Of a DNA stretch of 56,444 bases, positions 1 through 56,444 are shown in pieces. The notes beneath the pieces are model-generated. The model saw only the letters and a program-made list of their open reading frames with translations. It did no database searches and was not told the origin of the DNA. The DNA lies in NCBI GenBank assembly GCA_964615225.1, contig CAZTMV010000001.1, positions 1 to 56,444 on the forward strand. Direction: 5' to 3'. This DNA is from an uncultured Candidatus Saccharibacteria bacterium (lineage in GTDB: Bacteria > Patescibacteriota > Minisyncoccia > Phycocordibacterales > Phycocordibacteraceae). The position numbers and the translations under genes are program-made. Every line of letters starts with the position of its first letter. Within the stretch, counting starts at the first letter, position 1.

Positions 1-119
1 AATACTACTCGGGCCGGGCATGTCCAGGGACGGGTGGGGCGGTTGATTCGTATGGTGCTTCGGTTGTAGCGAAGGCTCAGAAGTTCCAGCAGGACATCGA
101 CTTCCTTGCAGATAACTAG
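1..119 (+). CDS. 3' end of an unidentified CDS entering from the left edge (partial)
   Basis: Frame 3 is open from the window edge to TAG 117-119 (...AKAQKFQQDIDFLADN*). No recognisable family. It overlaps the lnt stop convergently by 4 nt. Confidence 0.25.
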   Translation, partial: YYSGRACPGTGGAVDSYGASVVAKAQKFQQDIDFLADN

Positions 120-1588
120 CGGACTGGGAGGTCAATCATCAGAGCGCCGGATATATCCCAGGCGCTTTCTGCTATCAATTCCCCGCGCTCATTTATCGCG
201 TAGGCAGGCGATCCATTTGCAGACACCAGCACATACTGTCGGTTTCTAAGCGCGTGCGTTTTGGCAATCTGCTTAAGGCGTTCGTGCAGGAGGCGTGATC
301 CGTTGAACCAGGAATTGTTCGCAAGGTTAAGTAGTACGTCGGTGCCGGTACCTGCAAGACCTGCATACAGGCGAGGCGAAAGAAGTTCGGAGCACAAGAG
401 TCCCCCATACGTAACGCCGTTATAGGTGGCGGGCGTGAGCGAAGACCCTGCGAGTGCAGTCCCTGCGATATAGGAATCGTAGCCGCGCAAGTTGTCTTTG
501 CCCGCAACTGAAATGGCGGCTTGGATGAGCGGCGGCAAATATTCGCCTACGGGGACAAAGAAGATTTTGTCTTGCGAGCCGATGACACCCTCACGTACCG
601 TTTCATAGATAAGTTCAGCGCGCTCGCTCCCGTCGTCTTCTTGCACGATCGACGAGCTGATCACGAGCCCGTCATTGCCGCCAAACAGTGTGGCGTAGAA
701 CTCTTGGCGCGCAGCAGGAGTAAGAAACGGCGCAAGCCCCAAGCTTTCAGGCGTCACGATCACCTCTGCGCCAAGAGCGCCTGCAACCTGCATCGGCCGC
801 AAAACATCTGACGGAGTAACAAACGGGCCGGGCGGCGCATACGACGACACCAGACCCACGCGCACGCTGCGTTCTGTATGCGAAAACGGTAGAAGCAGGT
901 GTGCCGCTAGAAGGGAAAGAGTCAGCACGCCTAGGCCAAGTACTACCGGCAGACGTTTGCGTTCAAGGAGTAGTGCTCCCAGCAGTCCGATACAGGCATT
1001 AAGTCCATAGTGGCCTGCCTGCGCAAGCGGAAGCAGGAGCGAGCTTTCCGTAAGTACGTAGCCCAGTCCTCCGATAGAGAAGTTGGGTGCGAGCATGGAC
1101 TCGGGCGCGAGAAAAAACAGTGCGAACGACCACATGCGGAGCTCCTCGATAGTAACGAGTATGAGTGCGAAGGTGAAAGGTCGATACCAGGCTTCGGGTA
1201 CTGCGCGCACCAGCGGGGCAGCAAGTGCAAAGGGAAGCGTCAGCGAGAGGACGGTGAGTCCATATACAATCCCGACTAGGACGTATTGAATGGCTCCGTC
1301 AGGTATGTTGATCCAGGTCAGGGGAATCGTGTCCCAAAACCACCAGACGCCGCCCATGCTTGCAAGTAAGCCAAAGAGAAATCCATGCATGCTGGCTGCT
1401 TTCCAAGAAGACGCTTGAGTAGAGCTCGCGAAATAGCAAAAGACGCTGGCAATCGCTAACAGCCAGAGCCAGGAAGCTGTAAGAGAGAGGAACGCTGCCG
1501 CTCCTCCGAGAACAGCGAAGAGAACTCCTTGGTGTTTTATAAAGAAAGACACACCGGTAAGTATAGGGGAACTATGCACAGCTGGCAC
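116..1588 (-). CDS. lnt: apolipoprotein N-acyltransferase (Lnt), polytopic N-terminus plus CN-hydrolase domain
   Basis: 490 aa with multiple N-terminal TM helices. The C-terminal nitrilase-type triad context is present: VTPES (Glu), DKIFFVPVGEYLP (Lys, VPxGEY) and LLCSELL (Cys). Confidence 0.7.
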   Translation of the reverse strand: MPAVHSSPILTGVSFFIKHQGVLFAVLGGAAAFLSLTASWLWLLAIASVFCYFASSTQASSWKAASMHGFLFGLLASMGGVWWFWDTIPLTWINIPDGAIQYVLVGIVYGLTVLSLTLPFALAAPLVRAVPEAWYRPFTFALILVTIEELRMWSFALFFLAPESMLAPNFSIGGLGYVLTESSLLLPLAQAGHYGLNACIGLLGALLLERKRLPVVLGLGVLTLSLLAAHLLLPFSHTERSVRVGLVSSYAPPGPFVTPSDVLRPMQVAGALGAEVIVTPESLGLAPFLTPAARQEFYATLFGGNDGLVISSSIVQEDDGSERAELIYETVREGVIGSQDKIFFVPVGEYLPPLIQAAISVAGKDNLRGYDSYIAGTALAGSSLTPATYNGVTYGGLLCSELLSPRLYAGLAGTGTDVLLNLANNSWFNGSRLLHERLKQIAKTHALRNRQYVLVSANGSPAYAINERGELIAESAWDISGALMIDLPVR

Positions 1589-1624
1589 GAATTCGTGTGG
1601 GAAGGGTTATATACTGGTAGGCAT

Positions 1625-3016
1625 ATGAAGACTCTTCTAATTGGCGTCGTTACTATCGCTGCGTTCGCTTTTCCATCCATGGCTTTTGCATGGGGAAATG
1701 CTGCGGGTAACGGTCCGAACTTCCCCGTTAACCTCGATATGTCGTCGTCAGTTACTATAACTGCAACGCCCAACGTCATAACTGCAGGAGAAGAGACGTA
1801 TGTTCGATGGGGCACGTTCTTGCTGTCTGCTGAGGAGCATGCGCAGTGCACCACAAACTTCACCTACACGCCGCGCGCGGGGACCATGACCGATCAGGGG
1901 AATGGGTACTGGGCTATTGAAGACCCAGGAGGTTACTTGAACGACTACCCAACAGCAACCAAGACGTATACCGTTACGTGTCCTCGTTGGTACACCACTC
2001 AGCTGGGACAGACGACGCATCATGATACGCAGACAGTAAGCGTAACGGTGACGGTTGTTGCGGCAAGTAATACCGACCTCACGGCAAGCACGATCGCGCC
2101 AACCAGCATCGTGTCCGGACTTCCCGTTACGTTCACTTCAACGATCTCAAACGTCGGCGCTGAGGCAACGCCTACAGGATTCACGACGCTCTTCCAGCTT
2201 GCCATTGATACTGCTGGTACGCTCGCGTCAGATATAGGAACGTTTGCACGAACAACTCCACTCTCAGCGTCGTCGAACTTTACGGCGACCTATCAGTATG
2301 ACAACCCTCCGCTTGCGGCTAACTCATTCCTCTATCTGCGCTCGTGTGCAGACAAGAGTTCCGGCGCGGACGTAGGATCCATCAGTGAATCGTCTGAGGC
2401 GAACAACTGTAGTCCATGGACGCGCGTCGATATTTCTGCAACTACTATCCAGTGTTCGGATGGCATAGATAACGACAGCGACGGCCGTATTGATACTGCG
2501 GATACGGGCGACTGTACGGGACCGACCGACCCGACCGAGGGAACCGAGGTTACGGCAACCCTTACTGCAAATCCGACTGCCGTGGCGCTCGGAGAGTCCT
2601 CGACGCTTACCTGGTCTTCAACCGGAGCAACGTCTTGTACTGGCATCGGCTTCAACACGAACGGCGCGACGTCAGGCTCCACCTCGGTCTCTCCTGCAAA
2701 TACTGCCAACTACATCGTTACCTGTACCGCTCCTGGCGGATCTGATACCGCGTCAGCAACTGTGACGGTAGGCGCTGCAGCAACCGCAGACATCTCAGTC
2801 GCTCCAGAGCGCGTAGCGTCCGGCAGCTCGGCAACCGTTACCTGGTCCTCAACCGGCGCAACCGTCTGTAGCGTGGCAGGCCCTGGCCTCTCCTCAGCAG
2901 CGGTCTCGGGAAGCCAGAGTGTGACCGTGACCAAGCAGCAGACCTATACCATCTCCTGCGGCACGGCGACTGACTCGGCAACCGTCAACATCATCCCTCG
3001 GTTCGAGGAATTCTAG
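1625..3016 (+). CDS. secreted multi-domain surface protein (CARDB-like domain plus repeated Ig-like TWSSTGA domains)
   Basis: Start moved to the internal ATG giving signal peptide [22 protein letters not shown]. The segment [33 protein letters not shown] is CARDB-like. Two tandem domains are present ([15 protein letters not shown]... and [15 protein letters not shown]...). A hairpin terminator follows. Confidence 0.65.
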
Positions 3017-3030
3017 CGGCTCTTCTCAAA

Positions 3031-3064
3031 ACCGCCCCAGGCTTTGCGGCCTGGGGCGGTTTCT
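3031..3064 (+). terminator. intrinsic terminator
   Basis: accgccccaggc-tttgc-ggcctggggcggt hairpin followed by TTTCT. Confidence 0.7.
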
Positions 3065-3072
3065 GGTATAGT
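3064..3072 (+). promoter_or_regulatory. extended -10 box (TGGTATAGT) 9 nt upstream of the rpmE ATG; leaderless-type promoter
   Basis: TGgTATAGT at 3064-3072, ATG at 3082, no SD in between. Confidence 0.55.
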
Positions 3073-3081
3073 CCCTGGGTC

Positions 3082-3336
3082 ATGAAAACCGACATCCATC
3101 CGGATTCCTACCGCCCAGTCGTATTCGAGGACCTCGCTTCCGGCGAGAAGTTTCTGATTGGCTCGACCATTCGCACCACGGAAACCACCACCTTCGAGGG
3201 CAAGGAGTACCCGAAGTTCACCGTCGAAATCTCTTCGAAGTCCCACCCGTTTTATACCGGCGAGGACCGTACCCTCGACAAGACCGGCCGCGTCGAGAAG
3301 TTCAAGCAGCGCGCAGCTGCCGCAAAGAAGAAGTAA
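3082..3336 (+). CDS. rpmE: 50S ribosomal protein L31 (type B, no CxxC)
   Basis: [15 protein letters not shown]...SHPFYTGE...VEKFKQR; 84 aa. Confidence 0.9.
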
Positions 3337-3345
3337 CGGCTTACT

Positions 3346-3378
3346 GTACGCGCCCCGCTTTCACGGCGGGGCGCGTAC
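3346..3378 (+). terminator. GC-rich hairpin after rpmE
   Basis: gtacgcgccccgc / gcggggcgcgtac 13-bp stem with a weak T tail. Confidence 0.5.
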
Positions 3379-3393
3379 GTTATCATTCACACC

Positions 3394-4344
3394 ATGGAGT
3401 ACTCCCCGGATTTTAAGAAGAACTTTGCAACCGCATACCTTGCGGAGGAGTACGAGCGTATCGAGGCGGAGAAAGTCTCTGCGGTAGAGGCTGCAGGGGA
3501 TGATGCGGTGTTGAAGGAAATGGCTGCAGAAGATGTTGCGCGCATTGAGGCTAGGCAGGCAGAGATTTTGGTAGAGATCGGGCGCATTTTGGATAAAGAA
3601 AAAGAGGAGGAAAGTAAGCCCAAAGCGATTGTCTTGGAGTTTCGCGCGGCCGCGGGAGGGGACGAGGCAACGCTGTTTGCCAAGGAGCTGCGTGAGATGT
3701 ACGAGCGTTATGCTGAGACCCAGGGCTGGAGCGTACGTTCTATTGATGACCTGACGGTCGAGATTGCGGGGGAGGCTGCGTATGACGCGCTTCGCTATGA
3801 AACTGGCGTGCATCGCGTGCAGCGCGTGCCGGTCACCGAGAAGTCGGGACGTATCCATACTTCGACTGCGTCCGTTGCAGCGCTCCCGATCCGCACCAAG
3901 CCGAAGTTCGAATTGAACCCCTCGGATCTGGAGATGGAGTTCTCTCGCTCGGGAGGCGCGGGCGGCCAGAACGTGAACAAGGTGGAAACGGCAGTGCGCC
4001 TCATCCATAAGCCGACCGGTATCGATGTGCGCTCATCCTCCGAGCGAAGCCAGAAGGCGAACCGCGAGAAGGCTATGCAGATATTGTCTGCAAAGCTCGA
4101 GAATCTGCACGAGGAAGAAGAGGCCAAGAAGAACGCCGCAGAGCGCAAGGGACAGATCGGGACGGGAGACCGCTCTGAGAAGATCCGCACGTATAACTAC
4201 CTCCAGGACCGCGTCACTGACCACCGCATCAAGGAGTCCTGGCACAATCTGCCGGCCATTTTAGGGGGTAAATTGGACAATATCGTGGACACCCTCAAGG
4301 AGCGGGCGGCCTCAGGGGGTATTGGGCCTGCCGAGGAGGAGTAA
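3394..4344 (+). CDS. prfA: peptide chain release factor 1 (short N-terminus)
   Basis: [21 protein letters not shown] (PxT-type codon-recognition loop) and [24 protein letters not shown] (GGQ motif); 316 aa. Confidence 0.9.
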
Positions 4345-4381
4345 GTTGCGGATTAGGGGGTTCTAGCGTATATTTTCCCTC

Positions 4382-5083
4382 ATGACTACCGATACTACGG
4401 CTGGAGTTGGCGTTGACCGCTTGTTTGCGGTGGGCGCTCACTTTGCTCAGGTAAAGAGCCGCCGCCACCCTTCTATGAAGTCCTTTGTCGTTGGAGCAAA
4501 GGCAAAGGTCGAGATCTTCGACCTCGTTAAAACTGATGCCCAGCTTGCTGCGGCTAAGAAAGCTCTCGAGACCCTGTCTCGCGATGGTAAGACCGTTCTC
4601 TTCGTAGGCGGCAAGCGCGAGGCGTCTGATATTGTTAAGACCATTGCGCGCCGCATCAACGCTCCGTACGTTGCCGGTCGCTGGCTCGGCGGTACCGTCT
4701 CTAACTTCGTTGAGATCAAGAAGCGCATTGATCGCCTTGCAGATTTGCTCGGCAAGCGCGATTCCGGCGAGCTCGCAAAGCTCTACACCAAGCTTGAGCG
4801 CGTTTTCATCGACCGCGAAATCGAGCGCTTGTCTGAGCGTCTTGATGGCATCACCGAGCTTCAGAAGCGCCCAGACGCCTTTGTGATTGTGGACACGAAG
4901 TTCGAGGCGCACGCAGTCCGCGAGGCAAAGCGCGCCGGCATCCCGGTTATCGCGCTCATGAGCTCCGATTGCGATCTTAAGGATGCGCAGTACCCAATCG
5001 TGATGAACGATGCGTCTCGCGATGCACTCAAGCTTGTGCTTGATGAGCTTGCAGCTGCCTACGAGGCAGGCAAGAAGGCGTAA
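4382..5083 (+). CDS. rpsB: 30S ribosomal protein S2
   Basis: LFAVGAHFAQVKSRRHPSMKSFVVG...VLFVGGKREA...; conserved rpsB-tsf synteny. TATATT lies 7 nt upstream of the ATG. Confidence 0.85.
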   Translation: MTTDTTAGVGVDRLFAVGAHFAQVKSRRHPSMKSFVVGAKAKVEIFDLVKTDAQLAAAKKALETLSRDGKTVLFVGGKREASDIVKTIARRINAPYVAGRWLGGTVSNFVEIKKRIDRLADLLGKRDSGELAKLYTKLERVFIDREIERLSERLDGITELQKRPDAFVIVDTKFEAHAVREAKRAGIPVIALMSSDCDLKDAQYPIVMNDASRDALKLVLDELAAAYEAGKKA

Positions 5084-5125
5084 GCCTTTGTTCGCTTTTT
5101 ACCCAACACTTACGTTCATTCTTGT

Positions 5126-5707
5126 ATGGATATCTCAACTGATGTAGTCAAAGCCCTTCGCGATAAGACCGGCGTTTCGGTCATGCAGTGCCGCAAAGCG
5201 CTTGAAGAGGCGGGAGGTGACCTTGAGAAGGCTGAGGTGATCCTGCGCAAGAAGAGTGGTGCGGCTGCAGACAAGAAGGCAGACCGCGAGCTCGGTGCTG
5301 GTGCAATTGGTATCTACACCCACGAAGGCGTCATTGGCGCTATGGTCGTGCTTTCGTGCGAGACTGACTTCGTTGCCCGCAACCCAGAGTTCCCAGCACT
5401 CGCACGCGAGCTTGCAATGCAGATTGCCGCAACTAATCCTACCTACGCTTCCATAACCGAGGTTCCTGAGGAAACAGTAGCTAAGGCGCGTGAGGTGTTT
5501 ACCAAGGAGCTTGAAGGCAAGCCTGAGGATATGAAGGAGAAGATCATGGAAGGAAAGCTCGCAAGCTACTTTGCAGACCAGGTGCTCTTGAGCCAGTCGT
5601 ACATCAAGGACGAGTCTAAGACCGTCAAGGATCTTATTACCGAGGCGAGCCAGAAGTTCGGCGAGCGCGTTGAAGTAACACGTTTCGCACGCTTCTCGGT
5701 TCGTTAA
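5126..5707 (+). CDS. tsf: translation elongation factor Ts (short form)
   Basis: VKALRDKTGVSVMQCRKALEEAGGDLEKAEVILRKKS (UBA-like N-terminus) and CETDFVARN. Confidence 0.9.
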   Translation: MDISTDVVKALRDKTGVSVMQCRKALEEAGGDLEKAEVILRKKSGAAADKKADRELGAGAIGIYTHEGVIGAMVVLSCETDFVARNPEFPALARELAMQIAATNPTYASITEVPEETVAKAREVFTKELEGKPEDMKEKIMEGKLASYFADQVLLSQSYIKDESKTVKDLITEASQKFGERVEVTRFARFSVR

Positions 5708-5712
5708 CAGCT

Positions 5713-6120
5713 ATGGCACTTGCGATCGCGATTCTCGTCGTCGCAGTCCTGACATTTGGTTTCTTTGGGCTGACATCGCTTGAAGCTAAAAGCGGCAAGC
5801 GCTTGTTCGCCAAGTCTCGCGAGAAATTCGATGCCGATGCAGACCATGCATTTTCGGTCATGCGCGAAGTGGATCTTGGCAAGCTCATCTTCCACGCGCT
5901 GCATGTTGCGTGGGATCATTTTGTGCATGAGGTAGTGCATGTGATCTTGGTTGCGGTCCGCTTCTTGGAGCGTACCCTGACCCGAATCGCTCGCGAAATC
6001 CGCGGACGTCGTGCGGAAGGCGTCTCGCCGGTAAAGCCGTTTGCTGAAAGCGTTGATCGCATCAAGGCTGCAATGCGCAAAGAGGAAAAACAGGATACGA
6101 TAGAAAACACGCCGTCGTAG
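5713..6120 (+). CDS. hypothetical membrane-anchored protein
   Basis: N-terminal TM helix MALAIAILVVAVLTFGFFGL. It starts 6 nt after the tsf stop. Its last 10 nt, including the TAG stop, lie inside the tRNA-Thr gene. Confidence 0.45.
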   Translation: MALAIAILVVAVLTFGFFGLTSLEAKSGKRLFAKSREKFDADADHAFSVMREVDLGKLIFHALHVAWDHFVHEVVHVILVAVRFLERTLTRIAREIRGRRAEGVSPVKPFAESVDRIKAAMRKEEKQDTIENTPS

Positions 6121-6186
6121 CTCAGTTGGTAGAGCAACGCACTTGTAATGCGTAGGTCGCCGGTTCGATCCCGGCCGACGGCTCCA
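6111..6186 (+). tRNA. tRNA-Thr (anticodon UGU), CCA encoded
   Basis: Hand-folded cloverleaf: acceptor GCCGTCG/CGACGGC, D arm GCTC..GAGC, anticodon stem ACGCA/TGCGT with loop CTTGTAA, T arm GCCGG-TTCGATC-CCGGC, 3' T-CCA. Confidence 0.9.
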
Positions 6187-6187
6187 A

Positions 6188-6517
6188 ATGGAACGCAAGA
6201 CAATTAAGTTTCGGGACTATCTTGTTGAGTTAGTAGTAGATGGAAAGAAAGATTCAACGTGGCGTCTCTTTGATGATAAAGATTTGCAGGAGGGAGACGA
6301 GGTAGATCTGATTAACTGGAATACGAAAGAAAAGTTCGCTGAAGCGATTCTCACAGAGGTGCGAGAGAAAAAGTTGGGACAGTTAGTTGAAGCAGATTTT
6401 GATGGTCACGAAAAGTTTGAGAGCGAGGAAGCTATGTATGCGGCGTACCGCACCTACTATGGAGATAGGGTGGGGCCTGATACGGTCGTGAAGATCATTC
6501 GTTTTAAACGTATATAG
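6188..6517 (+). CDS. ASCH-domain-like small protein
   Basis: 109 aa, KFRDYLVELVVDGKKDSTWRLFDDKDLQEGDEVDLINW... resembles the ASCH beta-barrel. It is visibly more AT-rich than its neighbours, and its ATG is 2 nt after the tRNA CCA. Confidence 0.5.
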   Translation: MERKTIKFRDYLVELVVDGKKDSTWRLFDDKDLQEGDEVDLINWNTKEKFAEAILTEVREKKLGQLVEADFDGHEKFESEEAMYAAYRTYYGDRVGPDTVVKIIRFKRI

Positions 6518-6544
6518 AAAAACCGCCCCTAGGGGCGGTTTTTC
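6518..6544. terminator. bidirectional terminator between convergent genes
   Basis: AAA-aaccgcccctaggggcggtt-TTT, a perfect palindrome. Confidence 0.75.
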
Positions 6545-7219
6545 TTAGGAAGCTTCTGTAGTAGAAGCGCTCTCAAACATTTCCTCAGGGAATACCTTTT
6601 CAAGCTCCTCAAGCGTCGTGAAGCCATAGTGCTGCTTGTCCTCAATCACGAAGGCAGGGAACTGCGGTTTCACCTTCTCGACGGCAATAAGGGTCTTCAG
6701 TGCTGCAAGGTCAAGGTGGTAGTCGAATGAGTACACGCGAAGCGCTGGATAGGTCTGGCGCAGATACGAGAGCGCGTAGCCGGCGCGATCACAGTCCACG
6801 CACTCGCCCTCAACGTTTGAATAGAAGTAGAGGGAGACAACTTGCTCAGAGCCGCAGGTGCGCTCGATGCGCTTGGTTAGAAGGTAGTCGCGGATCTGGA
6901 GCAAGGTGTAGCGCTCCTTGAGGCGCACTACTTCCGGATCGGTTGCGCCCAGGCGCTCCTCGGCGTATGCAAGACGGTCGCCAAGACCTCCGACTTCCTG
7001 AGAGAGTCCGGTGCCTGCGGAAATATCTTCGCAGGGAGCTTCAGCGAGGAGGGCGAACTGCGTCTCGATTGAAAGCGTGTCTGTTGCAAGCTGATCCTCG
7101 ATGGCGCGAAGCTCTGCAACGCGCTGCGCATTGAGGAAGTTAACCGCAAATAAAATAGTGCCGATGATAGCGATGGTGATTGCAAGCGCAATGAGAGCGT
7201 TTCGTGTAGCAAGAGTCAT
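6545..7219 (-). CDS. membrane-anchored thioredoxin-fold protein (CxxC)
   Basis: N-terminal TM helix, then a coiled segment, then VVSLYFYSNVEGECVDCDRAGYALSYLRQTYPALRVYSF...FPAFVI (beta-CxxC-alpha with a cis-Pro-like FPAF). It starts 10 nt after the GT2 stop, so the two are probably co-transcribed. Confidence 0.5.
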   Translation of the reverse strand: MTLATRNALIALAITIAIIGTILFAVNFLNAQRVAELRAIEDQLATDTLSIETQFALLAEAPCEDISAGTGLSQEVGGLGDRLAYAEERLGATDPEVVRLKERYTLLQIRDYLLTKRIERTCGSEQVVSLYFYSNVEGECVDCDRAGYALSYLRQTYPALRVYSFDYHLDLAALKTLIAVEKVKPQFPAFVIEDKQHYGFTTLEELEKVFPEEMFESASTTEAS

Positions 7220-7228
7220 GAAAGTATA

Positions 7229-8482
7229 TTAACCGCGCCAGCCGCGCTTAGTGCCGGTAGCAACGTCTGCAACCGAGCGGATAAGCCAGAACGGAGCGAC
7301 AAGGCCGTAGAGCAAGATCCAGCCGACCAAGTCGACGCTGATGTTGCCAGGAGTCTGGGAAATCCTGCGGCCGACGAGAATGAAGAGAATGGAGCCGATA
7401 AGAGCAATTATTGAAAGGAGTGCGAACATCGTGAGCGGGATGTAGAACCACTCCATGGTGCCCAGTTTCGGAATGAGGTTGGAGAGCGTGTACGAAAGGG
7501 GGACGCCGGAGGTAACGATGACCGCCTGCGTGATGCTGTGAGCAAGCTGCCAGAGCACCACTGCAAACAAGAGGATGCCGCCAACGATCGCAAAGAAGCC
7601 AAGCGGAAGCACGATGGTGCCGAGCGCGCCGTAGCGCGGGTTGCCGATCAAGTCGCGGTAGTCATGCATCATGTTGCGCAGGAAGCCGGAGGTCCAGCGG
7701 GTGCGCTGCTTAACGAGTGCTGGAACCGTGCGCGGTCCCTTGGTGTAGACGCGTGCGCGAACCGCGCTATCAATCGTGTAGCCTGCACGCTGGATGCGAA
7801 GCGCCATTTCCATGTCCTCGGTCTGGTGTCCGTAGCGGAAGCCACCAAGCTCAACGAGTACGGAGCGGCGGTAGAGAGAGAAGGGGCCCGGGGTCACGTA
7901 GAGGCCGTTCACGGCTGCAAGAATATGGCGAAGTGCGATACCGAGGATGAACTCCGCGTTTTGCATGCGCTCCAGGAGGTTGGTCGGCTTATGGATCGAC
8001 ATTGCCGGAGTTGCTGCAGCGACCATCGGATCGTCGAAGCAGGCGACGATTTCGCGCATCGCCTCTGGAGAGACGAATGAGTCTGCGTCCAAGCAGCCGA
8101 CAATTTCCGCGTCTTGCGCGATTTCAATACCCCTGTTGATGGCGCTGTGCTTGCCGCCGTTCTCCTTATGCACCACGGTGATCTGCGGATGGCCCTGATA
8201 TGCATCCATGACGTTCTTGGTGTTATCGGTTGAGCCGTCGTTCACGAGAATGATCTGCAGCTTGTCTGCTGGGTAATCCAGCGCGAGCAGGGAATCAACC
8301 GTTCCCTTGATCGTGCGCTCCTCGTTCCAGCAGGGAACGATCATTGCCACCTTCGGGGTCTTGGTAGAAGCGCCGCGCTTTCTTGCAGCGACCGCTGGGC
8401 GGGACAGGAAGGTCACCAGCAAAAAGGCCTGAAAATAGACGGCCGCGAAGAGAAACGGGTACGCTACGTAGGTGAGATCCAT
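7229..8482 (-). CDS. integral-membrane family-2 glycosyltransferase (processive, QxxRW type)
   Basis: VAMIVPCWNEE...LVNDGSTDNT...GCLDADS...QRTRWTSG, plus N- and C-terminal TM helices. The start was chosen at the internal ATG (MDLTYVAY...) because the longer ORF would overlap pheS and its promoter. Confidence 0.8.
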   Translation of the reverse strand: MDLTYVAYPFLFAAVYFQAFLLVTFLSRPAVAARKRGASTKTPKVAMIVPCWNEERTIKGTVDSLLALDYPADKLQIILVNDGSTDNTKNVMDAYQGHPQITVVHKENGGKHSAINRGIEIAQDAEIVGCLDADSFVSPEAMREIVACFDDPMVAAATPAMSIHKPTNLLERMQNAEFILGIALRHILAAVNGLYVTPGPFSLYRRSVLVELGGFRYGHQTEDMEMALRIQRAGYTIDSAVRARVYTKGPRTVPALVKQRTRWTSGFLRNMMHDYRDLIGNPRYGALGTIVLPLGFFAIVGGILLFAVVLWQLAHSITQAVIVTSGVPLSYTLSNLIPKLGTMEWFYIPLTMFALLSIIALIGSILFILVGRRISQTPGNISVDLVGWILLYGLVAPFWLIRSVADVATGTKRGWRG

Positions 8483-8530
8483 AAGCCCGTAAACGTGAGA
8501 GTAAGTATAGCAAATTGGCCCTCTTTTTCC

Positions 8531-8536
8531 TATACT
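8531..8536 (+). promoter_or_regulatory. -10 box TATACT 6 nt upstream of the pheS ATG (leaderless type)
   Basis: ttcc-TATACT-agagcg-ATG. A divergent TATACT for the GT2 gene lies at 8509-8504. Confidence 0.5.
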
Positions 8537-8542
8537 AGAGCG

Positions 8543-9274
8543 ATGCAGGAAGGAAAGCTCCATCCCATGACGATTGCCATCCGCGAGATCGCGGACATCT
8601 TCGGCCGCATGGGTTTTTCTATTGCGTCAGGTCCCGAGCTTGAAGACGACTGGCATAACTTCACCGCGCTCAATGTGCCGGAGGATCATCCGTCGCGCGA
8701 TATGCAGGACACCTTCTGGACGAAGGAGACTCCTGCGCGCGTCCCGCGTACGCAGACCTCGTCAGTGCAGATCCGCTACATGGAAGAAAAGATGCGCGAG
8801 GGTGCCGCGCCGCCGTACCGCATCGTGGTGCCGGGAAAGGTGTTCCGTAATGAAGCAACTGATGCAACACACGAAGCGCAGTTCTACCAGAACGAAGGAT
8901 TGGTGATTGATCGCGACATTACGCTCGCGCACTTGAAAGGAACCCTCGATCAGTTCTTCAAGGAATATTTGGGAGCTGAGGCGAAGGTGCGTTTTCGTCC
9001 AAGCTACTTTCCGTTCACCGAGCCGTCAGTGGAAGTAGACGTGTGGTTTGAAGCTCCAGGTAAAGAAGGTAAGTGGCTTGAGGTTATGGGTGCGGGCATG
9101 GTGCATCCGCAGGTGCTCCGGAATGCTGGCGTGGACCCAGAGCAGTACCAAGGCTTTGCCTTTGGAGGCGGCATCGAGCGCTTGGTTATGGTCAAGTACG
9201 GCGTGCCGGACGTACGCTTGTTCCATAACGGTGACATTCGCTTTGTGCACGGCTTTGACGAAACTGTCGTATGA
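8543..9274 (+). CDS. pheS: phenylalanine-tRNA ligase alpha subunit, catalytic core only
   Basis: GKLHPMTIAIREI...GPELEDDWHNFTALNVPEDHPSRDMQDTFW...FRPSYFPFTEPS...GFAFGGGIERL. About 243 aa, starting exactly at the catalytic core. Confidence 0.9.
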   Translation: MQEGKLHPMTIAIREIADIFGRMGFSIASGPELEDDWHNFTALNVPEDHPSRDMQDTFWTKETPARVPRTQTSSVQIRYMEEKMREGAAPPYRIVVPGKVFRNEATDATHEAQFYQNEGLVIDRDITLAHLKGTLDQFFKEYLGAEAKVRFRPSYFPFTEPSVEVDVWFEAPGKEGKWLEVMGAGMVHPQVLRNAGVDPEQYQGFAFGGGIERLVMVKYGVPDVRLFHNGDIRFVHGFDETVV

Positions 9275-11157
9275 AAGTCTCTAAAAAATGGCTAGAAAAG
9301 TATTTTGATGCACCGCTTCCTGACACGAAGGAGCTTGCGGACCTGTTTACCTTCCATGCGTTTGAAATCGAAGAAGCAGAGGGAGATCTGCTTGATGTGA
9401 AAGTACTCCCGGATCGCGCGGCATATGCGCTTTCGCATCGCGGCATTGCAAGCGAGGCCGCCGCTATCTTGAACCGTCCTTTGAAAGTGGATCCGTTGAA
9501 GCAGCCTGCTCCTGCCTTTGCTCCAACTGATGCACTTACAGTAACGATCGAAGACGAGAAGAAATGCTTCCGCTATATGGGTGCAGTTATTACGGGCGTA
9601 AAAGTCGGGCCGTCTCCTGCGTGGCTTACGGAAGCGCTTGAGTCGGTGGGCCAGCGTTCCATCAATAACGTAGTGGATGCAACGAACTACGTGATGCTTG
9701 ATATCGGCCAGCCGCTGCACGCATTTGATGCGCACAAGCTCACTGCCAGAGAAGGCAAGCGTATGATTTCGGTGCGTGGTGCTGCAGCCGGAGAGAAAAT
9801 CACGACCCTCACCGGCGACGAGTACACGCTTCCGGAAGGAACACTCTTGATCGTGGATGCAGCAGCAAACGTCCCGGTAGGCATTGCAGGTGTGAAGGGA
9901 GGGAAGGCTGCAGAGATTGATGCAAGCACGACAGAGATCGTGATTGAGTCGGCGAACTTCGACGGATCAATGGTGCGCAAAGCAGCGCAGTCGTTGAAGC
10001 TGTTTACGGACGCCTCAACGCGCTACCAGAACCGTATTTCCCCTGAGCTTGCAGGCTACGGCATGGATGCAGTCACGAAACTCATTCTCCAGATTGCGGG
10101 AGGCGAGCTTCGCGGCGTTGTTGACGTGCGCGCAGGGTTGCCGCAGGAACATCTGGCTCCGATCCACATTTCGCTTGAGAAGATTAACCGCATGCTCGGC
10201 ACCGAGCTTGGCGCGCACGACGTTGCGCATGCGCTTGATCGTCTGGGCCTTTCGTTTGTCGAGGAATCGCGTGCGTTTTCAATCACGCCCTCATTTGAGC
10301 GTCGCGATATACAGATTCCGGAAGATGTTGCAGAAGAAGTCGGCCGCATCTTGGGGTATGACAAAGTCCCTTCCATCATGCTTCCGCCGCTCCCGGTTGC
10401 GCCTGATCAGTTGAAGTTCCGCGGCATTGAGCGCGTGAAAGACCTGTTGGTCGAGCGCGGGTTTACGGAAATTTCAACGCCAGCGTTTGCGGTTTCTGGA
10501 GAGGTGGAGCTTGCTAATCCGCTGCAAAGCGATAAGCCATGGCTTCGCGCAACGCTGCAAGACAACATGGAGGAAGCGCTCACGCGCGCAGTGCAAGTTG
10601 CACCCAAAGTGCTCGGTCCGGATCACAGTGTCCGGTTGTTTGAAGTAGGGAATGTGTTCACTGCTTCCGGCGAGCGTCTGATGCTCTCCTTGGGATACAA
10701 GGCAGTGATCGGTAAACCAAAACCAGTTATGGCGGAAATTGCAGATGCGCTCTCGGACCTGCTTTCCATGAGCATTGCTGCTGCAGGTGATGTCATCGAA
10801 GTTCCACTTGGGGAGACAGATCTTGAAAAGCTTGGTGCAGACTATGAGCCGAGGAAGATCGTGTTACAGAAGTTCCGTCCCTTCTCTATGTATCCGTTTG
10901 CACTTCGAGATATTGCGGTGTGGTCTCCTGCAGGAACAGAGGAAAGCGAGGTTTCAAATGCCATTCTTGCGGAAGCAGGGGATTTGGTCTCGCGCATGGA
11001 CCTCTTTGATCGCTTTGAAAAAGATGGACGAGTATCGCATGCCTTTCGTCTAGTATTCGAATCTTCCGAGAAGACGTTGTCCGATGCAGACTTGAATCCA
11101 GTGATGGGGCGCGTGACCGTAGCGCTGAACGCAAAAGAGGGCTGGGAGGTACGATAA
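9271..11157 (+). CDS. pheT: phenylalanine-tRNA ligase beta subunit (lacks the OB-fold B2 domain)
   Basis: MKVSKKWLEKYF... (B1), B3/4 region NNVVDATNYVMLDIGQPLHAFD, B5, and a C-terminal FDX-ACB-like end. ATGA overlap with pheS; 628 aa. Confidence 0.9.
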   Translation: MKVSKKWLEKYFDAPLPDTKELADLFTFHAFEIEEAEGDLLDVKVLPDRAAYALSHRGIASEAAAILNRPLKVDPLKQPAPAFAPTDALTVTIEDEKKCFRYMGAVITGVKVGPSPAWLTEALESVGQRSINNVVDATNYVMLDIGQPLHAFDAHKLTAREGKRMISVRGAAAGEKITTLTGDEYTLPEGTLLIVDAAANVPVGIAGVKGGKAAEIDASTTEIVIESANFDGSMVRKAAQSLKLFTDASTRYQNRISPELAGYGMDAVTKLILQIAGGELRGVVDVRAGLPQEHLAPIHISLEKINRMLGTELGAHDVAHALDRLGLSFVEESRAFSITPSFERRDIQIPEDVAEEVGRILGYDKVPSIMLPPLPVAPDQLKFRGIERVKDLLVERGFTEISTPAFAVSGEVELANPLQSDKPWLRATLQDNMEEALTRAVQVAPKVLGPDHSVRLFEVGNVFTASGERLMLSLGYKAVIGKPKPVMAEIADALSDLLSMSIAAAGDVIEVPLGETDLEKLGADYEPRKIVLQKFRPFSMYPFALRDIAVWSPAGTEESEVSNAILAEAGDLVSRMDLFDRFEKDGRVSHAFRLVFESSEKTLSDADLNPVMGRVTVALNAKEGWEVR

Positions 11158-11196
11158 AGCCCCCGCTGCGCATTCTGCGAGCGGAGGCTTCGGGGG

Positions 11197-11409
11197 TTAG
11201 TGCATGCCGACCCGTCTGAGGTGTTTGAGTTCCAGACTCGGAAGCTCAGAAACCGGCAGTAGGCCGCAGCACACACATTTTTGGACATAGGAGCGGGCGA
11301 ATACCTTCAGGAATTCGTCGACGTTCTCATGGTCCTTCCAGACAGGTTCTGCGTCCTGATAGGCAGCGCCAAGCACTGCTTCTTCAAGGCTGCTGAGTAC
11401 TGCTGTCAT
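11197..11409 (-). CDS. hypothetical small protein
   Basis: 70 aa with a strong SD (GGGAGGGAGGGAAAGA-ATG on the minus strand). No recognisable family. Confidence 0.4.
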   Translation of the reverse strand: MTAVLSSLEEAVLGAAYQDAEPVWKDHENVDEFLKVFARSYVQKCVCCGLLPVSELPSLELKHLRRVGMH

Positions 11410-11523
11410 ATCTTTCCCTCCCTCCCGGACACGTTCCGGGATCTGTGCATAGTACGATTGATTTTAGTCTAGTCAATACGGGTCGGTGGGCATGATTCGT
11501 GCTATACTTCGAGCAAGAAAACC

Positions 11524-13599
11524 ATGGCAAAAGCTAAGGAAAAAGACGCTTCTGGAGCGGGTAAGGGCAAGGCGTACGATGCGTCGTCTATTCAAGTGCT
11601 TGAGGGGTTGGATCCGGTACGCAAGCGCCCGGGAATGTACATCGGTACCACCGGTCCCGATGGTCTCCACCACCTGATCTGGGAAATCTTCGACAACTCG
11701 CGCGACGAGGCGATGGGCGGATTTGCAAACGATATCGAAGTCGCGCTGCTTCCAGGTGGGTATATCCGCGTTGCTGACAACGGTCGCGGTATTCCGGTAA
11801 ATATCCATCCGAAGACAAAGCTGTCTGCGCTTGAAATGGTTATGACCCAGCTGCATGCCGGTGGTAAGTTTGGCGGCGAGGACTCTGGCTACAAAGTGTC
11901 GGGAGGTCTGCACGGCGTGGGCGCATCGGTCGTGAACGCGCTTTCCACTAACGCAAAAGTCATCGTGCACAAAGATGGCGGCGTACACACGCAGGAGTAC
12001 AAGATCGGTAAGCCGCAAGGGAAGGTAAAGCAGATCGGTAAATCAAACCTGCACGGCACCATTACGTACTTCCGTCCAGACGAAACAATCTTCACTGCCG
12101 GTATTGAGTGGAATTGGGACAAGATCGTCGCGCACCTGCGTCAGCAGGCATACCTGGTGAAGGGTGCACGCATTAGCGCTATCGATGCGCGCGAGAATGC
12201 GCTTGCAGCTGAAAGCGAAGACGTGCACTACCTGCGCGAGCTCGGGCTTGAGGTGCCGTCGATGACCTTCTACTTCGAAGGAGGACTTCGTTCCTTGGTT
12301 TCGTTCTACAACCAGCGCCAGACGCCGGTGCATAAGAATATTTTCTACGTTGATTCTGAGAAGGACGGCGTGATGGTGGAGGTCGCGCTCCAGTATGTTG
12401 ACGACATTTCGCCGAAGCTGATGGCGTTTGCAAACAACATCTACAACCCAGAGCACGGTACGCATGTGACCGGTTTCAAGACAGCGCTCACGCGCACCTT
12501 GAACTCCTACGGCCGCAAGGCAGGCATCCTTAAAGAGAGCGAGGAGAACTTCACCGGAGACGATGCTCTTGAGGGCATCACAGCAGTGGTCTCAATCAAG
12601 ATGCCGGAGATCCAGTTCGAGGGACAGACGAAGGCAAAGCTCGGATCCGTTGAAGCGCAGGGCGCAACCGCAACCGTGTTTGGAGACGCATTTGCCTCAT
12701 TCCTCGAAGAGAATCCAGATGATGCAAAGGCAATCATCAACAAGGTGCTGCTTGCTTTGAAGGCGCGCAAGGCGGCAAAGGCTGCGAAGGACTCCGTGCT
12801 TCGCAAGGGTGCACTCGAGGGCATGACGCTGCCGGGCAAGCTTGCAGACTGTCAGACCAAAAACGCAGAAGAATCAGAGCTGTTTATCGTAGAGGGAGAT
12901 TCGGCAGGCGGTACTGCTAAGACCGGACGCGACCGCCGCACACAGGCAATTCTTCCGCTTCGCGGAAAGATCTTAAACATCGAGCGAGCACGCCTGGATA
13001 AGATGCTTGCGTCTGAACAGATCAAGAACCTTGTGGTAGCTCTTGGTACGGCGATTGGAGATGTCTTTGATATCGGCAAGCTGCGTTATCACAAGGTCAT
13101 CATTGCAACGGATGCCGACGTGGACGGCGCACACATTCGCACGCTCTTGTTGACGTTGCTGTTCCGTCACTTCCGTCCACTTATTGATGCTGGCTACATT
13201 TACATTGCACAGCCGCCTTTGTACAAGCTCACCCGCGGCAAGGAAGTGTTCTACGCCTACACCGATGAGGAGAAATTTAAGATCGTAGGCAAGGAGGCTG
13301 TTGCAGAAACAGCTGACGAACCTCCTGCAGAAGAGGAGACGCCGGAAGGAGAAGAGGAAGACACCAAGAAGAAGGCGCCAAAGAAGTTCAACCAGCAGCG
13401 CTACAAGGGTCTTGGAGAAATGAATGCCTCTGAGCTTTGGGAAACTACCATGGACCCGGCTCGCCGCGTGTTGAAGCGCGTAACGGTAGAGGATGCTGCA
13501 GAAGCAGACCGCATCTTCGATATCCTTATGGGCACCGACGTTGCAAGCCGCAAGTCATTCATCCAGTCGAACGCAAAGCTAGCGAATCTGGACGTATAA
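11524..13599 (+). CDS. gyrB: DNA gyrase subunit B
   Basis: YDASSIQVLEGLDPVRKRPGMYIG..., EGDSAGG, PLRGKILN, DADVDGAHI, QRYKGLGEMN. TGcTATACT lies 15 nt upstream. Confidence 0.95.
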   Translation: MAKAKEKDASGAGKGKAYDASSIQVLEGLDPVRKRPGMYIGTTGPDGLHHLIWEIFDNSRDEAMGGFANDIEVALLPGGYIRVADNGRGIPVNIHPKTKLSALEMVMTQLHAGGKFGGEDSGYKVSGGLHGVGASVVNALSTNAKVIVHKDGGVHTQEYKIGKPQGKVKQIGKSNLHGTITYFRPDETIFTAGIEWNWDKIVAHLRQQAYLVKGARISAIDARENALAAESEDVHYLRELGLEVPSMTFYFEGGLRSLVSFYNQRQTPVHKNIFYVDSEKDGVMVEVALQYVDDISPKLMAFANNIYNPEHGTHVTGFKTALTRTLNSYGRKAGILKESEENFTGDDALEGITAVVSIKMPEIQFEGQTKAKLGSVEAQGATATVFGDAFASFLEENPDDAKAIINKVLLALKARKAAKAAKDSVLRKGALEGMTLPGKLADCQTKNAEESELFIVEGDSAGGTAKTGRDRRTQAILPLRGKILNIERARLDKMLASEQIKNLVVALGTAIGDVFDIGKLRYHKVIIATDADVDGAHIRTLLLTLLFRHFRPLIDAGYIYIAQPPLYKLTRGKEVFYAYTDEEKFKIVGKEAVAETADEPPAEEETPEGEEEDTKKKAPKKFNQQRYKGLGEMNASELWETTMDPARRVLKRVTVEDAAEADRIFDILMGTDVASRKSFIQSNAKLANLDV

Positions 13600-13600
13600 G

Positions 13601-13628
13601 AAAAAGCCCCGCTTGAGCGGGGCTTTTT
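13601..13628. terminator. bidirectional intrinsic terminator
   Basis: AAAAAgccccgc-ttga-gcggggcTTTTT. Confidence 0.8.
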
Positions 13629-13629
13629 C

Positions 13630-14310
13630 TTAATCTTCAATCTCGAGTTCGACCGTGTCGTCGTTGTTGCGCTCGTTAGATTCTGAAACTGCGTTCTGGT
13701 AGTCGACATCAATTTCAATTTCCATAGAACGGTTCGGCTTCGGGTCCGTGATGCGGAGCGTGAAATTTTGAGAGCCGTTCGGGAGCAGGTAGCCGCCGTT
13801 GCCGATTGCAGTATCGTCTCCCTCGACATCAATGCGTACGCGCCAGTTTGCAGCTGCGTTGGTGCCGATGTTGCGGACAGTGAACTTGAGGCCTGCATCG
13901 CGGCCTTCAGGAACCTGATCATCCTCGACGAATGAGTTGCCGCGGAAGTAGCCTGTCTCGACATTGACGAGTGCGAGATCTGCTTGGCCATAGAGGTTTG
14001 GCGTGGTCTGCGTAACGACTGGAGGATAGTAGCCGATGATCGGCGTAGTTGGGGTGGTTGGCTTAGCTGGGGTTGTGGTTGCAGTAGGAGTAGCCGGGCG
14101 AGACGGGGTAGTGGTTGCTGCTGGGGTCTCGTCATTCTCTTCAGGGTCTGAGGAAAGAATTACCGCTGAGGAAAGGCGCGAGAGTGTCTCAGGCACATAG
14201 CGTGCTGCGTAGATTGCAAGGAAGATGCCGGCAATCAAAAGCGCACCGAAGCCAACGATCGCAAGACCGTTCAGGGCGGGTTTCTTTGGGGCGGTAGTAG
14301 TGTCTGCCAT
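13630..14310 (-). CDS. N-terminally anchored cell-surface protein with Pro/Thr linker and CARDB-like domain
   Basis: TM helix LAIVGFGALLIAGIFLAIYAA, a PT-rich linker, then DLALVNVE...LKFTVRNIGTNAAANWRVRIDVEGDD...SESNERNNDDTVELE. TAGATT lies 9 nt upstream of the ATG. Confidence 0.6.
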   Translation of the reverse strand: MADTTTAPKKPALNGLAIVGFGALLIAGIFLAIYAARYVPETLSRLSSAVILSSDPEENDETPAATTTPSRPATPTATTTPAKPTTPTTPIIGYYPPVVTQTTPNLYGQADLALVNVETGYFRGNSFVEDDQVPEGRDAGLKFTVRNIGTNAAANWRVRIDVEGDDTAIGNGGYLLPNGSQNFTLRITDPKPNRSMEIEIDVDYQNAVSESNERNNDDTVELEIED

Positions 14311-14385
14311 ATGGTCAGTAATCTACGACAGGAGTCTTGATATGTCAAGGGGTTTCAGAAACGGCATGGTAGAGTGACTGTACCT

Positions 14386-15000
14386 ATGGCTTCGACCGCG
14401 TTTGAGAAAGTGTATGCACGCAAGTGGACCTTTGTCGGCGTGTTTACGCTCGTGTATTTCGTATCCTTGTCCGCACTCGCATCCTTCGGGCTGGCTCCGT
14501 GGTCTACGAGCTTTTCTGATGTGCGGCCGGGCCAGCAGATTCAGGGCGTAGTGCAGGGCGAGCTGCCAGTCGGAATCGAGATTCCATCGATCGGCCTCAA
14601 GGCAAACGTCCTGAACCCGAACACGACTGATATTGCAGCGCTCGATGCAGAACTCACCAAGGGCGCGGTCCGCTACCCAGGTTCTGCGGTCCCTGGCGAA
14701 GAGGGCAATGTGCTTATCTTCGGACACTCCAGCTATCTGCCGGTGGTGCATAACCAGGCATACAAAGCCTTCAACGGCATCCAGAATTTGGAAGAGGGAG
14801 CACCTATTTTCGTCGTGGGAGAGACCAAGGTGTTTATCTACGCAGTAGAAGAAGTACAGAAAGCGAACACCTCGACCGGAGAGATTCCGCTTGCCATTGA
14901 GGGAGCGAAGCTGACCCTGGCAACCTGCGATACGTTCGGGGCGAAGTCTGACCGTTTTATCGTGACGGCGAAGCTGGTGCGGGTGGAGGAATTGCGCTGA
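14386..15000 (+). CDS. sortase-family transpeptidase
   Basis: N-terminal TM anchor, GNVLIFGHSSY (His motif), KLTLATCD (TLxTC catalytic Cys). The start is set at the ATG 10 nt after TGGTAGAGT; the ORF-track start at 14374 lies inside the -10 box. Confidence 0.8.
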   Translation: MASTAFEKVYARKWTFVGVFTLVYFVSLSALASFGLAPWSTSFSDVRPGQQIQGVVQGELPVGIEIPSIGLKANVLNPNTTDIAALDAELTKGAVRYPGSAVPGEEGNVLIFGHSSYLPVVHNQAYKAFNGIQNLEEGAPIFVVGETKVFIYAVEEVQKANTSTGEIPLAIEGAKLTLATCDTFGAKSDRFIVTAKLVRVEELR

Positions 15001-15032
15001 TTCCAGGCCTTATTTCTTAGGTAGGTAGGAAC

Positions 15033-15061
15033 TTGACAAATCCTATATTTACTGATACATT
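15033..15061 (+). promoter_or_regulatory. canonical sigma70-type promoter TTGACA-17-TACATT
   Basis: TTGACA 15033-15038, 17-nt spacer, TACATT 15056-15061, in an AT-rich spacer upstream of the 15097 gene. Confidence 0.6.
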
Positions 15062-15096
15062 CATTTCAATTCCACCCATTTAGAGAAAGGGAACCG

Positions 15097-15555
15097 ATGG
15101 AAGGGTTCATTAAAGGCGTGTGGGCAGTGTGTGGCGTTTTCGCTGCGATCCTGCTTGGGCTTCTCCTTCTCGGCATTCTGCCGAATCTCCGGTTCAACCT
15201 CTCTTGGGCAGGTCAGCCTCCCCAAGTGATGAGCTCGGAGATCCAAGGAGGGCCGCACATCGCCGAACAATCTCCGGCTGGCGTCGTTCTCACGGGCGCG
15301 CCTCACCCGGCACCTCCTCATATGAACGGTGGTCCAGCAATGGCCCCGCAACGTGAAGAGGCACCCCGCCTTGGCCAACTGGTCGGACGCAATTCCGTCC
15401 CGGCTTCGCAGGAAGGTGGCCGGTGTCCGACCGGGCAAATCACCTATGGTGAACATGCTCGCGTCTGCACCGGCCAGGAACTCCGACCCACGGGTCGCGA
15501 GTGCCGCACCAATCCAGCGACCGGCGAACGTGAATGCCGGCCGATGCGCCAATAA
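15097..15555 (+). CDS. hypothetical membrane-anchored/secreted protein with Cys-rich C-terminus
   Basis: Hydrophobic N-terminus VWAVCGVFAAILLGLLLLGIL, Pro-rich middle, C-terminal CPTG...VCTG...ECRTNPATGERECRP. SD AAGGGA upstream; a palindromic hairpin follows. Confidence 0.5.
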   Translation: MEGFIKGVWAVCGVFAAILLGLLLLGILPNLRFNLSWAGQPPQVMSSEIQGGPHIAEQSPAGVVLTGAPHPAPPHMNGGPAMAPQREEAPRLGQLVGRNSVPASQEGGRCPTGQITYGEHARVCTGQELRPTGRECRTNPATGERECRPMRQ

Positions 15556-15567
15556 AAGGCATAAACA

Positions 15568-15595
15568 AGGGCTCAGATGCATGCATCTGAGCCCT
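15568..15595 (+). terminator. perfect 28-nt palindrome/hairpin after the 15097 gene
   Basis: agggctcagatgc|gcatctgagccct, with no clear T tract. Confidence 0.45.
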
Positions 15596-15607
15596 TACTA
15601 CATGGTC

Positions 15608-15636
15608 TTGACATATGGTATTTGATGGTTTATTAT
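15608..15636 (+). promoter_or_regulatory. canonical sigma70-type promoter TTGACA-17-TATTAT
   Basis: TTGACA 15608-15613, 17-nt spacer, TATTAT 15631-15636. An approximately 108-nt leader with small hairpins precedes the SD GGGGGAG. Confidence 0.65.
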
Positions 15637-15750
15637 AGATAAGAAGGGAAAATACTCTACTGGTAGCTTTCTGTCCGGGAACAAGGGTTCCTCGCCAGCA
15701 AGCTCTCCGTAGGGAGAGTGTTCCTCAACAGATCCAGAAAGGGGGAGAAG

Positions 15751-16614
15751 ATGTTCAAGCATCTAATCCTAACTCTGCTGGCGATCGCGACGGTTACTGT
15801 TGCGACGCTGGCGCCGGCTCACGCCGAGACTACGTGGACGACTTGGGGGGAAGCTCCCTACGCAACCTCGCAAGAGGAAGCGATCAGGCGGCTCCCTGAT
15901 GCACTCCGCGATCTGAATATTCCAGAGCCCGTTCGGGCTCTCCTCCAGGCGGAGGTGCAGCGTAACCCGCAAGGGACGCGCGTGTACCTCACTCCTGGCA
16001 AGCGCTTCTTAGGGATGATGACAGGAGGGGTTCGCCCCCATGCAATGCATGATGTTGTTGTCGGACGCAATCCGGTTCGCCGGGGTGCCGTCCAAGCTGC
16101 TGAGGCCCGCGAATGGCGGGTGGACTACGAGGGTCAAACGTACATCCTCACGTTGCCGGATATCTGTTACAACTGGGCGTGGAATCAAGAACCACTCCCG
16201 CAGGAGGTTGCGCTTGAAGAATGCGCGATCGTGGAAGTCGCGGTGCAGCAGGGAGATTTCCTGCAGCTCGCGGTCTTTTCCGGCGCTTCGCTTCCGTCTT
16301 CGCATTGCTGGGGCTATCAACAGTCCGGCGAGTGGGAGATGTGGGGCGAGTGCGTGGAATGCCCTCCCTGGGCATCGATCATTGGAAACGTTCCGGCAGC
16401 TGACCGCAGGGTCCGCATGCCGGGAGTTATCCGGGTCACACGAACGGGCTTCGTACAAGTACGTGTTCCGGTCGCGGTCGAACGTCATCACTTGGCGTTT
16501 TACCTCGAACGAAACGGCTTGTGCAGCTGGGTGATTGTAGAGCCAAGCGATTGGCGTTCGCACTCCTTCCGGCTAACCGAGGCGCACTGGACATGGCGGC
16601 CGCAAGGCAGCTAA
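15751..16614 (+). CDS. hypothetical secreted Trp/Cys-rich protein
   Basis: Signal peptide MFKHLILTLLAIATVTVATLAPAHA-ETTW, six Cys, many Trp, strong SD (AAAGGGGGAGAAG-ATG). No recognisable family. Confidence 0.6.
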   Translation: MFKHLILTLLAIATVTVATLAPAHAETTWTTWGEAPYATSQEEAIRRLPDALRDLNIPEPVRALLQAEVQRNPQGTRVYLTPGKRFLGMMTGGVRPHAMHDVVVGRNPVRRGAVQAAEAREWRVDYEGQTYILTLPDICYNWAWNQEPLPQEVALEECAIVEVAVQQGDFLQLAVFSGASLPSSHCWGYQQSGEWEMWGECVECPPWASIIGNVPAADRRVRMPGVIRVTRTGFVQVRVPVAVERHHLAFYLERNGLCSWVIVEPSDWRSHSFRLTEAHWTWRPQGS

Positions 16615-16623
16615 CCAGTAGTA

Positions 16624-16665
16624 GATGGGCGGCATAACCTGCCGCCCATCACACCTCCTTTTTTG
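16624..16665 (+). terminator. intrinsic terminator
   Basis: gatgggcggc-ataacct-gccgcccatc followed by a TTTTTT tract. Confidence 0.65.
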
Positions 16666-16708
16666 TACGGGCGCAATTATTAGTCGTAGTGCCCTTTATT
16701 AAATCCCT

Positions 16709-17815
16709 ATGATTACCACTTCAAACAACAACATTCAGGTATCGCGTTCTGCTCTTTCGGGCGTTTTCCGTGTACTCATGCTTGCGGTCTTCGCTAGCGT
16801 GTTTGCGTTCACGGCGACTCTCATCATGCCTGCAACGGCAGAGGCGACCATCTCCGGTTACGGAGACTGTGTTAGCTGTGGATGGGAGCCAGAGTACGAG
16901 GTATATAACACCTACGACTACTACGACTACGGCTGGGAACCGGAGTACGAGGTGTACAACACCTATGACTACTACGATTACGGTTGGGAGCCGGAGTACC
17001 AGACGTACAACACCTACGACTACTACACCTACGACAGCGGCAACTACTGGGGCGACTACTACTATGAGCCGTACTACGTAGACTACTCATACGGGTACTA
17101 CGATTACGACTACGGTGGCTGTTACTCTAACTGTTACCAGCCGGTAGAGCCGGTATGTGCCATGAGCGCATCCGACACTACGATCGAGAAGGGTGACGAC
17201 GTCACTCTCCACTGGACCTCTGAGAACGCATACTCCGCAACGCTCTCAGGCTACGGCTCAGTTGCAACCGGCGGCAACCGCTCGGTCTCTCCAAACAAAG
17301 ACACGACCTACACCCTTACGGTGCGTGGTCAGGGCGGCACTGACACCTGTTCAGTTCGCATCAACGTCGAGGAGGATGAGGACGAGGATGATCTCTGGTG
17401 TGAGCTCGACGTTTCCGACTCTCGCGTAGAGGAGGGCGACGAGGTAACGCTTGAATGGGATACCCGTGGTGCAAGCTACGCTTCCATCAACCAGGGCGTC
17501 GGCCGCGTTGACGAGGATGGTGGCGAGGAGGAAGTAGAGGTCGATCGCGACACTACATTCCGCCTCACCGTTCGCGACAATGATGGCGACGAGGAGACTT
17601 GTACGGCAACCGTACGCGTTGATGACGAGGATGATTTCTCTTCTATCTCATTCAACGGCGATCCGGTAAACAACCCGCCGACCGTCTACCTCTCCCAGCT
17701 TCCGTACACCGGTCTTGAGGATATGTCTCCAAGCTTGATGGCAGCAATCGTCATGCTTGCAGGCCTCCTTGGCATCGGCGGCTACTTCTTCTTCGTGAAG
17801 CGCCGCACTGCCTAA
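16709..17815 (+). CDS. LPXTG-anchored surface protein with Tyr-rich tandem repeats and two Ig-like domains
   Basis: N-terminal signal/TM, three GWEPEYEVYNTYDYYDY repeats, two TLxW...TYTLTV-type domains separated by acidic linkers. The C-terminal sorting signal is LPYTG, a hydrophobic helix and KRRTA. Confidence 0.8.
   Translation: MITTSNNNIQVSRSALSGVFRVLMLAVFASVFAFTATLIMPATAEATISGYGDCVSCGWEPEYEVYNTYDYYDYGWEPEYEVYNTYDYYDYGWEPEYQTYNTYDYYTYDSGNYWGDYYYEPYYVDYSYGYYDYDYGGCYSNCYQPVEPVCAMSASDTTIEKGDDVTLHWTSENAYSATLSGYGSVATGGNRSVSPNKDTTYTLTVRGQGGTDTCSVRINVEEDEDEDDLWCELDVSDSRVEEGDEVTLEWDTRGASYASINQGVGRVDEDGGEEEVEVDRDTTFRLTVRDNDGDEETCTATVRVDDEDDFSSISFNGDPVNNPPTVYLSQLPYTGLEDMSPSLMAAIVMLAGLLGIGGYFFFVKRRTA
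16880..17032 (+). repeat. 3 x 51-bp in-frame tandem repeat (17-aa Tyr/Asp-rich unit)
   Basis: Units at 16880-16930, 16931-16981 and 16982-17032. Units 1 and 2 encode identical peptides but differ at 7 positions, all synonymous. Confidence 0.9.
17699..17713 (+). other. sortase recognition motif LPYTG
   Basis: ctt ccg tac acc ggt, followed by a 21-residue hydrophobic stretch and KRRTA. Confidence 0.8.
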
Positions 17816-17827
17816 CGGCTAGCGACT

Positions 17828-17860
17828 GAAACGGCCCCGCATATGCGGGGCCGTTTCATT
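17828..17860 (+). terminator. intrinsic terminator
   Basis: gaaacggccccgc-atat-gcggggccgtttc followed by ATTT. Confidence 0.75.
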
Positions 17861-17876
17861 TGGTAGAATGCTTGCA

Positions 17877-18164
17877 ATGGATATCGGCAGCCTCATGTAC
17901 TTCGGCGCACTCGCTCTCTGGAGCGGGGCAGTAGCGTACTTCATCCTGGAGAAGTTCTTCCCGCAGCCTGCTGTTGAGGAAACTACCGAGCGCGTACGAA
18001 GCGATATTGCCTTTCCGATACACGTTCCTGCGCCCGAGAAAGTGGAAGCACTTCCAGCGCAGCCCATGCCCGACTACCAGCTCACTGAAGGCTTCAAGGC
18101 GTTTCAGTCCGGAGCAGAGCTCACGGTCGAGGACATTGTGAAAGGACTTTCCCGTAGGGATTAG
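17877..18164 (+). CDS. hypothetical small membrane protein
   Basis: MDIGSLMYFGALALWSGAVAYFILEKFF... with TGGTAGAAT 7 nt upstream. The ORF-track start at 17868 lies in the -10 box. Confidence 0.45.
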   Translation: MDIGSLMYFGALALWSGAVAYFILEKFFPQPAVEETTERVRSDIAFPIHVPAPEKVEALPAQPMPDYQLTEGFKAFQSGAELTVEDIVKGLSRRD

Positions 18165-19390
18165 CTCCTTGCTGCAATCTCGCTCTTGAGCTGTGCGATA
18201 ACTGCATCGATGCCCATGGCGTCGAGCTTGCCTTTATCGCGGCTTTCAACAGACGCGGTGCGCGCCTCGACTTCAGCATCTCCAAGCACGAGTACGTATG
18301 GTACGTGCTCAGATTTTGCGTTGCGGATCTTCTTACCTAGAGACTCATTTGCAGCATCAAGCTCAACGCGAATACCCGCCTCGCGAAGCAAGGTGTACAC
18401 CTCATGCGCATACGCAGCGTGCTTCTCGGAAATAGGGAGGACCTTTGCCTGCACCGGCGCAAGCCAGAGCGGGAAGGCACCTGCGTATTTCTCGATCAAG
18501 AAGGCCATCGTGCGCTCGATAGAGCCGATCGATGAGCGATGCACGACAAACGCCATGTGTTGTTTCCCGTCCTCGCCGGTGTAGGTGAGGTCGAACTTCC
18601 TCGGAGACGAAAGGTCGTACTGCACCGTAAAGGCAGTGTCCTCTTTGCCGTTCACGTTTTTCATCTGAATATCGATTTTCGGACCATAGAAGGCTGCTTC
18701 GTCCTTGGCTTCCACAAATGGTACGCCGCGCTTTTGCATCGACTCGCGAAGCAGCATCTCAGCCTTCTCCCAGCCTGCGTCATCCTTGAAATACTTCTCA
18801 GTGTTCGCGCGGTCTCCAAGCGAGAGGCGGTACGAGTAGTCTTCGCCAGCCTTGAGTCCCAACACGCTGTTTGCGTACTCGATCAGGTCAAGCGCCTTCT
18901 CGATTTCCTCGATCGCCATTTCTTCTGTAGCGCAGATGATGTGTGCGTCTGACAGGCAGAAGGAACGTACGCGCTGGAGGCCCATCAATTCGCCGGACTG
19001 TTCGTAGCGGTAGAGCTTAGCAAGCTCGGCGTAGCGGATCGGCAGCTCGCGGTAGCTGTGCGGGGAGCGCAGGTAGAGCTCGAAGTGGTGCGGGCAGGTC
19101 ATCGGGCGGAGCATGAACTTCTCGTCCTCATCCTCAATCGGCGCGTACATCGAGTCCTTGTAGTGCGGGTAGTGACCCGACTTTTCATAGAGCTCGATCT
19201 TCGCGATGTCCGGAGTTATGACGTGCTGGTAGCCGCGCTTGAGTTCTTCGTCCACGATAAAGCGCTCGAGCTCGCGGCGGATTGCGGCACCCTTAGGGGT
19301 CCACAGCGGAAGGCCCTTGCCGACGGAGTCGGAGAAGGTGAAGAGGTCTAGTTCACGGCCCAGTTTCTTATGATCGCGGTCGATATCCAT
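18161..19390 (-). CDS. thrS: threonine-tRNA ligase, catalytic and anticodon-binding domains only
   Basis: Starts MDIDRDHKKLGRELDLFTF (the class II core begins here); MLRPMTCPHH, FRYEQSGEL..GLQRVRSF, and a C-terminal anticodon-binding domain. 409 aa. The longer ORF start at 19468 would read through a terminator hairpin. Confidence 0.9.
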   Translation of the reverse strand: MDIDRDHKKLGRELDLFTFSDSVGKGLPLWTPKGAAIRRELERFIVDEELKRGYQHVITPDIAKIELYEKSGHYPHYKDSMYAPIEDEDEKFMLRPMTCPHHFELYLRSPHSYRELPIRYAELAKLYRYEQSGELMGLQRVRSFCLSDAHIICATEEMAIEEIEKALDLIEYANSVLGLKAGEDYSYRLSLGDRANTEKYFKDDAGWEKAEMLLRESMQKRGVPFVEAKDEAAFYGPKIDIQMKNVNGKEDTAFTVQYDLSSPRKFDLTYTGEDGKQHMAFVVHRSSIGSIERTMAFLIEKYAGAFPLWLAPVQAKVLPISEKHAAYAHEVYTLLREAGIRVELDAANESLGKKIRNAKSEHVPYVLVLGDAEVEARTASVESRDKGKLDAMGIDAVIAQLKSEIAARS

Positions 19391-19410
19391 AGTGGTGGTA
19401 AGTATAGCCA

Positions 19411-19438
19411 ATAAAAAGCCCCGCTGCTGAGGCGGGGG
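19411..19438 (-). terminator. intrinsic terminator 20 nt upstream of the thrS ATG (attenuator terminator)
   Basis: Minus strand CCCCGC-cucagca-GCGGGG-CUUUUUAU. Confidence 0.7.
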
Positions 19439-19480
19439 TAGTTGTCTTTCAGTTAGGAGAACGACCACACCGCCAGGGCG

Positions 19481-19519
19481 CTAGAGCGCAGTGGTGGTAG
19501 TGGTTGTGCGAAATGCCAT
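19481..19519 (-). CDS. candidate Thr-rich leader peptide MAFRTTTTTTAL
   Basis: atg gca ttt cgc aca acc act acc acc act gcg ctc tag. The ATG is 8 nt after a TATACT -10 box, and six consecutive Thr codons occupy 19507-19490. Confidence 0.55.
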   Translation of the reverse strand: MAFRTTTTTTAL

Positions 19520-19527
19520 ACCTAGAA

Positions 19528-19555
19528 AGTATAGCCCTGAGTATGTTCTTGTCAA
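19528..19555 (-). promoter_or_regulatory. canonical promoter TTGACA-16-TATACT driving the thrS leader
   Basis: Minus strand TTGACA (19555-19550), 16-nt spacer, TATACT (19533-19528). Confidence 0.65.
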
Positions 19556-19585
19556 AACAGAAGTGCCGGCCCAGAGGGCCGGCAC
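19553..19585 (-). terminator. intrinsic terminator of the dnaE-downstream gene
   Basis: Minus strand gtgccggcc-ctctg-ggccggcac followed by TTCTGTTTTG. Confidence 0.7.
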
Positions 19586-19595
19586 TGTGAGAGGT

Positions 19596-19970
19596 CTATG
19601 CGGCGAGTCTGACGCACGCATAGTCTGCGGTTTTGAACAGGGCATTCCGTAGAACGATCCCTAAATGGGATCGAAGCGGCATGCGCTCCGAAGGAACGAT
19701 GCGTTCAAGCGTGAGCTTGCCTTCATTGGCAGCTCGCTCGATTACATCCTTTCTCGGCACCTTGTCAGGAAACACACGCGCGAACGCTCTCGTGCATTCC
19801 GTAAGGAACACAAGGCGCTGCGTCGAATGCAGCTGTTTGAACGGCTCAGAAGTTTCATGTAGCAACTTTGCTCGGATTGCTCCGGAGCGTTGCGGACTCT
19901 TCTCGAGTTCCTCAAAAGCGATCTGGTACGCGCACTTGATCTTCTCAAGCGCACAGGCCACATCATTCAT
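19596..19970 (-). CDS. hypothetical protein (co-transcribed downstream of dnaE)
   Basis: 124 aa, SD GAGAGGAG upstream, no terminator between it and dnaE. No recognisable family. Confidence 0.5.
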   Translation of the reverse strand: MNDVACALEKIKCAYQIAFEELEKSPQRSGAIRAKLLHETSEPFKQLHSTQRLVFLTECTRAFARVFPDKVPRKDVIERAANEGKLTLERIVPSERMPLRSHLGIVLRNALFKTADYACVRLAA

Positions 19971-20040
19971 GACTTACTCTCCTCTCTTGGTGGAACGTCT
20001 GAAGACGATCTTGCCTTGCGAGGCCAAATGCGTCAAGTGT

Positions 20041-23000
20041 TTATAGCGCTTTTGCGTTTTCAAGCGTGAGCGAGGTCTCGCCGTTCCTACCGGACACCGT
20101 TGCCTTCACAAGCATCGTGTTACCAACTTCCATGAGAGCTGCATGCTCTTTGTAGAGCTTAGGGAAGGCCACTGCCTCTATAGATCCTGATTTATCCTCA
20201 AGTTTCAAGAAAGCCATCTTCTCACCTTTCTTGGTGAGCACGGTACGTACCTCATCGATAAGCACTGGGAGAATGACCGGAAGTCCTGCGCGCGGGTCTG
20301 CAACAATACTGCCAATCGTGACATGCGCCTTCATGGTCTTATCTGCATGCGCGTCCAGCGGATGGCCCGAGACGTAGATGCCAAGAAGCTCGCGCTCCCA
20401 GGCAAGCTTCTCTTTCAGCGTCGTCGTATCTTCTTCGTTCGGGAGTGTAAGCGTTGGGGCAGCCAAAGAGCCGAACAGCGAGTCCTGCGCGGCTGGCGCG
20501 GTTGCGTCGCGGTGGAAGGTGAGCAAGGTCTCGATGTGCTTCAACATCGTGCCGCGCTTCCCTAAAGAGTCCATGGCGCCGCACTGGATCAAGGCCTCAA
20601 GTGACTTGCGGTTTAGGCCTCGCGAGCCGATGCGGCAGAGGAAGTCGGAAAGGGAAGTGAAGGGGCCGCCTTTGGTACGCTCCGCAATAATCGCTTCAGC
20701 GATGCCTTCGCCGAAGTTCTTGATTGAGGAGAGACCGAAACGGATCGATTCGTGGTTATCGCCGACGACGGTGAACGTGGAGCCGCTTTCGTTTACGTCC
20801 GGCGGCAGGACCGAAATCTTCATGCGTTCACACTCGGCAACATAAATAGAAATGGATTCGGTGTCGCCGGCGTCAGCGGTAAGAACCGCCGCCATGTACT
20901 CGACCGGATAGTTGGCTTTCATGTAGGCGGTCTGGTACGCCACCTTGCCGTAGCTTGCTGCGTGCGCCTTGTTGAATCCGTACGCGGCAAACGGCTCGAT
21001 GAGTTTCCAGATGGCTTCAGCAGTCGCATCTGAAATCTTGCCGAACTCTTTGAAGCCCTTCATAAGGTTTTCCTTCTGCGCTTCCATTTCTTCCGGAATC
21101 TTCTTACCCATCGCCTTGCGAAGGGCGTCTGCCTCAAGCCAGGTGTAGCCGCCAAGCTTGATGGCAGTCAACAGGACGTCGTCCTGGTAGACGATAAGGC
21201 CGTAGGAGTGCTCAAGATACTCCTGCATGCGCGGGTCCACGAAACGGATCAACTTAGGGTTTCGCTTGCGTTCGATGTATTGCGGAATGGTTTCCATCGG
21301 CCCTGGGCGATACAAAGCCACCATAGCGTTGATGTCGTGAATGGTGGTCGGCCGCAGTTCTTTCAAGTAGCGGGTCATGCCCGAACCGTTGAGCTGAAAC
21401 AGTCCTTCGGTCTCGCCGCGCGCGAGCATGGCGAAGGTCTTATCGTCATCAAGCGGGATGGTATCGATGTCGATGACCATATTCTTAGTCTCACGCACGC
21501 GATCCACGGAGTCTGCAAGAATTGCGAGGTTCTTGATACCAAGGAAGTCGAACTTCAAAAGTCCCACGCCGCCGTACTCGTCTGAAATAGAGTACATGTC
21601 GTACTGCGTGAGCAGTTTGCCGGAGCCTTTCGGATCGTACTGCAGCGGCGCCCAGTCGGTGAGCGCTGACGGCGCAATCACGACGCCCGCTGCATGGACG
21701 CCCGTCTGGCGCACGCCGCCTTCGATGCGCTTAGCAAGGTCAATGATTTCGCGCACGTCATCATCCTCTTTGTAGAGCGCCTTCAAGTCTTCCTCCATTT
21801 CCATCGCGCGGTCGATGGTCATCGGAAATCCTTGGGACCCGACCGGTATGAGCTTTGCAATACGATCGCCAACGCCATAGGAGTGGCCAAGGGCGCGCGC
21901 GGTATCGCGCACGGCTGCACGCGCGAGCATGGCGCCGAAAGTGCCGATCTGCGCCACGCGGTCTTCGCCGTACTTTCGCTTGGCGTATGCAATCACCTCA
22001 TCGCGGCGGTTATCGGCAAAGTCCATGTCGATATCAGGAGCCTTGGGGCGCTCCGGGTTCAAGAAGCGCTCGAAGGGAAGCTTGTAAAAGATCGGGTCAA
22101 CCGAGGTCACACCCACCAAATAGGAGGTGAGAGAACCTCCTGCTGAGCCGCGAGTCGTGGTCAGAATGCCGTTGTTTTTAGCAAACGTGAGGAGGTCAGA
22201 CACGATCAGGAAGTATTTTGCAAAGCCCTTGTCCTTGATGACTTGGAGCTCATAGTCCAAGCGTTCGCGAAGCTCTGGCGTATCTTCCATTCTGCGTGCA
22301 GTGATACCGGCGATCGCGCGATCGCGAAGCATATCGTCATGGTCTTTGCCTTCTTCGGCCTCGACCTGCGGGAAGATCCACTTACCAAGCGTAAATTCGA
22401 TGTGGCAGCGTTCAGCAATTTCTCCCGAACGATAGACTGCGTCTGGAATATCTTTGAACCACTCCAGCATCTGTGCTTCGTTCACGAATGAGAAATCTTC
22501 CTCTTCGTTGAATCCTTTAGATCCCTGCTGAATGCGGCGCAACACGGCACATGCCTCGCGGTCTTCCGGCTTTAAGAAGTACACGTCGTGTTGAGCGACA
22601 AGCGGCACGCCGCTCTTTTCCGACAGTGTGCGGAGTTTCTGCATCTTCTCTTCATGGCCTGGAACTTTCGGATGTCGGGTTATTTCAAGGAACAGATTCT
22701 GCTCTCCAAATATCGTCTTGTATTCCTCAAGTTGTGCAGCGGCGCCATCTGCATCTCCTGCGGCGAGCATAAGCGGAACGTCTCCTGCGAAGGAGGGAAT
22801 GAGGGCGATCAGCCCGGTGGAGTGTTTTCGTAGCAGATCGCGATCTATGCGCGGACGCTCGAACAAGCCTTCTGTATATGCGATGGTGACGAGCTTGAGG
22901 AGATTTTTGTACCCATCTATGTTTTCAGCCAAGAGAACAAGACGCGATCGCTTTTCGTTTGGCTGGTGGTCGGCAATGGTACGGGGCGCAAGATATGCAT

Positions 23001-23199
23001 CAACGCCAAGAATCGGCTTTATGCCTGCCTTCGTTGCGGCTTTGTAGAACTCGATCGCGCCGTGGAGGTTTCCTTCGTCGGTGAGCGCGACTGCCGGCAT
23101 TCCTTCCTCTTTTGCCGCCTTCACGAGTTCGTCCACCTTCGGAAGCGCCTTCAAGAAGGAGTAGTGGCTATGGGTGTGCAGGTGCACGAAGCGGCTCAT
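20041..23199 (-). CDS. dnaE: DNA polymerase III alpha subunit
   Basis: MSRFVHLHTHSHYSFL (PHP domain), GSAGGSLTSYLVGVT, DIDMDF, and a C-terminal OB fold. The start was chosen at the ATG 7 nt after TGCTATTCT. Confidence 0.95.
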   Translation of the reverse strand: MSRFVHLHTHSHYSFLKALPKVDELVKAAKEEGMPAVALTDEGNLHGAIEFYKAATKAGIKPILGVDAYLAPRTIADHQPNEKRSRLVLLAENIDGYKNLLKLVTIAYTEGLFERPRIDRDLLRKHSTGLIALIPSFAGDVPLMLAAGDADGAAAQLEEYKTIFGEQNLFLEITRHPKVPGHEEKMQKLRTLSEKSGVPLVAQHDVYFLKPEDREACAVLRRIQQGSKGFNEEEDFSFVNEAQMLEWFKDIPDAVYRSGEIAERCHIEFTLGKWIFPQVEAEEGKDHDDMLRDRAIAGITARRMEDTPELRERLDYELQVIKDKGFAKYFLIVSDLLTFAKNNGILTTTRGSAGGSLTSYLVGVTSVDPIFYKLPFERFLNPERPKAPDIDMDFADNRRDEVIAYAKRKYGEDRVAQIGTFGAMLARAAVRDTARALGHSYGVGDRIAKLIPVGSQGFPMTIDRAMEMEEDLKALYKEDDDVREIIDLAKRIEGGVRQTGVHAAGVVIAPSALTDWAPLQYDPKGSGKLLTQYDMYSISDEYGGVGLLKFDFLGIKNLAILADSVDRVRETKNMVIDIDTIPLDDDKTFAMLARGETEGLFQLNGSGMTRYLKELRPTTIHDINAMVALYRPGPMETIPQYIERKRNPKLIRFVDPRMQEYLEHSYGLIVYQDDVLLTAIKLGGYTWLEADALRKAMGKKIPEEMEAQKENLMKGFKEFGKISDATAEAIWKLIEPFAAYGFNKAHAASYGKVAYQTAYMKANYPVEYMAAVLTADAGDTESISIYVAECERMKISVLPPDVNESGSTFTVVGDNHESIRFGLSSIKNFGEGIAEAIIAERTKGGPFTSLSDFLCRIGSRGLNRKSLEALIQCGAMDSLGKRGTMLKHIETLLTFHRDATAPAAQDSLFGSLAAPTLTLPNEEDTTTLKEKLAWERELLGIYVSGHPLDAHADKTMKAHVTIGSIVADPRAGLPVILPVLIDEVRTVLTKKGEKMAFLKLEDKSGSIEAVAFPKLYKEHAALMEVGNTMLVKATVSGRNGETSLTLENAKAL

Positions 23200-23238
23200 A
23201 TGCGTAAGAATAGCAAAAGCGGCGCCTCGTGTTATCCA

Positions 23239-23267
23239 TTGCCGATTAGGGGCTTGTGTCGTATAAC
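23239..23267 (+). promoter_or_regulatory. promoter TTGCCG-17-TATAAC
   Basis: TTGCCG 23239-23244 and TATAAC 23262-23267, upstream of the SD-led gene at 23299. Confidence 0.45.
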
Positions 23268-23298
23268 TGCGGCAGACGCAACAGAAAAGGAGGCTCAC

Positions 23299-23775
23299 AT
23301 GAGCCACGCAGAGACCAGTAATGCCGTTGCGCCCGTCTCAAAATTCGAACGGTCGCAAAAAGCATTGAAGTTTCTCAGGGAGCGAACAGCCCAGCACGAT
23401 CTCTCGGTGAGCGAACTGCCGGTCACTCGGCAATTCCGCGCACATAATCAGGTGAGGATTGCTGGGCGGCGCTGCAGCTTTCGGACCATCACGAACATTC
23501 AGCGTGAGAACAATCAACGACGCATGTATGCGAAGGTGACGGAGTCCTCGCTTGCTGGAATCGATACAGTGATCTTCGTGTTGCTCCCGGGAGATCAAAA
23601 GCCACGCTTTCTCGTAGTTCCAAGCGAGAAACTGAAAGAGGCGGTCGGCTTTGGTCGTGCGCAGATGGACATCACGTTCCCGCTGCATGAACGACAAGGA
23701 CGGGCAAGACCTCGCCTCTTCGACTGGTTGCAGTACGAGGATGCGTGGTCATTCTTTACGGCGCCGCAGCAATAG
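23299..23775 (+). CDS. hypothetical protein, possible small restriction-endonuclease-like fold
   Basis: 158 aa, perfect SD AAAAGGAGG-ctcac-ATG. The segment GIDTVIFVLLPGDQKPRFLVVPSEKL gives a D...(S)EK spacing reminiscent of PD-(D/E)XK, but this is a weak match. The upstream part of ORF 22966-23775 is antisense to dnaE. Confidence 0.5.
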   Translation: MSHAETSNAVAPVSKFERSQKALKFLRERTAQHDLSVSELPVTRQFRAHNQVRIAGRRCSFRTITNIQRENNQRRMYAKVTESSLAGIDTVIFVLLPGDQKPRFLVVPSEKLKEAVGFGRAQMDITFPLHERQGRARPRLFDWLQYEDAWSFFTAPQQ

Positions 23776-23809
23776 CTGCGGCGCCTAGCGCTTTGGTACC
23801 ATTACGTAC

Positions 23810-24385
23810 ATGACTATTCTTGGCGTAGACGAAGCTGGCCGCGGACCGCTTGCAGGGCCCGTTGCGGTAGGCGTCGTCGCAGTTGCAGATGGCTTCGATC
23901 TGCTCGCTGCGTTTCCGGGCCTTAATGATTCCAAGAAACTTACTGAAAAGAAACGGGAAGCGCTCTACCTGCTTTTGCAGGAGGAAGTGAAAAAGGGAAC
24001 CGTTCGGGCAAAGATCTGTTTCTCAAGCGAAGCAGTGATAGATGAAAAAGGTATCGCGTATGCGGTTCGCCACGCACTGCACCGCGGGGTGCGTGCGCTT
24101 GCACCAGAAAGTACCGGCGTGCGAATTCTGCTGGACGGATCACTGAAGGCTCCTGACGAGTATGAGCAGCAGACCATAGTAGGAGGGGATGCAACGGAGC
24201 CTGCAATTATGCTTGCATCTGTTGCAGCGAAAGTATCGCGCGATCGCCTGATGCTCAAGCTTGCAGAGGAGTACCCTGCATACGGTTTTGAGAAGCATAA
24301 AGGATACGGCACCAAGGCGCACTACGAAGCGATTCTGCTTCGCGGACCCTGCGTGGTACATCGAAAATCATTCCTGCATTTGTAA
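23810..24385 (+). CDS. rnhB: ribonuclease HII
   Basis: ILGVDEAGRGPLAGPV...DSKKL...GYGT. Confidence 0.9.
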   Translation: MTILGVDEAGRGPLAGPVAVGVVAVADGFDLLAAFPGLNDSKKLTEKKREALYLLLQEEVKKGTVRAKICFSSEAVIDEKGIAYAVRHALHRGVRALAPESTGVRILLDGSLKAPDEYEQQTIVGGDATEPAIMLASVAAKVSRDRLMLKLAEEYPAYGFEKHKGYGTKAHYEAILLRGPCVVHRKSFLHL

Positions 24386-24458
24386 TACTTTTATATAGAG
24401 ACGCTCTGGTGTAGAGTGTCCCGCGGAGTCAGCTCCATATTCACGAGGGGAGTACTAG

Positions 24459-24770
24459 ATGAATGTAGTAGGCCAGAAGCTCCTTGCTGCACGGCAGGAG
24501 TCTCGAGCAACGCTCAAAGCAATCTTCGATACGCACACCGGTGAAGCTTCGGTCGTTCAGTACACTCCGAAGACCTGGAGTGCGCTGATCGGTTTGGCGC
24601 TTTCAGCCGGCATCACCTTCGAAAAGTTCGGCGAGGAATTCGGCACTGCTGCCGAAGATGTCGCCGAGTGGGTGGACGGCAAGATGCCCAACCGCCCTGA
24701 GACTGTCGTCATGGTGGTTGAGTTCATCGGACGGCAGGTATCCCTGTTTTCTCTTGAATCGGCTGCGTAA
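24459..24770 (+). CDS. hypothetical protein with C-terminal HTH-like segment
   Basis: 103 aa, SD GGGGAG. FGEEFGTAAEDVAEWVDGKMPNRPE resembles the helix-turn-helix/recognition-helix end of XRE-type domains. Confidence 0.45.
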   Translation: MNVVGQKLLAARQESRATLKAIFDTHTGEASVVQYTPKTWSALIGLALSAGITFEKFGEEFGTAAEDVAEWVDGKMPNRPETVVMVVEFIGRQVSLFSLESAA

Positions 24771-24848
24771 GCAGCCTGCAGGCGGTCATTTCCTTAGGGG
24801 AATGGCCGCCTTTTGCCATTTTTACGGCCAAATGGTATGGTAGCCCGT

Positions 24849-25208
24849 ATGTCAGTACGAATGCGCCACACCAGTTCGCATACTAAAAACCGCCGAAGCC
24901 ACCATGCTTTGAAGAACAAGGTTATCGTCACCGATAAGGAGTCGGGCGCGCTTCGCCTCCCGCACCGCCTTGATGAAACCACCGGCATGTACCGCGGCAA
25001 GCAGATCCTCCCAAAGAAGGAGGTGAAGGCAAAGGCTAAGGACCATGAGAAGCGTCTTGCAGAGCACAAGCACGAACATCCGGAAGGCGAGCGCCAGCCG
25101 CTGCACGTAGAAGCGCAGGAAGCGCCGAAGAAGCAGGGCCTTATGGGTCGCATGACCAAGGGCCGCGCGAAGGCTCGCTCAGGAATGGGCGGACAGGCAG
25201 GAAGCTAA
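24849..25208 (+). CDS. rpmF: 50S ribosomal protein L32 with ~60-aa basic/His-rich C-terminal extension
   Basis: [21 protein letters not shown]...; TGGTATGGT lies 7 nt upstream of this ATG. Confidence 0.8.
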
Positions 25209-25223
25209 GGCTTCATACTTCTC

Positions 25224-25258
25224 AACACACCTCCCATTGCGGAGGTGTTGTTGTTTGA
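25224..25258 (+). terminator. terminator after rpmF
   Basis: cacctcc-cattgc-ggaggtg followed by TTGTTGTTTG. Confidence 0.55.
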
Positions 25259-25273
25259 GTACCCTGAGACATA

Positions 25274-26170
25274 GTGGCAAACAGGCACCTTGCGCGTTCC
25301 GTCGTACTCCAAACACTCTTTGAGTGGGATACCGCGCATACCCCGGAAGCGGGCGTGCCAGACATACTAGAACGTAACGCCGCAGAGTTCGGCGGCTCAG
25401 ATACCGATAAGCCATTCATGGAGAACCTCCTGTCAGGAGTTCTCGCTAAGCATGCTGATCTTGATGCCATCATCACGAAGGCTGCTCCAGACTGGCCGCT
25501 TGAGCGTATCGCTCCCATAGACCGCAACATTCTCCGGATCGGCTTGTACGAACTGTTGTTTGCTGATCGCGCGCAGGTGCCGCCTAAGGTGGCGATCAAC
25601 GAAGCGATCGAGCTTGCAAAGATCTTCGGTGGCGATTCTTCAGGACGCTTCGTGAACGGTGTCTTGGGCGCCATTTACAAAGAGCTTGGCGAGCCGGGCA
25701 AGGACGACCAAGGTAAGCGCGAGAAGGCAAAGCGCGGCCCCTTACCGCTTGAGAATCTTGCAGGCGCTATCGTGTACGCCTTCCATGACGGCCAGTACTA
25801 TCTGGCGCTCGTGCATGACGTGTTTGGACGTTGGACTCTTTCTAAGGGCCATGTGCCAGAAGGCGTGGAGCCAAAAGATGGTGTTGCGAAAGTCGTGAAG
25901 GACGAGATCGGCCTTGAGGGCGTAGTGCACGAGCAGATCGGCGAGAACGAGTACATTGCCTCGCATCCGGAGAAGGGGAAGCTTCGCAAGCATGTGTACT
26001 TTTTCCTCGTTGAGGCTCCGTACGAAACGTTGCAGCTGAAGAAGAGCGGCGGTTTGGACGATGCGAAGTGGTTCCGCCTCCCTGATATCCTCGGTCTCAA
26101 CTTCTACGACGACATGCTGCCGATTGTGACCGCAGCAGTCCAGAAGCTCCTCGACAAGAACGGCAAATAG
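25274..26170 (+). CDS. nusB: NusB antitermination factor fused to a C-terminal Nudix-fold domain
   Basis: N-terminal RSVVLQTLFEWD...IDRNILRIGLYELLF...PPKVAINEAIELAKIFGGDSSGRFVNGVLG (NusB). The C-terminal part, GRWTLSKGHVPEGVEPKDGVAKVVKDEIGL, is a degenerate Nudix box. GTG start. Confidence 0.8.
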   Translation: MANRHLARSVVLQTLFEWDTAHTPEAGVPDILERNAAEFGGSDTDKPFMENLLSGVLAKHADLDAIITKAAPDWPLERIAPIDRNILRIGLYELLFADRAQVPPKVAINEAIELAKIFGGDSSGRFVNGVLGAIYKELGEPGKDDQGKREKAKRGPLPLENLAGAIVYAFHDGQYYLALVHDVFGRWTLSKGHVPEGVEPKDGVAKVVKDEIGLEGVVHEQIGENEYIASHPEKGKLRKHVYFFLVEAPYETLQLKKSGGLDDAKWFRLPDILGLNFYDDMLPIVTAAVQKLLDKNGK

Positions 26171-26190
26171 CGCCGAGCTATACTGGCCTC

Positions 26191-26970
26191 ATGGCTATGC
26201 TCGGCAAGCTCTGGGCGCTTTCGCAGGCACTCGGGAAGAATCCCGTAGGCCTCTTTCTGTCGTTTGTGCTTGTGCTCGTGCGAAAGAAGCTGGTTGGGCG
26301 CTCATCGCAGAACGTGACCCTATATATAAAGGGCAAGTCCTATCCGTTTTCCGTGCGCGATGCCGCAGATATAGCGGCGTTGCATGAAGTATTTGTTGAT
26401 AACGAGTATGCGTGTCCAGTTACCGATGCGAAACACATCGTAGATATCGGCGGGCATGTCGGATCTGCGAGCGTGTATTTTGCGACGCATTACCCAGGCG
26501 CTTCGATCACGGTATATGAAGCAGATCCTGCTAACTTTGATGTGCTTTCTCTAAACACAAAGGCGTTCCCGAACATACGCTGCATGCATGCCGCAGTATC
26601 TGACGTGCGCGGAGACATCGAGTTTTATGCGAACCCGTCTTCTATTTCGTCATCAATGATTAAACGCGAGGATTCGATAGCGGTGACGGTCCGTTCCGTT
26701 ACGCTCGATGACGTGCTCGCAGAATCTGCAGACATCGTGAAGTTTGATATCGAGGGAGCGGAGTATCGCATGTGCAAGGCCTCGATGCGCCGGACCTCCG
26801 TCCCGGTATTTGTCGGCGAACTCCACTACGATCTTATGGGTGCAGATTTAGCTGCGTTTACGGACCTGTTTCCGGACTACCAGAGCCGTGTGCGTCCGGT
26901 GAGTGCCAATCGGGCGCTCATCCTCCTGCAAAAAGCCATACCCTCCTCAGTTGCCAAAAGCAGTGTATAG
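26191..26970 (+). CDS. FkbM-family SAM-dependent methyltransferase
   Basis: DIGGHVGSASVYF...VYEADPANF...VKFDIEGAEYRM. Confidence 0.7.
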   Translation: MAMLGKLWALSQALGKNPVGLFLSFVLVLVRKKLVGRSSQNVTLYIKGKSYPFSVRDAADIAALHEVFVDNEYACPVTDAKHIVDIGGHVGSASVYFATHYPGASITVYEADPANFDVLSLNTKAFPNIRCMHAAVSDVRGDIEFYANPSSISSSMIKREDSIAVTVRSVTLDDVLAESADIVKFDIEGAEYRMCKASMRRTSVPVFVGELHYDLMGADLAAFTDLFPDYQSRVRPVSANRALILLQKAIPSSVAKSSV

Positions 26971-26977
26971 TGTCGCC

Positions 26978-27661
26978 ATGGATTTTCTTGCCGCCGCAGA
27001 CAAGCTCGGGCTTACCTTCAAGGACCTCAATTTGTTTGAGGAGGCATTTACGCACCGCTCCTATCTAAACGAGCACAAGAGCGCTGGCAACCATAATGAG
27101 CGTCTGGAGTTTCTGGGAGATGCGGTCCTGGAATTGTCTGCAACCCGCTTCCTGTTTGAAAAGTATCCGGCAAAGCCTGAGGGCGAACTGACCGCATATC
27201 GCGCAGCTTTGGTGAACACGTACTCGCTTGCAGATGTTGCCGAGGCACTTGGCTTCAATGACATGCTCCTGCTGTCCAAAGGAGAGCGCAAAGACACGGG
27301 ACGCGCGCGTCAGATTATTCTTGCAAACGCATTCGAGGCGTTGCTTGGCGCCTTGTATCTGGATCAAGGCTATGACGCGGCTGACGCATTTTTGCAGACA
27401 CACCTATACCCGAAGCTCGATTCCATCATCGCAGCGAAGAGCTATCAGGACGCGAAGAGCCGCTTCCAGGAAGTAGCGCAGGAGAAGAAGGGGAGCACGC
27501 CGACCTACAAGACCTTGCGCGAGGACGGTCCCGATCATGATCGCGAATTTGTGGTAGGCGTATTTGTTGCTGAAAAAGAAATTGCGCGCGGTATTGGTAA
27601 GAGCAAGCAGGAGGCAGAGCAGTCTGCAGCAAAGGCTGCGCTTGAAAAAACAGGCTGGTAG
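26978..27661 (+). CDS. rnc: ribonuclease III
   Basis: FTHRSYLNE...NERLEFLGDAVLEL... plus a C-terminal dsRBD (KSRFQE...GSGKSKQEAEQSAA). TATAGT lies 6 nt upstream and overlaps the previous stop codon. Confidence 0.9.
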   Translation: MDFLAAADKLGLTFKDLNLFEEAFTHRSYLNEHKSAGNHNERLEFLGDAVLELSATRFLFEKYPAKPEGELTAYRAALVNTYSLADVAEALGFNDMLLLSKGERKDTGRARQIILANAFEALLGALYLDQGYDAADAFLQTHLYPKLDSIIAAKSYQDAKSRFQEVAQEKKGSTPTYKTLREDGPDHDREFVVGVFVAEKEIARGIGKSKQEAEQSAAKAALEKTGW

Positions 27662-27717
27662 TGGTTGAGTAGGTACAGACCGTCCTCGTGTGACGGATCG
27701 CGGTCGGGAGACCTAAT

Positions 27718-27825
27718 ATGAGACATGTTCTCGGGGCTATGTTTGTCTGCGTAGTGGTCGCGGTTTGCGCGGCGATTGCGTACGTCAAGAACGTCATGGC
27801 AGGGTACAACCTGCGCAGCGCATAA
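27718..27825 (+). CDS. 35-aa hydrophobic peptide (not in the ORF track)
   Basis: MRHVLGAMFVCVVVAVCAAIAYVKNVMAGYNLRSA, SD GGGAG 7 nt upstream, followed directly by a terminator. Confidence 0.35.
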   Translation: MRHVLGAMFVCVVVAVCAAIAYVKNVMAGYNLRSA

Positions 27826-27827
27826 AA

Positions 27828-27862
27828 GAAAACGCCGCTTCCTTCGTGGGAGCGGCGTTTTA
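27828..27862. terminator. bidirectional terminator
   Basis: AAAGAAaacgccgct-N11-agcggcgttTTAA. Confidence 0.7.
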
Positions 27863-27874
27863 AGGTAAAGAACG

Positions 27875-28501
27875 TTAGGCAGCTTTCTTTCGGTTTGCGG
27901 TCGGTTCCTTGATCTTCCAGGAAGAAGGATCGTCGCTCACCTCAGACGCCAGAGACGTCTCGATGCCGTCGAACTTGAACGAGAACCGTTCGCGTTTTTC
28001 GACGGAGGCGTTCGAGAGAATTGTGCCCGACTCAAGCCGCTTGCGGATTGCATCCTTGGTGAAGGAGTATTCAATCTCGTAGCAGTCAGTGAGCTTGAGT
28101 TTCTTCAGCTCTGCGAAAAGCTTGTCCTCGTCTTTAATGTCGACGTAGGAATCTTCCCGCCAGCTGCCATACGCATCAAGCTGGAACTTGATGGTTTTGG
28201 TATCACCCGGCGTAAGCGTCTCGCGATGCTTTTCAAGATACGCGTAGACCGTGCGGCCTTTGCGTTCAAGCTTAGCCTCGATCGCTTTAAGCCGGGCGCC
28301 TTCTGTTGCCTTGATATTGGCAATTTCAGCTTCCAGCTTTGCGACTCTGGAGTCGCGCCGCCGCTTGGTCGTCTCGTGCCGCTGCATCAGGCTTCGCATA
28401 TGTATGACCTGCGTCGTTGCGCTTGCGAGGGTTCGCACCCTCGGTTCGCGCTGTACGGGAGCCTGAAACGGCTTCGCAGCCGCTCGAGGTTTCTGAACCA
28501 T
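27875..28501 (-). CDS. phage Mu Gam-like (host-nuclease inhibitor / DNA-end-binding) protein
   Basis: Coiled coil KLEAEIANIKATEGARLKAIEAKLE, then YLEKHRETL...KTIKFQLDAYGSWRE..VDIKDEDKLFAELKKLKLTDCYEIEYSFTKDAI. By eye this is collinear with Mu Gam (W.EANRDEL...VSWR...ETLERLGL..FIRTK.EINKEAI). SD AGGAG. Confidence 0.55.
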   Translation of the reverse strand: MVQKPRAAAKPFQAPVQREPRVRTLASATTQVIHMRSLMQRHETTKRRRDSRVAKLEAEIANIKATEGARLKAIEAKLERKGRTVYAYLEKHRETLTPGDTKTIKFQLDAYGSWREDSYVDIKDEDKLFAELKKLKLTDCYEIEYSFTKDAIRKRLESGTILSNASVEKRERFSFKFDGIETSLASEVSDDPSSWKIKEPTANRKKAA

Positions 28502-28575
28502 TGTTTGTCTCCTGTGTAGTTTTGAAGACCCCAGAGCAGTATAGGGGTTTTACGAGTAAAAGCGAATGAATAGGC

Positions 28576-28581
28576 TATAAT
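28576..28581 (+). promoter_or_regulatory. -10 box TATAAT 8 nt upstream of the smc ATG
   Basis: ggc-TATAAT-cctaagta-ATG. Confidence 0.5.
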
Positions 28582-28589
28582 CCTAAGTA

Positions 28590-30794
28590 ATGCTCAAGCG
28601 GCTCGAAATAGCCGGATTCAAGTCGTTCGCGCGCAAGACCGCGCTCGAGTTTTCTGCTGCTGCAACCGCGATTGTGGGCCCAAACGGCTCGGGTAAATCA
28701 AATGTTGCTGAGGCGTTCCGCTTTGCGCTTGGCGAACAGTCCATGAAAAGTATGCGCGGTAAGCGTTCCGAGGACCTTATCTTTGCAGGCTCGCATGACA
28801 CGCCCCGCCAGAATCGTGCAGCTGTTGCGATCGTCTTTGATAACACCAAGCGCATCTTCCCCAAGCTTGATTTCGACGAGGTAACGATTGAGCGCGCGGT
28901 TTTTCGTGACGGGCAGAGCGAGTATTCGATTAACGGATCGAAGGTGCGTCTGCGCGATGTGCAGGAGCTATTGGCGTCTGCGAATATCGGTGAGACGGGA
29001 CACCATATCATTTCCCAGGGAGAGGCAGACCGCATTCTAGTTGCAAGCCCGCGCGAGCGTCGCGCAATGCTTGAGGACGCACTTGGACTTAAGGTGTATG
29101 AGTTTCGGAAGCAGGAGGCGATCAAGAAGCTTGAGCGTACGCGCGAGAATGTGCGCGAGGTGGAGGGACTCCGCCGCGAGCTTGCGCCGCACCTGAAGTT
29201 TTTGGCCAAGCAGGTAGAGAAGCTGGAGCGCGCCGAGGAGCTTATTCGTGGACTCCAGGAAGCTGCGCGCGAATATTTTGCTATTGAAGAGAAGTACGTA
29301 GACGTCGAGAAGGTGCGCGCAGCAGACGAGCTTCGAAATGCGCAGGAGCGTCTTGCGATTGCGGAGCGCGAGCTCTCCTCGTTTGAAGATGACGGCTCAG
29401 GCAATAGCGAGGGTATGCAGCGTATCGAGGCGGTGCGCGTTGCTGAGCGTGAGGTAGATGTGGTACAGAAGGAGCGGTCGGAGCTTGCGCGCGATATAGG
29501 ACGCGTAGAGGGAGCGCTCTCAGAAGCGAAGCGTCGTTCCGCCGCTTTGGAGCGCGAGCCGTACGTGAAGGTTCCGCGCGAGCAGCTGCAAGCGCTCAAG
29601 GATGAGGTAGAGAGCCAGACGAATCTTTCGGCCGATGCTGATCCTTCGGCAATTCAGGCGGCACTCCGCTCATTGAGAGCAGCTATAGCTGCGTTCTTCG
29701 ACCGTTTCGCACTTTCCACTGACTCCGTGAGCGAAGAAAAGGAGGCAGTGGATCGTCTTGAAGGCGAGCGCACGATGCTGCTTGAGAAGGATCATGCGCT
29801 TGAAGCACGACTTGAGGATGTGCGCCGCAAGCTTGAAAACGCTCGCCAGGCACGCTTGGCATACGATGAGACCGGACGCGAGGCAAAGGCGCGCATCTTG
29901 GAGCTTGCAGAAACACGCGCGCGCGAAGAGTCTGCAGTTGCGCGCATTGAGGGCAGGCAGCGCGAGTTGACTTATCTTGCCGAAGAGCTCACGCGGGATA
30001 GAGTAGAGGTGCTCGCGCTTGCAGGAGCATCTGCATTTTCGTACGAACAGCTTGCAGAGCTGCCGCAGGAAGATCGCAAAGTGCAGGAAGATCGCAAGAA
30101 GGTTATGGAGCGCATCAAGATCCGCATTGAAGAGGCGGGTGGCACGGGAGAGGAGGTGCGTACGGAATACTTGGAAACCAAGGCGCGCGAAGAGTTCCTT
30201 GGGCGCGAGCTTGAAGACTTGGCCAAGTCTGCCGATGGACTCGAAGAGCTGATCACGTCGCTTGAAGAGGAGCTTGCGAAGTCGTTTGCCGAAGGTCTTT
30301 CGAAAGTGAATGAGTCATTCACGGAGTTCTTCGCGCTTATGTTCGGTGGCGGAGGCGCGAAGCTTGTCTTGGAGCAGGTTGAGGCAGATGACGAGGAAGA
30401 TGAGGAAGATGCGCCAGAACAGGAAGAGCGTGTGCAGCAGCCGGGTCTTGAGATCCAGGTGAATCTGCCGAAGAAGCGCCTGCAGTCCTTGATGCAGCTT
30501 TCAGGCGGCGAGCGAGCACTCACGTCAATTGCGCTTATTTTTGCGATGAGTCAGGTAAACCCGCCACCGTTTTTGATTCTTGATGAAACCGATGCGGCAC
30601 TCGATGAAGCGAACAGTCGCCGCTACGGCGACATGGTGGAGACGCTTGCGAAGCGCTCGCAGTTGATTGTGATCACGCACAACCGCGAGACTATGAGCCG
30701 CGCAGGCATTCTCTACGGCGTGACTATGGGAGGTGACGGTATTTCAAAACTGCTTTCCGTGAAGTTTGAAGAGGCGGTAGCTGTGGCAAAATAG
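28590..30794 (+). CDS. smc: SMC-family chromosome segregation ATPase, unusually short (734 aa)
   Basis: MLKRLEIAGFKSFARKT...IVGPNGSGKSNVAEAFRFALGEQS (Walker A, SMC N-terminal head), long heptad-rich middle, LSGGERALTSIALIFA (signature) and FLILDETDAALD (Walker B). Confidence 0.85.
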   Translation: MLKRLEIAGFKSFARKTALEFSAAATAIVGPNGSGKSNVAEAFRFALGEQSMKSMRGKRSEDLIFAGSHDTPRQNRAAVAIVFDNTKRIFPKLDFDEVTIERAVFRDGQSEYSINGSKVRLRDVQELLASANIGETGHHIISQGEADRILVASPRERRAMLEDALGLKVYEFRKQEAIKKLERTRENVREVEGLRRELAPHLKFLAKQVEKLERAEELIRGLQEAAREYFAIEEKYVDVEKVRAADELRNAQERLAIAERELSSFEDDGSGNSEGMQRIEAVRVAEREVDVVQKERSELARDIGRVEGALSEAKRRSAALEREPYVKVPREQLQALKDEVESQTNLSADADPSAIQAALRSLRAAIAAFFDRFALSTDSVSEEKEAVDRLEGERTMLLEKDHALEARLEDVRRKLENARQARLAYDETGREAKARILELAETRAREESAVARIEGRQRELTYLAEELTRDRVEVLALAGASAFSYEQLAELPQEDRKVQEDRKKVMERIKIRIEEAGGTGEEVRTEYLETKAREEFLGRELEDLAKSADGLEELITSLEEELAKSFAEGLSKVNESFTEFFALMFGGGGAKLVLEQVEADDEEDEEDAPEQEERVQQPGLEIQVNLPKKRLQSLMQLSGGERALTSIALIFAMSQVNPPPFLILDETDAALDEANSRRYGDMVETLAKRSQLIVITHNRETMSRAGILYGVTMGGDGISKLLSVKFEEAVAVAK

Positions 30795-30798
30795 AGCT

Positions 30799-31134
30799 AT
30801 GAAACACGGAAGCTGTCATTGCGGCACAGTGCGGTACCAGGTAGAGATAGACCTCACCAAACCGGTTATTGAATGTAATTGCTCGTACTGTGAGCGTCAG
30901 GGATTGCTATTGTCCTTTGTGCCAGGTACGGGACTTGTCGTTACGCACGGCGATGACAACCTCACTGAGTACCACTTTAATACGGGAAAGATCACGCACA
31001 GCTTCTGCAAGACCTGTGGCGTACAGTGCTTTGGTCGCTCCGGAGATATGGGCGCAGCGATCAACGTCCGCACGATTGAGGACGTTGATCTTACTGCGCT
31101 TACGCGTCAGCCATTTGACGGCCGTTCGCGCTAG
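30799..31134 (+). CDS. GFA-family (glutathione-dependent formaldehyde-activating / CENP-V-like) zinc protein
   Basis: GSCHCGTVRYQV...IECNCSYC...HSFCKTCG. Confidence 0.75.
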   Translation: MKHGSCHCGTVRYQVEIDLTKPVIECNCSYCERQGLLLSFVPGTGLVVTHGDDNLTEYHFNTGKITHSFCKTCGVQCFGRSGDMGAAINVRTIEDVDLTALTRQPFDGRSR

Positions 31135-31280
31135 TCGTTTTCTTTGTCCATGGCATCGTCAAGATTTTCCTTGGCGTCTGCCATCTTGTCGAACGCGTCG
31201 CCCTGCTCTTCGCCTGCTTCGCGGGCATCATCTGCCGCGTCGCGAAGCTTCTCTGTGTCGTCTTGGTTTGTGTCCGCCAT
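31131..31280 (-). CDS. 49-aa highly acidic protein
   Basis: MADTNQDDTEKLRDAADDAREAGEEQGDAFDKMADAKENLDDAMDKEND. TACAAT lies 9 nt upstream of this ATG; the longer ORF start at 31439 was not used. Confidence 0.4.
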   Translation of the reverse strand: MADTNQDDTEKLRDAADDAREAGEEQGDAFDKMADAKENLDDAMDKEND

Positions 31281-31359
31281 AGGTTCGTCATTGTACGGGT
31301 GATGCATTAGTGTTTTGTGAAGCGGTATGGCACTATCTTTGCCAGAAAGGAATCCGCGC

Positions 31360-31485
31360 ATGATCAAGCAAGTTTTTAAGGCCAAGCTGCCTTTTTGGTG
31401 CCAGTTCATGCTCGGGATATTCCTGGGCATAGGCCTCATCCTGATCGCGACAGTTGCATTTATCGCGATCGCCCGGCTGGGGTAG
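31360..31485 (+). CDS. 41-aa hydrophobic peptide (not in the ORF track)
   Basis: [50 protein letters not shown], hairpin aatcgccg..cggcgatt downstream. Confidence 0.35.
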
Positions 31486-31523
31486 CCATCAATCGCCGTC
31501 TCTTGGGTGGGGCGGCGATTTGC

Positions 31524-31529
31524 TATACT
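31524..31529 (+). promoter_or_regulatory. extended -10 (TGcTATACT) 8 nt upstream of the peroxiredoxin ATG
   Basis: tt-TGC-TATACT-ccaagtct-ATG. Confidence 0.5.
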
Positions 31530-31537
31530 CCAAGTCT

Positions 31538-32086
31538 ATGGATGCATCACAACTTGAAAACAAAACCGTCCCGCAGGTCACTTTTAAGACCCGCGTACGC
31601 GACGAGTCAGTGGGCGGGGAGAACCCGTTCCGTTGGCAAGACCTTACCAGCGACGAGATCTTCAAGGGCAAGAAGGTAGTATTATTCGGCCTTCCAGGCG
31701 CGTTCACGCCGACCTGCTCTTCAACACACGCTCCGGGCTACGAAGCGAAGTATGAAGAGTTTAAGGCCCTTGGCGTCGACTCCGTGATCTGCTTGTCGGT
31801 TAACGACGCGTTCACTATGTTCCAGTGGGGCAAGAACCTCGGCATCAACAAGGTATTCATGCTCCCAGACGGCAACGCAGAGTTTACCCGCGGCCTTGGC
31901 ATGCTCGTAAAGAAGGAAAATCTTGGATTCGGCGATCGTTCGTGGCGCTACTCGATGCTTGTCGAAGATGGCGTCATCAAGAAGGCATTCGTGGAGTCCG
32001 GTTTCTCGGACAACTGCGAGACCGATCCGTTCGAGGTGTCTGATGCGGACACCATGCTTAGCTACCTCAAGGAAGCTTCCGCCTAA
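31538..32086 (+). CDS. peroxiredoxin (Prx5-like subfamily)
   Basis: [24 protein letters not shown]...; 182 aa from the internal ATG. Confidence 0.85.
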
Positions 32087-32125
32087 GGGGGTATACTGGA
32101 GGGGTAGCAATCTAACCCTTTCCCT

Positions 32126-32374
32126 ATGTTCGGATTCGAAGGCTTCCGCAAGAAATCACCTGCAGATATTCAGATGAATCGCTTTAAGGCGCTCAATGAG
32201 ACCCAGAAGGCTCACGTGCGCGCTGCTCTTGGCGTCACGCCGCACGAGCACCTTGTGGACGACAACCTGCTCAAGGAGCAGATTCATCAGATGATGAATA
32301 CGAATATCAATGGAGACGAGAATCGTGCAAAGGTAGAGCGAGCCCTCGACGAAGCCGAACAGATGGCAGCCTAA
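32126..32374 (+). CDS. hypothetical protein
   Basis: 82 aa, TATACT at 32092-32097, terminator hairpin cgccgctc-acac-gagcggcg after the stop. Confidence 0.4.
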   Translation: MFGFEGFRKKSPADIQMNRFKALNETQKAHVRAALGVTPHEHLVDDNLLKEQIHQMMNTNINGDENRAKVERALDEAEQMAA

Positions 32375-32491
32375 GGAACCGCCGCTCACACGAGCGGCGT
32401 TTTCCGTTATTGACGACACCTATCGCGTGCGGTACTACTGCGAGCAGCCCGTTGCTCAAGAGTGAGTCGCGGCAAACTTGAGGAGTATCAC

Positions 32492-32650
32492 ATGGCCAAT
32501 CCCACGAAGAGCGATGGCTCGTCCTGGGTCGCGTTTCTGGCGGGGGCTGTTCTAGTCGCCATCATCGCGCTCGGCTTCGTCGCCTATACCGGCGGCTTCA
32601 ATCGAGAAGCGCCGGTCGCACAGAGCGAACCTGCTCCCGCAGGGGAGTAG
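32492..32650 (+). CDS. 52-aa single-pass membrane peptide
   Basis: MANPTKSDGSSWVAFLAGAVLVAIIALGFVAYTGG..., SD GAGGAG 6 nt upstream. Confidence 0.45.
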   Translation: MANPTKSDGSSWVAFLAGAVLVAIIALGFVAYTGGFNREAPVAQSEPAPAGE

Positions 32651-32653
32651 GTT

Positions 32654-32770
32654 ATGGCGGAGAAACGAGGCAAGAACGCTCCCTCGAAGTACGGCCTTCT
32701 GATTGCACTGGTCTTGCTTGGAATCAGCGTCCTATTCATTATCGTTTCGGGTGTTGTCCCGGAAGGGTAA
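32654..32770 (+). CDS. 38-aa single-pass membrane peptide (not in the ORF track)
   Basis: MAEKRGKNAPSKYGLLIALVLLGISVLFIIVSGVVPEG, SD GGGAG. It starts 3 nt after the previous stop, and a terminator follows. Confidence 0.4.
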   Translation: MAEKRGKNAPSKYGLLIALVLLGISVLFIIVSGVVPEG

Positions 32771-32776
32771 CGAACA

Positions 32777-32810
32777 CCGCCGCTCAGGAAACTGGGCGGC
32801 GGCCTCTTTT
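32777..32810 (+). terminator. intrinsic terminator
   Basis: ccgccgc-N12-gcggcgg followed by CCTCTTTT. Confidence 0.6.
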
Positions 32811-32888
32811 GACTTTTTCTCAGACTGTATCTATATTTGCTGGCGGACGTCTCTCAAGACATCCGATGCAAGACAAGGAGAACATTGC

Positions 32889-33224
32889 ATGATGAGACAC
32901 ATTCTGGCTGTGGCTGCCGTTGCAGCGCTCGCTGCGTGCAACCAGCCGGCACAGTCAGCCGTTCCTGAAGTGGCGCCGGAAATAAGCGCGTGGGTTGATG
33001 CCTGTTCGGCAGCGCCTAACGACTGTCTCGGCGATATCTACTACCTGAACGGTCAGCCGCGTCGTGCCGATTTCGCGAATTCGCTTCGCGCCGACCTCGA
33101 CACGCTGAAGGCCGCCAACTCGCTCGACAGCATCACACGCGTCGTCGAGCTTGGCCCGACGCCCGAGTACGCACAAGCGTCTCAGGAATTCTATGGCGTC
33201 ACCACTGCGCCAGCGACTCCGTAA
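32889..33224 (+). CDS. putative lipoprotein
   Basis: MMRHILAVAAVAALAAC-NQP (lipobox LAAC), SD AAGGAG 8 nt upstream; 111 aa. Confidence 0.6.
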   Translation: MMRHILAVAAVAALAACNQPAQSAVPEVAPEISAWVDACSAAPNDCLGDIYYLNGQPRRADFANSLRADLDTLKAANSLDSITRVVELGPTPEYAQASQEFYGVTTAPATP

Positions 33225-33229
33225 CGCTA

Positions 33230-33266
33230 CGACCCCGCCACACGAATGTGGCGGGGTCGATTTTTT
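33230..33266. terminator. bidirectional terminator
   Basis: cgaccccgccaca-cgaa-tgtggcggggtcg followed by ATTTTTT. Confidence 0.8.
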
Positions 33267-35328
33267 ACTCCTGCACGAGTTCGAAATCCAGTTCTCGCTC
33301 CATTACTCTTGCAGCGATAAGACGTACTTTGATCGGATCTCCTAGGCGGTACTCCTTCTTGGTACGTTCGCCGACCAAGCGGTAGCGCTTTTCGTCGTAG
33401 ATAAAGTAGTCATTGCCGATCGCGTTCACGCGCACCATGCCGTCTGCGCGTGTTTCCTTAAGTTCTACATAGAGGCCGCGCTCCGTCACGCCTGAAATGA
33501 CACCCTCAAATACTTCACCAATGCGGCCCATAAGAAACTCCACCTGTTTCATCTTGATCGAGTCGCGTTCCGCTTCTGCAGCAGACACTTCGCGCTCCGA
33601 AGAGCGTATTGAGAGCGCCTCGAACTCGTCCATCTGTGCTTGTGGAAGCTCCTTGTTTGAAACGTAATGCTTCAACATGCGATGCACGAGAATATCCGGG
33701 TAGCGGCGGATCGGGGACGTGAAGTGCGTATAGAACTCAAACGCAAGGCCGTAGTGGCCGATGTTCTTGGTCGTGTAAATAGCCTTGGACATCGAGCGGA
33801 GCACGGCCATCTTAATGAGGTATTCCTCAGGCTTATCTTTCACCGACTGCATAAGCGCGTTCAGGTCAGTGCCTTTTACCTTGCCACTTGCTTCGTGTTT
33901 GAGGTTGTAGCCGAGCACCTTCAAAAACGCCGAGAGGTCGATGATCTTCTCTGCGTTCGGGTGATCATGTACGCGGTACACGGACGGGTTGTTGTTGTGG
34001 CGCTTGCCGAGCCCTGATAGTTCTTCGGCAACTGCTTCGTTTGCAAGCAGCATGAAGTCTTCGATCAGCAGGTTAGTGTCCTTGCGCTCCTTGAGACGAA
34101 CCGCAACGGGGCGTCCCTCAGCGTCCAGTTCGATCTTTACTTCGGCAGTATCGAAATCAATCGAACCCTTGGCGACGCGCTTTGCACGGATCTTGCGCGC
34201 AAGGTCGCGCATGAGGTTGAGTTCTTGAAGCAGCGGGCCGTCCTGCTTGTCCAATACTTCCTGCGCTTCTTCGTATGAAAAGCGCTTATCGGAGTAGATG
34301 ACCGTTTCGCCAAACCATTTTGAGACGATCTGTGCATTCTTGTCGAGCACGAACACGGCGCTCATCGCAAGGCGATCCACTGCGGGATTCAAAGAACAGA
34401 AGTTCGTGGAAAGCACATGCGGAAGCATGGGAATAGTGCGGTCCACCAAGTAGACCGACGTAGCGCGGCTGCGTCCTTCGGCATCAATGGCGTTGCCAGG
34501 CTTCACGAAGAACGAGACGTCGGCAATATGCACGCCTACCTCGGTGTTTCCATCAGACAGAGTGCGGATTGAGAGGGCGTCGTCAAAGTCTTTAGCATCT
34601 GCCGGATCAATGGTGAATGTCGTAATCTTGCGGAAGTCACGGCGCACGCCAGCGGAGGGAGTGCCGTCCCACTCGGTTGCGCTTGCTGCTTCTGCCGCGA
34701 TCATCGCTTCGCCGGTGGTTTCAAGTTGCTTCGCTTCTGCGACAACGCCAGGAGGGAAGTCGGAGCTGAAGCCCTGGGAAAGCGCGAGTGCGCGCATCTC
34801 AACGTCATGGACGCCGGCCATGCCGATCACTTCCGTAACCGTGCCCCATGGGTACGGCGCGTTCTGTTCCCAGCCGCCAAGTTTGAGCACTACCTTATGG
34901 CCGAGGGGATGATTCTCGCCTCGGACCATAAACGGCACGTACATTTTCTTCCAGTCAGGAATAAGCAGGATGCGACCCTCGTCTTCAATAAGCTTGCCTA
35001 CAAACGACTCGCGCATGCGCGTCACTACGCGCACCACTTTGCCGTTCTTGCGCTTCTGGCGCGTGCGGGGGTCTATGGAGGTGCCGGTGTCCTCAACCTC
35101 TACGATGTCGCCCGGGAAGGCGCCACCCAAGGCTTCGCCAGGAACGAACAGATCCTCCTCATTGGGGTCATAGGAAAAGAATCCCTTGCCGGTGCGGGTG
35201 ATGGTGATTGGTCCTTGGTAGGTAGCCACGTTGTTATCCACTGTAGCAGATAAGCCGTTGTTTGTGCTATGGTTCTCCCTTCGCACACACTTCGTGCGAG
35301 GTTCAGTTTTGGAGTTACGTATGCTCAT
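33265..35328 (-). CDS. rnr: ribonuclease R (RNB family 3'-5' exoribonuclease)
   Basis: FTIDPADAKDFDDALS, LVDRTIPMLP, HYGLAFEFYTHFTSPIRRYPDILVHR, and a C-terminal S1 domain GEVFEGVISGVTERGLYVEL. Confidence 0.9.
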   Translation of the reverse strand: MSIRNSKTEPRTKCVRRENHSTNNGLSATVDNNVATYQGPITITRTGKGFFSYDPNEEDLFVPGEALGGAFPGDIVEVEDTGTSIDPRTRQKRKNGKVVRVVTRMRESFVGKLIEDEGRILLIPDWKKMYVPFMVRGENHPLGHKVVLKLGGWEQNAPYPWGTVTEVIGMAGVHDVEMRALALSQGFSSDFPPGVVAEAKQLETTGEAMIAAEAASATEWDGTPSAGVRRDFRKITTFTIDPADAKDFDDALSIRTLSDGNTEVGVHIADVSFFVKPGNAIDAEGRSRATSVYLVDRTIPMLPHVLSTNFCSLNPAVDRLAMSAVFVLDKNAQIVSKWFGETVIYSDKRFSYEEAQEVLDKQDGPLLQELNLMRDLARKIRAKRVAKGSIDFDTAEVKIELDAEGRPVAVRLKERKDTNLLIEDFMLLANEAVAEELSGLGKRHNNNPSVYRVHDHPNAEKIIDLSAFLKVLGYNLKHEASGKVKGTDLNALMQSVKDKPEEYLIKMAVLRSMSKAIYTTKNIGHYGLAFEFYTHFTSPIRRYPDILVHRMLKHYVSNKELPQAQMDEFEALSIRSSEREVSAAEAERDSIKMKQVEFLMGRIGEVFEGVISGVTERGLYVELKETRADGMVRVNAIGNDYFIYDEKRYRLVGERTKKEYRLGDPIKVRLIAARVMERELDFELVQE

Positions 35329-35446
35329 TCATAGCGGGGAACGGCAGCGCAGGTCGAAGCTCGGGTTCGTGGTTCGGATCGTCCTTTCGTCCTTCATTGT
35401 CTTAACTCTCTCCACAACAGCGCTCAACACGGTTGCGCCGCTGTAG
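35321..35446 (+). CDS. possible 41-aa membrane peptide
   Basis: MLIHSGERQRRSKLGFVVRIVLSSFIVLTLSTTALNTVAPL. SD GGAG 6 nt upstream, TGCTATGGT at 35264-35272, a long hairpin and terminator downstream. It overlaps the annotated rnr start by 8 nt in antisense. Confidence 0.25.
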   Translation: MLIHSGERQRRSKLGFVVRIVLSSFIVLTLSTTALNTVAPL

Positions 35447-35508
35447 TGGTATCGTTAGGACGGGAGAGTTCGAGCACCCCTCGTCTCACCCGTCCCCACC
35501 AGGACCTT

Positions 35509-35538
35509 GGGCCTCGCACACGCGAGGCCCTTTTTCTT
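35509..35538 (+). terminator. intrinsic terminator just upstream of the rpsP promoter
   Basis: gggcctcgc-acac-gcgaggccc followed by TTTTTCTTT. Confidence 0.7.
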
Positions 35539-35542
35539 TGGT

Positions 35543-35571
35543 TTGACCATTACATGCTTCTCTGGTATTCT
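35543..35571 (+). promoter_or_regulatory. rpsP promoter TTGACC-17-TGgTATTCT
   Basis: TTGACC 35543-35548, TATTCT 35566-35571, ATG 10 nt downstream. Confidence 0.65.
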
Positions 35572-35581
35572 CCCGGAATCT

Positions 35582-36010
35582 ATGTTGATGATCCGTTTCC
35601 AGCGCATCGGCCGCCGCAATGACCCGGCGTTCCGCATCGTTGTCCTTGAAAAGACCTCCGGCCCTAAGGCGGGAACCTATGTCGACCTTGTCGGCACCTA
35701 CAACCCTAAGACCAAGGCCTTCCAGGCGGACGGCGAGAAGATCAAAGGTTGGATCCAGAAGGGTGCACAGGTCTCTGACTCCCTGAAGAACCTCCTTATC
35801 ACCAAGGGTGTCTTGGAGGGCAAGAAGGTAGCAGTCATTTCTAAGACCAACCTCGAAAAGAACAAGAAGGAGGAGACTCCGGTAGTAGAGGAAGCAGCTC
35901 CAGCAACCGAGGAGGCTGCAGTAGAGGAGGCAGTTGCGCAGGCAGATGTCGTTGAGGAGACTCCGGCAGAGGAAGCAGCTCCTGCAGAAGAGGCAGCTCC
36001 GGCTGCGTAA
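35582..36010 (+). CDS. rpsP: 30S ribosomal protein S16 with Ala/Glu/Pro-rich C-terminal extension
   Basis: MLMIRFQRIGRRNDPAFRIVV...; 142 aa. Confidence 0.9.
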   Translation: MLMIRFQRIGRRNDPAFRIVVLEKTSGPKAGTYVDLVGTYNPKTKAFQADGEKIKGWIQKGAQVSDSLKNLLITKGVLEGKKVAVISKTNLEKNKKEETPVVEEAAPATEEAAVEEAVAQADVVEETPAEEAAPAEEAAPAA

Positions 36011-36072
36011 GTGCCCGGGCGCTTAGCGCCTCGTTCCCGATTGATCACCCCTAACGATTGCTACGACTGACT

Positions 36073-36384
36073 ATGGAACAAGATCATGCATTTCTCGAAT
36101 ACGTTGTAAAAGCGCTCGTCGATTCTCCCGACGCGGTGGTCATTACCCGCGGAGTAGATGAAATGGGTGTACTGCTGACGCTTACCGTTGCGCCAGACGA
36201 TATGGGCAAGATTATCGGCCGCGACGGCAATATCGCTAAGGCGATCCGCACCCTCCTTCGCGTAGTCGGCATGAAGCACAATGCGCGCGTTAACCTGAAA
36301 GTGAATGAACCGGTCGGCGGCAAGCGCTATGGCGACACGCCTGAGCAGAAGTCGGTAGACCAGGTCGTCGACGAGCTACAATAA
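36073..36384 (+). CDS. KH-domain RNA-binding protein (YlqC/UPF0109-like)
   Basis: FLEYVVKALVDSPDAVVI...MGKIIGRDGNIAKAIRTLL; conserved position after rpsP. Confidence 0.8.
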   Translation: MEQDHAFLEYVVKALVDSPDAVVITRGVDEMGVLLTLTVAPDDMGKIIGRDGNIAKAIRTLLRVVGMKHNARVNLKVNEPVGGKRYGDTPEQKSVDQVVDELQ

Positions 36385-36388
36385 GCGC

Positions 36389-36745
36389 ATGGTGAATTTC
36401 GAGCGTGTCTCGCTTGGGCAGCCCTCCTGGGAGGAGCGCTTGAGTCATGTGGCACAGGATGCGCTCGCGTTTGGCGAGAAGGCCTGTGTAGTATTTTTGC
36501 GGACCGAGTCCGCGCTTTATGGGATTCGCGGCACAGGCTACAAGGTAGCTGGTTTCCTCTCCGGCGATATCCATGTGCGGGGCGACCTGCAACCGCTTGG
36601 AACCTTTGCGCTTTCCGCGCCCGATGCAGATATGGAGGTAAAGGAGTTCGCTGCTAAGCGCCTCGGCTCGCTTGCAGCAACTGTAATAGGCCAGGGCCGC
36701 CCGCTCACTATTCTTGATGCTGCCACTGCAGCCAACTCGCTATGA
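36389..36745 (+). CDS. hypothetical protein in the rimM position of the rpsP-trmD operon
   Basis: 118 aa, ATGA-coupled to trmD. LYGIRGTGYKV resembles the RimM N-terminal YGIRG/HGIKGEVKV motif, but no PRC-barrel half is evident. Confidence 0.4.
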   Translation: MVNFERVSLGQPSWEERLSHVAQDALAFGEKACVVFLRTESALYGIRGTGYKVAGFLSGDIHVRGDLQPLGTFALSAPDADMEVKEFAAKRLGSLAATVIGQGRPLTILDAATAANSL

Positions 36746-37392
36746 AGCGCTTCCATTTGATTACGCTGTTTGCTGAAGCGTGCGAGCCCTATTTGAGTGC
36801 ATCGATCATCGGTCGTGCGCGTACGAACAAGAAGATTTCCGTTGATTATCAGAATCCGCGCGACTACGTCGACAACCGCTGGGGCAAGGTGGATGAGCGT
36901 CCGTATGGCGGCGGTCCTGGCATGGTTATGACCGCGCTACCAGTCGTGAAGGCAGCACAGAAAGCGATTGCGCGCAGGAAGGGGAAGGTTGCCATCGTGT
37001 GGTTTTCGCCAAGCGCGAAAGCGTTTACCAATAAAGACGCTGACGCACTCGCCAAGTTTGATGACATCGTACTCGTGTGCGGACGCTATGAGGGTATTGA
37101 TGCGCGCGCTGCAAAGATACTGAAGACTTTTGGAACACTGAAAACCTACTCAGTAGGGGAGGCAGTGCTCACTGGCGGGGAGCTCCCAGCTATGGCAATT
37201 GTGGACGCGGTGACACGCCGGCTTCCAGGTGTTCTTGGAAAGGACGCCTCGGTAGAGGAGCGCCGCATCGCAAGCGCGGATGTGTATACGCGTCCGGAAA
37301 CGATCACGTTTAATAAAAAGAATTACAAAGTACCGAAGGTACTGCAGACCGGACATCACGCGAATATAGACGAGTGGCGTAAGAAGCAGTAG
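36742..37392 (+). CDS. trmD: tRNA (guanine37-N1)-methyltransferase
   Basis: FHLITLFAE...RPYGGGPGMVM...LVCGRYEGIDAR...SVGEAVLTGGELPAM. Confidence 0.9.
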   Translation: MKRFHLITLFAEACEPYLSASIIGRARTNKKISVDYQNPRDYVDNRWGKVDERPYGGGPGMVMTALPVVKAAQKAIARRKGKVAIVWFSPSAKAFTNKDADALAKFDDIVLVCGRYEGIDARAAKILKTFGTLKTYSVGEAVLTGGELPAMAIVDAVTRRLPGVLGKDASVEERRIASADVYTRPETITFNKKNYKVPKVLQTGHHANIDEWRKKQ

Positions 37393-37422
37393 AAAAGGCG
37401 ACCAATGAACGGTCGCCTTTTG
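37393..37422. terminator. bidirectional terminator
   Basis: AAAAggcgacc-aatgaac-ggtcgccTTTT. Confidence 0.75.
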
Positions 37423-37557
37423 TTAGCGCTTGCGTCCGCCATGCCAGCGGGCCCTACGCTTCCTTCCGGAGAGGAGGTGTCCTACAAACGCGGATCCGAG
37501 TACGAGCACGGACGCGTAGATAATAAACCACCCCCACCAGGGTAGATTCTCAAGCAT
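37423..37557 (-). CDS. possible 44-aa membrane peptide with basic tail (not in the ORF track)
   Basis: MLENLPWWGWFIIYASVLVLGSAFVGHLLSGRKRRARWHGGRKR, GGAGAG upstream. Confidence 0.3.
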   Translation of the reverse strand: MLENLPWWGWFIIYASVLVLGSAFVGHLLSGRKRRARWHGGRKR

Positions 37558-37634
37558 ATAGCTCTCCATGTACGCCTACGGGCATCATGCAGAGGGTCTA
37601 GTGAAGGGTGGATGAAGCCTATCCCCAAGGGAGC

Positions 37635-37664
37635 TTGACCTTCTGCAGTAGGGAGGTCTATACT
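37635..37664 (+). promoter_or_regulatory. rpoBC promoter TTGACC-18-TATACT with ~155-nt structured leader
   Basis: TTGACC 37635-37640 and TATACT 37659-37664. The leader contains several 5-7 bp hairpins (cggatt..aatccg, gcgtc..gacgc, ctcgt..acgag). Confidence 0.55.
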
Positions 37665-37822
37665 GGGCCTAACCAGAACGGATTGAGTGACGGCAGCACT
37701 CTGGCGGGCGAATCCGAAAAGAACACCAATTTGTAGAAAGCGTCTCGAAACGGGACGCGGCTCGTCGTGTACGAGTCCTTTACGCGTTTACCGGCTTCAT
37801 ATTTATTTAACCTCTCACCCCT

Positions 37823-40800
37823 ATGCGAAACCAAAAGGCCCTCCCGCAGAAGACCTTCGGTGCGTACAAAGCACCCCGCATCGAGTTCCCAGACCTCGTC
37901 GCACACCAGCGCGAATCGTTTGATTGGCTCGTCAAAGAAGGACTTGCAGAACTCTTCAAGGAGTTCTCTCCTATCCCTGATTATTCAACCAAAAAGTTCG
38001 AACTCCGCTTCGACGGCTTCGAGATCGGCGACCCGAAAGGGGACGAAGAGCATGCGCGTGAGAACATGCGCACCTATGAGGCTCCGGTAAAGGCGAAGGT
38101 CACGCTTTTGAACAAAACCATGGGCACCGAGAAGTCGCAGGATATTTTCCTTGCAGACATTCCGCTCATGACTCCGCACGGCTCGTTCATCGTCTCGGGT
38201 GTTGAGCGCGCTATCGTGCCACAGCTCGCACGCTCCTTCGGTGCATTCTTCATTTCTGAGGACCTGAAGGGCAAGCAGTTCTTCGGCGCAAAGATCATTC
38301 CGGCGCGCGGCGTCTGGATCGAGATCGATTCCGAGGCAGATGGCGCGATCTTCGTGAAGATCGACCGCAAGCGCAAGTTCCCGATCACCAACCTGCTCTC
38401 CGTATTTGGCGCAGGCGTTGGTGAGGACATTCTTGCGCGCTTCAAGGGTAATGAGGTTGCAACCGCTGCAGTAAAGGCAACGCTTGCGCACGACACCACC
38501 AAGTCCATCGAGGACGTCTACATCGAGATTCACCGCCGTATGCGCGATGGCGATCTTGCAACCGCAGAGAACGCGAAGCAGTACGTGAACCTCCTGTTCA
38601 CGCCTGAGCGCTACGACCTTTCTAAGGTCGGCCGCCATCGCTTGAACGCACGCTTTGGCCTTGCGACTGATGCAAAGAGCTTGAACCAGCGCGCCCTTAC
38701 GCTTGATGACCTTACCCGCATTGTGGCTGAGATCGCTCGCTTGAACGAGGACCCCAACGCCCGCCCTGACGACATTGACCACCTCGGCTTCCGCCGCGTC
38801 CGCTTCGTCGGCGAGTTGCTCCAGGCACGTATGCGTGTCGGTATGTCCCGCATGAAGCGCAACATCCAGGACCGCATGTCCACCATTGAGAGCGAGACTT
38901 CGCTTCCGATGGCCTTTGTAAATCCGCGCCCGCTGCAGGCTTCGATCCGTGAGTTCTTCACGGCTAACCAGCTCTCGCAGTTCATGGACCAGCAGAACAT
39001 TCTTGCTGAGCTTGAGAACATGCGTACCTTGTCTGCACTGGGTCCCGGCGGCCTCACCCGCGAGCGTGCAGGCTTTGAAGTGCGCGACGTGCACACTTCG
39101 CACTACGGACGCCTCTGTCCGATCCACACACCAGAAGGACAGAACATTGGTCTTATTCTGCGCATGGCGCTGCATGCACGCACCAACGAGTTTGGCGTGC
39201 TTGAGACGCCGTACGCGGTTGTGAAAAATGGCGTGGTGACTGACGAGGTTCGTTACTTGAACGCGCTCGAGGAAGAGGAGAACACGATTGCGCACGCCGC
39301 AACGCCGGTAGACGAAAAGGGCCGCATTACTGCAGATGCGATTGAGGCGCGCCGCAACGGCGAGCCAGCAGTCGTCTCCAAAAACGAGATCGACCTCATT
39401 GATGCATCGACCTACCAGATGTTCTCTGCAGCAACTGCCATGATTCCGTTCGTGGACCACGACGACGCAAACCGCGCGCTCATGGGTTCGAACATGCAGA
39501 AGCAGGCAACCCCATGTCTCATTCCCGAAGCCCCGCTCGTATCTACGGGTATCGAGGAGCATGCTGCTCGCAACACCGGACGCCTCATCATTGCTGTTGA
39601 AGCAGGCGAGGTTACCTATGTTGATGCGAAGAAAGTTGTCGTCGAGAACAAGGACGGCAAGAAGAAGGAGTACAAGCTCCAGGGCCTTACCCAGACCAAC
39701 CAGAACTCTGCATTCAGCCAGCGCCCGTCAGTCTTCCTTGGTGACAAGGTAAAGAAGGGTCAGGTGCTTGCAGATGCTTCAAGTTCCGAAAACGGCCAGA
39801 TGGCGCTCGGACAGAACGTTCGCGTGGCCTTCATGAGCTGGAGCGGCGCTAACTACGAAGACGCAATCATCGTCTCTGAGAAGCTTGTACAACAGTCGAA
39901 GTTCACCACGATTCACATCGAGGACTTTGAGTGTGCTGTTCGCGACACCAAGCTCGGCGCAGAAGTTACCACCCACGACATTCCAAACGTCGGTGAGCTC
40001 CGCCTCAAGAATCTTGATGAGGACGGCGTTGTCCGCATCGGTGCGGAGGTTCGCCCAGGCGACATTCTCGTCGGTAAGGTAACGCCAAAGGGCGAGACGC
40101 AGCTCACGCCTGAGGAACGCCTCCTTCGCTCGATCTTCGGCGACAAGGCGAAGGATGTGAAGGACACCTCACTTCGCATGGAAGGCGGCAAGCGCGGTCG
40201 CGTGATCGGCGTGAAGGTGTTCAGTCGCGAGCAGGGAGACCAGCTCGAGTCTGGCATCATCAAGAAGATCGTTGTCACTGTCGCACAGGCCCGCAACGTT
40301 TCTGTCGGAGACAAGCTCGCAGGACGCCACGGTAACAAGGGTGTTATTTCCCGCGTGCTTCCAGCAGAAGATATGCCGTACGACAAGGACGGCAATCCAG
40401 TCGACATCATCCTGACTCCGCTTGGCGTTCCGTCTCGTATGAACCTCGGTCAGATCCTTGAGATGCACCTTGGTCTTGCAGCGAACACCTTGAACTACCA
40501 GGCAGTCGTGCCTCCGTTTGCAGGAGCAACGCCTGACGAGATTCGCGACGAGCTCGTTGCTGCAGGCTTTGATCGCTCCGGCAAGATGCAGCTGTTTGAC
40601 GGCCGCACCGGCGAAGCATTCGCACAGGCAGTGTCTGTGGGCTACATGTACATCTTGAAGCTGCATCACATGGTGGAGGACAAGATCCACATGCGCTCAA
40701 TCGGTCCGTACTCACTTATCACCCAGCAGCCGCTTGGAGGTAAGGCGCAGAACGGCGGTCAGCGCTTCGGAGAAATGGAAGTGTGGGCGCTTCTTGGCTA

Positions 40801-41002
40801 CGGTGCTGCCTACACGCTCCGCGAAATGCTCACCATCAAGTCTGACGATATCCAGGGCCGCTCAGCAACGTTCGATGCGATCGTGAAATCAGAGCCGGTT
40901 ACACACTCCGGCACCCCGGCATCCTTTGCCGTTCTTACCAACCAGATCCGCGGTCTCGCGCTCGATATCGAAGCGATGGAGCGCCCGGCTGACGCAGAAT
41001 AA
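37823..41002 (+). CDS. rpoB: DNA-directed RNA polymerase beta subunit (compact, 1059 aa)
   Basis: Conserved blocks SQLSQFMDQQN, GPGGLTRERAGFEVRDVH.SHYGR.CPI.TPEG.NIGL, NMQ(K)QA, KLAGRHGNKGV, GGQRFGEMEVWAL. Confidence 0.97.
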   Translation: MRNQKALPQKTFGAYKAPRIEFPDLVAHQRESFDWLVKEGLAELFKEFSPIPDYSTKKFELRFDGFEIGDPKGDEEHARENMRTYEAPVKAKVTLLNKTMGTEKSQDIFLADIPLMTPHGSFIVSGVERAIVPQLARSFGAFFISEDLKGKQFFGAKIIPARGVWIEIDSEADGAIFVKIDRKRKFPITNLLSVFGAGVGEDILARFKGNEVATAAVKATLAHDTTKSIEDVYIEIHRRMRDGDLATAENAKQYVNLLFTPERYDLSKVGRHRLNARFGLATDAKSLNQRALTLDDLTRIVAEIARLNEDPNARPDDIDHLGFRRVRFVGELLQARMRVGMSRMKRNIQDRMSTIESETSLPMAFVNPRPLQASIREFFTANQLSQFMDQQNILAELENMRTLSALGPGGLTRERAGFEVRDVHTSHYGRLCPIHTPEGQNIGLILRMALHARTNEFGVLETPYAVVKNGVVTDEVRYLNALEEEENTIAHAATPVDEKGRITADAIEARRNGEPAVVSKNEIDLIDASTYQMFSAATAMIPFVDHDDANRALMGSNMQKQATPCLIPEAPLVSTGIEEHAARNTGRLIIAVEAGEVTYVDAKKVVVENKDGKKKEYKLQGLTQTNQNSAFSQRPSVFLGDKVKKGQVLADASSSENGQMALGQNVRVAFMSWSGANYEDAIIVSEKLVQQSKFTTIHIEDFECAVRDTKLGAEVTTHDIPNVGELRLKNLDEDGVVRIGAEVRPGDILVGKVTPKGETQLTPEERLLRSIFGDKAKDVKDTSLRMEGGKRGRVIGVKVFSREQGDQLESGIIKKIVVTVAQARNVSVGDKLAGRHGNKGVISRVLPAEDMPYDKDGNPVDIILTPLGVPSRMNLGQILEMHLGLAANTLNYQAVVPPFAGATPDEIRDELVAAGFDRSGKMQLFDGRTGEAFAQAVSVGYMYILKLHHMVEDKIHMRSIGPYSLITQQPLGGKAQNGGQRFGEMEVWALLGYGAAYTLREMLTIKSDDIQGRSATFDAIVKSEPVTHSGTPASFAVLTNQIRGLALDIEAMERPADAE

Positions 41003-41013
41003 TTCCCGCGACT

Positions 41014-44748
<3,735 letters not shown>

Positions 44749-44765
44749 GGGATTTGTTTATAAGA

Positions 44766-44797
44766 AAGACCGCCTCGGAAGGGGCGGTTTTTCTTTG
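44766..44797 (+). terminator. rpoC terminator
   Basis: accgcctc-ggaa-ggggcggt followed by TTTTTCTTT. Confidence 0.75.
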
Positions 44798-44839
44798 CGA
44801 AGCGCAATAGGACCATCCTCGGAAGGATGGTCCTATGTA

Positions 44840-45049
44840 TCAGCTTCCTGCTGGTTGAGGAGCGTTGGTCTTTGGCTTCGGCTCGTAGAGTAGACTCCCG
44901 ACGAAAAGCCATATGCCCGTATTTACTGCTGCGTTAACAATAGCAGCAGTCCACTGCTCGCTCGAAAGGGAGCTTAGATCTGGAACAGGCATCATGTTTG
45001 TTGCCGCTGCAAAGCCTGCCATCCATATGGCAAAAGCAACGTTGCGCAT
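44840..45049 (-). CDS. hypothetical small membrane protein
   Basis: 69 aa, two hydrophobic helices, SD GAGGAG 8 nt upstream. Confidence 0.5.
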   Translation of the reverse strand: MRNVAFAIWMAGFAAATNMMPVPDLSSLSSEQWTAAIVNAAVNTGIWLFVGSLLYEPKPKTNAPQPAGS

Positions 45050-45151
45050 GAGTATTTCTCCTCATTAGGCCCAAAATCATACTAGAATAAAGATGATATC
45101 TGTCAATGCGCGACTAGTAACCAAATGATAAAAGCTATAAGCTAGAGACAA

Positions 45152-46819
45152 ATGGCCGATACTGTTGAGCAGGTAAAGGAGAAGCTTTCCATCGTGGAGG
45201 TGGTTTCTCCCTACGTAAAGCTGACCAAAGCCGGCCGCTACTACAAGGGCCTCTCTCCCTTTAATAAAGAGAAGACCCCGTCCTTTTATGTAAATCCAGA
45301 GCGAGGTACCTACTTCTGTTTCTCTTCAGGGCAGGGTGGTGATGCGTTTACTTTCATCGAGAAGATGGAGGGCGTGGACTTCAAGGGAGCATTGAAGATG
45401 CTTGCGGAAAAGGCAGGAGTGCCACTGGAGTACTCGAAAGGGAACAAAGAGAGTTCGGAGAAGATGGACCGCATGCGCGAAGCGATGGCAAGGGCAGAAG
45501 CGTTCTACGCCCGCAATCTTGCAGAAGGTTCTCCCTCATATGAGTACGCGCTCTCGCGCGGGCTTACCAAGGAAACTATTCGTTCCTGGAGCTTGGGATA
45601 TGCGCCTGACGCATGGCGCGCACTTTTAGAAGAATTGTCTGCAGCGGGATTCACGATTCCCGAGCTCCTTTCGTGCGGACTCATCAAGGAGGCAGACGGG
45701 AAGCCGGGTACGTACTATGATCGCTTTCGCAACCGCCTCATGTTCCCGATTCGAGACGCTGCAGGACGTGTCGTGGCGTTTACGGGACGCGCCCTGAGCC
45801 CTGATGATCAGGCAAAGTACCTCAACTCTCCGGAAACAGAGCTCTTTAAGAAGTCACAGATTCTCTTTGGCATGGATAGGGCAAAGGATGCGATCCGCAG
45901 CCGCGGGTTCGCGCTTCTCGTGGAAGGGCAGTTCGACCTCACACTTTTGCACCAGATTGGGTTTACAAACGCCATTGCGCTCTCCGGTACTGCGCTTTCC
46001 CGCGAACACCTGTCGCTTATCAAGCGCTACAGCGATAACCTCATGCTCGCACTTGATGCAGACCGTGCAGGACTTGCTGCGTCTGCTAAAAACGCACACG
46101 CAGCGCTCGGCGCTGGCATGCGCGTGAAAGCGGTGCGCTTGCCGCTTGGCAAAGATCCGGCAGACCTCGCTAAAGACACGCCGCAGGATTTTGCGCGCCG
46201 CGCCCAGGAAGCAGAACCAATTGTTGAGTTCTTCCTTTCAGTCTTGTCTGCAAGCGAACGAGACCAGCTGCGTCTTGTGGTCTCCGTGGAGCGCATCGTG
46301 TTGCCGCTTATCCGTACCATGAAGAGTGCCATGGAGCGCGAGCACTTCGTGGGCGTTGTGGCGCGCCATCTTGGTTCTTCTATTGAATCCGTGCGCGAAT
46401 CCCTGAAGGCTTCGGGCGCAGAGCCAGAGGACTCGGGCGAAGCTGGCGGGGAAGCAACGCCAAAGCAGGCGGATACGGGGCGGGAAATGCTCGTACGGGC
46501 CACTATACACGCCTACCCGGATACCCCCCTTGCCAAACACCTAAAAGATGAGTACGCTCGCATTATCGGTGCCGCTCCGTCGGAAGACCTTATTCCAGAG
46601 CGTGCCCTATTTGAGGCCGGACTGCTCTTCGGAGAGTCGCCTAGTGAACACAGTGCAGATGATTTGATTCGTGCATTCGAGCGCTCAGTCCTGACCGAGC
46701 GCTTGTCTGACGCAACTGCAAAACTCAGACGCGCAGAATCCGCAAAAGACGACGCTGCAATTAAAGAAGCGCTCGCGGTATGTTCTGAGGTTTCCGCACG
46801 ACTCGCAAAGCTCGCTTAA
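45152..46819 (+). CDS. dnaG: DNA primase
   Basis: N-terminal zinc-ribbon-like region (...[34 protein letters not shown]), RNA polymerase core, and TOPRIM (LVEGQFDL...LDADRAG). Confidence 0.9.
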
Positions 46820-46845
46820 CAGTATCTTCACCAATTTCTCGTACT

Positions 46846-48102
46846 ATGGCTAAAAAAGCTGCTGTGAAGAAAAAGAAAACCACCAAAGCTCGCCCAAAGG
46901 CGAAAGCAAAGAAAAGTGCGCCGAAGAAGGCTAAGAAGGCTGTAAAGAAGCCGGTAGCTAAGAAGGCGTCCAAGAAAACCCGCGCAATGGCGGTGGTGCG
47001 TGCTGGTGCTCATGGTGCAAAACAGAAAGCCAAGGATGTTCGCAATGACAAGATGGACGCGCTTATCCGCAAGGGTCAGGAACGCGGCTATGTTACCTAT
47101 AGTGAAATCCTCAAGGAGTTTCCGCACGTGGAGGAAGACGTTTCCTTCCTCGAGGAACTCTATGAGAAGCTCTCAACCTGCGGCATTGATGTGCTTGAGG
47201 GCGGCATGCTCGAAGACAGTGCTGACCAGTACCTCGCAAGCCGTAACATCAAGGGACGCGAATCGACCGGTTACGACTCGATCCAGATCTACCTGCGTGA
47301 GATCGGCCAGTACCCGCTTCTCACCGCAGCTGAAGAGCGCGAGCTCGCAAAGCGCATTGAGAAGGGAGATGAGGAGGCAAAGCACATTCTTGCACGCTCA
47401 AACCTTCGCCTCGTGGTGTCTATTGCAAAGAAGTACGTCGGCCGCTCACCGGACCTGACTCTCTTGGACCTCATCCAGGAGGGCAATATCGGCCTCTACA
47501 AGGCCGTAGAGAAGTTCGACTGGAACAAGGGCTTCAAGTTCTCGACGTACGCTACCTGGTGGATCCGCCAGGCTATTACGCGCGCGCTCGCAGACCAGTC
47601 TCGCACCATCCGTATTCCGGTGCATATGGTGGAAACCATTGCTAAGTACAAGCAGGTCTCCCGCCGCCTTGCGCAAGCACTTGGCCGTGATCCGCAGCCG
47701 GAAGAGGTGGCGGTAGAAATGGGTATTGAAGTAGATAAGGTGTATCAGATCGAGAAGATCAATCAGGACACCTTGTCGCTTGAGAGTCCGATCGGCTCTG
47801 ACGATGACGACGGCAAGTCCTCACTCGGTGACTTCATTGCAGACGATAAGATTCCGTCACCTATTCAGGAATCCTCTGAGCGCATTCTCACCGAACAGGT
47901 CCGCGATATTCTCGATGATCTTTCTCCAAAGGAGCGCAAGATTCTTGAGATGCGCCACGGACTTCTCGACGGCATCTACCACACCCTTGAAGAGGTGGGG
48001 AAGGAGTTTGGCGTGACCCGCGAGCGTATTCGCCAGATTGAGGCGAAGGCGCTGGAGAAGATCCGCACGCACGAGAAGAGTAGGAGACTGAAGAGTTACT
48101 AA
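46846..48102 (+). CDS. rpoD: primary sigma-70 factor with Lys-rich N-terminal tail
   Basis: [65 protein letters not shown], and region 4 [20 protein letters not shown]. Confidence 0.95.
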
Positions 48103-48109
48103 ACGAGAG

Positions 48110-48146
48110 AACGCCCAGGATCGTAATCCTGGGCGTTGTCTTTTTA
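48110..48146 (+). terminator. rpoD terminator
   Basis: aacgcccagga-tcgtaa-tcctgggcgtt followed by GTCTTTTTA. Confidence 0.75.
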
Positions 48147-48160
48147 TCGATCAGCCCCCA

Positions 48161-48376
48161 TCACTTACTTCGCTTGCGATGTCGCTGTTTTTGACGCAGC
48201 GTTTCTCGCGGAGAAGAGATGGAGTGCCTGAACGTAGAGAGCTCGTCGGAGCGGTTTTTGAGCAGCATCGCCTGCTTGGCGATGGCTGCCTGGCTCAGAA
48301 GCCTTTCGGCTGTCTGGAGCCGGGTCTCCCCGACGCTGATGTGAGGACCTAATACGACAAGGATCATTCCACGCAT
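48161..48376 (-). CDS. hypothetical small protein with basic C-terminus
   Basis: 71 aa, SD GGAGG 5 nt upstream. It is divergent from the beta-CA-like gene across an AT-rich spacer. Confidence 0.4.
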   Translation of the reverse strand: MRGMILVVLGPHISVGETRLQTAERLLSQAAIAKQAMLLKNRSDELSTFRHSISSPRETLRQKQRHRKRSK

Positions 48377-48454
48377 CTATCCCTCCGTAGGGTTGCAGTA
48401 GATGTTTGCAATATACAGTATAAAACATGTATGTCAATTACCGGGGATAGCGTC

Positions 48455-48482
48455 TTGCAAAGGATATGTAGAGGAGTAGGAT
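48455..48482 (+). promoter_or_regulatory. promoter TTGCAA-16-TAGGAT followed by a 5' stem-loop
   Basis: TTGCAA 48455-48460, TAGGAT 48477-48482, hairpin gccgcacg-cta-cgtgcggc at 48491-48509. Confidence 0.4.
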
Positions 48483-48531
48483 ACAGACTTGCCGCACGCT
48501 ACGTGCGGCACTCGTGTTGCAAGGGGAACTA

Positions 48532-49599
48532 ATGGCTTATACAGCACAACCTATGTCACGCATCGTCCAAGAGGTTCTCGACCGTAACCGCGCTCAAAGC
48601 GCGGAATTTCGAGATGCCAGCTTGGCTAGACAGCGACATCGAGCAATCCATACGACTGAAATCGCGGCACTCAAGTGCATGGACGGCAGGCTCAACCTGG
48701 CGCTCATGACCAAAGTTCCGCCGGGCATCATCTACCCGTTCCGTACTATGGGCGGGAAGTTTTCCATGGCGTGGCCGTGGTTTGGCGACTTGGTGGATGA
48801 GTGGGTAGACTACGGCATCTGCAAAGGTCGTCGTTCCGTCATCCTTGTCACTTACCACTTCTCGCGCTCCAGTAACGAGCATCTTGGATGCAAGGGCTGG
48901 GGGTACGATAAGGCTGGTGCCATGCAGGCGGCAGCGAAGCTCGTCGAGCAGATTCAGCACGTGTATGGTGCACGTCAGAATGATGTACGTGCCATCGTCG
49001 TCGGCATTGAAACCGACGAGGACGTTCTGGTCTTTCACGGCGAAAATGATCTCATTCTTGATCTTGGCACGCTTACCGCAGCGGATGAAGAGTCTCTGTG
49101 GGAACGGTTCCGTGTGCTTTATCCAAGCATGGCAACAAGTGTTTTGCGGGACGTATTCCATCTCGTGAAAGGCAATGTTGCGCACAGCACGGAAGTCCGC
49201 GCCAAGCGCCGTGAACCCGTCGATCTGGACCACCGTGAAAACATCATCGCGGTCGGTCGTGGATTCGATTGGCTTCATATGCCAAACCGCGCTCTCATTA
49301 TTGGTCCGTACGCTCCTGAATGGGCCAAGGAGGTCGCGGTAGCTGGCAAAATTGTTCTTGCGAACCAGCAAGCTGGACGCATAAACAAGGAAGACGGCGT
49401 GCTTCTTCTGTGCTCGTCCTCGTTCCGTAAGGAGCGTGGTACGGGGCGGGAGGAGCCTCGTTCAGAGCTTCGTGCGCGCGAAATGGCTGAGATTTCAAAA
49501 GCAATTCTTGCTGCTGAAGTGCCAGAACTATCGTTCGACACGCTGGTCGGCAAAGTCGACATGGAAACTCGAGAGTTGTTCGTACTCGAACAGTCGTAA
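48532..49599 (+). CDS. beta-carbonic-anhydrase-like zinc-site protein with C-terminal extension (CsoSCA-like architecture?)
   Basis: C-x-D-x-R motif (KCMDGR, 48676-48690), PGIIYPFRTMGG, and H-x-x-C (EHLGC, 48880-48891), in beta-CA order and spacing. About 180 further residues follow. SD AGGGGA. Confidence 0.45.
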   Translation: MAYTAQPMSRIVQEVLDRNRAQSAEFRDASLARQRHRAIHTTEIAALKCMDGRLNLALMTKVPPGIIYPFRTMGGKFSMAWPWFGDLVDEWVDYGICKGRRSVILVTYHFSRSSNEHLGCKGWGYDKAGAMQAAAKLVEQIQHVYGARQNDVRAIVVGIETDEDVLVFHGENDLILDLGTLTAADEESLWERFRVLYPSMATSVLRDVFHLVKGNVAHSTEVRAKRREPVDLDHRENIIAVGRGFDWLHMPNRALIIGPYAPEWAKEVAVAGKIVLANQQAGRINKEDGVLLLCSSSFRKERGTGREEPRSELRAREMAEISKAILAAEVPELSFDTLVGKVDMETRELFVLEQS

Positions 49600-49668
49600 G
49601 ACATGCGGACAAGTGATCTTTAGGGCCGGTTCACGTACGTGGATCGGCCCATTTTGTATACTAGGGGG

Positions 49669-50526
49669 ATGCCTGTTCGCCGCAAACGCTATCCGATCAA
49701 GTACTGGAGCCACTCCTCCTTGGTCTCTTTCTTACGCAATCCGCTTGCCTGGCATAAACGCTATGTCGAGAAAATCTATGACATTCCGTCGACTCCTGCG
49801 GGCGTGGTGGGGCGCTCTGCGCATTTCGCGCTTGAGCAGTTTTATAAAGGCGCCTCGAAGGAAGAATCGGTGGCTGCGGGACTCTCATATCTGCGGAGCG
49901 TTCCGGATTTTGAAATTAACTTCGGCGTTGCAAAGACCAAAGCCGCTAAGAAAAAGAAACGGGAAAGTATGGAGCGAGAGTACCTGCAAGCGCTCGGATT
50001 CTATCTGGCCAGACCGCCTAGATACAAAGTGGTCGGCATTGAAGTGCGCGGCATGGCAACTATCCCAGGGCTCCCGCTCCCGGTGAAAGCCATTTCGGAC
50101 TTAGTGGTGGAGTCGAGGCTTGAGCCAGGGTCCTTGGACATTGTGGACCACAAGTTTGTAGATTCGTTTAGCAAGCACAAGGAAGTAAAGGCACTCTTTA
50201 TGCTCCAGGCAATCTTTAACTACTACACGGTCTCGCAGACCTTTGATCGCCCCGTACGCCGCTTTATCGTGCAGGAGTGCAAGAAGACCCGAAACGCGGA
50301 CGGCCGCTCACAGATGCGCCGCTATGTGCTCGACTTCAAAGATGCAAAGCAGGAGTTTGAGGTATTCCACCGCCTCCTATCTGATGCGACGGAGGAAATA
50401 GGGCGCCCGCGCAAATACCTTCCTAACCCCTCAGATATGTTTGAGGGTGAGGATTCGTTCACGCTCTACAAGCTTCGCCTTTTGGACGACGAGCTTACTG
50501 AACCTTGGCAAGAGCCGCGTCAATAA
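49669..50526 (+). CDS. PD-(D/E)XK (RecB/Cas4-like) nuclease-family protein
   Basis: YWSHSSLVSFLRNPLAWHKRYV (N-terminal helix typical of the family), GRSAHFALEQFY, ISDLVVES...LDIVDHKF (D...D-x-K). No C-terminal Cys cluster. Confidence 0.5.
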   Translation: MPVRRKRYPIKYWSHSSLVSFLRNPLAWHKRYVEKIYDIPSTPAGVVGRSAHFALEQFYKGASKEESVAAGLSYLRSVPDFEINFGVAKTKAAKKKKRESMEREYLQALGFYLARPPRYKVVGIEVRGMATIPGLPLPVKAISDLVVESRLEPGSLDIVDHKFVDSFSKHKEVKALFMLQAIFNYYTVSQTFDRPVRRFIVQECKKTRNADGRSQMRRYVLDFKDAKQEFEVFHRLLSDATEEIGRPRKYLPNPSDMFEGEDSFTLYKLRLLDDELTEPWQEPRQ

Positions 50527-51172
50527 CCTTGCGCATGCTGGTGTAGGGGAGGGCGCCTGAGACAGGAATGGTATCGCTTCCTCGAACCAGGATGACGATG
50601 TAGGGAGCGCCGGTCGCGCCGGCTTCAATGGCGTTATCAAAATCCGCAGCAACCTTGCTCACGAAACGATCGCTCTCACGGCAGCTCTCAAACGCTGAGA
50701 GCGAGAGACCGAGACTGTTCACAAGATCGGGATACTTGTCCGGATTGAATTCGATGCCTTCAGGTGCCGCCTGGTGTATCTGGTCGATAAAGCGGAAGAA
50801 TGCGGTATTCCCGCCTTGCTCCGCGACGCACTCTGCAGCTTCTGCATGCTCTGCGGCGTACGGATGTATCTGGATCAGGGGGAAGTGGCGGTAGACCATT
50901 GCCACAAGGCCGCTCTCAGCATCGTCTGCGAGAATTTGCAGCATGGTTTCCTGGAACTGTTTGCAGTACGCGCAGTCGATGTCGGAGTAGACAACGACCG
51001 TGACCGGAGCAGTCGGGTTGCCAAGCAGGTGTTCGTCAGGAGACACGGGGCGCATGAACGAAGGATCTCCCTCAGGAAGGGTGTTGCCGCCTCCGCGAAC
51101 GAAGAAGATTGCAAGTGCGAGCACGAGTCCCGCGAAGATAATAGCGCCAGGGACCAGATACGGGGATTTCAT
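50495..51172 (-). CDS. membrane-anchored DsbA-family thiol:disulfide oxidoreductase
   Basis: N-terminal TM helix, VVVYSDIDCAYCKQF (CxxC), GATGAPYIVI (cis-Pro loop). Confidence 0.8.
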   Translation of the reverse strand: MKSPYLVPGAIIFAGLVLALAIFFVRGGGNTLPEGDPSFMRPVSPDEHLLGNPTAPVTVVVYSDIDCAYCKQFQETMLQILADDAESGLVAMVYRHFPLIQIHPYAAEHAEAAECVAEQGGNTAFFRFIDQIHQAAPEGIEFNPDKYPDLVNSLGLSLSAFESCRESDRFVSKVAADFDNAIEAGATGAPYIVILVRGSDTIPVSGALPYTSMRKVIDAALAKVQ

Positions 51173-51187
51173 ACCCCTAAGAATACC

Positions 51188-51766
51188 CTAGATGCCGAGG
51201 GTGTGGGTGAGTGCGTGACCTTCGGCTGGGGACTCCCAGGCGGAGGTATCGATCTTCACTTCGCGCTTTTGATTCAAGTCTTTGTATTTCAAATGGCCGT
51301 TCTTCATCGCGTAATCGTAGAGCTCGCGCGTGATGCGCACATCCTCGATGCAGTACTCGCGCACCTTGTCGTAGAGCCCCTGGTCCCACCATTCCATGGC
51401 TTTGAGCCCGTCTCCTTTCTTGCCTTTGCCAAGCGTCGCTTCTGCAAGGGACTGCAGGCGCACGCGGCGTCCGAGCGCTTTGTGTACCTCCGAGAGAAGA
51501 TCGAGCGAGCGGATCTTGGTCAGGTCTCCGGGATAGTAGCGGTTTAAAAGCGGTACATCGAAGGTGTCGGAGTTGAAGCCGATCAGCATGTCCGCGCTCT
51601 CAATAATGGGCCAGAGCTTTGGGAGTTCATCCATGAGGTAGGACGTGTACTCGCCAGTCTCAGTGTCGTGTATGCCGACCACCGTCAGCTCCATCTGGTT
51701 CACGTCCAAGCGCCCGCCCACAATAGCGGTCATCTTGGTTTCAATATCAAACGTAATCGCACGCAT
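51188..51766 (-). CDS. RNase H-fold DEDD-type 3'-5' exonuclease (PolB-exo/YprB-like)
   Basis: AITFDIETK (ExoI), LIGFNSDTFDVPLL (ExoII), YCIEDVRITRELY (ExoIII). Confidence 0.6.
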   Translation of the reverse strand: MRAITFDIETKMTAIVGGRLDVNQMELTVVGIHDTETGEYTSYLMDELPKLWPIIESADMLIGFNSDTFDVPLLNRYYPGDLTKIRSLDLLSEVHKALGRRVRLQSLAEATLGKGKKGDGLKAMEWWDQGLYDKVREYCIEDVRITRELYDYAMKNGHLKYKDLNQKREVKIDTSAWESPAEGHALTHTLGI

Positions 51767-51769
51767 ACG

Positions 51770-53047
51770 CTAGCGGGACAGGAGGTAGGCTGCCAAATCC
51801 TCGCGTGCAACTTGCTGCTCGCTGCTCGCTGCAAGCTCTTTGACGCGGTACGTGCCGGAGCGCGCTTCTTCTGCACCTGCGGCGATGAAGAACGGAATGC
51901 CGCGGCGCACCGCGTCTTTGACCTGGTCGCCAAGCGCGCGCGACGTGACGTTCACCAAGGTTGGGATGCCAGCAGAGCGAAGCAGGTCGGCAAGCTTGTG
52001 CGCGTCTACAAGATCTGTTTCGTTCGGTATTCCGATCGCAACCTTCGTCGTGCTCTTGATGTCCGGCAGGTAGCCGTGGGTCTCAAGGAAATCTGCGAGT
52101 ACGGTGTCTCCGATCGCAAATCCAACCGCTGGAATCGGGTCGCCGCCAAACATAGACACCAAGCCGTCATAGCGACCGCCACCTAGAAGCGCGCGCGGGT
52201 TTGCCGGGTCCGTATCAAAAAGCTCGAACACGAGTCCGGTGTAATAGAGGAAACCGCGCACGGTTGATGGGTGGAAGATCGCGTTATCAATACCACGCTC
52301 TTTGAGGGCGCCCATAAGTGCCATGAGCGCCTGGTACTCAGCTTCTACTTCTGCAACCGCATGCGATTCAATAACCTCAAGCGGATCTTTCTCGTTGCGG
52401 CGGAATGCCGAGCGAGCTTCTTCAAAGGCACGTGTTTCCATTTTTTCCTTGCGATCTAGGAGCGCGAGGTAGCTGGTCATTTCTTCCTCAGAGAGTCCTA
52501 CGGCCGTGCCTGCGGCGTTCAGCAGGGAGCGAGAGTTAAGGCGGATCTGGAAATCCTTATTCTGTGCGCCAAGCGCGCTCAGGATTGCGTGCGCCATAAC
52601 GACTGCTTCGCCTTCAGCTTTCGCTCCGTCAATACCGACGATGTCGACGTCGATCTGGAAGAATTCGCGCAGGCGGCCCTTTTGCGGACGCTCGTAGCGG
52701 AAGCGGTTCCCGATCGAGAACCAGCGGGCAGGGAATGAGAGCTCCCGGCGCTTGGCTGCGATCATGCGGGCTAGAGACGGGGTCATCTCAGGGCGCAGGG
52801 TTACACGGCGGCCGCCGCGGTCTTCGAAGGTATAGGTCTGTTCGTTTACGATCTCCTCGGATGTCTTGCGCTCATAGAGCTCTGCGCGCTCTAAGGGAGA
52901 CGCATTGTATTCCTCAAAGCCGTGGAGCGTGAGGACGCGGCGGGCAGTCGAGAATAGATACTGGAGCTTAGCCCAATCGCTCGGGTAGAAGTCACGCACT
53001 CCCTTATACGGCTCAGTGTCGAGCGCGCTGCGGTCTTTCATAGGCAC
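51770..53047 (-). CDS. hisS: histidine-tRNA ligase
   Basis: KGVRDFYP, LRPEMTPSLAR, FRYERPQKGRLREFFQ, GGGRYDGL, and a C-terminal anticodon-binding domain. Confidence 0.9.
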   Translation of the reverse strand: MPMKDRSALDTEPYKGVRDFYPSDWAKLQYLFSTARRVLTLHGFEEYNASPLERAELYERKTSEEIVNEQTYTFEDRGGRRVTLRPEMTPSLARMIAAKRRELSFPARWFSIGNRFRYERPQKGRLREFFQIDVDIVGIDGAKAEGEAVVMAHAILSALGAQNKDFQIRLNSRSLLNAAGTAVGLSEEEMTSYLALLDRKEKMETRAFEEARSAFRRNEKDPLEVIESHAVAEVEAEYQALMALMGALKERGIDNAIFHPSTVRGFLYYTGLVFELFDTDPANPRALLGGGRYDGLVSMFGGDPIPAVGFAIGDTVLADFLETHGYLPDIKSTTKVAIGIPNETDLVDAHKLADLLRSAGIPTLVNVTSRALGDQVKDAVRRGIPFFIAAGAEEARSGTYRVKELAASSEQQVAREDLAAYLLSR

Positions 53048-53058
53048 CAGTGTAGCAG

Positions 53059-53625
53059 CTAGACGCCCAGTTTCGAAGCGCGCGCGTCGTCCATTTTCGC
53101 GTGCTCGCGCAAAATCACGTCGCGCACATGCTCGGGGTTTCCAAGGCCGTGCATTTTGATGCGATTCACCTCGGCACCTGCTGACTCAACCGAGACCGTG
53201 CCGAAGCCGAAGATTGTGTTGAAGAAGCCTTCAAGGTCTGTCTCGACGTTCTGCACGCGGTTTAGGAAGAGGCTGGAGACCGAGCGGTTCCAGAAGCCCT
53301 TTTGGTCTATTTCAATGATGCGTTCGTTCGTGACTACCCACTGGTCGAGGTAGTGGTTAGTGAAGACGCCGAACGCGGCCATCCAGAGGAAGAGCCAGTA
53401 GATGCCAACGATGAACTGGAACCAGGGGTTTTCAAACGAGAAGAGCAGCGCAAAGTCGATCACAGACTCCGGGCTCATGGTCATGAGGTACGCGCCGACG
53501 CCAGGCAGTAGGTACGGGAGGTAGTCGAGGATTGCAATAGGAACCAGGCGGCCGACCAGAATGAGAGGGTGTTTGCGCACGTTTATAACCACGTGCTCGC
53601 CCATGTGTAGTTGTAGTTTTTCCAT
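53059..53625 (-). CDS. membrane protein with bacterial PH (bPH_2/YdbT-like) domain
   Basis: Two TM helices, then VVTNERIIEIDQKGFWNRSVSSLFLNRVQNVE...GTVSVESAG. Start set at MEKLQLH... Confidence 0.5.
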   Translation of the reverse strand: MEKLQLHMGEHVVINVRKHPLILVGRLVPIAILDYLPYLLPGVGAYLMTMSPESVIDFALLFSFENPWFQFIVGIYWLFLWMAAFGVFTNHYLDQWVVTNERIIEIDQKGFWNRSVSSLFLNRVQNVETDLEGFFNTIFGFGTVSVESAGAEVNRIKMHGLGNPEHVRDVILREHAKMDDARASKLGV

Positions 53626-53626
53626 A

Positions 53627-53860
53627 TTAGTGAAGTCCGCCGGTTGCAAATACAAAGATCCAGCCGGATACAAATAGGTGCACGGCAACTGCCGGAACGG
53701 CGAGCCAGGAGTCGCGGGCGAAGCGGAACCAGTGGTAGATCGCGACGACGGTGAAGATCGCCCACCAAATGAACACGATGGTGATCACGATCGCAAGAAT
53801 CGTCTCGATGCTCGCTGCCGGAAAGCTCGGCATGAGGTTAGGTACGACGGTTGGTTGCAT
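53627..53860 (-). CDS. hypothetical small membrane protein
   Basis: 77 aa with two or three hydrophobic helices, tightly packed between prmC and the bPH gene. Confidence 0.45.
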   Translation of the reverse strand: MQPTVVPNLMPSFPAASIETILAIVITIVFIWWAIFTVVAIYHWFRFARDSWLAVPAVAVHLFVSGWIFVFATGGLH

Positions 53861-53863
53861 ACC

Positions 53864-54595
53864 CTAGTAGTATGCCAGCAACAAGCGCGGGCGCCCATAG
53901 GGGTCGATGCGTATCTGGGTGTGCTTGGCACCACCTTCCGTAAGAAGGCGGGCAGCCTCCTCAATATTCTCGATATCGCACTCCATCCAGAGTTCGCCGT
54001 TCTCGTTCATATGGTTTGCTGCTTCTGCGGCAATACGCTGGATCACATCGAGTCCGTCACTTCCGGCGAATAATGCATCATGCGGCTCGTATTCGGTGAC
54101 GCTCTCGTCAAGTTCGCGGGGCTCGGGGATGTAGGGTGGGTTGGTTGCAATCAGGTCAAAGCGCTCACCAGCAAAGGGAGCGAACAGATCACCGGCGTGG
54201 ATAGACGCACGCGAGGCGTCTAAACTGTTGCGAGAGAGGTTGTCAGCGATCTGACTGGTGTGGGCTTCATCATGCTCGCCAAATGACACGTGCACATTCT
54301 GGCAGTGCGCCAGAAGCGCGAGTCCGATCGCTCCTGAGCCTGCGCACAGATCCAGCACCTTGAGCGGACGCTCAGCAATGTGTGCTGCAAGTTCTTCAGT
54401 CCACCACTCAGTCTCGGGGCGGGGAATCAGCGGGTGTGACTCAAGCCCGATAGTGAGTCCTAGAAACGGTTGATTGCCGATGACATATGCGAGCGGTTCT
54501 CCCGCTTCAAGGCGCTTGCTATCATCGCGCATGTCGGCGTACGGATCGTTTCCGTACTTTTCACGGCGCAGGTGTTCTCGGTCCTCTTTGTCCAT
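53864..54595 (-). CDS. prmC: release-factor glutamine N5-methyltransferase (PrmC/HemK)
   Basis: EPLAYVIGNQPFLG, LIPRPETE, VLDLCAGSGAIG, LIATNPPYI. Confidence 0.85.
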   Translation of the reverse strand: MDKEDREHLRREKYGNDPYADMRDDSKRLEAGEPLAYVIGNQPFLGLTIGLESHPLIPRPETEWWTEELAAHIAERPLKVLDLCAGSGAIGLALLAHCQNVHVSFGEHDEAHTSQIADNLSRNSLDASRASIHAGDLFAPFAGERFDLIATNPPYIPEPRELDESVTEYEPHDALFAGSDGLDVIQRIAAEAANHMNENGELWMECDIENIEEAARLLTEGGAKHTQIRIDPYGRPRLLLAYY

Positions 54596-54606
54596 TACCC
54601 ATACGG

Positions 54607-54612
54607 TATACT
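54607..54612 (+). promoter_or_regulatory. -10 box TATACT 7 nt upstream of the 54620 ATG, overlapping a divergent TAGTAT for prmC
   Basis: GGTATACTAC is near-palindromic, and only 24 nt separate the two divergent start codons. Confidence 0.45.
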
Positions 54613-54619
54613 ACAGATC

Positions 54620-55084
54620 ATGAAAAGCGCATTCTGGAATATCGTGTTCGGCCTGTTTTTCGCGGCAATCGTCATTAAGGGCTCGCTGTGGCTCACCGAC
54701 GGCGGGCAATCGTTCCCGCTTCTGCCAAACTACGAGGATTACATTCTGATGTCGCTTGCGATCTTCCGCCTGATCCGCCTCACGAGCTATGACGTCATCA
54801 CGAAGTTCATTCGTGATGGAGTTGCGGCCGCTCCGCGCGACTCATTCCTCGGCACCTTCTCCCAGTTGTTGAACTGTCCGTGGTGCACCGGCCTCTGGTT
54901 CTCGTTCTTCGTCGTGTTTGCGTACTACGCAACCCCGGTCGCGTATCCGGTCATCATTATTCTCGCGCTTGCGGGCGTCGCGTCGTTGTTCCAGGTATTT
55001 GCGAACCTGATCGGTTGGTACGCGGAAGGGAAGAAGCGGGAAGTGCAGGGCTCGTCTGAACCCTCTGTGACGAAGTGCGGATAA
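54620..55084 (+). CDS. DUF1360-like membrane protein
   Basis: Four hydrophobic segments; LNCPWCTGLWFSF motif. Confidence 0.5.
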   Translation: MKSAFWNIVFGLFFAAIVIKGSLWLTDGGQSFPLLPNYEDYILMSLAIFRLIRLTSYDVITKFIRDGVAAAPRDSFLGTFSQLLNCPWCTGLWFSFFVVFAYYATPVAYPVIIILALAGVASLFQVFANLIGWYAEGKKREVQGSSEPSVTKCG

Positions 55085-55116
55085 AAGAAAAAACCCAGCG
55101 CATGCTGGGTTTTTTC
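55085..55116. terminator. bidirectional terminator
   Basis: AAAGAAAAAAcccagc-gcat-gctgggTTTTTT. Confidence 0.8.
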
Positions 55117-55130
55117 TTGAGGGACCGGTT

Positions 55131-55493
55131 TTAGTAGCCGCCGGAGAAACCGCCGCGGTCGTTGCCGTAACCGCCGCGATCACCACCGCCGAAGCCGCCG
55201 CGACCACCGCCGAAACCGCCATCGCGGCGCGGAGGACGCTCGCCCTGCGGACGTGCGAAGGAAACTGAGAGCATGCGGCCCTCGAACTCCTTGCCATCCC
55301 AGCGATCGATCGCTGCCTGTGCAGAAGCCTCATCAGCCATCTCCACGAAGCCGAATCCGCGTGAGCGGTTCGTCATGCGATCCATAATAATGCTTGCCGA
55401 CGTAACCTGTCCTACCTCCTCGAAAGCAGTGCGGAGACTGTCTTCAGTGGTGGAGTATGGGATACCGCCGATATACAACTTGGTGTTAGCCAT
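55131..55493 (-). CDS. RRM-type RNA-binding protein with Gly/Arg-rich tail
   Basis: KLYIGGIPY (RNP2), RGFGFVEM (RNP1), C-terminal GGFGGGRGGFGGGDRGGYGNDRGGFSGGY. Confidence 0.9.
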   Translation of the reverse strand: MANTKLYIGGIPYSTTEDSLRTAFEEVGQVTSASIIMDRMTNRSRGFGFVEMADEASAQAAIDRWDGKEFEGRMLSVSFARPQGERPPRRDGGFGGGRGGFGGGDRGGYGNDRGGFSGGY

Positions 55494-55631
55494 GCGTGAA
55501 CGTGATTTATTAACTCTCGCTGAGATACCGAACGCTTTGGGGGCTCGAGACGACTGCGAGTCACCTCTATTATGCTATAGAGTTGCAAAAATAACAAGGA
55601 TTTGGTAGGGCGGTGTGGATTAGCAGGATAC

Positions 55632-55660
55632 TTGACAGTAGTTTAATAATATGGTAATCT
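55632..55660 (+). promoter_or_regulatory. canonical promoter TTGACA-17-TAATCT
   Basis: TTGACA 55632-55637 and TAATCT 55655-55660, upstream of AGGAGG-led ATG 55688. Confidence 0.6.
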
Positions 55661-55687
55661 GTGATCTGGAAGAAAGGAGGTGGACCC

Positions 55688-55978
55688 ATGTCTGAAGTGG
55701 TTCACACAGTTCGATACACCATCGTCCGAGGTTCACGAGCGAACAAGTGGGCAATGCGAGAATTGTTTCTCACAAACTGTGCCGGCGCTGCTGGCTTAGC
55801 AGCACTGGTGCTGGGTATTGTGGCAGGCACGTTCGGCGCTCCCGCGTTCGTTTCAAACATCCTCGACTTTCTTTTCGCCGCCGGCATCATCGGCTTCGTG
55901 GTCGGTCTTTGCCTCTTCTTCGTCTTGGGCCTGCTACTACCGCGGGAACACTACGAAGAGAGAGTCGATCACGCCTAA
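55688..55978 (+). CDS. hypothetical two-TM membrane protein
   Basis: 96 aa, SD AAAGGAGG 6 nt upstream, terminator-like hairpin aacgggcgca..tgcgcccgtt downstream. Confidence 0.45.
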   Translation: MSEVVHTVRYTIVRGSRANKWAMRELFLTNCAGAAGLAALVLGIVAGTFGAPAFVSNILDFLFAAGIIGFVVGLCLFFVLGLLLPREHYEERVDHA

Positions 55979-56110
55979 GTCAAGCATATCGGCGACGCCA
56001 ACGGGCGCATTCGTATACGTACGGGTGCGCCCGTTTTCAATACTTGACTTTAATGTCATATATGGTATTATGTAGGTCGTTGCTCGAAAGAGCGTACTAA
56101 GGGGCTGAAC

Positions 56111-56444
56111 ATGAAAATGTTCTCATTGATCCTTGCAACGCTGTTTGCGATTCTCTGCGTGGCGTCGGCAGCAGTCGGCGCATACGGCACGATCGCGATC
56201 TTCTCCATCAGCGAGGTTCCGCCGGCGGTCGCCAACGTGTTGGTGGTCGCAGGTTTCGGACTCTGCCTGATGCTCGGGTTCGTCTCGTGGATCTTCTATT
56301 CGGTCCTCGGCGACGGCGCGAGCGATCGCGACATCCGCTTTGGTGTGGGTGTGCCGGTTACGTTTGCCGGCGCAGTGCTCATGTATGTTGGCTCTTCGCC
56401 GGAATTTTCGTGGGGATCCGTTCTCCTCGTGTTCGGCATGATCG
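56111..56444 (+). CDS. hypothetical polytopic membrane protein (5' part, runs off the right edge)
   Basis: MKMFSLILATLFAILCVASAAVGAYGTIAIF..., SD AAGGGG. The frame is open to the window end. Confidence 0.4.
   Translation, partial: MKMFSLILATLFAILCVASAAVGAYGTIAIFSISEVPPAVANVLVVAGFGLCLMLGFVSWIFYSVLGDGASDRDIRFGVGVPVTFAGAVLMYVGSSPEFSWGSVLLVFGMI

Follow-up and report, generated by a model that had tools for sequence, protein, structure and literature searches.

The locus at positions 13,630–18,164 of the analyzed stretch of DNA (56,444 nucleotides, hereafter the window) raises the question of whether a sortase and a nearby protein with an LPYTG motif form a dedicated system, and what part the genes around them play in it. 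An earlier note had described six ORFs and their motifs here, and all of these were confirmed. In the 632 kb assembly, which is 87% complete, profile search and whole-genome scans found a single sortase and, 1.7 kb from it, a single LPxTG-type protein; "single cargo" is valid for this assembled part only. We put the probability at roughly 0.65 that the dedicated sortase cleaves a single acidic, Tyr-rich surface protein with Ig repeats and anchors it to the wall, and that a tail fused to this protein in most relatives works as a separate membrane protein.

The sortase and its conserved neighbors

The sortase (14,386–15,000, plus strand) matches the Pfam Sortase model (PF04203) at E 3.6e-20, with 72.4 bits against a cut-off of 26.6. 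It has an N-terminal TM anchor, and the ATG at 14,386 agrees with the N-termini of relatives. The triad residues lie in GHSSY (His), TLATC (Cys), and DRFIV (Arg); in alignment to the solved sortase 4D70 these motifs pair as GHSS/GHRN, TLATC/TIVTC, and DRFIV/DRYIV. None of the NCBIfam class models (NF033745-8, TIGR01076, TIGR03784; classes A–F) reaches its cut-off for this protein: class E comes highest with 48.5 bits (cut-off 160), TIGR01076 scores 34.6 bits (cut-off 39.35), and class C scores lowest among the main sortase classes at 26 bits. These scores do not bear out the earlier description of the enzyme as housekeeping-type; the sortases of two relatives likewise fall below the class-model cut-offs. 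We infer specificity for the PYTG motif from the neighboring motif only.

The divergent partner of the sortase is a gene for an N-terminally membrane-anchored CARDB protein (13,630–14,310, minus strand; Pfam CARDB E 4.4e-11, 43.3 bits against a cut-off of 22.7), consisting of a single N-terminal hydrophobic TM helix (residues 11–40), a Thr/Pro-rich stalk, and a C-terminal CARDB domain. It adjoins the sortase in 23/24 related loci and in 7/7 loci from other families of the order. On the other side of the sortase, orfA (15,097–15,555, plus strand) encodes a small N-anchored protein with an N-terminal hydrophobic segment and five Cys; its middle part is rich in Pro and Gly, and a 4-Cys motif lies at the C-terminus. 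No homolog was found in 40 representative relatives, though ORFs in the same position in L046 and L050, among the nearest relatives, are collinear with it at 24–26% identity; by this comparison orfA is fast-evolving and clade-restricted. The following gene, orfB (15,751–16,614, plus strand), encodes a beta-rich protein with six Cys, predicted to be secreted through an N-terminal signal peptide (a hydrophobic segment), whose hallmark is an invariant LPxxCxNW motif with four conserved Cys (alignments A1 and A3). Its AF2 model has a pLDDT of 89.5 and found no match in the PDB (best Foldseek E 0.04). The family lies between sortase and cargo in ~19/24 and 37/48 related loci. Neither gene can be called an orphan, as both had been, and orfB is, to judge from its family, the third conserved cassette member, a putatively secreted four-Cys family. 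Sigma-70-like promoter matches, by consensus only, lie one each upstream of the CARDB gene (14,320–14,348, minus strand; TTGACA-17-TAGATT, 10/12), orfA (15,033–15,061, plus strand; TTGACA-17-TACATT with TG, 10/12), and orfB (15,608–15,636, plus strand; the near-consensus TTGACA-17-TATTAT, 11/12). A perfect palindrome with a 16-bp stem between orfA and orfB (15,564–15,599) is likely a terminator.

Across the genus the gene order is gyrB / CARDB(-) / sortase / orfB / cargo / thrS / dnaE, and the sortase–CARDB pair is maintained across the order. Among the 24 related loci the sortase is present in all, the CARDB gene in 23, the tail module described below in 20, and orfB in ~19. In all of the 48 loci, out of 80 named genome loci, whose sequence extends 1.8 kb or more beyond the cargo on its upstream side, the sortase lies 0.1–2.5 kb upstream of the cargo. 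The sortase and the LPYTG protein, proposed in the earlier note as a pair, are co-conserved and syntenic in all related loci with enough flanking DNA, which supports a dedicated pair. Tiny genomes can retain a gene order even where the genes are not functionally coupled. Three genus genomes lack all four genes, which one common assembly gap could explain.

The same note had regarded the locus as an accessory module. A strain-specific island with orphan genes, gained by transfer, would suit the lack of orfA homologs in the 40 relatives, the promoter-like site at every gene, and the disagreement between module trees and gyrB tree for one genome. It is nevertheless very improbable: chromosomal position (gyrB ... 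thrS/dnaE) and gene order are the same across the genus, GC content is flat over the whole locus, and orfB, CARDB, and sortase are conserved over tens of genomes. On this comparative evidence, what ultra-small bacteria of the Kaiserbacteria type share here is a conserved gene cassette rather than an accessory island.

The cargo and the fate of its ectodomain

The single candidate substrate (16,709–17,815, plus strand) begins with a predicted signal peptide (residues 1–45; by inspection, the hydrophobic segment 14–44 ends in ATAEA), followed by a Tyr/Asp-rich repeat region, two Cys-bracketed Ig-like modules, and the sorting signal. The ectodomain has a pI of 4.05; among its 292 residues are 39 Tyr and 2 Lys. 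At 16,883–17,033 (plus strand), GWEPEYEVYNTYDYYDY is encoded by three 51-bp units in tandem (TRF: period 51, 3.0 copies, 85% matches). The two modules, of ~77 aa each (residues 147–222 and 229–305; 17,147–17,623, plus strand), belong to a type repeated 2–11 times in relatives' cargos, with 269 copies in 77 ORFs. Comparison with Pfam and PDB gave sub-threshold matches only (E 0.005–0.1), all of them to Ig, PKD, or Big models, with titin, intimin, and KIAA0319L as the chains; from these we infer an Ig-like fold. The surface or adhesin role suggested earlier is plausible for an ectodomain that is hypervariable, acidic, and Tyr-rich, with Ig-like repeats.

The sorting signal (17,687–17,815, plus strand) comprises YLSQ-LPYTG, LED, a TM helix (residues ~343–362), KRRTA, and the stop codon TAA, with LPYTG at residues 331–335 (nt 17,699–17,713); it passes TIGR01167 (LPXTG_anchor) with 20.0 bits against 15.9. 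YLSQxPYTG is common to the window cargo and 92 related cargos, whose motif reads Y-L-S-x-x-P-x-T-G; the G is invariant though the search pattern did not force it, and IPYTG occurs in 77/92. The PYTG-type peptides VYLSQLPYTGLED and YLSQIPYTGLDLG are candidate substrate peptides of the sortase. Whole-genome scans for C-terminal or internal signals recovered exactly one credible PxTG+TM protein; the sole LPxTG match in the genome besides the cargo is FtsW, and no scattered LPxTG proteins were found. The CARDB protein, orfA, orfB, and the small downstream ORF carry no LPxTG signal. Behind the cargo lies an intrinsic-terminator hairpin (AAACGGCCCCGC-ATAT-GCGGGGCCGTTT, then CATTT; 17,829–17,856, plus strand; intergenic fold −45 kcal/mol), with equivalents in L046, L048, and L050. 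Triad alignment and TIGR01167 pass together support cleavage at PYTG as the probable reaction. A sortase-assembled pilus locus (class C) was considered as an identity for the locus and rejected, given one motif-bearing protein and an ectodomain with 2 Lys.

What the cut ectodomain is joined to admits other answers. The sortase could be a protein–protein ligase or polymerase that joins Thr334 to a lysine or N-terminal amine of CARDB, orfB, or another cargo copy, building a membrane-tethered fiber. As neighbors of the sortase, CARDB and orfB are indeed conserved more widely than the tail is; the three module genes diverged jointly on a single long branch, and in L048 one Ig module of the CARDB protein is almost the same as a module of the cargo. 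Such assembly is still unlikely, with the motif on only one protein per genome where pilus loci have several LPxTG pilins, an ectodomain without a conserved pilin-type Lys motif and poor in Lys, and the class C score noted above. Slightly less probable again is that water serves as acceptor and the ectodomain is shed rather than anchored. The analysis gives nothing that separates hydrolysis from transpeptidation, and orfB, an anchorless secreted protein, indicates that the cassette makes soluble products too; however, the repeat-stalk architecture fits a cell-attached protein, genes for peptidoglycan and lipid II are present, and known sortases prefer transpeptidation if an amine acceptor is available. 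The genome encodes FtsW and an MraY-like enzyme, which makes lipid II a plausible acceptor for the preferred reading, anchoring to the wall.

A tail encoded apart from the cargo

The last ORF of the locus (17,877–18,164, plus strand), listed earlier merely as a small membrane protein, is a homolog of the cytoplasmic tail that follows PYTG in most relatives' cargos, here detached as a stand-alone protein of ~95–98 aa. It has a short N-terminus, the signature TM helix LMYFGALALWSGAVAYFIL, a Pro-rich linker, and a C-terminal EGFKAF...LTVEDIVKGLSRRD; a jackhmmer search from it retrieved 16 fused tails and 3 stand-alone ORFs. In 88/92 related cargos PYTG is followed by the signature TM helix (YWxxLxxWSxAxAY) and then a conserved cytoplasmic tail (median 266 aa) with EGFKSF...DIVKGLSR and a C-terminal helical domain of ~110 aa (GDRxAVFAGL ... 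TGAKLALTRALA). Each genome with the tail module has a single copy of it, which never lies outside the sortase locus, and genus genomes without a sortase have none. No match to the helical domain was found at E<=1 in any frame of the assembly, which is 87% complete; a separate gene for it, or a second substrate, could sit in what is missing. Stand-alone tails form ~26 clusters of 84–124 aa in 1.84 billion public representatives.

The small ORF lies in another frame from the cargo, after its stop and terminator. An extended −10-like element, TGGTAGAAT (17,861–17,869, plus strand), ends 7 nt before the ATG at 17,877, which suggests a leaderless transcript; all four split genomes keep this layout of terminator, extended −10, and ATG between the two genes. 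The frame is intact, and the TM helix and motif are conserved despite saturated dS. Of the features of the PYTG-TM-tail family (alignment A2), the window cargo has VYLSQLPYTG ahead of a TM helix in a gene of the sortase locus, but in the window's clade PYTG and the tail motifs no longer share one polypeptide.

This derived clade contains four independent assemblies, all with the split layout. Trees of sortase, orfB, and CARDB each unite them as a single clade (support from 100/99 to 100/100) behind a long stem; L048, an intermediate, branches first. The gyrB tree nests the split genomes among fused-tail genomes, but does not unite them: L046 pairs with G003 (support 97/99). Given this conflict, the history may include module exchange or more than one event. 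From these comparisons, the canonical-looking KRRTA end is the derived state and not the lineage norm; the fused form of the cassette is ancestral, and the window carries its split-tail variant.

The start of the small ORF falls 1–6 residues past the predicted T|G cut. Were this site not a natural boundary, selection would hardly have put the split so close behind it; the split is an argument for genuine cleavage at PYTG and for a tail that works in trans. This bears on a further alternative, that PYTG is not processed at all: the cargo would be a type I membrane protein, YLSQxPYTG a juxtamembrane structural or binding motif, and the sortase would act elsewhere or be inactive. The motif is indeed internal in 88/92 cargos, with a long conserved tail behind it, and no sortase substrate of this kind was found described in the literature searched. 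Yet the catalytic triad is intact and conserved, the assembly offers no alternative substrate, and the post-motif sequence of the split clade is a textbook sorting signal; together with the position of the tail gene, this makes a lack of processing about as improbable as shedding. Cleavage at PYTG is the reading retained below.

Relation to known sorting systems and a proposed maturation

S. aureus SrtA and protein A are the paradigm of LPXTG cell-wall sorting. The window system shares with it the His/Cys/Arg transpeptidase fold with an N-terminal TM anchor, and a cargo with signal peptide, LPxTG, hydrophobic helix, and basic tail. It departs from that paradigm in that one sortase serves one substrate from an adjacent gene, the sortase scores below every curated class cut-off, the pentapeptide lies within a longer conserved signal (YLSQxPYTG[LIV][DE]), and the short tail derives, recently, from a conserved ~265-aa cytoplasmic tail. 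Staphylococcal SrtB and IsdC (NPQTN) form a dedicated sortase–substrate locus, which likewise has a specialized sortase in the locus of its single substrate and a variant pentapeptide; genomes with SrtB/IsdC also carry a housekeeping sortase with many substrates, whereas the genome here has no sortase system apart from the dedicated pair.

Another counterpart is the fused, ancestral PYTG-TM-tail cassette of Kaiserbacteria/Paceibacteria, which was not found in the literature searched. The window has in common with it the sortase, CARDB, and orfB families, YLSQxPYTG, the Ig-like module, and the chromosomal position; it differs in carrying the signature TM helix and EGFKSF...DIVKGLSR as a separate gene, in a cargo with a different anchor helix, KRRTA end, and terminator, and in lacking the clamp-loader-collar-like domain. 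That domain, the C-terminal helical one of relatives' tails, matches the fold of clamp-loader domain III (the collar of DnaX gamma/tau, delta, and delta-prime; PF12169 and relatives): the top 35 Foldseek matches are all to it (E 7e-4, probability 1.0, 110–122 aligned residues), with no sequence-profile similarity to PDB chains or the genome's own DnaX. A membrane fragment with a function of its own after cleavage is known from Streptococcus gordonii, where C-pep, the membrane remnant that sortase A leaves, targets a histidine kinase (Hall et al., 2019, cited in PMC11502775). C-peps are generic stubs, short in length, that a two-component system senses, whereas the remnant here would be a conserved protein with its own motif and, ancestrally, a folded domain, separately encoded in the window; no kinase link was seen for the tail.

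In the proposed pathway, the signal peptide would direct export of the cargo, and the C-terminal helix would keep it in the membrane with YLSQ-LPYTG directly on the outer side. The sortase, itself anchored in the membrane and with His/Cys/Arg intact, would cut between Thr334 and Gly335, and the acidic, Tyr-rich, Ig-repeat ectodomain would then be moved to a cell-wall acceptor, most likely lipid II/peptidoglycan. The CARDB stalk protein and secreted orfB would be conserved extracellular partners. By comparison, the leaving group in most Kaiserbacteria is no short stub but the ~265-aa conserved protein with TM helix, EGFKSF...DIVKGLSR motif, and clamp-loader-collar-like helical domain. The window's clade has this precursor divided between two genes, the cargo keeping a minimal, canonical LPYTG-TM-KRRTA and a terminator, and the tail TM helix and motif being made apart, from a putative promoter of their own, with the helical domain lost.

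More tentatively, sortase cleavage may be a maturation step with two functional products, an adhesin that is linked to the wall and evolves fast, and a membrane protein that is conserved. The latter would either be needed as a partner in the sortase pathway or couple surface display to a cytoplasmic process, its function kept by selection as a free-standing 95-aa protein. If this is true, the split clade would be a natural experiment on the ancestral fused system.

The sortase and its candidate substrate

All six open reading frames (ORFs) described in the earlier note were recovered in place. The gene at 14386-15000 encodes a 204-aa protein that matches the Pfam sortase model at 72 bits (cut-off 26.6), and its GHSSY, TLATC and DRFIV motifs align with the catalytic His, Cys and Arg of the solved sortase 4D70. 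The HMM class search that the note had proposed returned this Pfam match and no NCBIfam class model at cut-off, class E being best at 48 bits vs. 160; its description of the enzyme as "housekeeping-type" is therefore unsupported. The product of the neighboring CARDB gene (13630-14310, minus strand) has a single hydrophobic helix near its N-terminus, a stretch rich in Thr and Pro, and a CARDB domain (E 4.4e-11). The 368-aa cargo protein (16709-17815) has a signal-peptide-like N-terminus and carries LPYTG (residues 331-335) ahead of a hydrophobic helix and KRRTA; it scores above cut-off in the curated LPXTG-anchor model (20.0 bits vs. 15.9).

The assembly (632 kb, 39 contigs, 87% complete) is incomplete, which limits genome-wide counts; within it, we found one sortase gene. 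Six-frame scans for C-terminal or internal signals identified one credible PxTG-plus-helix protein, in keeping with the single cargo first proposed, and the only other LPxTG match was FtsW. Because FtsW and an MraY-like enzyme are both encoded, lipid II or peptidoglycan is a plausible acceptor for a cleaved cargo. The alternative that the ectodomain is shed rather than anchored appears unlikely.

The predicted mature ectodomain is acidic and rich in tyrosine (pI 4.05; its 292 residues include 39 Tyr and 2 Lys). It includes three tandem 51-bp units encoding GWEPEYEVYNTYDYYDY and two Cys-bracketed modules of ~77 aa each. The latter module recurs in 269 copies across 77 ORFs of related loci (2-11 per cargo), with sub-threshold matches only, all to Ig, PKD or Big domains. 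The cargo had no match among PDB sequences, and an exact-sequence look-up in public assemblies returned zero records. In relatives, whose records are named Candidatus Kaiserbacteria or Paceibacterota, the length before the motif ranges from 63 to 1794 aa, marking the ectodomain as the variable part and the signal as the constant part. These features would suit a role in surface contact or as an adhesin. Two copies of the same Ig-like module also occur in a 495-aa secreted protein lacking a sorting signal (window 1529-3013, plus strand), and one in a second such protein of 525 aa elsewhere in the genome (C2:31162-32736, minus strand).

The two ORFs between sortase and cargo had been described as orphans. 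For orfB (15751-16614) this description does not hold: its family has a signal peptide, an invariant LPxxCxNW motif and four conserved cysteines. A profile search of a large protein database for this family returned only two extra members, and an AlphaFold2 model of orfB (pLDDT 89.5) had no match among PDB structures (best E 0.04). For orfA (15097-15555), no homologs were detected among 40 representatives; it is collinear with same-position ORFs of the nearest relatives at 24-26% identity, sharing an N-terminal helix and a C-terminal four-Cys motif. Single sigma-70-like promoter matches precede orfA, orfB and the CARDB gene, these and the terminator calls being pattern matches only. A perfect palindrome with a 16-bp stem and a T-rich tail on the minus strand lies between orfA and orfB (15564-15599), and may be a bidirectional terminator insulating the two.

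Conservation and gene order of the cassette

A survey of 40 representative relatives found the sortase in 21/24 genomes of the genus and in 8/16 other families of the order. The CARDB gene is divergent and adjacent to it almost everywhere, and a cargo-like repeat protein is encoded on the sortase strand, 2-3 kb downstream. Gene order is constant in the loci inspected: gyrB, CARDB (minus strand), sortase, orfB, cargo, thrS, dnaE. A local iterative profile search of 24 loci recovered the sortase in all 24 and CARDB in 23, the lone miss being at the end of a contig; ~19 loci had a member of the orfB family and 20 had the tail module. The sortase-CARDB pair is retained in 7/7 loci from other families of the order, and GC content is flat over the locus. 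The cassette is thus syntenic across the genus, contrary to its initial reading as an accessory module. The linkage of sortase and cargo extends to relatives: from the 80 named loci retrieved, 48 include 1.8 kb or more of sequence upstream of the cargo, and all 48 carry a sortase 0.1-2.5 kb upstream.

Several local departures were observed. In four relatives' loci (L062, L079, L121, L129) the CARDB gene is rearranged yet still linked: it closely follows the cargo, in the same orientation, rather than lying divergently upstream of the sortase. Another (L028:3353-5766, genome G017) has two integrase/transposase-like ORFs between its CARDB gene and its sortase, an insertion that explains a 2-kb gap and indicates that the divergent pair tolerates interruption. 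The CARDB protein of locus L048 (4113-5081, minus strand) has gained an Ig module at its C-terminus that is almost identical to the final module of the L048 cargo (7980-9332, plus strand), suggesting domain exchange between these divergent genes. Beside the cassette, the dnaE of locus L046 (11248-14879, minus strand) encodes 1472 aa, and its record includes intein-splicing and LAGLIDADG domains, which makes it an intein-bearing Pol III alpha. The window's thrS (18161-19468, minus strand) encodes a short ThrRS (about 410-435 aa) without the N-terminal editing region; the short form is also found in genomes G016 and G024 and in L046, and a 578-586-aa form in genomes G017 and G020 and in L048, so that length is polymorphic within the genus. 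An Rfam sweep of 13000-19800 identified zero families.

The cargo tail, fused and divided

In relatives, cargos extend beyond the membrane helix. The signal across 92 cargos is QPLAYLYLSQIPYTGLDLGPVGT; its glycine is invariant, which was not forced by the search pattern, and IPYTG occurs in 77/92. After the motif come a helix with the signature YWxxLxxWSxAxAY and a tail on the cytoplasmic side (median 266 aa); this tail contains GYSSYDGFKSF...LSIDDIVKGLSR and, at its C-terminus, a helical domain of ~110 aa. The tail family matches no model in Pfam or NCBIfam; it was found in 158 species-level genomes, as a single copy in each and always at the sortase locus. The top 35 Foldseek hits to a model of the helical domain (pLDDT ~95) were all domain III of clamp-loader gamma/tau/delta-prime (E 7e-4, probability 1.0). 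However, a profile search against PDB returned nothing, and hhalign with the genome's own DnaX gave a probability of 0.3; since sequence-profile similarity was not detected, the predicted resemblance to the clamp loader is one of fold only.

The window departs from this fused form. The cargo ends at a TAA (17813-17815), followed by a perfect hairpin (17829-17856), a T-rich run and an extended -10-like element, TGGTAGAAT (17861-17869), 7 nt before an ATG at 17877 that is out of frame with the cargo. The 95-aa product of this small ORF (17877-18164, plus strand) contains the signature helix LMYFGALALWSGAVAYFIL and a C-terminal end EGFKAF...LTVEDIVKGLSRRD, and is by these features homologous to the first part of the fused tail. 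This signature is missing from the cargo's own anchor helix, and the helical domain is absent in all six frames of the 87% complete assembly. Origin of the new anchor helix by tandem DNA duplication was not supported (score 36; shuffle mean 22.9, maximum 39). The stop of the small ORF shares 4 nt (18161-18164) with the thrS stop region. A weak match to the fused tail at 17976-18233 (plus strand; 37% identity over 89 residues) continues beyond this stop into the thrS 3' end, with one stop read through; it may reflect a longer tail in an ancestor, or be no more than a low-complexity alignment.

Searching via orfB located the split in the nearest relatives as well. L046 and a further locus, L050, have LPYTG[IV]ED, a helix, KR[KR]QVI and a stop, then a separate 96-aa ORF. 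L048 is intermediate: its cargo has IPYTGLED, a helix and ~110 cytoplasmic residues, to which the helical-domain profile gives a weak, collinear match over its first half (12 bits), and a separate ORF carries the helix and a DGFRSF...DIVKGLSRE motif. The arrangement of terminator, extended -10 and ATG is the same in 4/4 split genomes, and the position of the -10-like element, 6-7 nt before the ATG in each, suggests leaderless translation.

The clean TAA, strong terminator, promoter-like element and identical layout in four assemblies exclude a frameshift or assembly error at the junction. Decay of the small ORF as a pseudogene is likewise excluded: across the four genomes synonymous sites are saturated, yet the frame is open and the helix and motif are conserved, and a search of 1.84 billion representative proteins identified ~26 separate clusters (84-124 aa) matching the window's ORF end to end. 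Saturation of dS makes a dN/dS selection test uninformative. The stand-alone proteins start 1-6 residues past the predicted T|G site. These data indicate a genuine split maintained by selection.

The gyrB tree groups the window with L048 (98/97), inside a clade (100/99) otherwise made up of fused-tail genomes; fused tails are also found everywhere else in the tree, and this placement indicates that the split is the derived state. In each of the sortase, orfB and CARDB trees, the four split genomes form a single clade (100/99 to 100/100) with a long stem and L048 as first branch. These topologies fit a stepwise single origin, from fused, to split with the helical domain on the cargo, to loss of that domain, and fit divergence of the cassette partners in concert. 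However, the gyrB tree pairs L046 with the fused-tail genome G003 (97/99) and not with the other split genomes, so that module exchange or a more complex history is possible. The conflict suggests that related Kaiserbacteria have exchanged the cassette or gyrB by recombination.

Predicted processing and its significance

Sequence comparison establishes one intact sortase strictly linked to one substrate, an invariant extended motif, and division of the gene at the predicted cut, with the tail left as a separate gene. From this starting point, the sortase would cleave the cargo between T and G, the cut cargo would be transferred to the wall, and the tail would act independently as its own protein, with the CARDB protein and orfB as putative partners. 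Fission at the predicted site supports both the motif as a processing site and tail function in trans; a motif carried without any processing is correspondingly improbable. That the sortase is instead a protein-protein ligase seems unlikely.

Sortase substrates are textbook examples of a short, disposable C-terminal signal. In the literature searched, sortases in CPR genomes appear only in passing, and neither the IPYTG signal nor a long tail is described. The nearest precedent for a functional remnant is C-pep signaling in streptococci, which the tail of this cassette resembles in that respect (PMC11502775, citing Hall et al., 2019).

The 204-aa sortase, a 13-residue motif peptide (candidate substrates VYLSQLPYTGLED and YLSQIPYTGLDLGP) and the 95-aa membrane protein would be small, tractable reagents for studying CPR surface display, attachment and envelope biology. 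The lineage comprises hundreds of species of ultra-small, probably host-dependent bacteria. Within it, the sole sortase appears to serve one hypervariable surface protein whose "signal" normally includes a conserved cytoplasmic protein, and the window holds the most informative variant found so far, in which two genes encode the precursor, divided almost exactly where the sortase is predicted to cut.

Follow-up and report, generated by a model that had tools for sequence, protein, structure and literature searches.

A conserved but rare predicted leader-peptide transcription attenuator upstream of thrS in a member of the Patescibacteria

In the DNA of an uncultured Candidatus Saccharibacteria bacterium, judged here to be a CPR member of Paceibacterota/Kaiserbacteria-like type, the synthetase gene thrS is preceded by a leader that we classify as a real, conserved but rare predicted leader-peptide transcription attenuator. 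We consider it quite probable that this ribosome-mediated element makes the expression of thrS from an upstream promoter, P1, depend on how much charged tRNA-Thr is available; in the model presented here, it would most likely raise synthetase output when charged tRNA-Thr is low. This reading was computed from the elements present in the window (the whole stretch of 56,444 nucleotides that was analysed), their conservation in relatives, the covariation of the antiterminator (2:3) helix and a fold switch that depends on the ribosome footprint. From these we infer the transcription start, the translation of the leader ORF, ribosome stalling, regulated termination and the activity of a second promoter, P2. 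An attenuator had been proposed earlier in a sequence-only reading, and each computational test that could have refuted it supported it instead, including the modelled ribosome footprints, which flip the leader from terminator to antiterminator.

All the elements listed in that reading are present on the minus strand, and the positions it gave for the promoter, the ORF, region 2, the TATACT box and a repeated 10-mer were correct. The upstream 124-aa ORF (19596-19970) ends in an intrinsic terminator (19562-19586) with an 11-bp stem, nine pairs of which are GC, followed by a T run. Promoter P1 (19528-19555) consists of TTGACA (19555-19550), a spacer of 16 nt and TATACT (19533-19528); it scores 11/12 and is the sole promoter-like match in the 2.2 kb scanned (18000-20200). 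The leader ORF (19481-19519), as read from the sequence, starts with an ATG at 19519, encodes MAFRTTTTTTAL and ends in UAG (19483-19481). The ATG lies only 8 nt past the -10 box of P1, which implies that the predicted mRNA is leaderless or carries a 5' UTR of 1-2 nt. This genome makes general use of intrinsic terminators and of leaderless-type promoters, the latter being common within the window, and a gene for an rpoD-type sigma factor is located at 46846-48102.

The six regulatory Thr codons, ACA ACC ACU ACC ACC ACU, constitute region 1 (19490-19507), which pairs with region 2 (UGGCGGUGUGGUCGU, 19461-19475, including GGCGGUGUGGUCGU at 19474-19461). Region 2 is alternatively the partner of region 3 (ACUACCCCCGCC, 19431-19442), the 3' strand of the antiterminator, which overlaps the 5' arm of the terminator. 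An apical hairpin, GCGC-UCUA-GCGC (19478-19489), identified by folding, holds the stop codon, and region 2 begins 9 nt past the first base of this codon. The stop codon had been described as lying in the hairpin loop, which is correct for its U and A, but its G is part of the stem. The intrinsic terminator between the leader ORF and thrS, CCCCGC-N7-GCGGGG plus UUUUUAUU (19437-19411), has a stem of -11.4 kcal/mol at 19437-19419 followed by CUUUUUAU; it is present as previously described, except that the start proposed for it, 19438, was one base off. The 10-mer TACCACCACT is found twice, at 19499-19490 and at 19400-19391. No other promoter-proximal short ORF with an amino-acid run was detected when the window was scanned, and no leader unit lies upstream of pheS or hisS in the same window, the pheST operon being without a leader.

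The gene thrS (18161-19390, minus strand) encodes a 409-aa ThrRS composed of the catalytic core and the anticodon-binding domain (Pfam PF00587 and PF03129 only), with homologues of 407-440 aa. The protein is without the TGS and editing domains and was aligned to residues 241-636 of E. coli ThrRS. Its start was assigned to the ATG at 19390 and not to the GTG at 19468, because homologues are 407-414 aa long. A proximal -10 box, TATACT (19401-19406, minus strand), represents the putative promoter P2, from which thrS would be transcribed as a leaderless or short-leader mRNA. The possibility that thrS has a promoter of its own had been raised from this box, and it gained ground in the comparison, since TATACT (19406-19401 in the window) or TATAAT is conserved as a -10 box 7-13 nt ahead of the thrS ATG in 6/6 variants of the leader, and relatives without the leader carry TGGTATATTC 7-8 nt before the thrS ATG. 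We therefore regard a putative proximal promoter as probable, although we infer its activity, because neither a -35 box nor a correctly spaced TG extension accompanies P2. If active, P2 would probably provide basal, attenuator-independent expression of thrS, and the gene could then depend little on read-through. Neither a local hairpin nor a Shine-Dalgarno sequence lies in the 20 nt that separate the U tract from the thrS ATG, so that translation of thrS from the long read-through transcript is assumed. A Shine-Dalgarno sequence is also missing from many internal genes of the window.

A survey of approximately 170 thrS loci of relatives revealed five more diverged versions of the leader, with ThrRS proteins 74-91% identical. 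The Thr-run ORF and the terminator precede thrS in all five, as the attenuator reading had led one to expect. The six variants are thus those of the window, L161, L001 (=L081), L104, L162 (=L163=L165) and L168. The promoter TTGACA-N16/17-TATACT is kept in 6/6 variants, and the start codon, ATG in 5/6 and GTG in 1/6, lies 6-8 nt past the -10 box (8 nt in the window, 6-7 nt in the five relatives). The leader ORFs have 10-12 codons and encode MAFRTTTTTTAL, MARLTTTTTTAL, MQHKTTTTTTAR, MFANASTTTTT, (M)FALTTTTTTT and MQVTTTTLTI. Their sole conserved part is the run of 4-7 Thr codons, while the flanking residues vary; within these codons AC is invariant, and the third base may be A, C, U or G. The distance from the stop codon to region 2, which contains GGCGG, is 9-11 nt in 6/6 variants. 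The terminator stem CCCCGC/GCGGGG is invariant in 6/6 and is followed by the second -10 box before thrS, with a weak U tract in L168. Of the five relatives, L161 and L001 retain the apical hairpin, whereas L104, L162 and L168 do not have it.

The location of these ORFs is exclusive. When 963 kb (the window and related loci) were scanned on both strands and in all frames, every one of the eight short ORFs of <=30 aa with >=5 consecutive Thr lay upstream of thrS, at a distance of about 120 nt. A looser filter also returned MTLTETTVSRPPFRF at L158 and other Thr-rich ORFs, which were rejected as chance occurrences or as overlaps with the dnaE terminator. An nhmmer search of the collected related loci and the window with a six-leader profile detected no additional copy and returned only fragments resembling terminators, at 13598-13631 and 17829-17868. 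The structured DNA pattern extending from region 2 to the terminator had 0 matches in viral contigs. When more relatives with the leader were sought, P0014 proved to have a T-box-like leader and P0007, P0008, P0010, P0016 and P0024 none, and the longer annotation of P0008 and P0010 is due to ORF calls extended upstream, with no leader involved. The element is rare, with about six sequence variants among the ~170 loci; most loci are without a leader, and T-box-like leaders occur at 15 or more of them. This rarity indicates that the leader is dispensable for the clade.

Folding of the 137-nt leader of the window gave -45.2 kcal/mol (z = -3.2), and one of 200 shuffled sequences folded as well. 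The energies of helices 1:2, 2:3 and 3:4 are -23.5, -14.0 and -11.4 kcal/mol, respectively. The antiterminator had been described as GGCGG:CCGCC; this core is present and uses the CCGCC of the terminator arm, but the helix extends by GUGGU:ACUAC to about 10 bp, with -14.0 kcal/mol. Across the six variants the antiterminator is not negligible: it ranges from -12.7 to -16.9 kcal/mol, whereas the terminator has -11.4 to -14.9 kcal/mol. It is kept in 6/6 variants, with 60/60 pair cells standard and compensatory double changes at 4/10 pairs. Pair 2, for instance, occurs as G-C, G.U or A-U, and L168 has GGCUU:GAGCC in place of GUGGU:ACUAC. RNAalifold independently returned the 2:3 helix as the consensus. 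Covariation of this helix was judged from per-sequence folds; the column-based approach on MAFFT alignments was abandoned, as the (ACN)n register slides and 1-base shifts in C runs misalign region 3.

The textbook 1:2 / 2:3 / 3:4 layout attributed to the leader is only partly general. All three helices fold in the window, where the 1:2 duplex reaches -16.0 kcal/mol against -9.8 +/- 2.7 kcal/mol for shuffled region 2. The window, L161 and L001 share a strong duplex (-16 to -20 kcal/mol), but it is moderate in L104, weak in L162 and absent in L168. The changed region 2 of L168 has ceased to pair with the Thr codons (-7.2 kcal/mol, worse than shuffled), and still the Thr run persists, which argues for a coding constraint and not a pairing constraint. 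With region 1 of the window masked, the MFE structure includes a shifted 5-bp hairpin adjoining the U tract.

The choice between the two folds was modelled with ribosome footprints placed along the leader. For free RNA of the window, P(terminator) is 0.98; it falls to 0.00-0.23 when the A site is placed on Thr1-5 and returns to 0.98 at the stop codon. L161, L001, L162 and L168 switch like the window, giving 5/6 variants in which P(terminator) is 0.8-1.0 at the stop codon and 0-0.23 at Thr1-5. The exception is L104, for which the terminator is favoured at equilibrium at every ribosome position, so that kinetic trapping would be needed. For L162 and L168, the antiterminator is the preferred fold even without a ribosome on the RNA, and consequently the three-helix textbook scheme holds only for 4/6 variants.

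Taken together, we propose the following mechanism. Transcription from the strong promoter P1 would produce a leaderless mRNA, and a ribosome would initiate on the 5' AUG immediately upon its emergence. When Thr-tRNA is plentiful, the ribosome would pass the six Thr codons to the UAG, where its footprint would lie over the 5' half of region 2. With region 2 covered, region 3 would pair with region 4 and the polymerase would terminate at the U tract, releasing an RNA of about 105-110 nt. When Thr-tRNA is scarce, owing to low ThrRS activity or low threonine, the ribosome would stall on Thr codons 1-5 and occupy region 1. Region 2 would then be free to pair with the nascent region 3, removing the CCCCGCC arm of the terminator and allowing read-through into thrS.

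Other explanations of the same elements were weighed against this mechanism. A switch operating at the RNA level only, with an incidental ORF and with a trans factor instead of the ribosome setting the terminator or the antiterminator, appears unlikely to us. The factor might be ThrRS, bound to region 2, or uncharged tRNA-Thr, which would base-pair to the ACN repeats in the manner of a minimal T-box. Region 2 is antisense to the Thr codons and thereby displays anticodon-like triplets (UGU-GGU-CGU), and in E. coli ThrRS is known to regulate its own gene, thrS, by way of mimics of the anticodon arm; region 2 is, however, double-stranded in both states and is not an anticodon loop. Likewise, a T-box-like leader exists at the same gene in sister lineages, yet the leader studied here is without the T-box motif (GGUGGNACCGCG), and RF00230 gave no match in 19200-19800 even at E<=10. 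The 1:2 helix alone could account for the (ACN)n run in four variants, but not for L168, which retains the run though unable to pair it with region 2, nor for third codon positions that are free while AC is invariant. Moreover, although the flanks diverge, 6/6 variants retain an in-frame leaderless start and a stop codon placed 9-11 nt ahead of region 2.

We give slightly less credit still to the view that P1, the ORF and the terminator form a separate unit (a short RNA, a micropeptide or an insulator), with thrS transcribed essentially only from the proximal TATACT. The terminator is canonical, the free RNA of the window adopts the terminated form (P = 0.98), and the good -10 box by the thrS ATG in 6/6 variants resembles the sole promoter of the leader-less relatives. 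On the other hand, a terminator that acts constitutively has no need of a conserved and covarying antiterminator over its 5' arm, and a functional micropeptide is unlikely for a peptide that is unconserved beyond the Thr run. The element also occurs only before thrS, its codons are those of the amino acid handled by the downstream enzyme, and pheS and hisS of the window are without such a unit. Chance juxtaposition of a promoter-like site, an ACC-rich low-complexity stretch and a terminator, devoid of function, is the least credible reading, and the comparative data effectively rule it out. Intergenic DNA does often contain short ORFs and hairpins, and the Rfam Trp_leader and Thr_leader matches are far below threshold, but the whole architecture is kept in six diverged sequences with compensatory changes, the location before thrS is exclusive, and the fold has a z-score of -3.2. 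The ribosome-mediated attenuator is thus the reading that we retain.

Comparison with known systems places this predicted attenuator outside the Rfam families. At the gathering threshold, Rfam returned nothing relevant in the window or in 18 related loci. At permissive thresholds, matches were confined to two leader families and were at chance level, with 17.6 bits for Trp_leader RF00513 (gathering 41) and 14.3 bits for Thr_leader RF00506; against a gathering score of 55, the latter does not make the element a member of RF00506. Enterobacterial thrL, which defines that family, regulates thrABC biosynthesis and also has Ile codons. It shares with the leader of the window a short ORF with a run of Thr codons, the 1:2 / 2:3 / 3:4 layout and the intrinsic terminator, but its target is threonine biosynthesis and not the synthetase. 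E. coli thrS itself is controlled by a tRNA-like structure at the ribosome-binding site, to which ThrRS binds. Regulation of thrS by ThrRS sufficiency would be common to both cases; here, in contrast, there is no Shine-Dalgarno sequence or AUG-adjacent hairpin, and the regulatory structures lie upstream of the terminator. The T-box senses uncharged tRNA directly and independently of the ribosome. The T-box leaders of Firmicutes thrS/thrZ (RF00230) follow the logic proposed here, with terminator read-through at low tRNA-Thr charging, and sister Paceibacterota lineages have T-box-like leaders with an ACC specifier at the same position, two of which (L002 and L170) score 33.4 bits each with RF00230, below the gathering score of 93. 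The leader of the window differs in having no specifier loop and no T-box motif, and at ~110 nt it is too short.

A close counterpart in mechanism is the pheST operon of E. coli (leader pheM), in which a leader-peptide attenuator controls a synthetase gene through alternative terminator and antiterminator hairpins in response to charged tRNA. The cognate-codon run, the alternative hairpins and, as proposed here, the level of charged tRNA as the signal are shared with the thrS leader. The amino acid, the gene and the phylum are different, and there is no sequence relationship; in addition, pheST uses a Shine-Dalgarno site, whereas the thrS leader is apparently leaderless and has a second -10 box between the terminator and the gene. 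pheST is cited as a precedent, and leader-peptide attenuators of Streptomyces trpS and leuS are known or predicted (PMC1262725). Leaderless leaders were described at alaS, thrS, trpS and leuS of S. lividans, including a weak 'thrL' upstream of thrS, MKRVRPFLETTPGFVPAR, with only two Thr and no clear terminator (PMC8079986), and mycobacterial leaderless polycysteine short ORFs work as attenuators (bioRxiv 10.1101/834739). These Actinobacterial leaders likewise have an ORF at the 5' end of the transcript, in some cases before aaRS genes, but they belong to an unrelated phylum and show no sequence similarity to the CPR element, which differs from S. lividans thrL by its 4-7 tandem Thr, canonical terminator and covarying antiterminator. 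A literature search on CPR T-boxes, CPR attenuators and Thr-codon thrS leaders found nothing beyond the Actinobacterial papers. The sequence-only reading had held that such an element would be a new arrangement. The search found no such leader for the CPR, but the claim was overstated, since aaRS attenuators and the S. lividans 'thrL' were already listed.

With somewhat better than even confidence, we read these observations jointly as the first ribosome-mediated attenuator family described in Patescibacteria/CPR, a leaderless Thr-codon leader over an editing-domain-less thrS, whose place at the orthologous gene is taken in sister lineages by T-box-like leaders. The family would include L162 and L168 as reduced two-state variants, in which, according to the footprint model, read-through would be the default of untranslated RNA, and termination would require a ribosome that has reached the stop codon. 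The mechanism is a textbook one and aaRS attenuators are known; its occurrence here, at a new gene and in a new bacterial group, is an incremental advance. The element itself is self-contained, with ~110 nt.

Since hardly any CPR/Patescibacteria have been brought into culture, the regulation of their genes has received almost no study. A conserved leader-peptide attenuator would provide direct evidence, at the level of sequence, that CPR couple transcription to the translation of leaderless mRNA and, if true, would imply tight coupling of both processes in ultra-small bacteria. CPR are generally thought to be without amino-acid biosynthesis; as they are thought to import amino acids, a synthetase gene, and not a biosynthetic operon, would be the regulated step, and the attenuator would show that these bacteria monitor tRNA charging. 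Close lineages with a T-box-like riboswitch, a peptide leader or nothing at the same gene offer a compact natural example of regulatory turnover.

Direct reading of 19300-19700 confirmed on the minus strand all the elements described in the sequence-only reading. An 11-bp terminator (19586-19562) belongs to the upstream 124-aa ORF and is followed by a promoter, with TTGACA at 19555-19550, a 16-nt spacer and TATACT at 19533-19528. The leader peptide MAFRTTTTTTAL is encoded by the ORF that begins with the ATG at 19519 (atg gca ttt cgc ACA ACC ACT ACC ACC ACT gcg ctc tag) and whose stop codon is enclosed by a GCGC-UCUA-GCGC hairpin. Downstream are the segment GGCGGUGUGGUCGU (19474-19461); the attenuator terminator, CCCCGC-N7-GCGGGG plus CUUUUUAU, which spans 19437-19411 and had been placed one base off at its start; a second TATACT (19406-19401); and the thrS ATG (19390). 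A consensus scan of 18000-20200 returned a single promoter-like site, scoring 11/12, and recovered both terminators. Folding of the 137-nt leader gave -45.2 kcal/mol (z = -3.2).

The thrS loci of 80 GTDB species representatives and 80 metagenomes, and 11 loci reached via the closest ThrRS proteins, contained five more distinct versions of the leader, so that the Thr-run ORF and terminator do recur upstream of thrS in relatives. These are L161 (ThrRS identity 91%, leader peptide MARLTTTTTTAL), L162 = L163 = L165 (87%, GTG start, (M)FALTTTTTTT), L001 = L081 (84%, MQHKTTTTTTAR), L168 (83%, MQVTTTTLTI) and L104 (74%, MFANASTTTTT). All six versions, window included, present a TTGACA-N16/17-TATACT promoter; a leader start codon 6-8 nt 3' of the -10, the usual position of transcription start; a GGCGG/AGCGG segment 9-11 nt past the leader stop codon; the CCCCGC/GCGGGG terminator stem; and TATACT or TATAAT 7-13 nt 5' of the thrS ATG. 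Within the peptide, conservation is limited to the Thr run, whose codons have an invariant AC and all four bases at the third position. Short ORFs with at least five consecutive Thr occur eight times in the 963 kb of the window and related loci, and all eight are these leaders; a profile search of the window and sampled loci revealed no further copies.

A 118-124-aa ORF without a Pfam match lies between dnaE and the leader in the window (19596-19970, minus) and L161 (1940-2296), and in L001, L104 and L162 the leader is directly behind dnaE. The 10-mer TACCACCACT occurs twice on the minus strand of the window, inside the leader (19499-19490) and directly 5' of the thrS ATG (19400-19391); the second copy is partial in L161 (TACCATC) and L162 (ATACCACC) and absent from L001, L104 and L168. 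Possible roles of the 10-mer are pairing with region 2 once transcription has read through, or providing a CA-rich unstructured initiation region. The minimum-energy fold of the whole leader also has a 10-bp pairing of its 5' extreme, UAGGUAUGGC (19524-19515, minus, leader AUG included), with GCUAUACUUA (19408-19399, minus, just before thrS); the 5' strand may be partly upstream of the transcription start.

Four regions account for the alternative structures: the Thr-codon run (region 1), region 2 (19475-19461), region 3 (19442-19431), which overlaps the terminator 5' arm, and the terminator 3' arm (region 4). Region 3 (ACUACCCCCGCC) is in effect a mimic of the Thr-codon run. Energies of helices 1:2, 2:3 (antiterminator) and 3:4 (terminator) were -23.5, -14.0 and -11.4 kcal/mol in the window; -27.0, -15.1 and -12.3 in L161; -23.2, -13.4 and -11.8 in L001; -14.5, -12.7 and -14.9 in L104; -10.4, -13.9 and -12.6 in L162; and -10.1, -13.3 and -13.9 in L168. 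The antiterminator is not negligible in energy, at -12.7 to -15.1 versus -11.4 to -14.9 kcal/mol for the terminator over the six variants. It is bigger than claimed earlier, comprising the proposed GGCGG:CCGCC pairing and, in addition, GUGGU:ACUAC. Its ten pairs form in all six variants, with standard pairs in 60/60 cells of the per-sequence folds, and it is the RNAalifold consensus of the alignment from region 2 to region 4. Pair 2, whose 3' partner is outside the terminator stem, is G-C in the window, G.U in L104 and A-U in L162; in L168 the entire second half, GUGGU:ACUAC, is replaced by GGCUU:GAGCC. Window-type leaders have a strong 1:2 helix, L104 a moderate one and L162 a weak one. L168 has none, and the persistence of its Thr codons without a pairing partner is the best argument that the Thr run is under constraint as codons.

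Partition functions were calculated while a ribosome footprint of 29 nt was stepped codon by codon. For the window they gave a terminator-stem probability of 0.98 in free RNA, of 0.00-0.23 when Thr codons 1-5 occupied the A site (2:3 probability 0.64-0.98), and again of 0.98 with the A site at the stop codon. The same switch was obtained for L161, L001, L162 and L168. In L104 the terminator is still favoured at equilibrium, so that this variant would need kinetic trapping. The untranslated RNAs of L162 and L168 already prefer the antiterminator in the model, and both variants resemble reduced switches with two states, where termination is enforced by the terminating ribosome alone.

Conservation, the covarying 2:3 helix and the footprint switch thus support the attenuator interpretation computationally, and a classical ribosome-mediated attenuator is the best-supported and, in our judgement, a likely reading. 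When Thr-tRNA is scarce, the ribosome would stall on the Thr codons and leave region 2 free to capture the 5' arm of the terminator, and polymerase would continue into thrS; unhindered translation to the stop codon would mask region 2 and let the terminator form. We infer the start of transcription, translation of the leader ORF, ribosome stalling and the regulation of termination. Since the Thr runs draw on all four codons for this amino acid, the leader would respond to ThrRS output as a whole and not to one isoacceptor. The proximal -10, itself conserved, hints at basal transcription of thrS from a promoter independent of the attenuator. The sole tRNA gene in the window, tRNA-Thr(UGU) at 6111-6186 (plus), would read the leader ACA codons and possibly ACG.

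A switch made of RNA alone, with ThrRS or tRNA-Thr as its reader, is unlikely, since frame, start and stop are conserved in the leader ORF and L168 keeps its Thr codons unpaired. A short transcription unit standing on its own, which would leave only the proximal -10 to drive thrS, is very unlikely, given that the antiterminator covaries and the peptide is not conserved; a chance juxtaposition, excluded by the comparative data, has practically no probability left.

The thrS gene (18161-19390, minus), with dnaE upstream, encodes a 409-aa ThrRS with the class II core and anticodon-binding domain only, which aligns with residues 241-636 of E. coli ThrRS and is without the N-terminal TGS and editing domains. 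Its closest relatives (80-91% identity, 407-440 aa) come from Candidatus Paceibacterota, Kaiserbacteria and Parcubacteria metagenome-assembled genomes, and therefore the window is from a CPR/Patescibacteria bacterium. The absence of editing domains seems the norm within this Paceibacterota clade, because the best 120 homologues are all 407-440 aa. The window also includes rpoB, rpoC, rpoD, dnaG, gyrB, pheST and hisS. Many of its genes have a TAnnnT box (TATACT/TATAAT-like) 6-9 nt 5' of the ATG and no Shine-Dalgarno, as at 8520-8545, 26191, 31538 and 49669 (plus) and 53041-53060 and 6545-7219 (minus); leaderless mRNAs therefore appear pervasive, and leaderless expression ordinary, in this genome. 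In the window, pheS and hisS have starts of this type and no leader peptide. Between convergent genes, at 13598-13631 and 17829-17868, GC-rich hairpins bordered by runs of A and T match, on both strands, the portion of the leader profile that represents the terminator. They are probably intrinsic terminators acting in both directions, and they show this terminator type to be in general use in the genome.

The leader is rare among the sampled relatives, and leader-bearing and leader-less lineages are interleaved by ThrRS identity. In most relatives thrS directly follows dnaE, with TGGTATATTC preceding the ATG by 7-8 nt. No fewer than 15 have instead, about 70-250 nt upstream of thrS, a T-box-like leader with a GGCUACCAACC-type specifier (ACC = Thr), the GGUGGNACCGCG motif and a terminator (L002, L008, L031, L037, L041, L043, L050, L062, L067, L076, L086, L124, L141, L150 and L170). 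These score only about 33 bits against RF00230, whose gathering score is 93, so they constitute a divergent CPR T-box variant, which would escape standard annotation. The window leader (19480-19471, minus, from stop codon to region 2) shares the 10-mer CGCCCTGGCG with the terminator arm of the L002 T-box-like leader (about 620-640); the match may have arisen by chance or may reflect a common origin of both leader types.

In its mode of action the leader would resemble the pheST (pheM) attenuator of E. coli and the thr leader of enterobacteria. Classical attenuators have been predicted upstream of Streptomyces trpS and leuS (PMC1262725); leaderless leader peptides have been catalogued before alaS, thrS, trpS and leuS of S. 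lividans, whose thrS leader differs in that it contains just two Thr and lacks a clear terminator (PMC8079986); and leaderless short-ORF attenuators of mycobacteria have been tested by experiment (bioRxiv 10.1101/834739). With these precedents, the earlier claim of a wholly new arrangement was overstated. Rfam had no family at threshold for the window leader or related loci, and our literature search found no report of a leader-peptide attenuator in CPR bacteria; as judged from sequence comparison, this is a well-supported new leader family. To our knowledge, regulation in this phylum is essentially uncharted, and at thrS the place of the new family is taken in sister lineages by T-box-like leaders.
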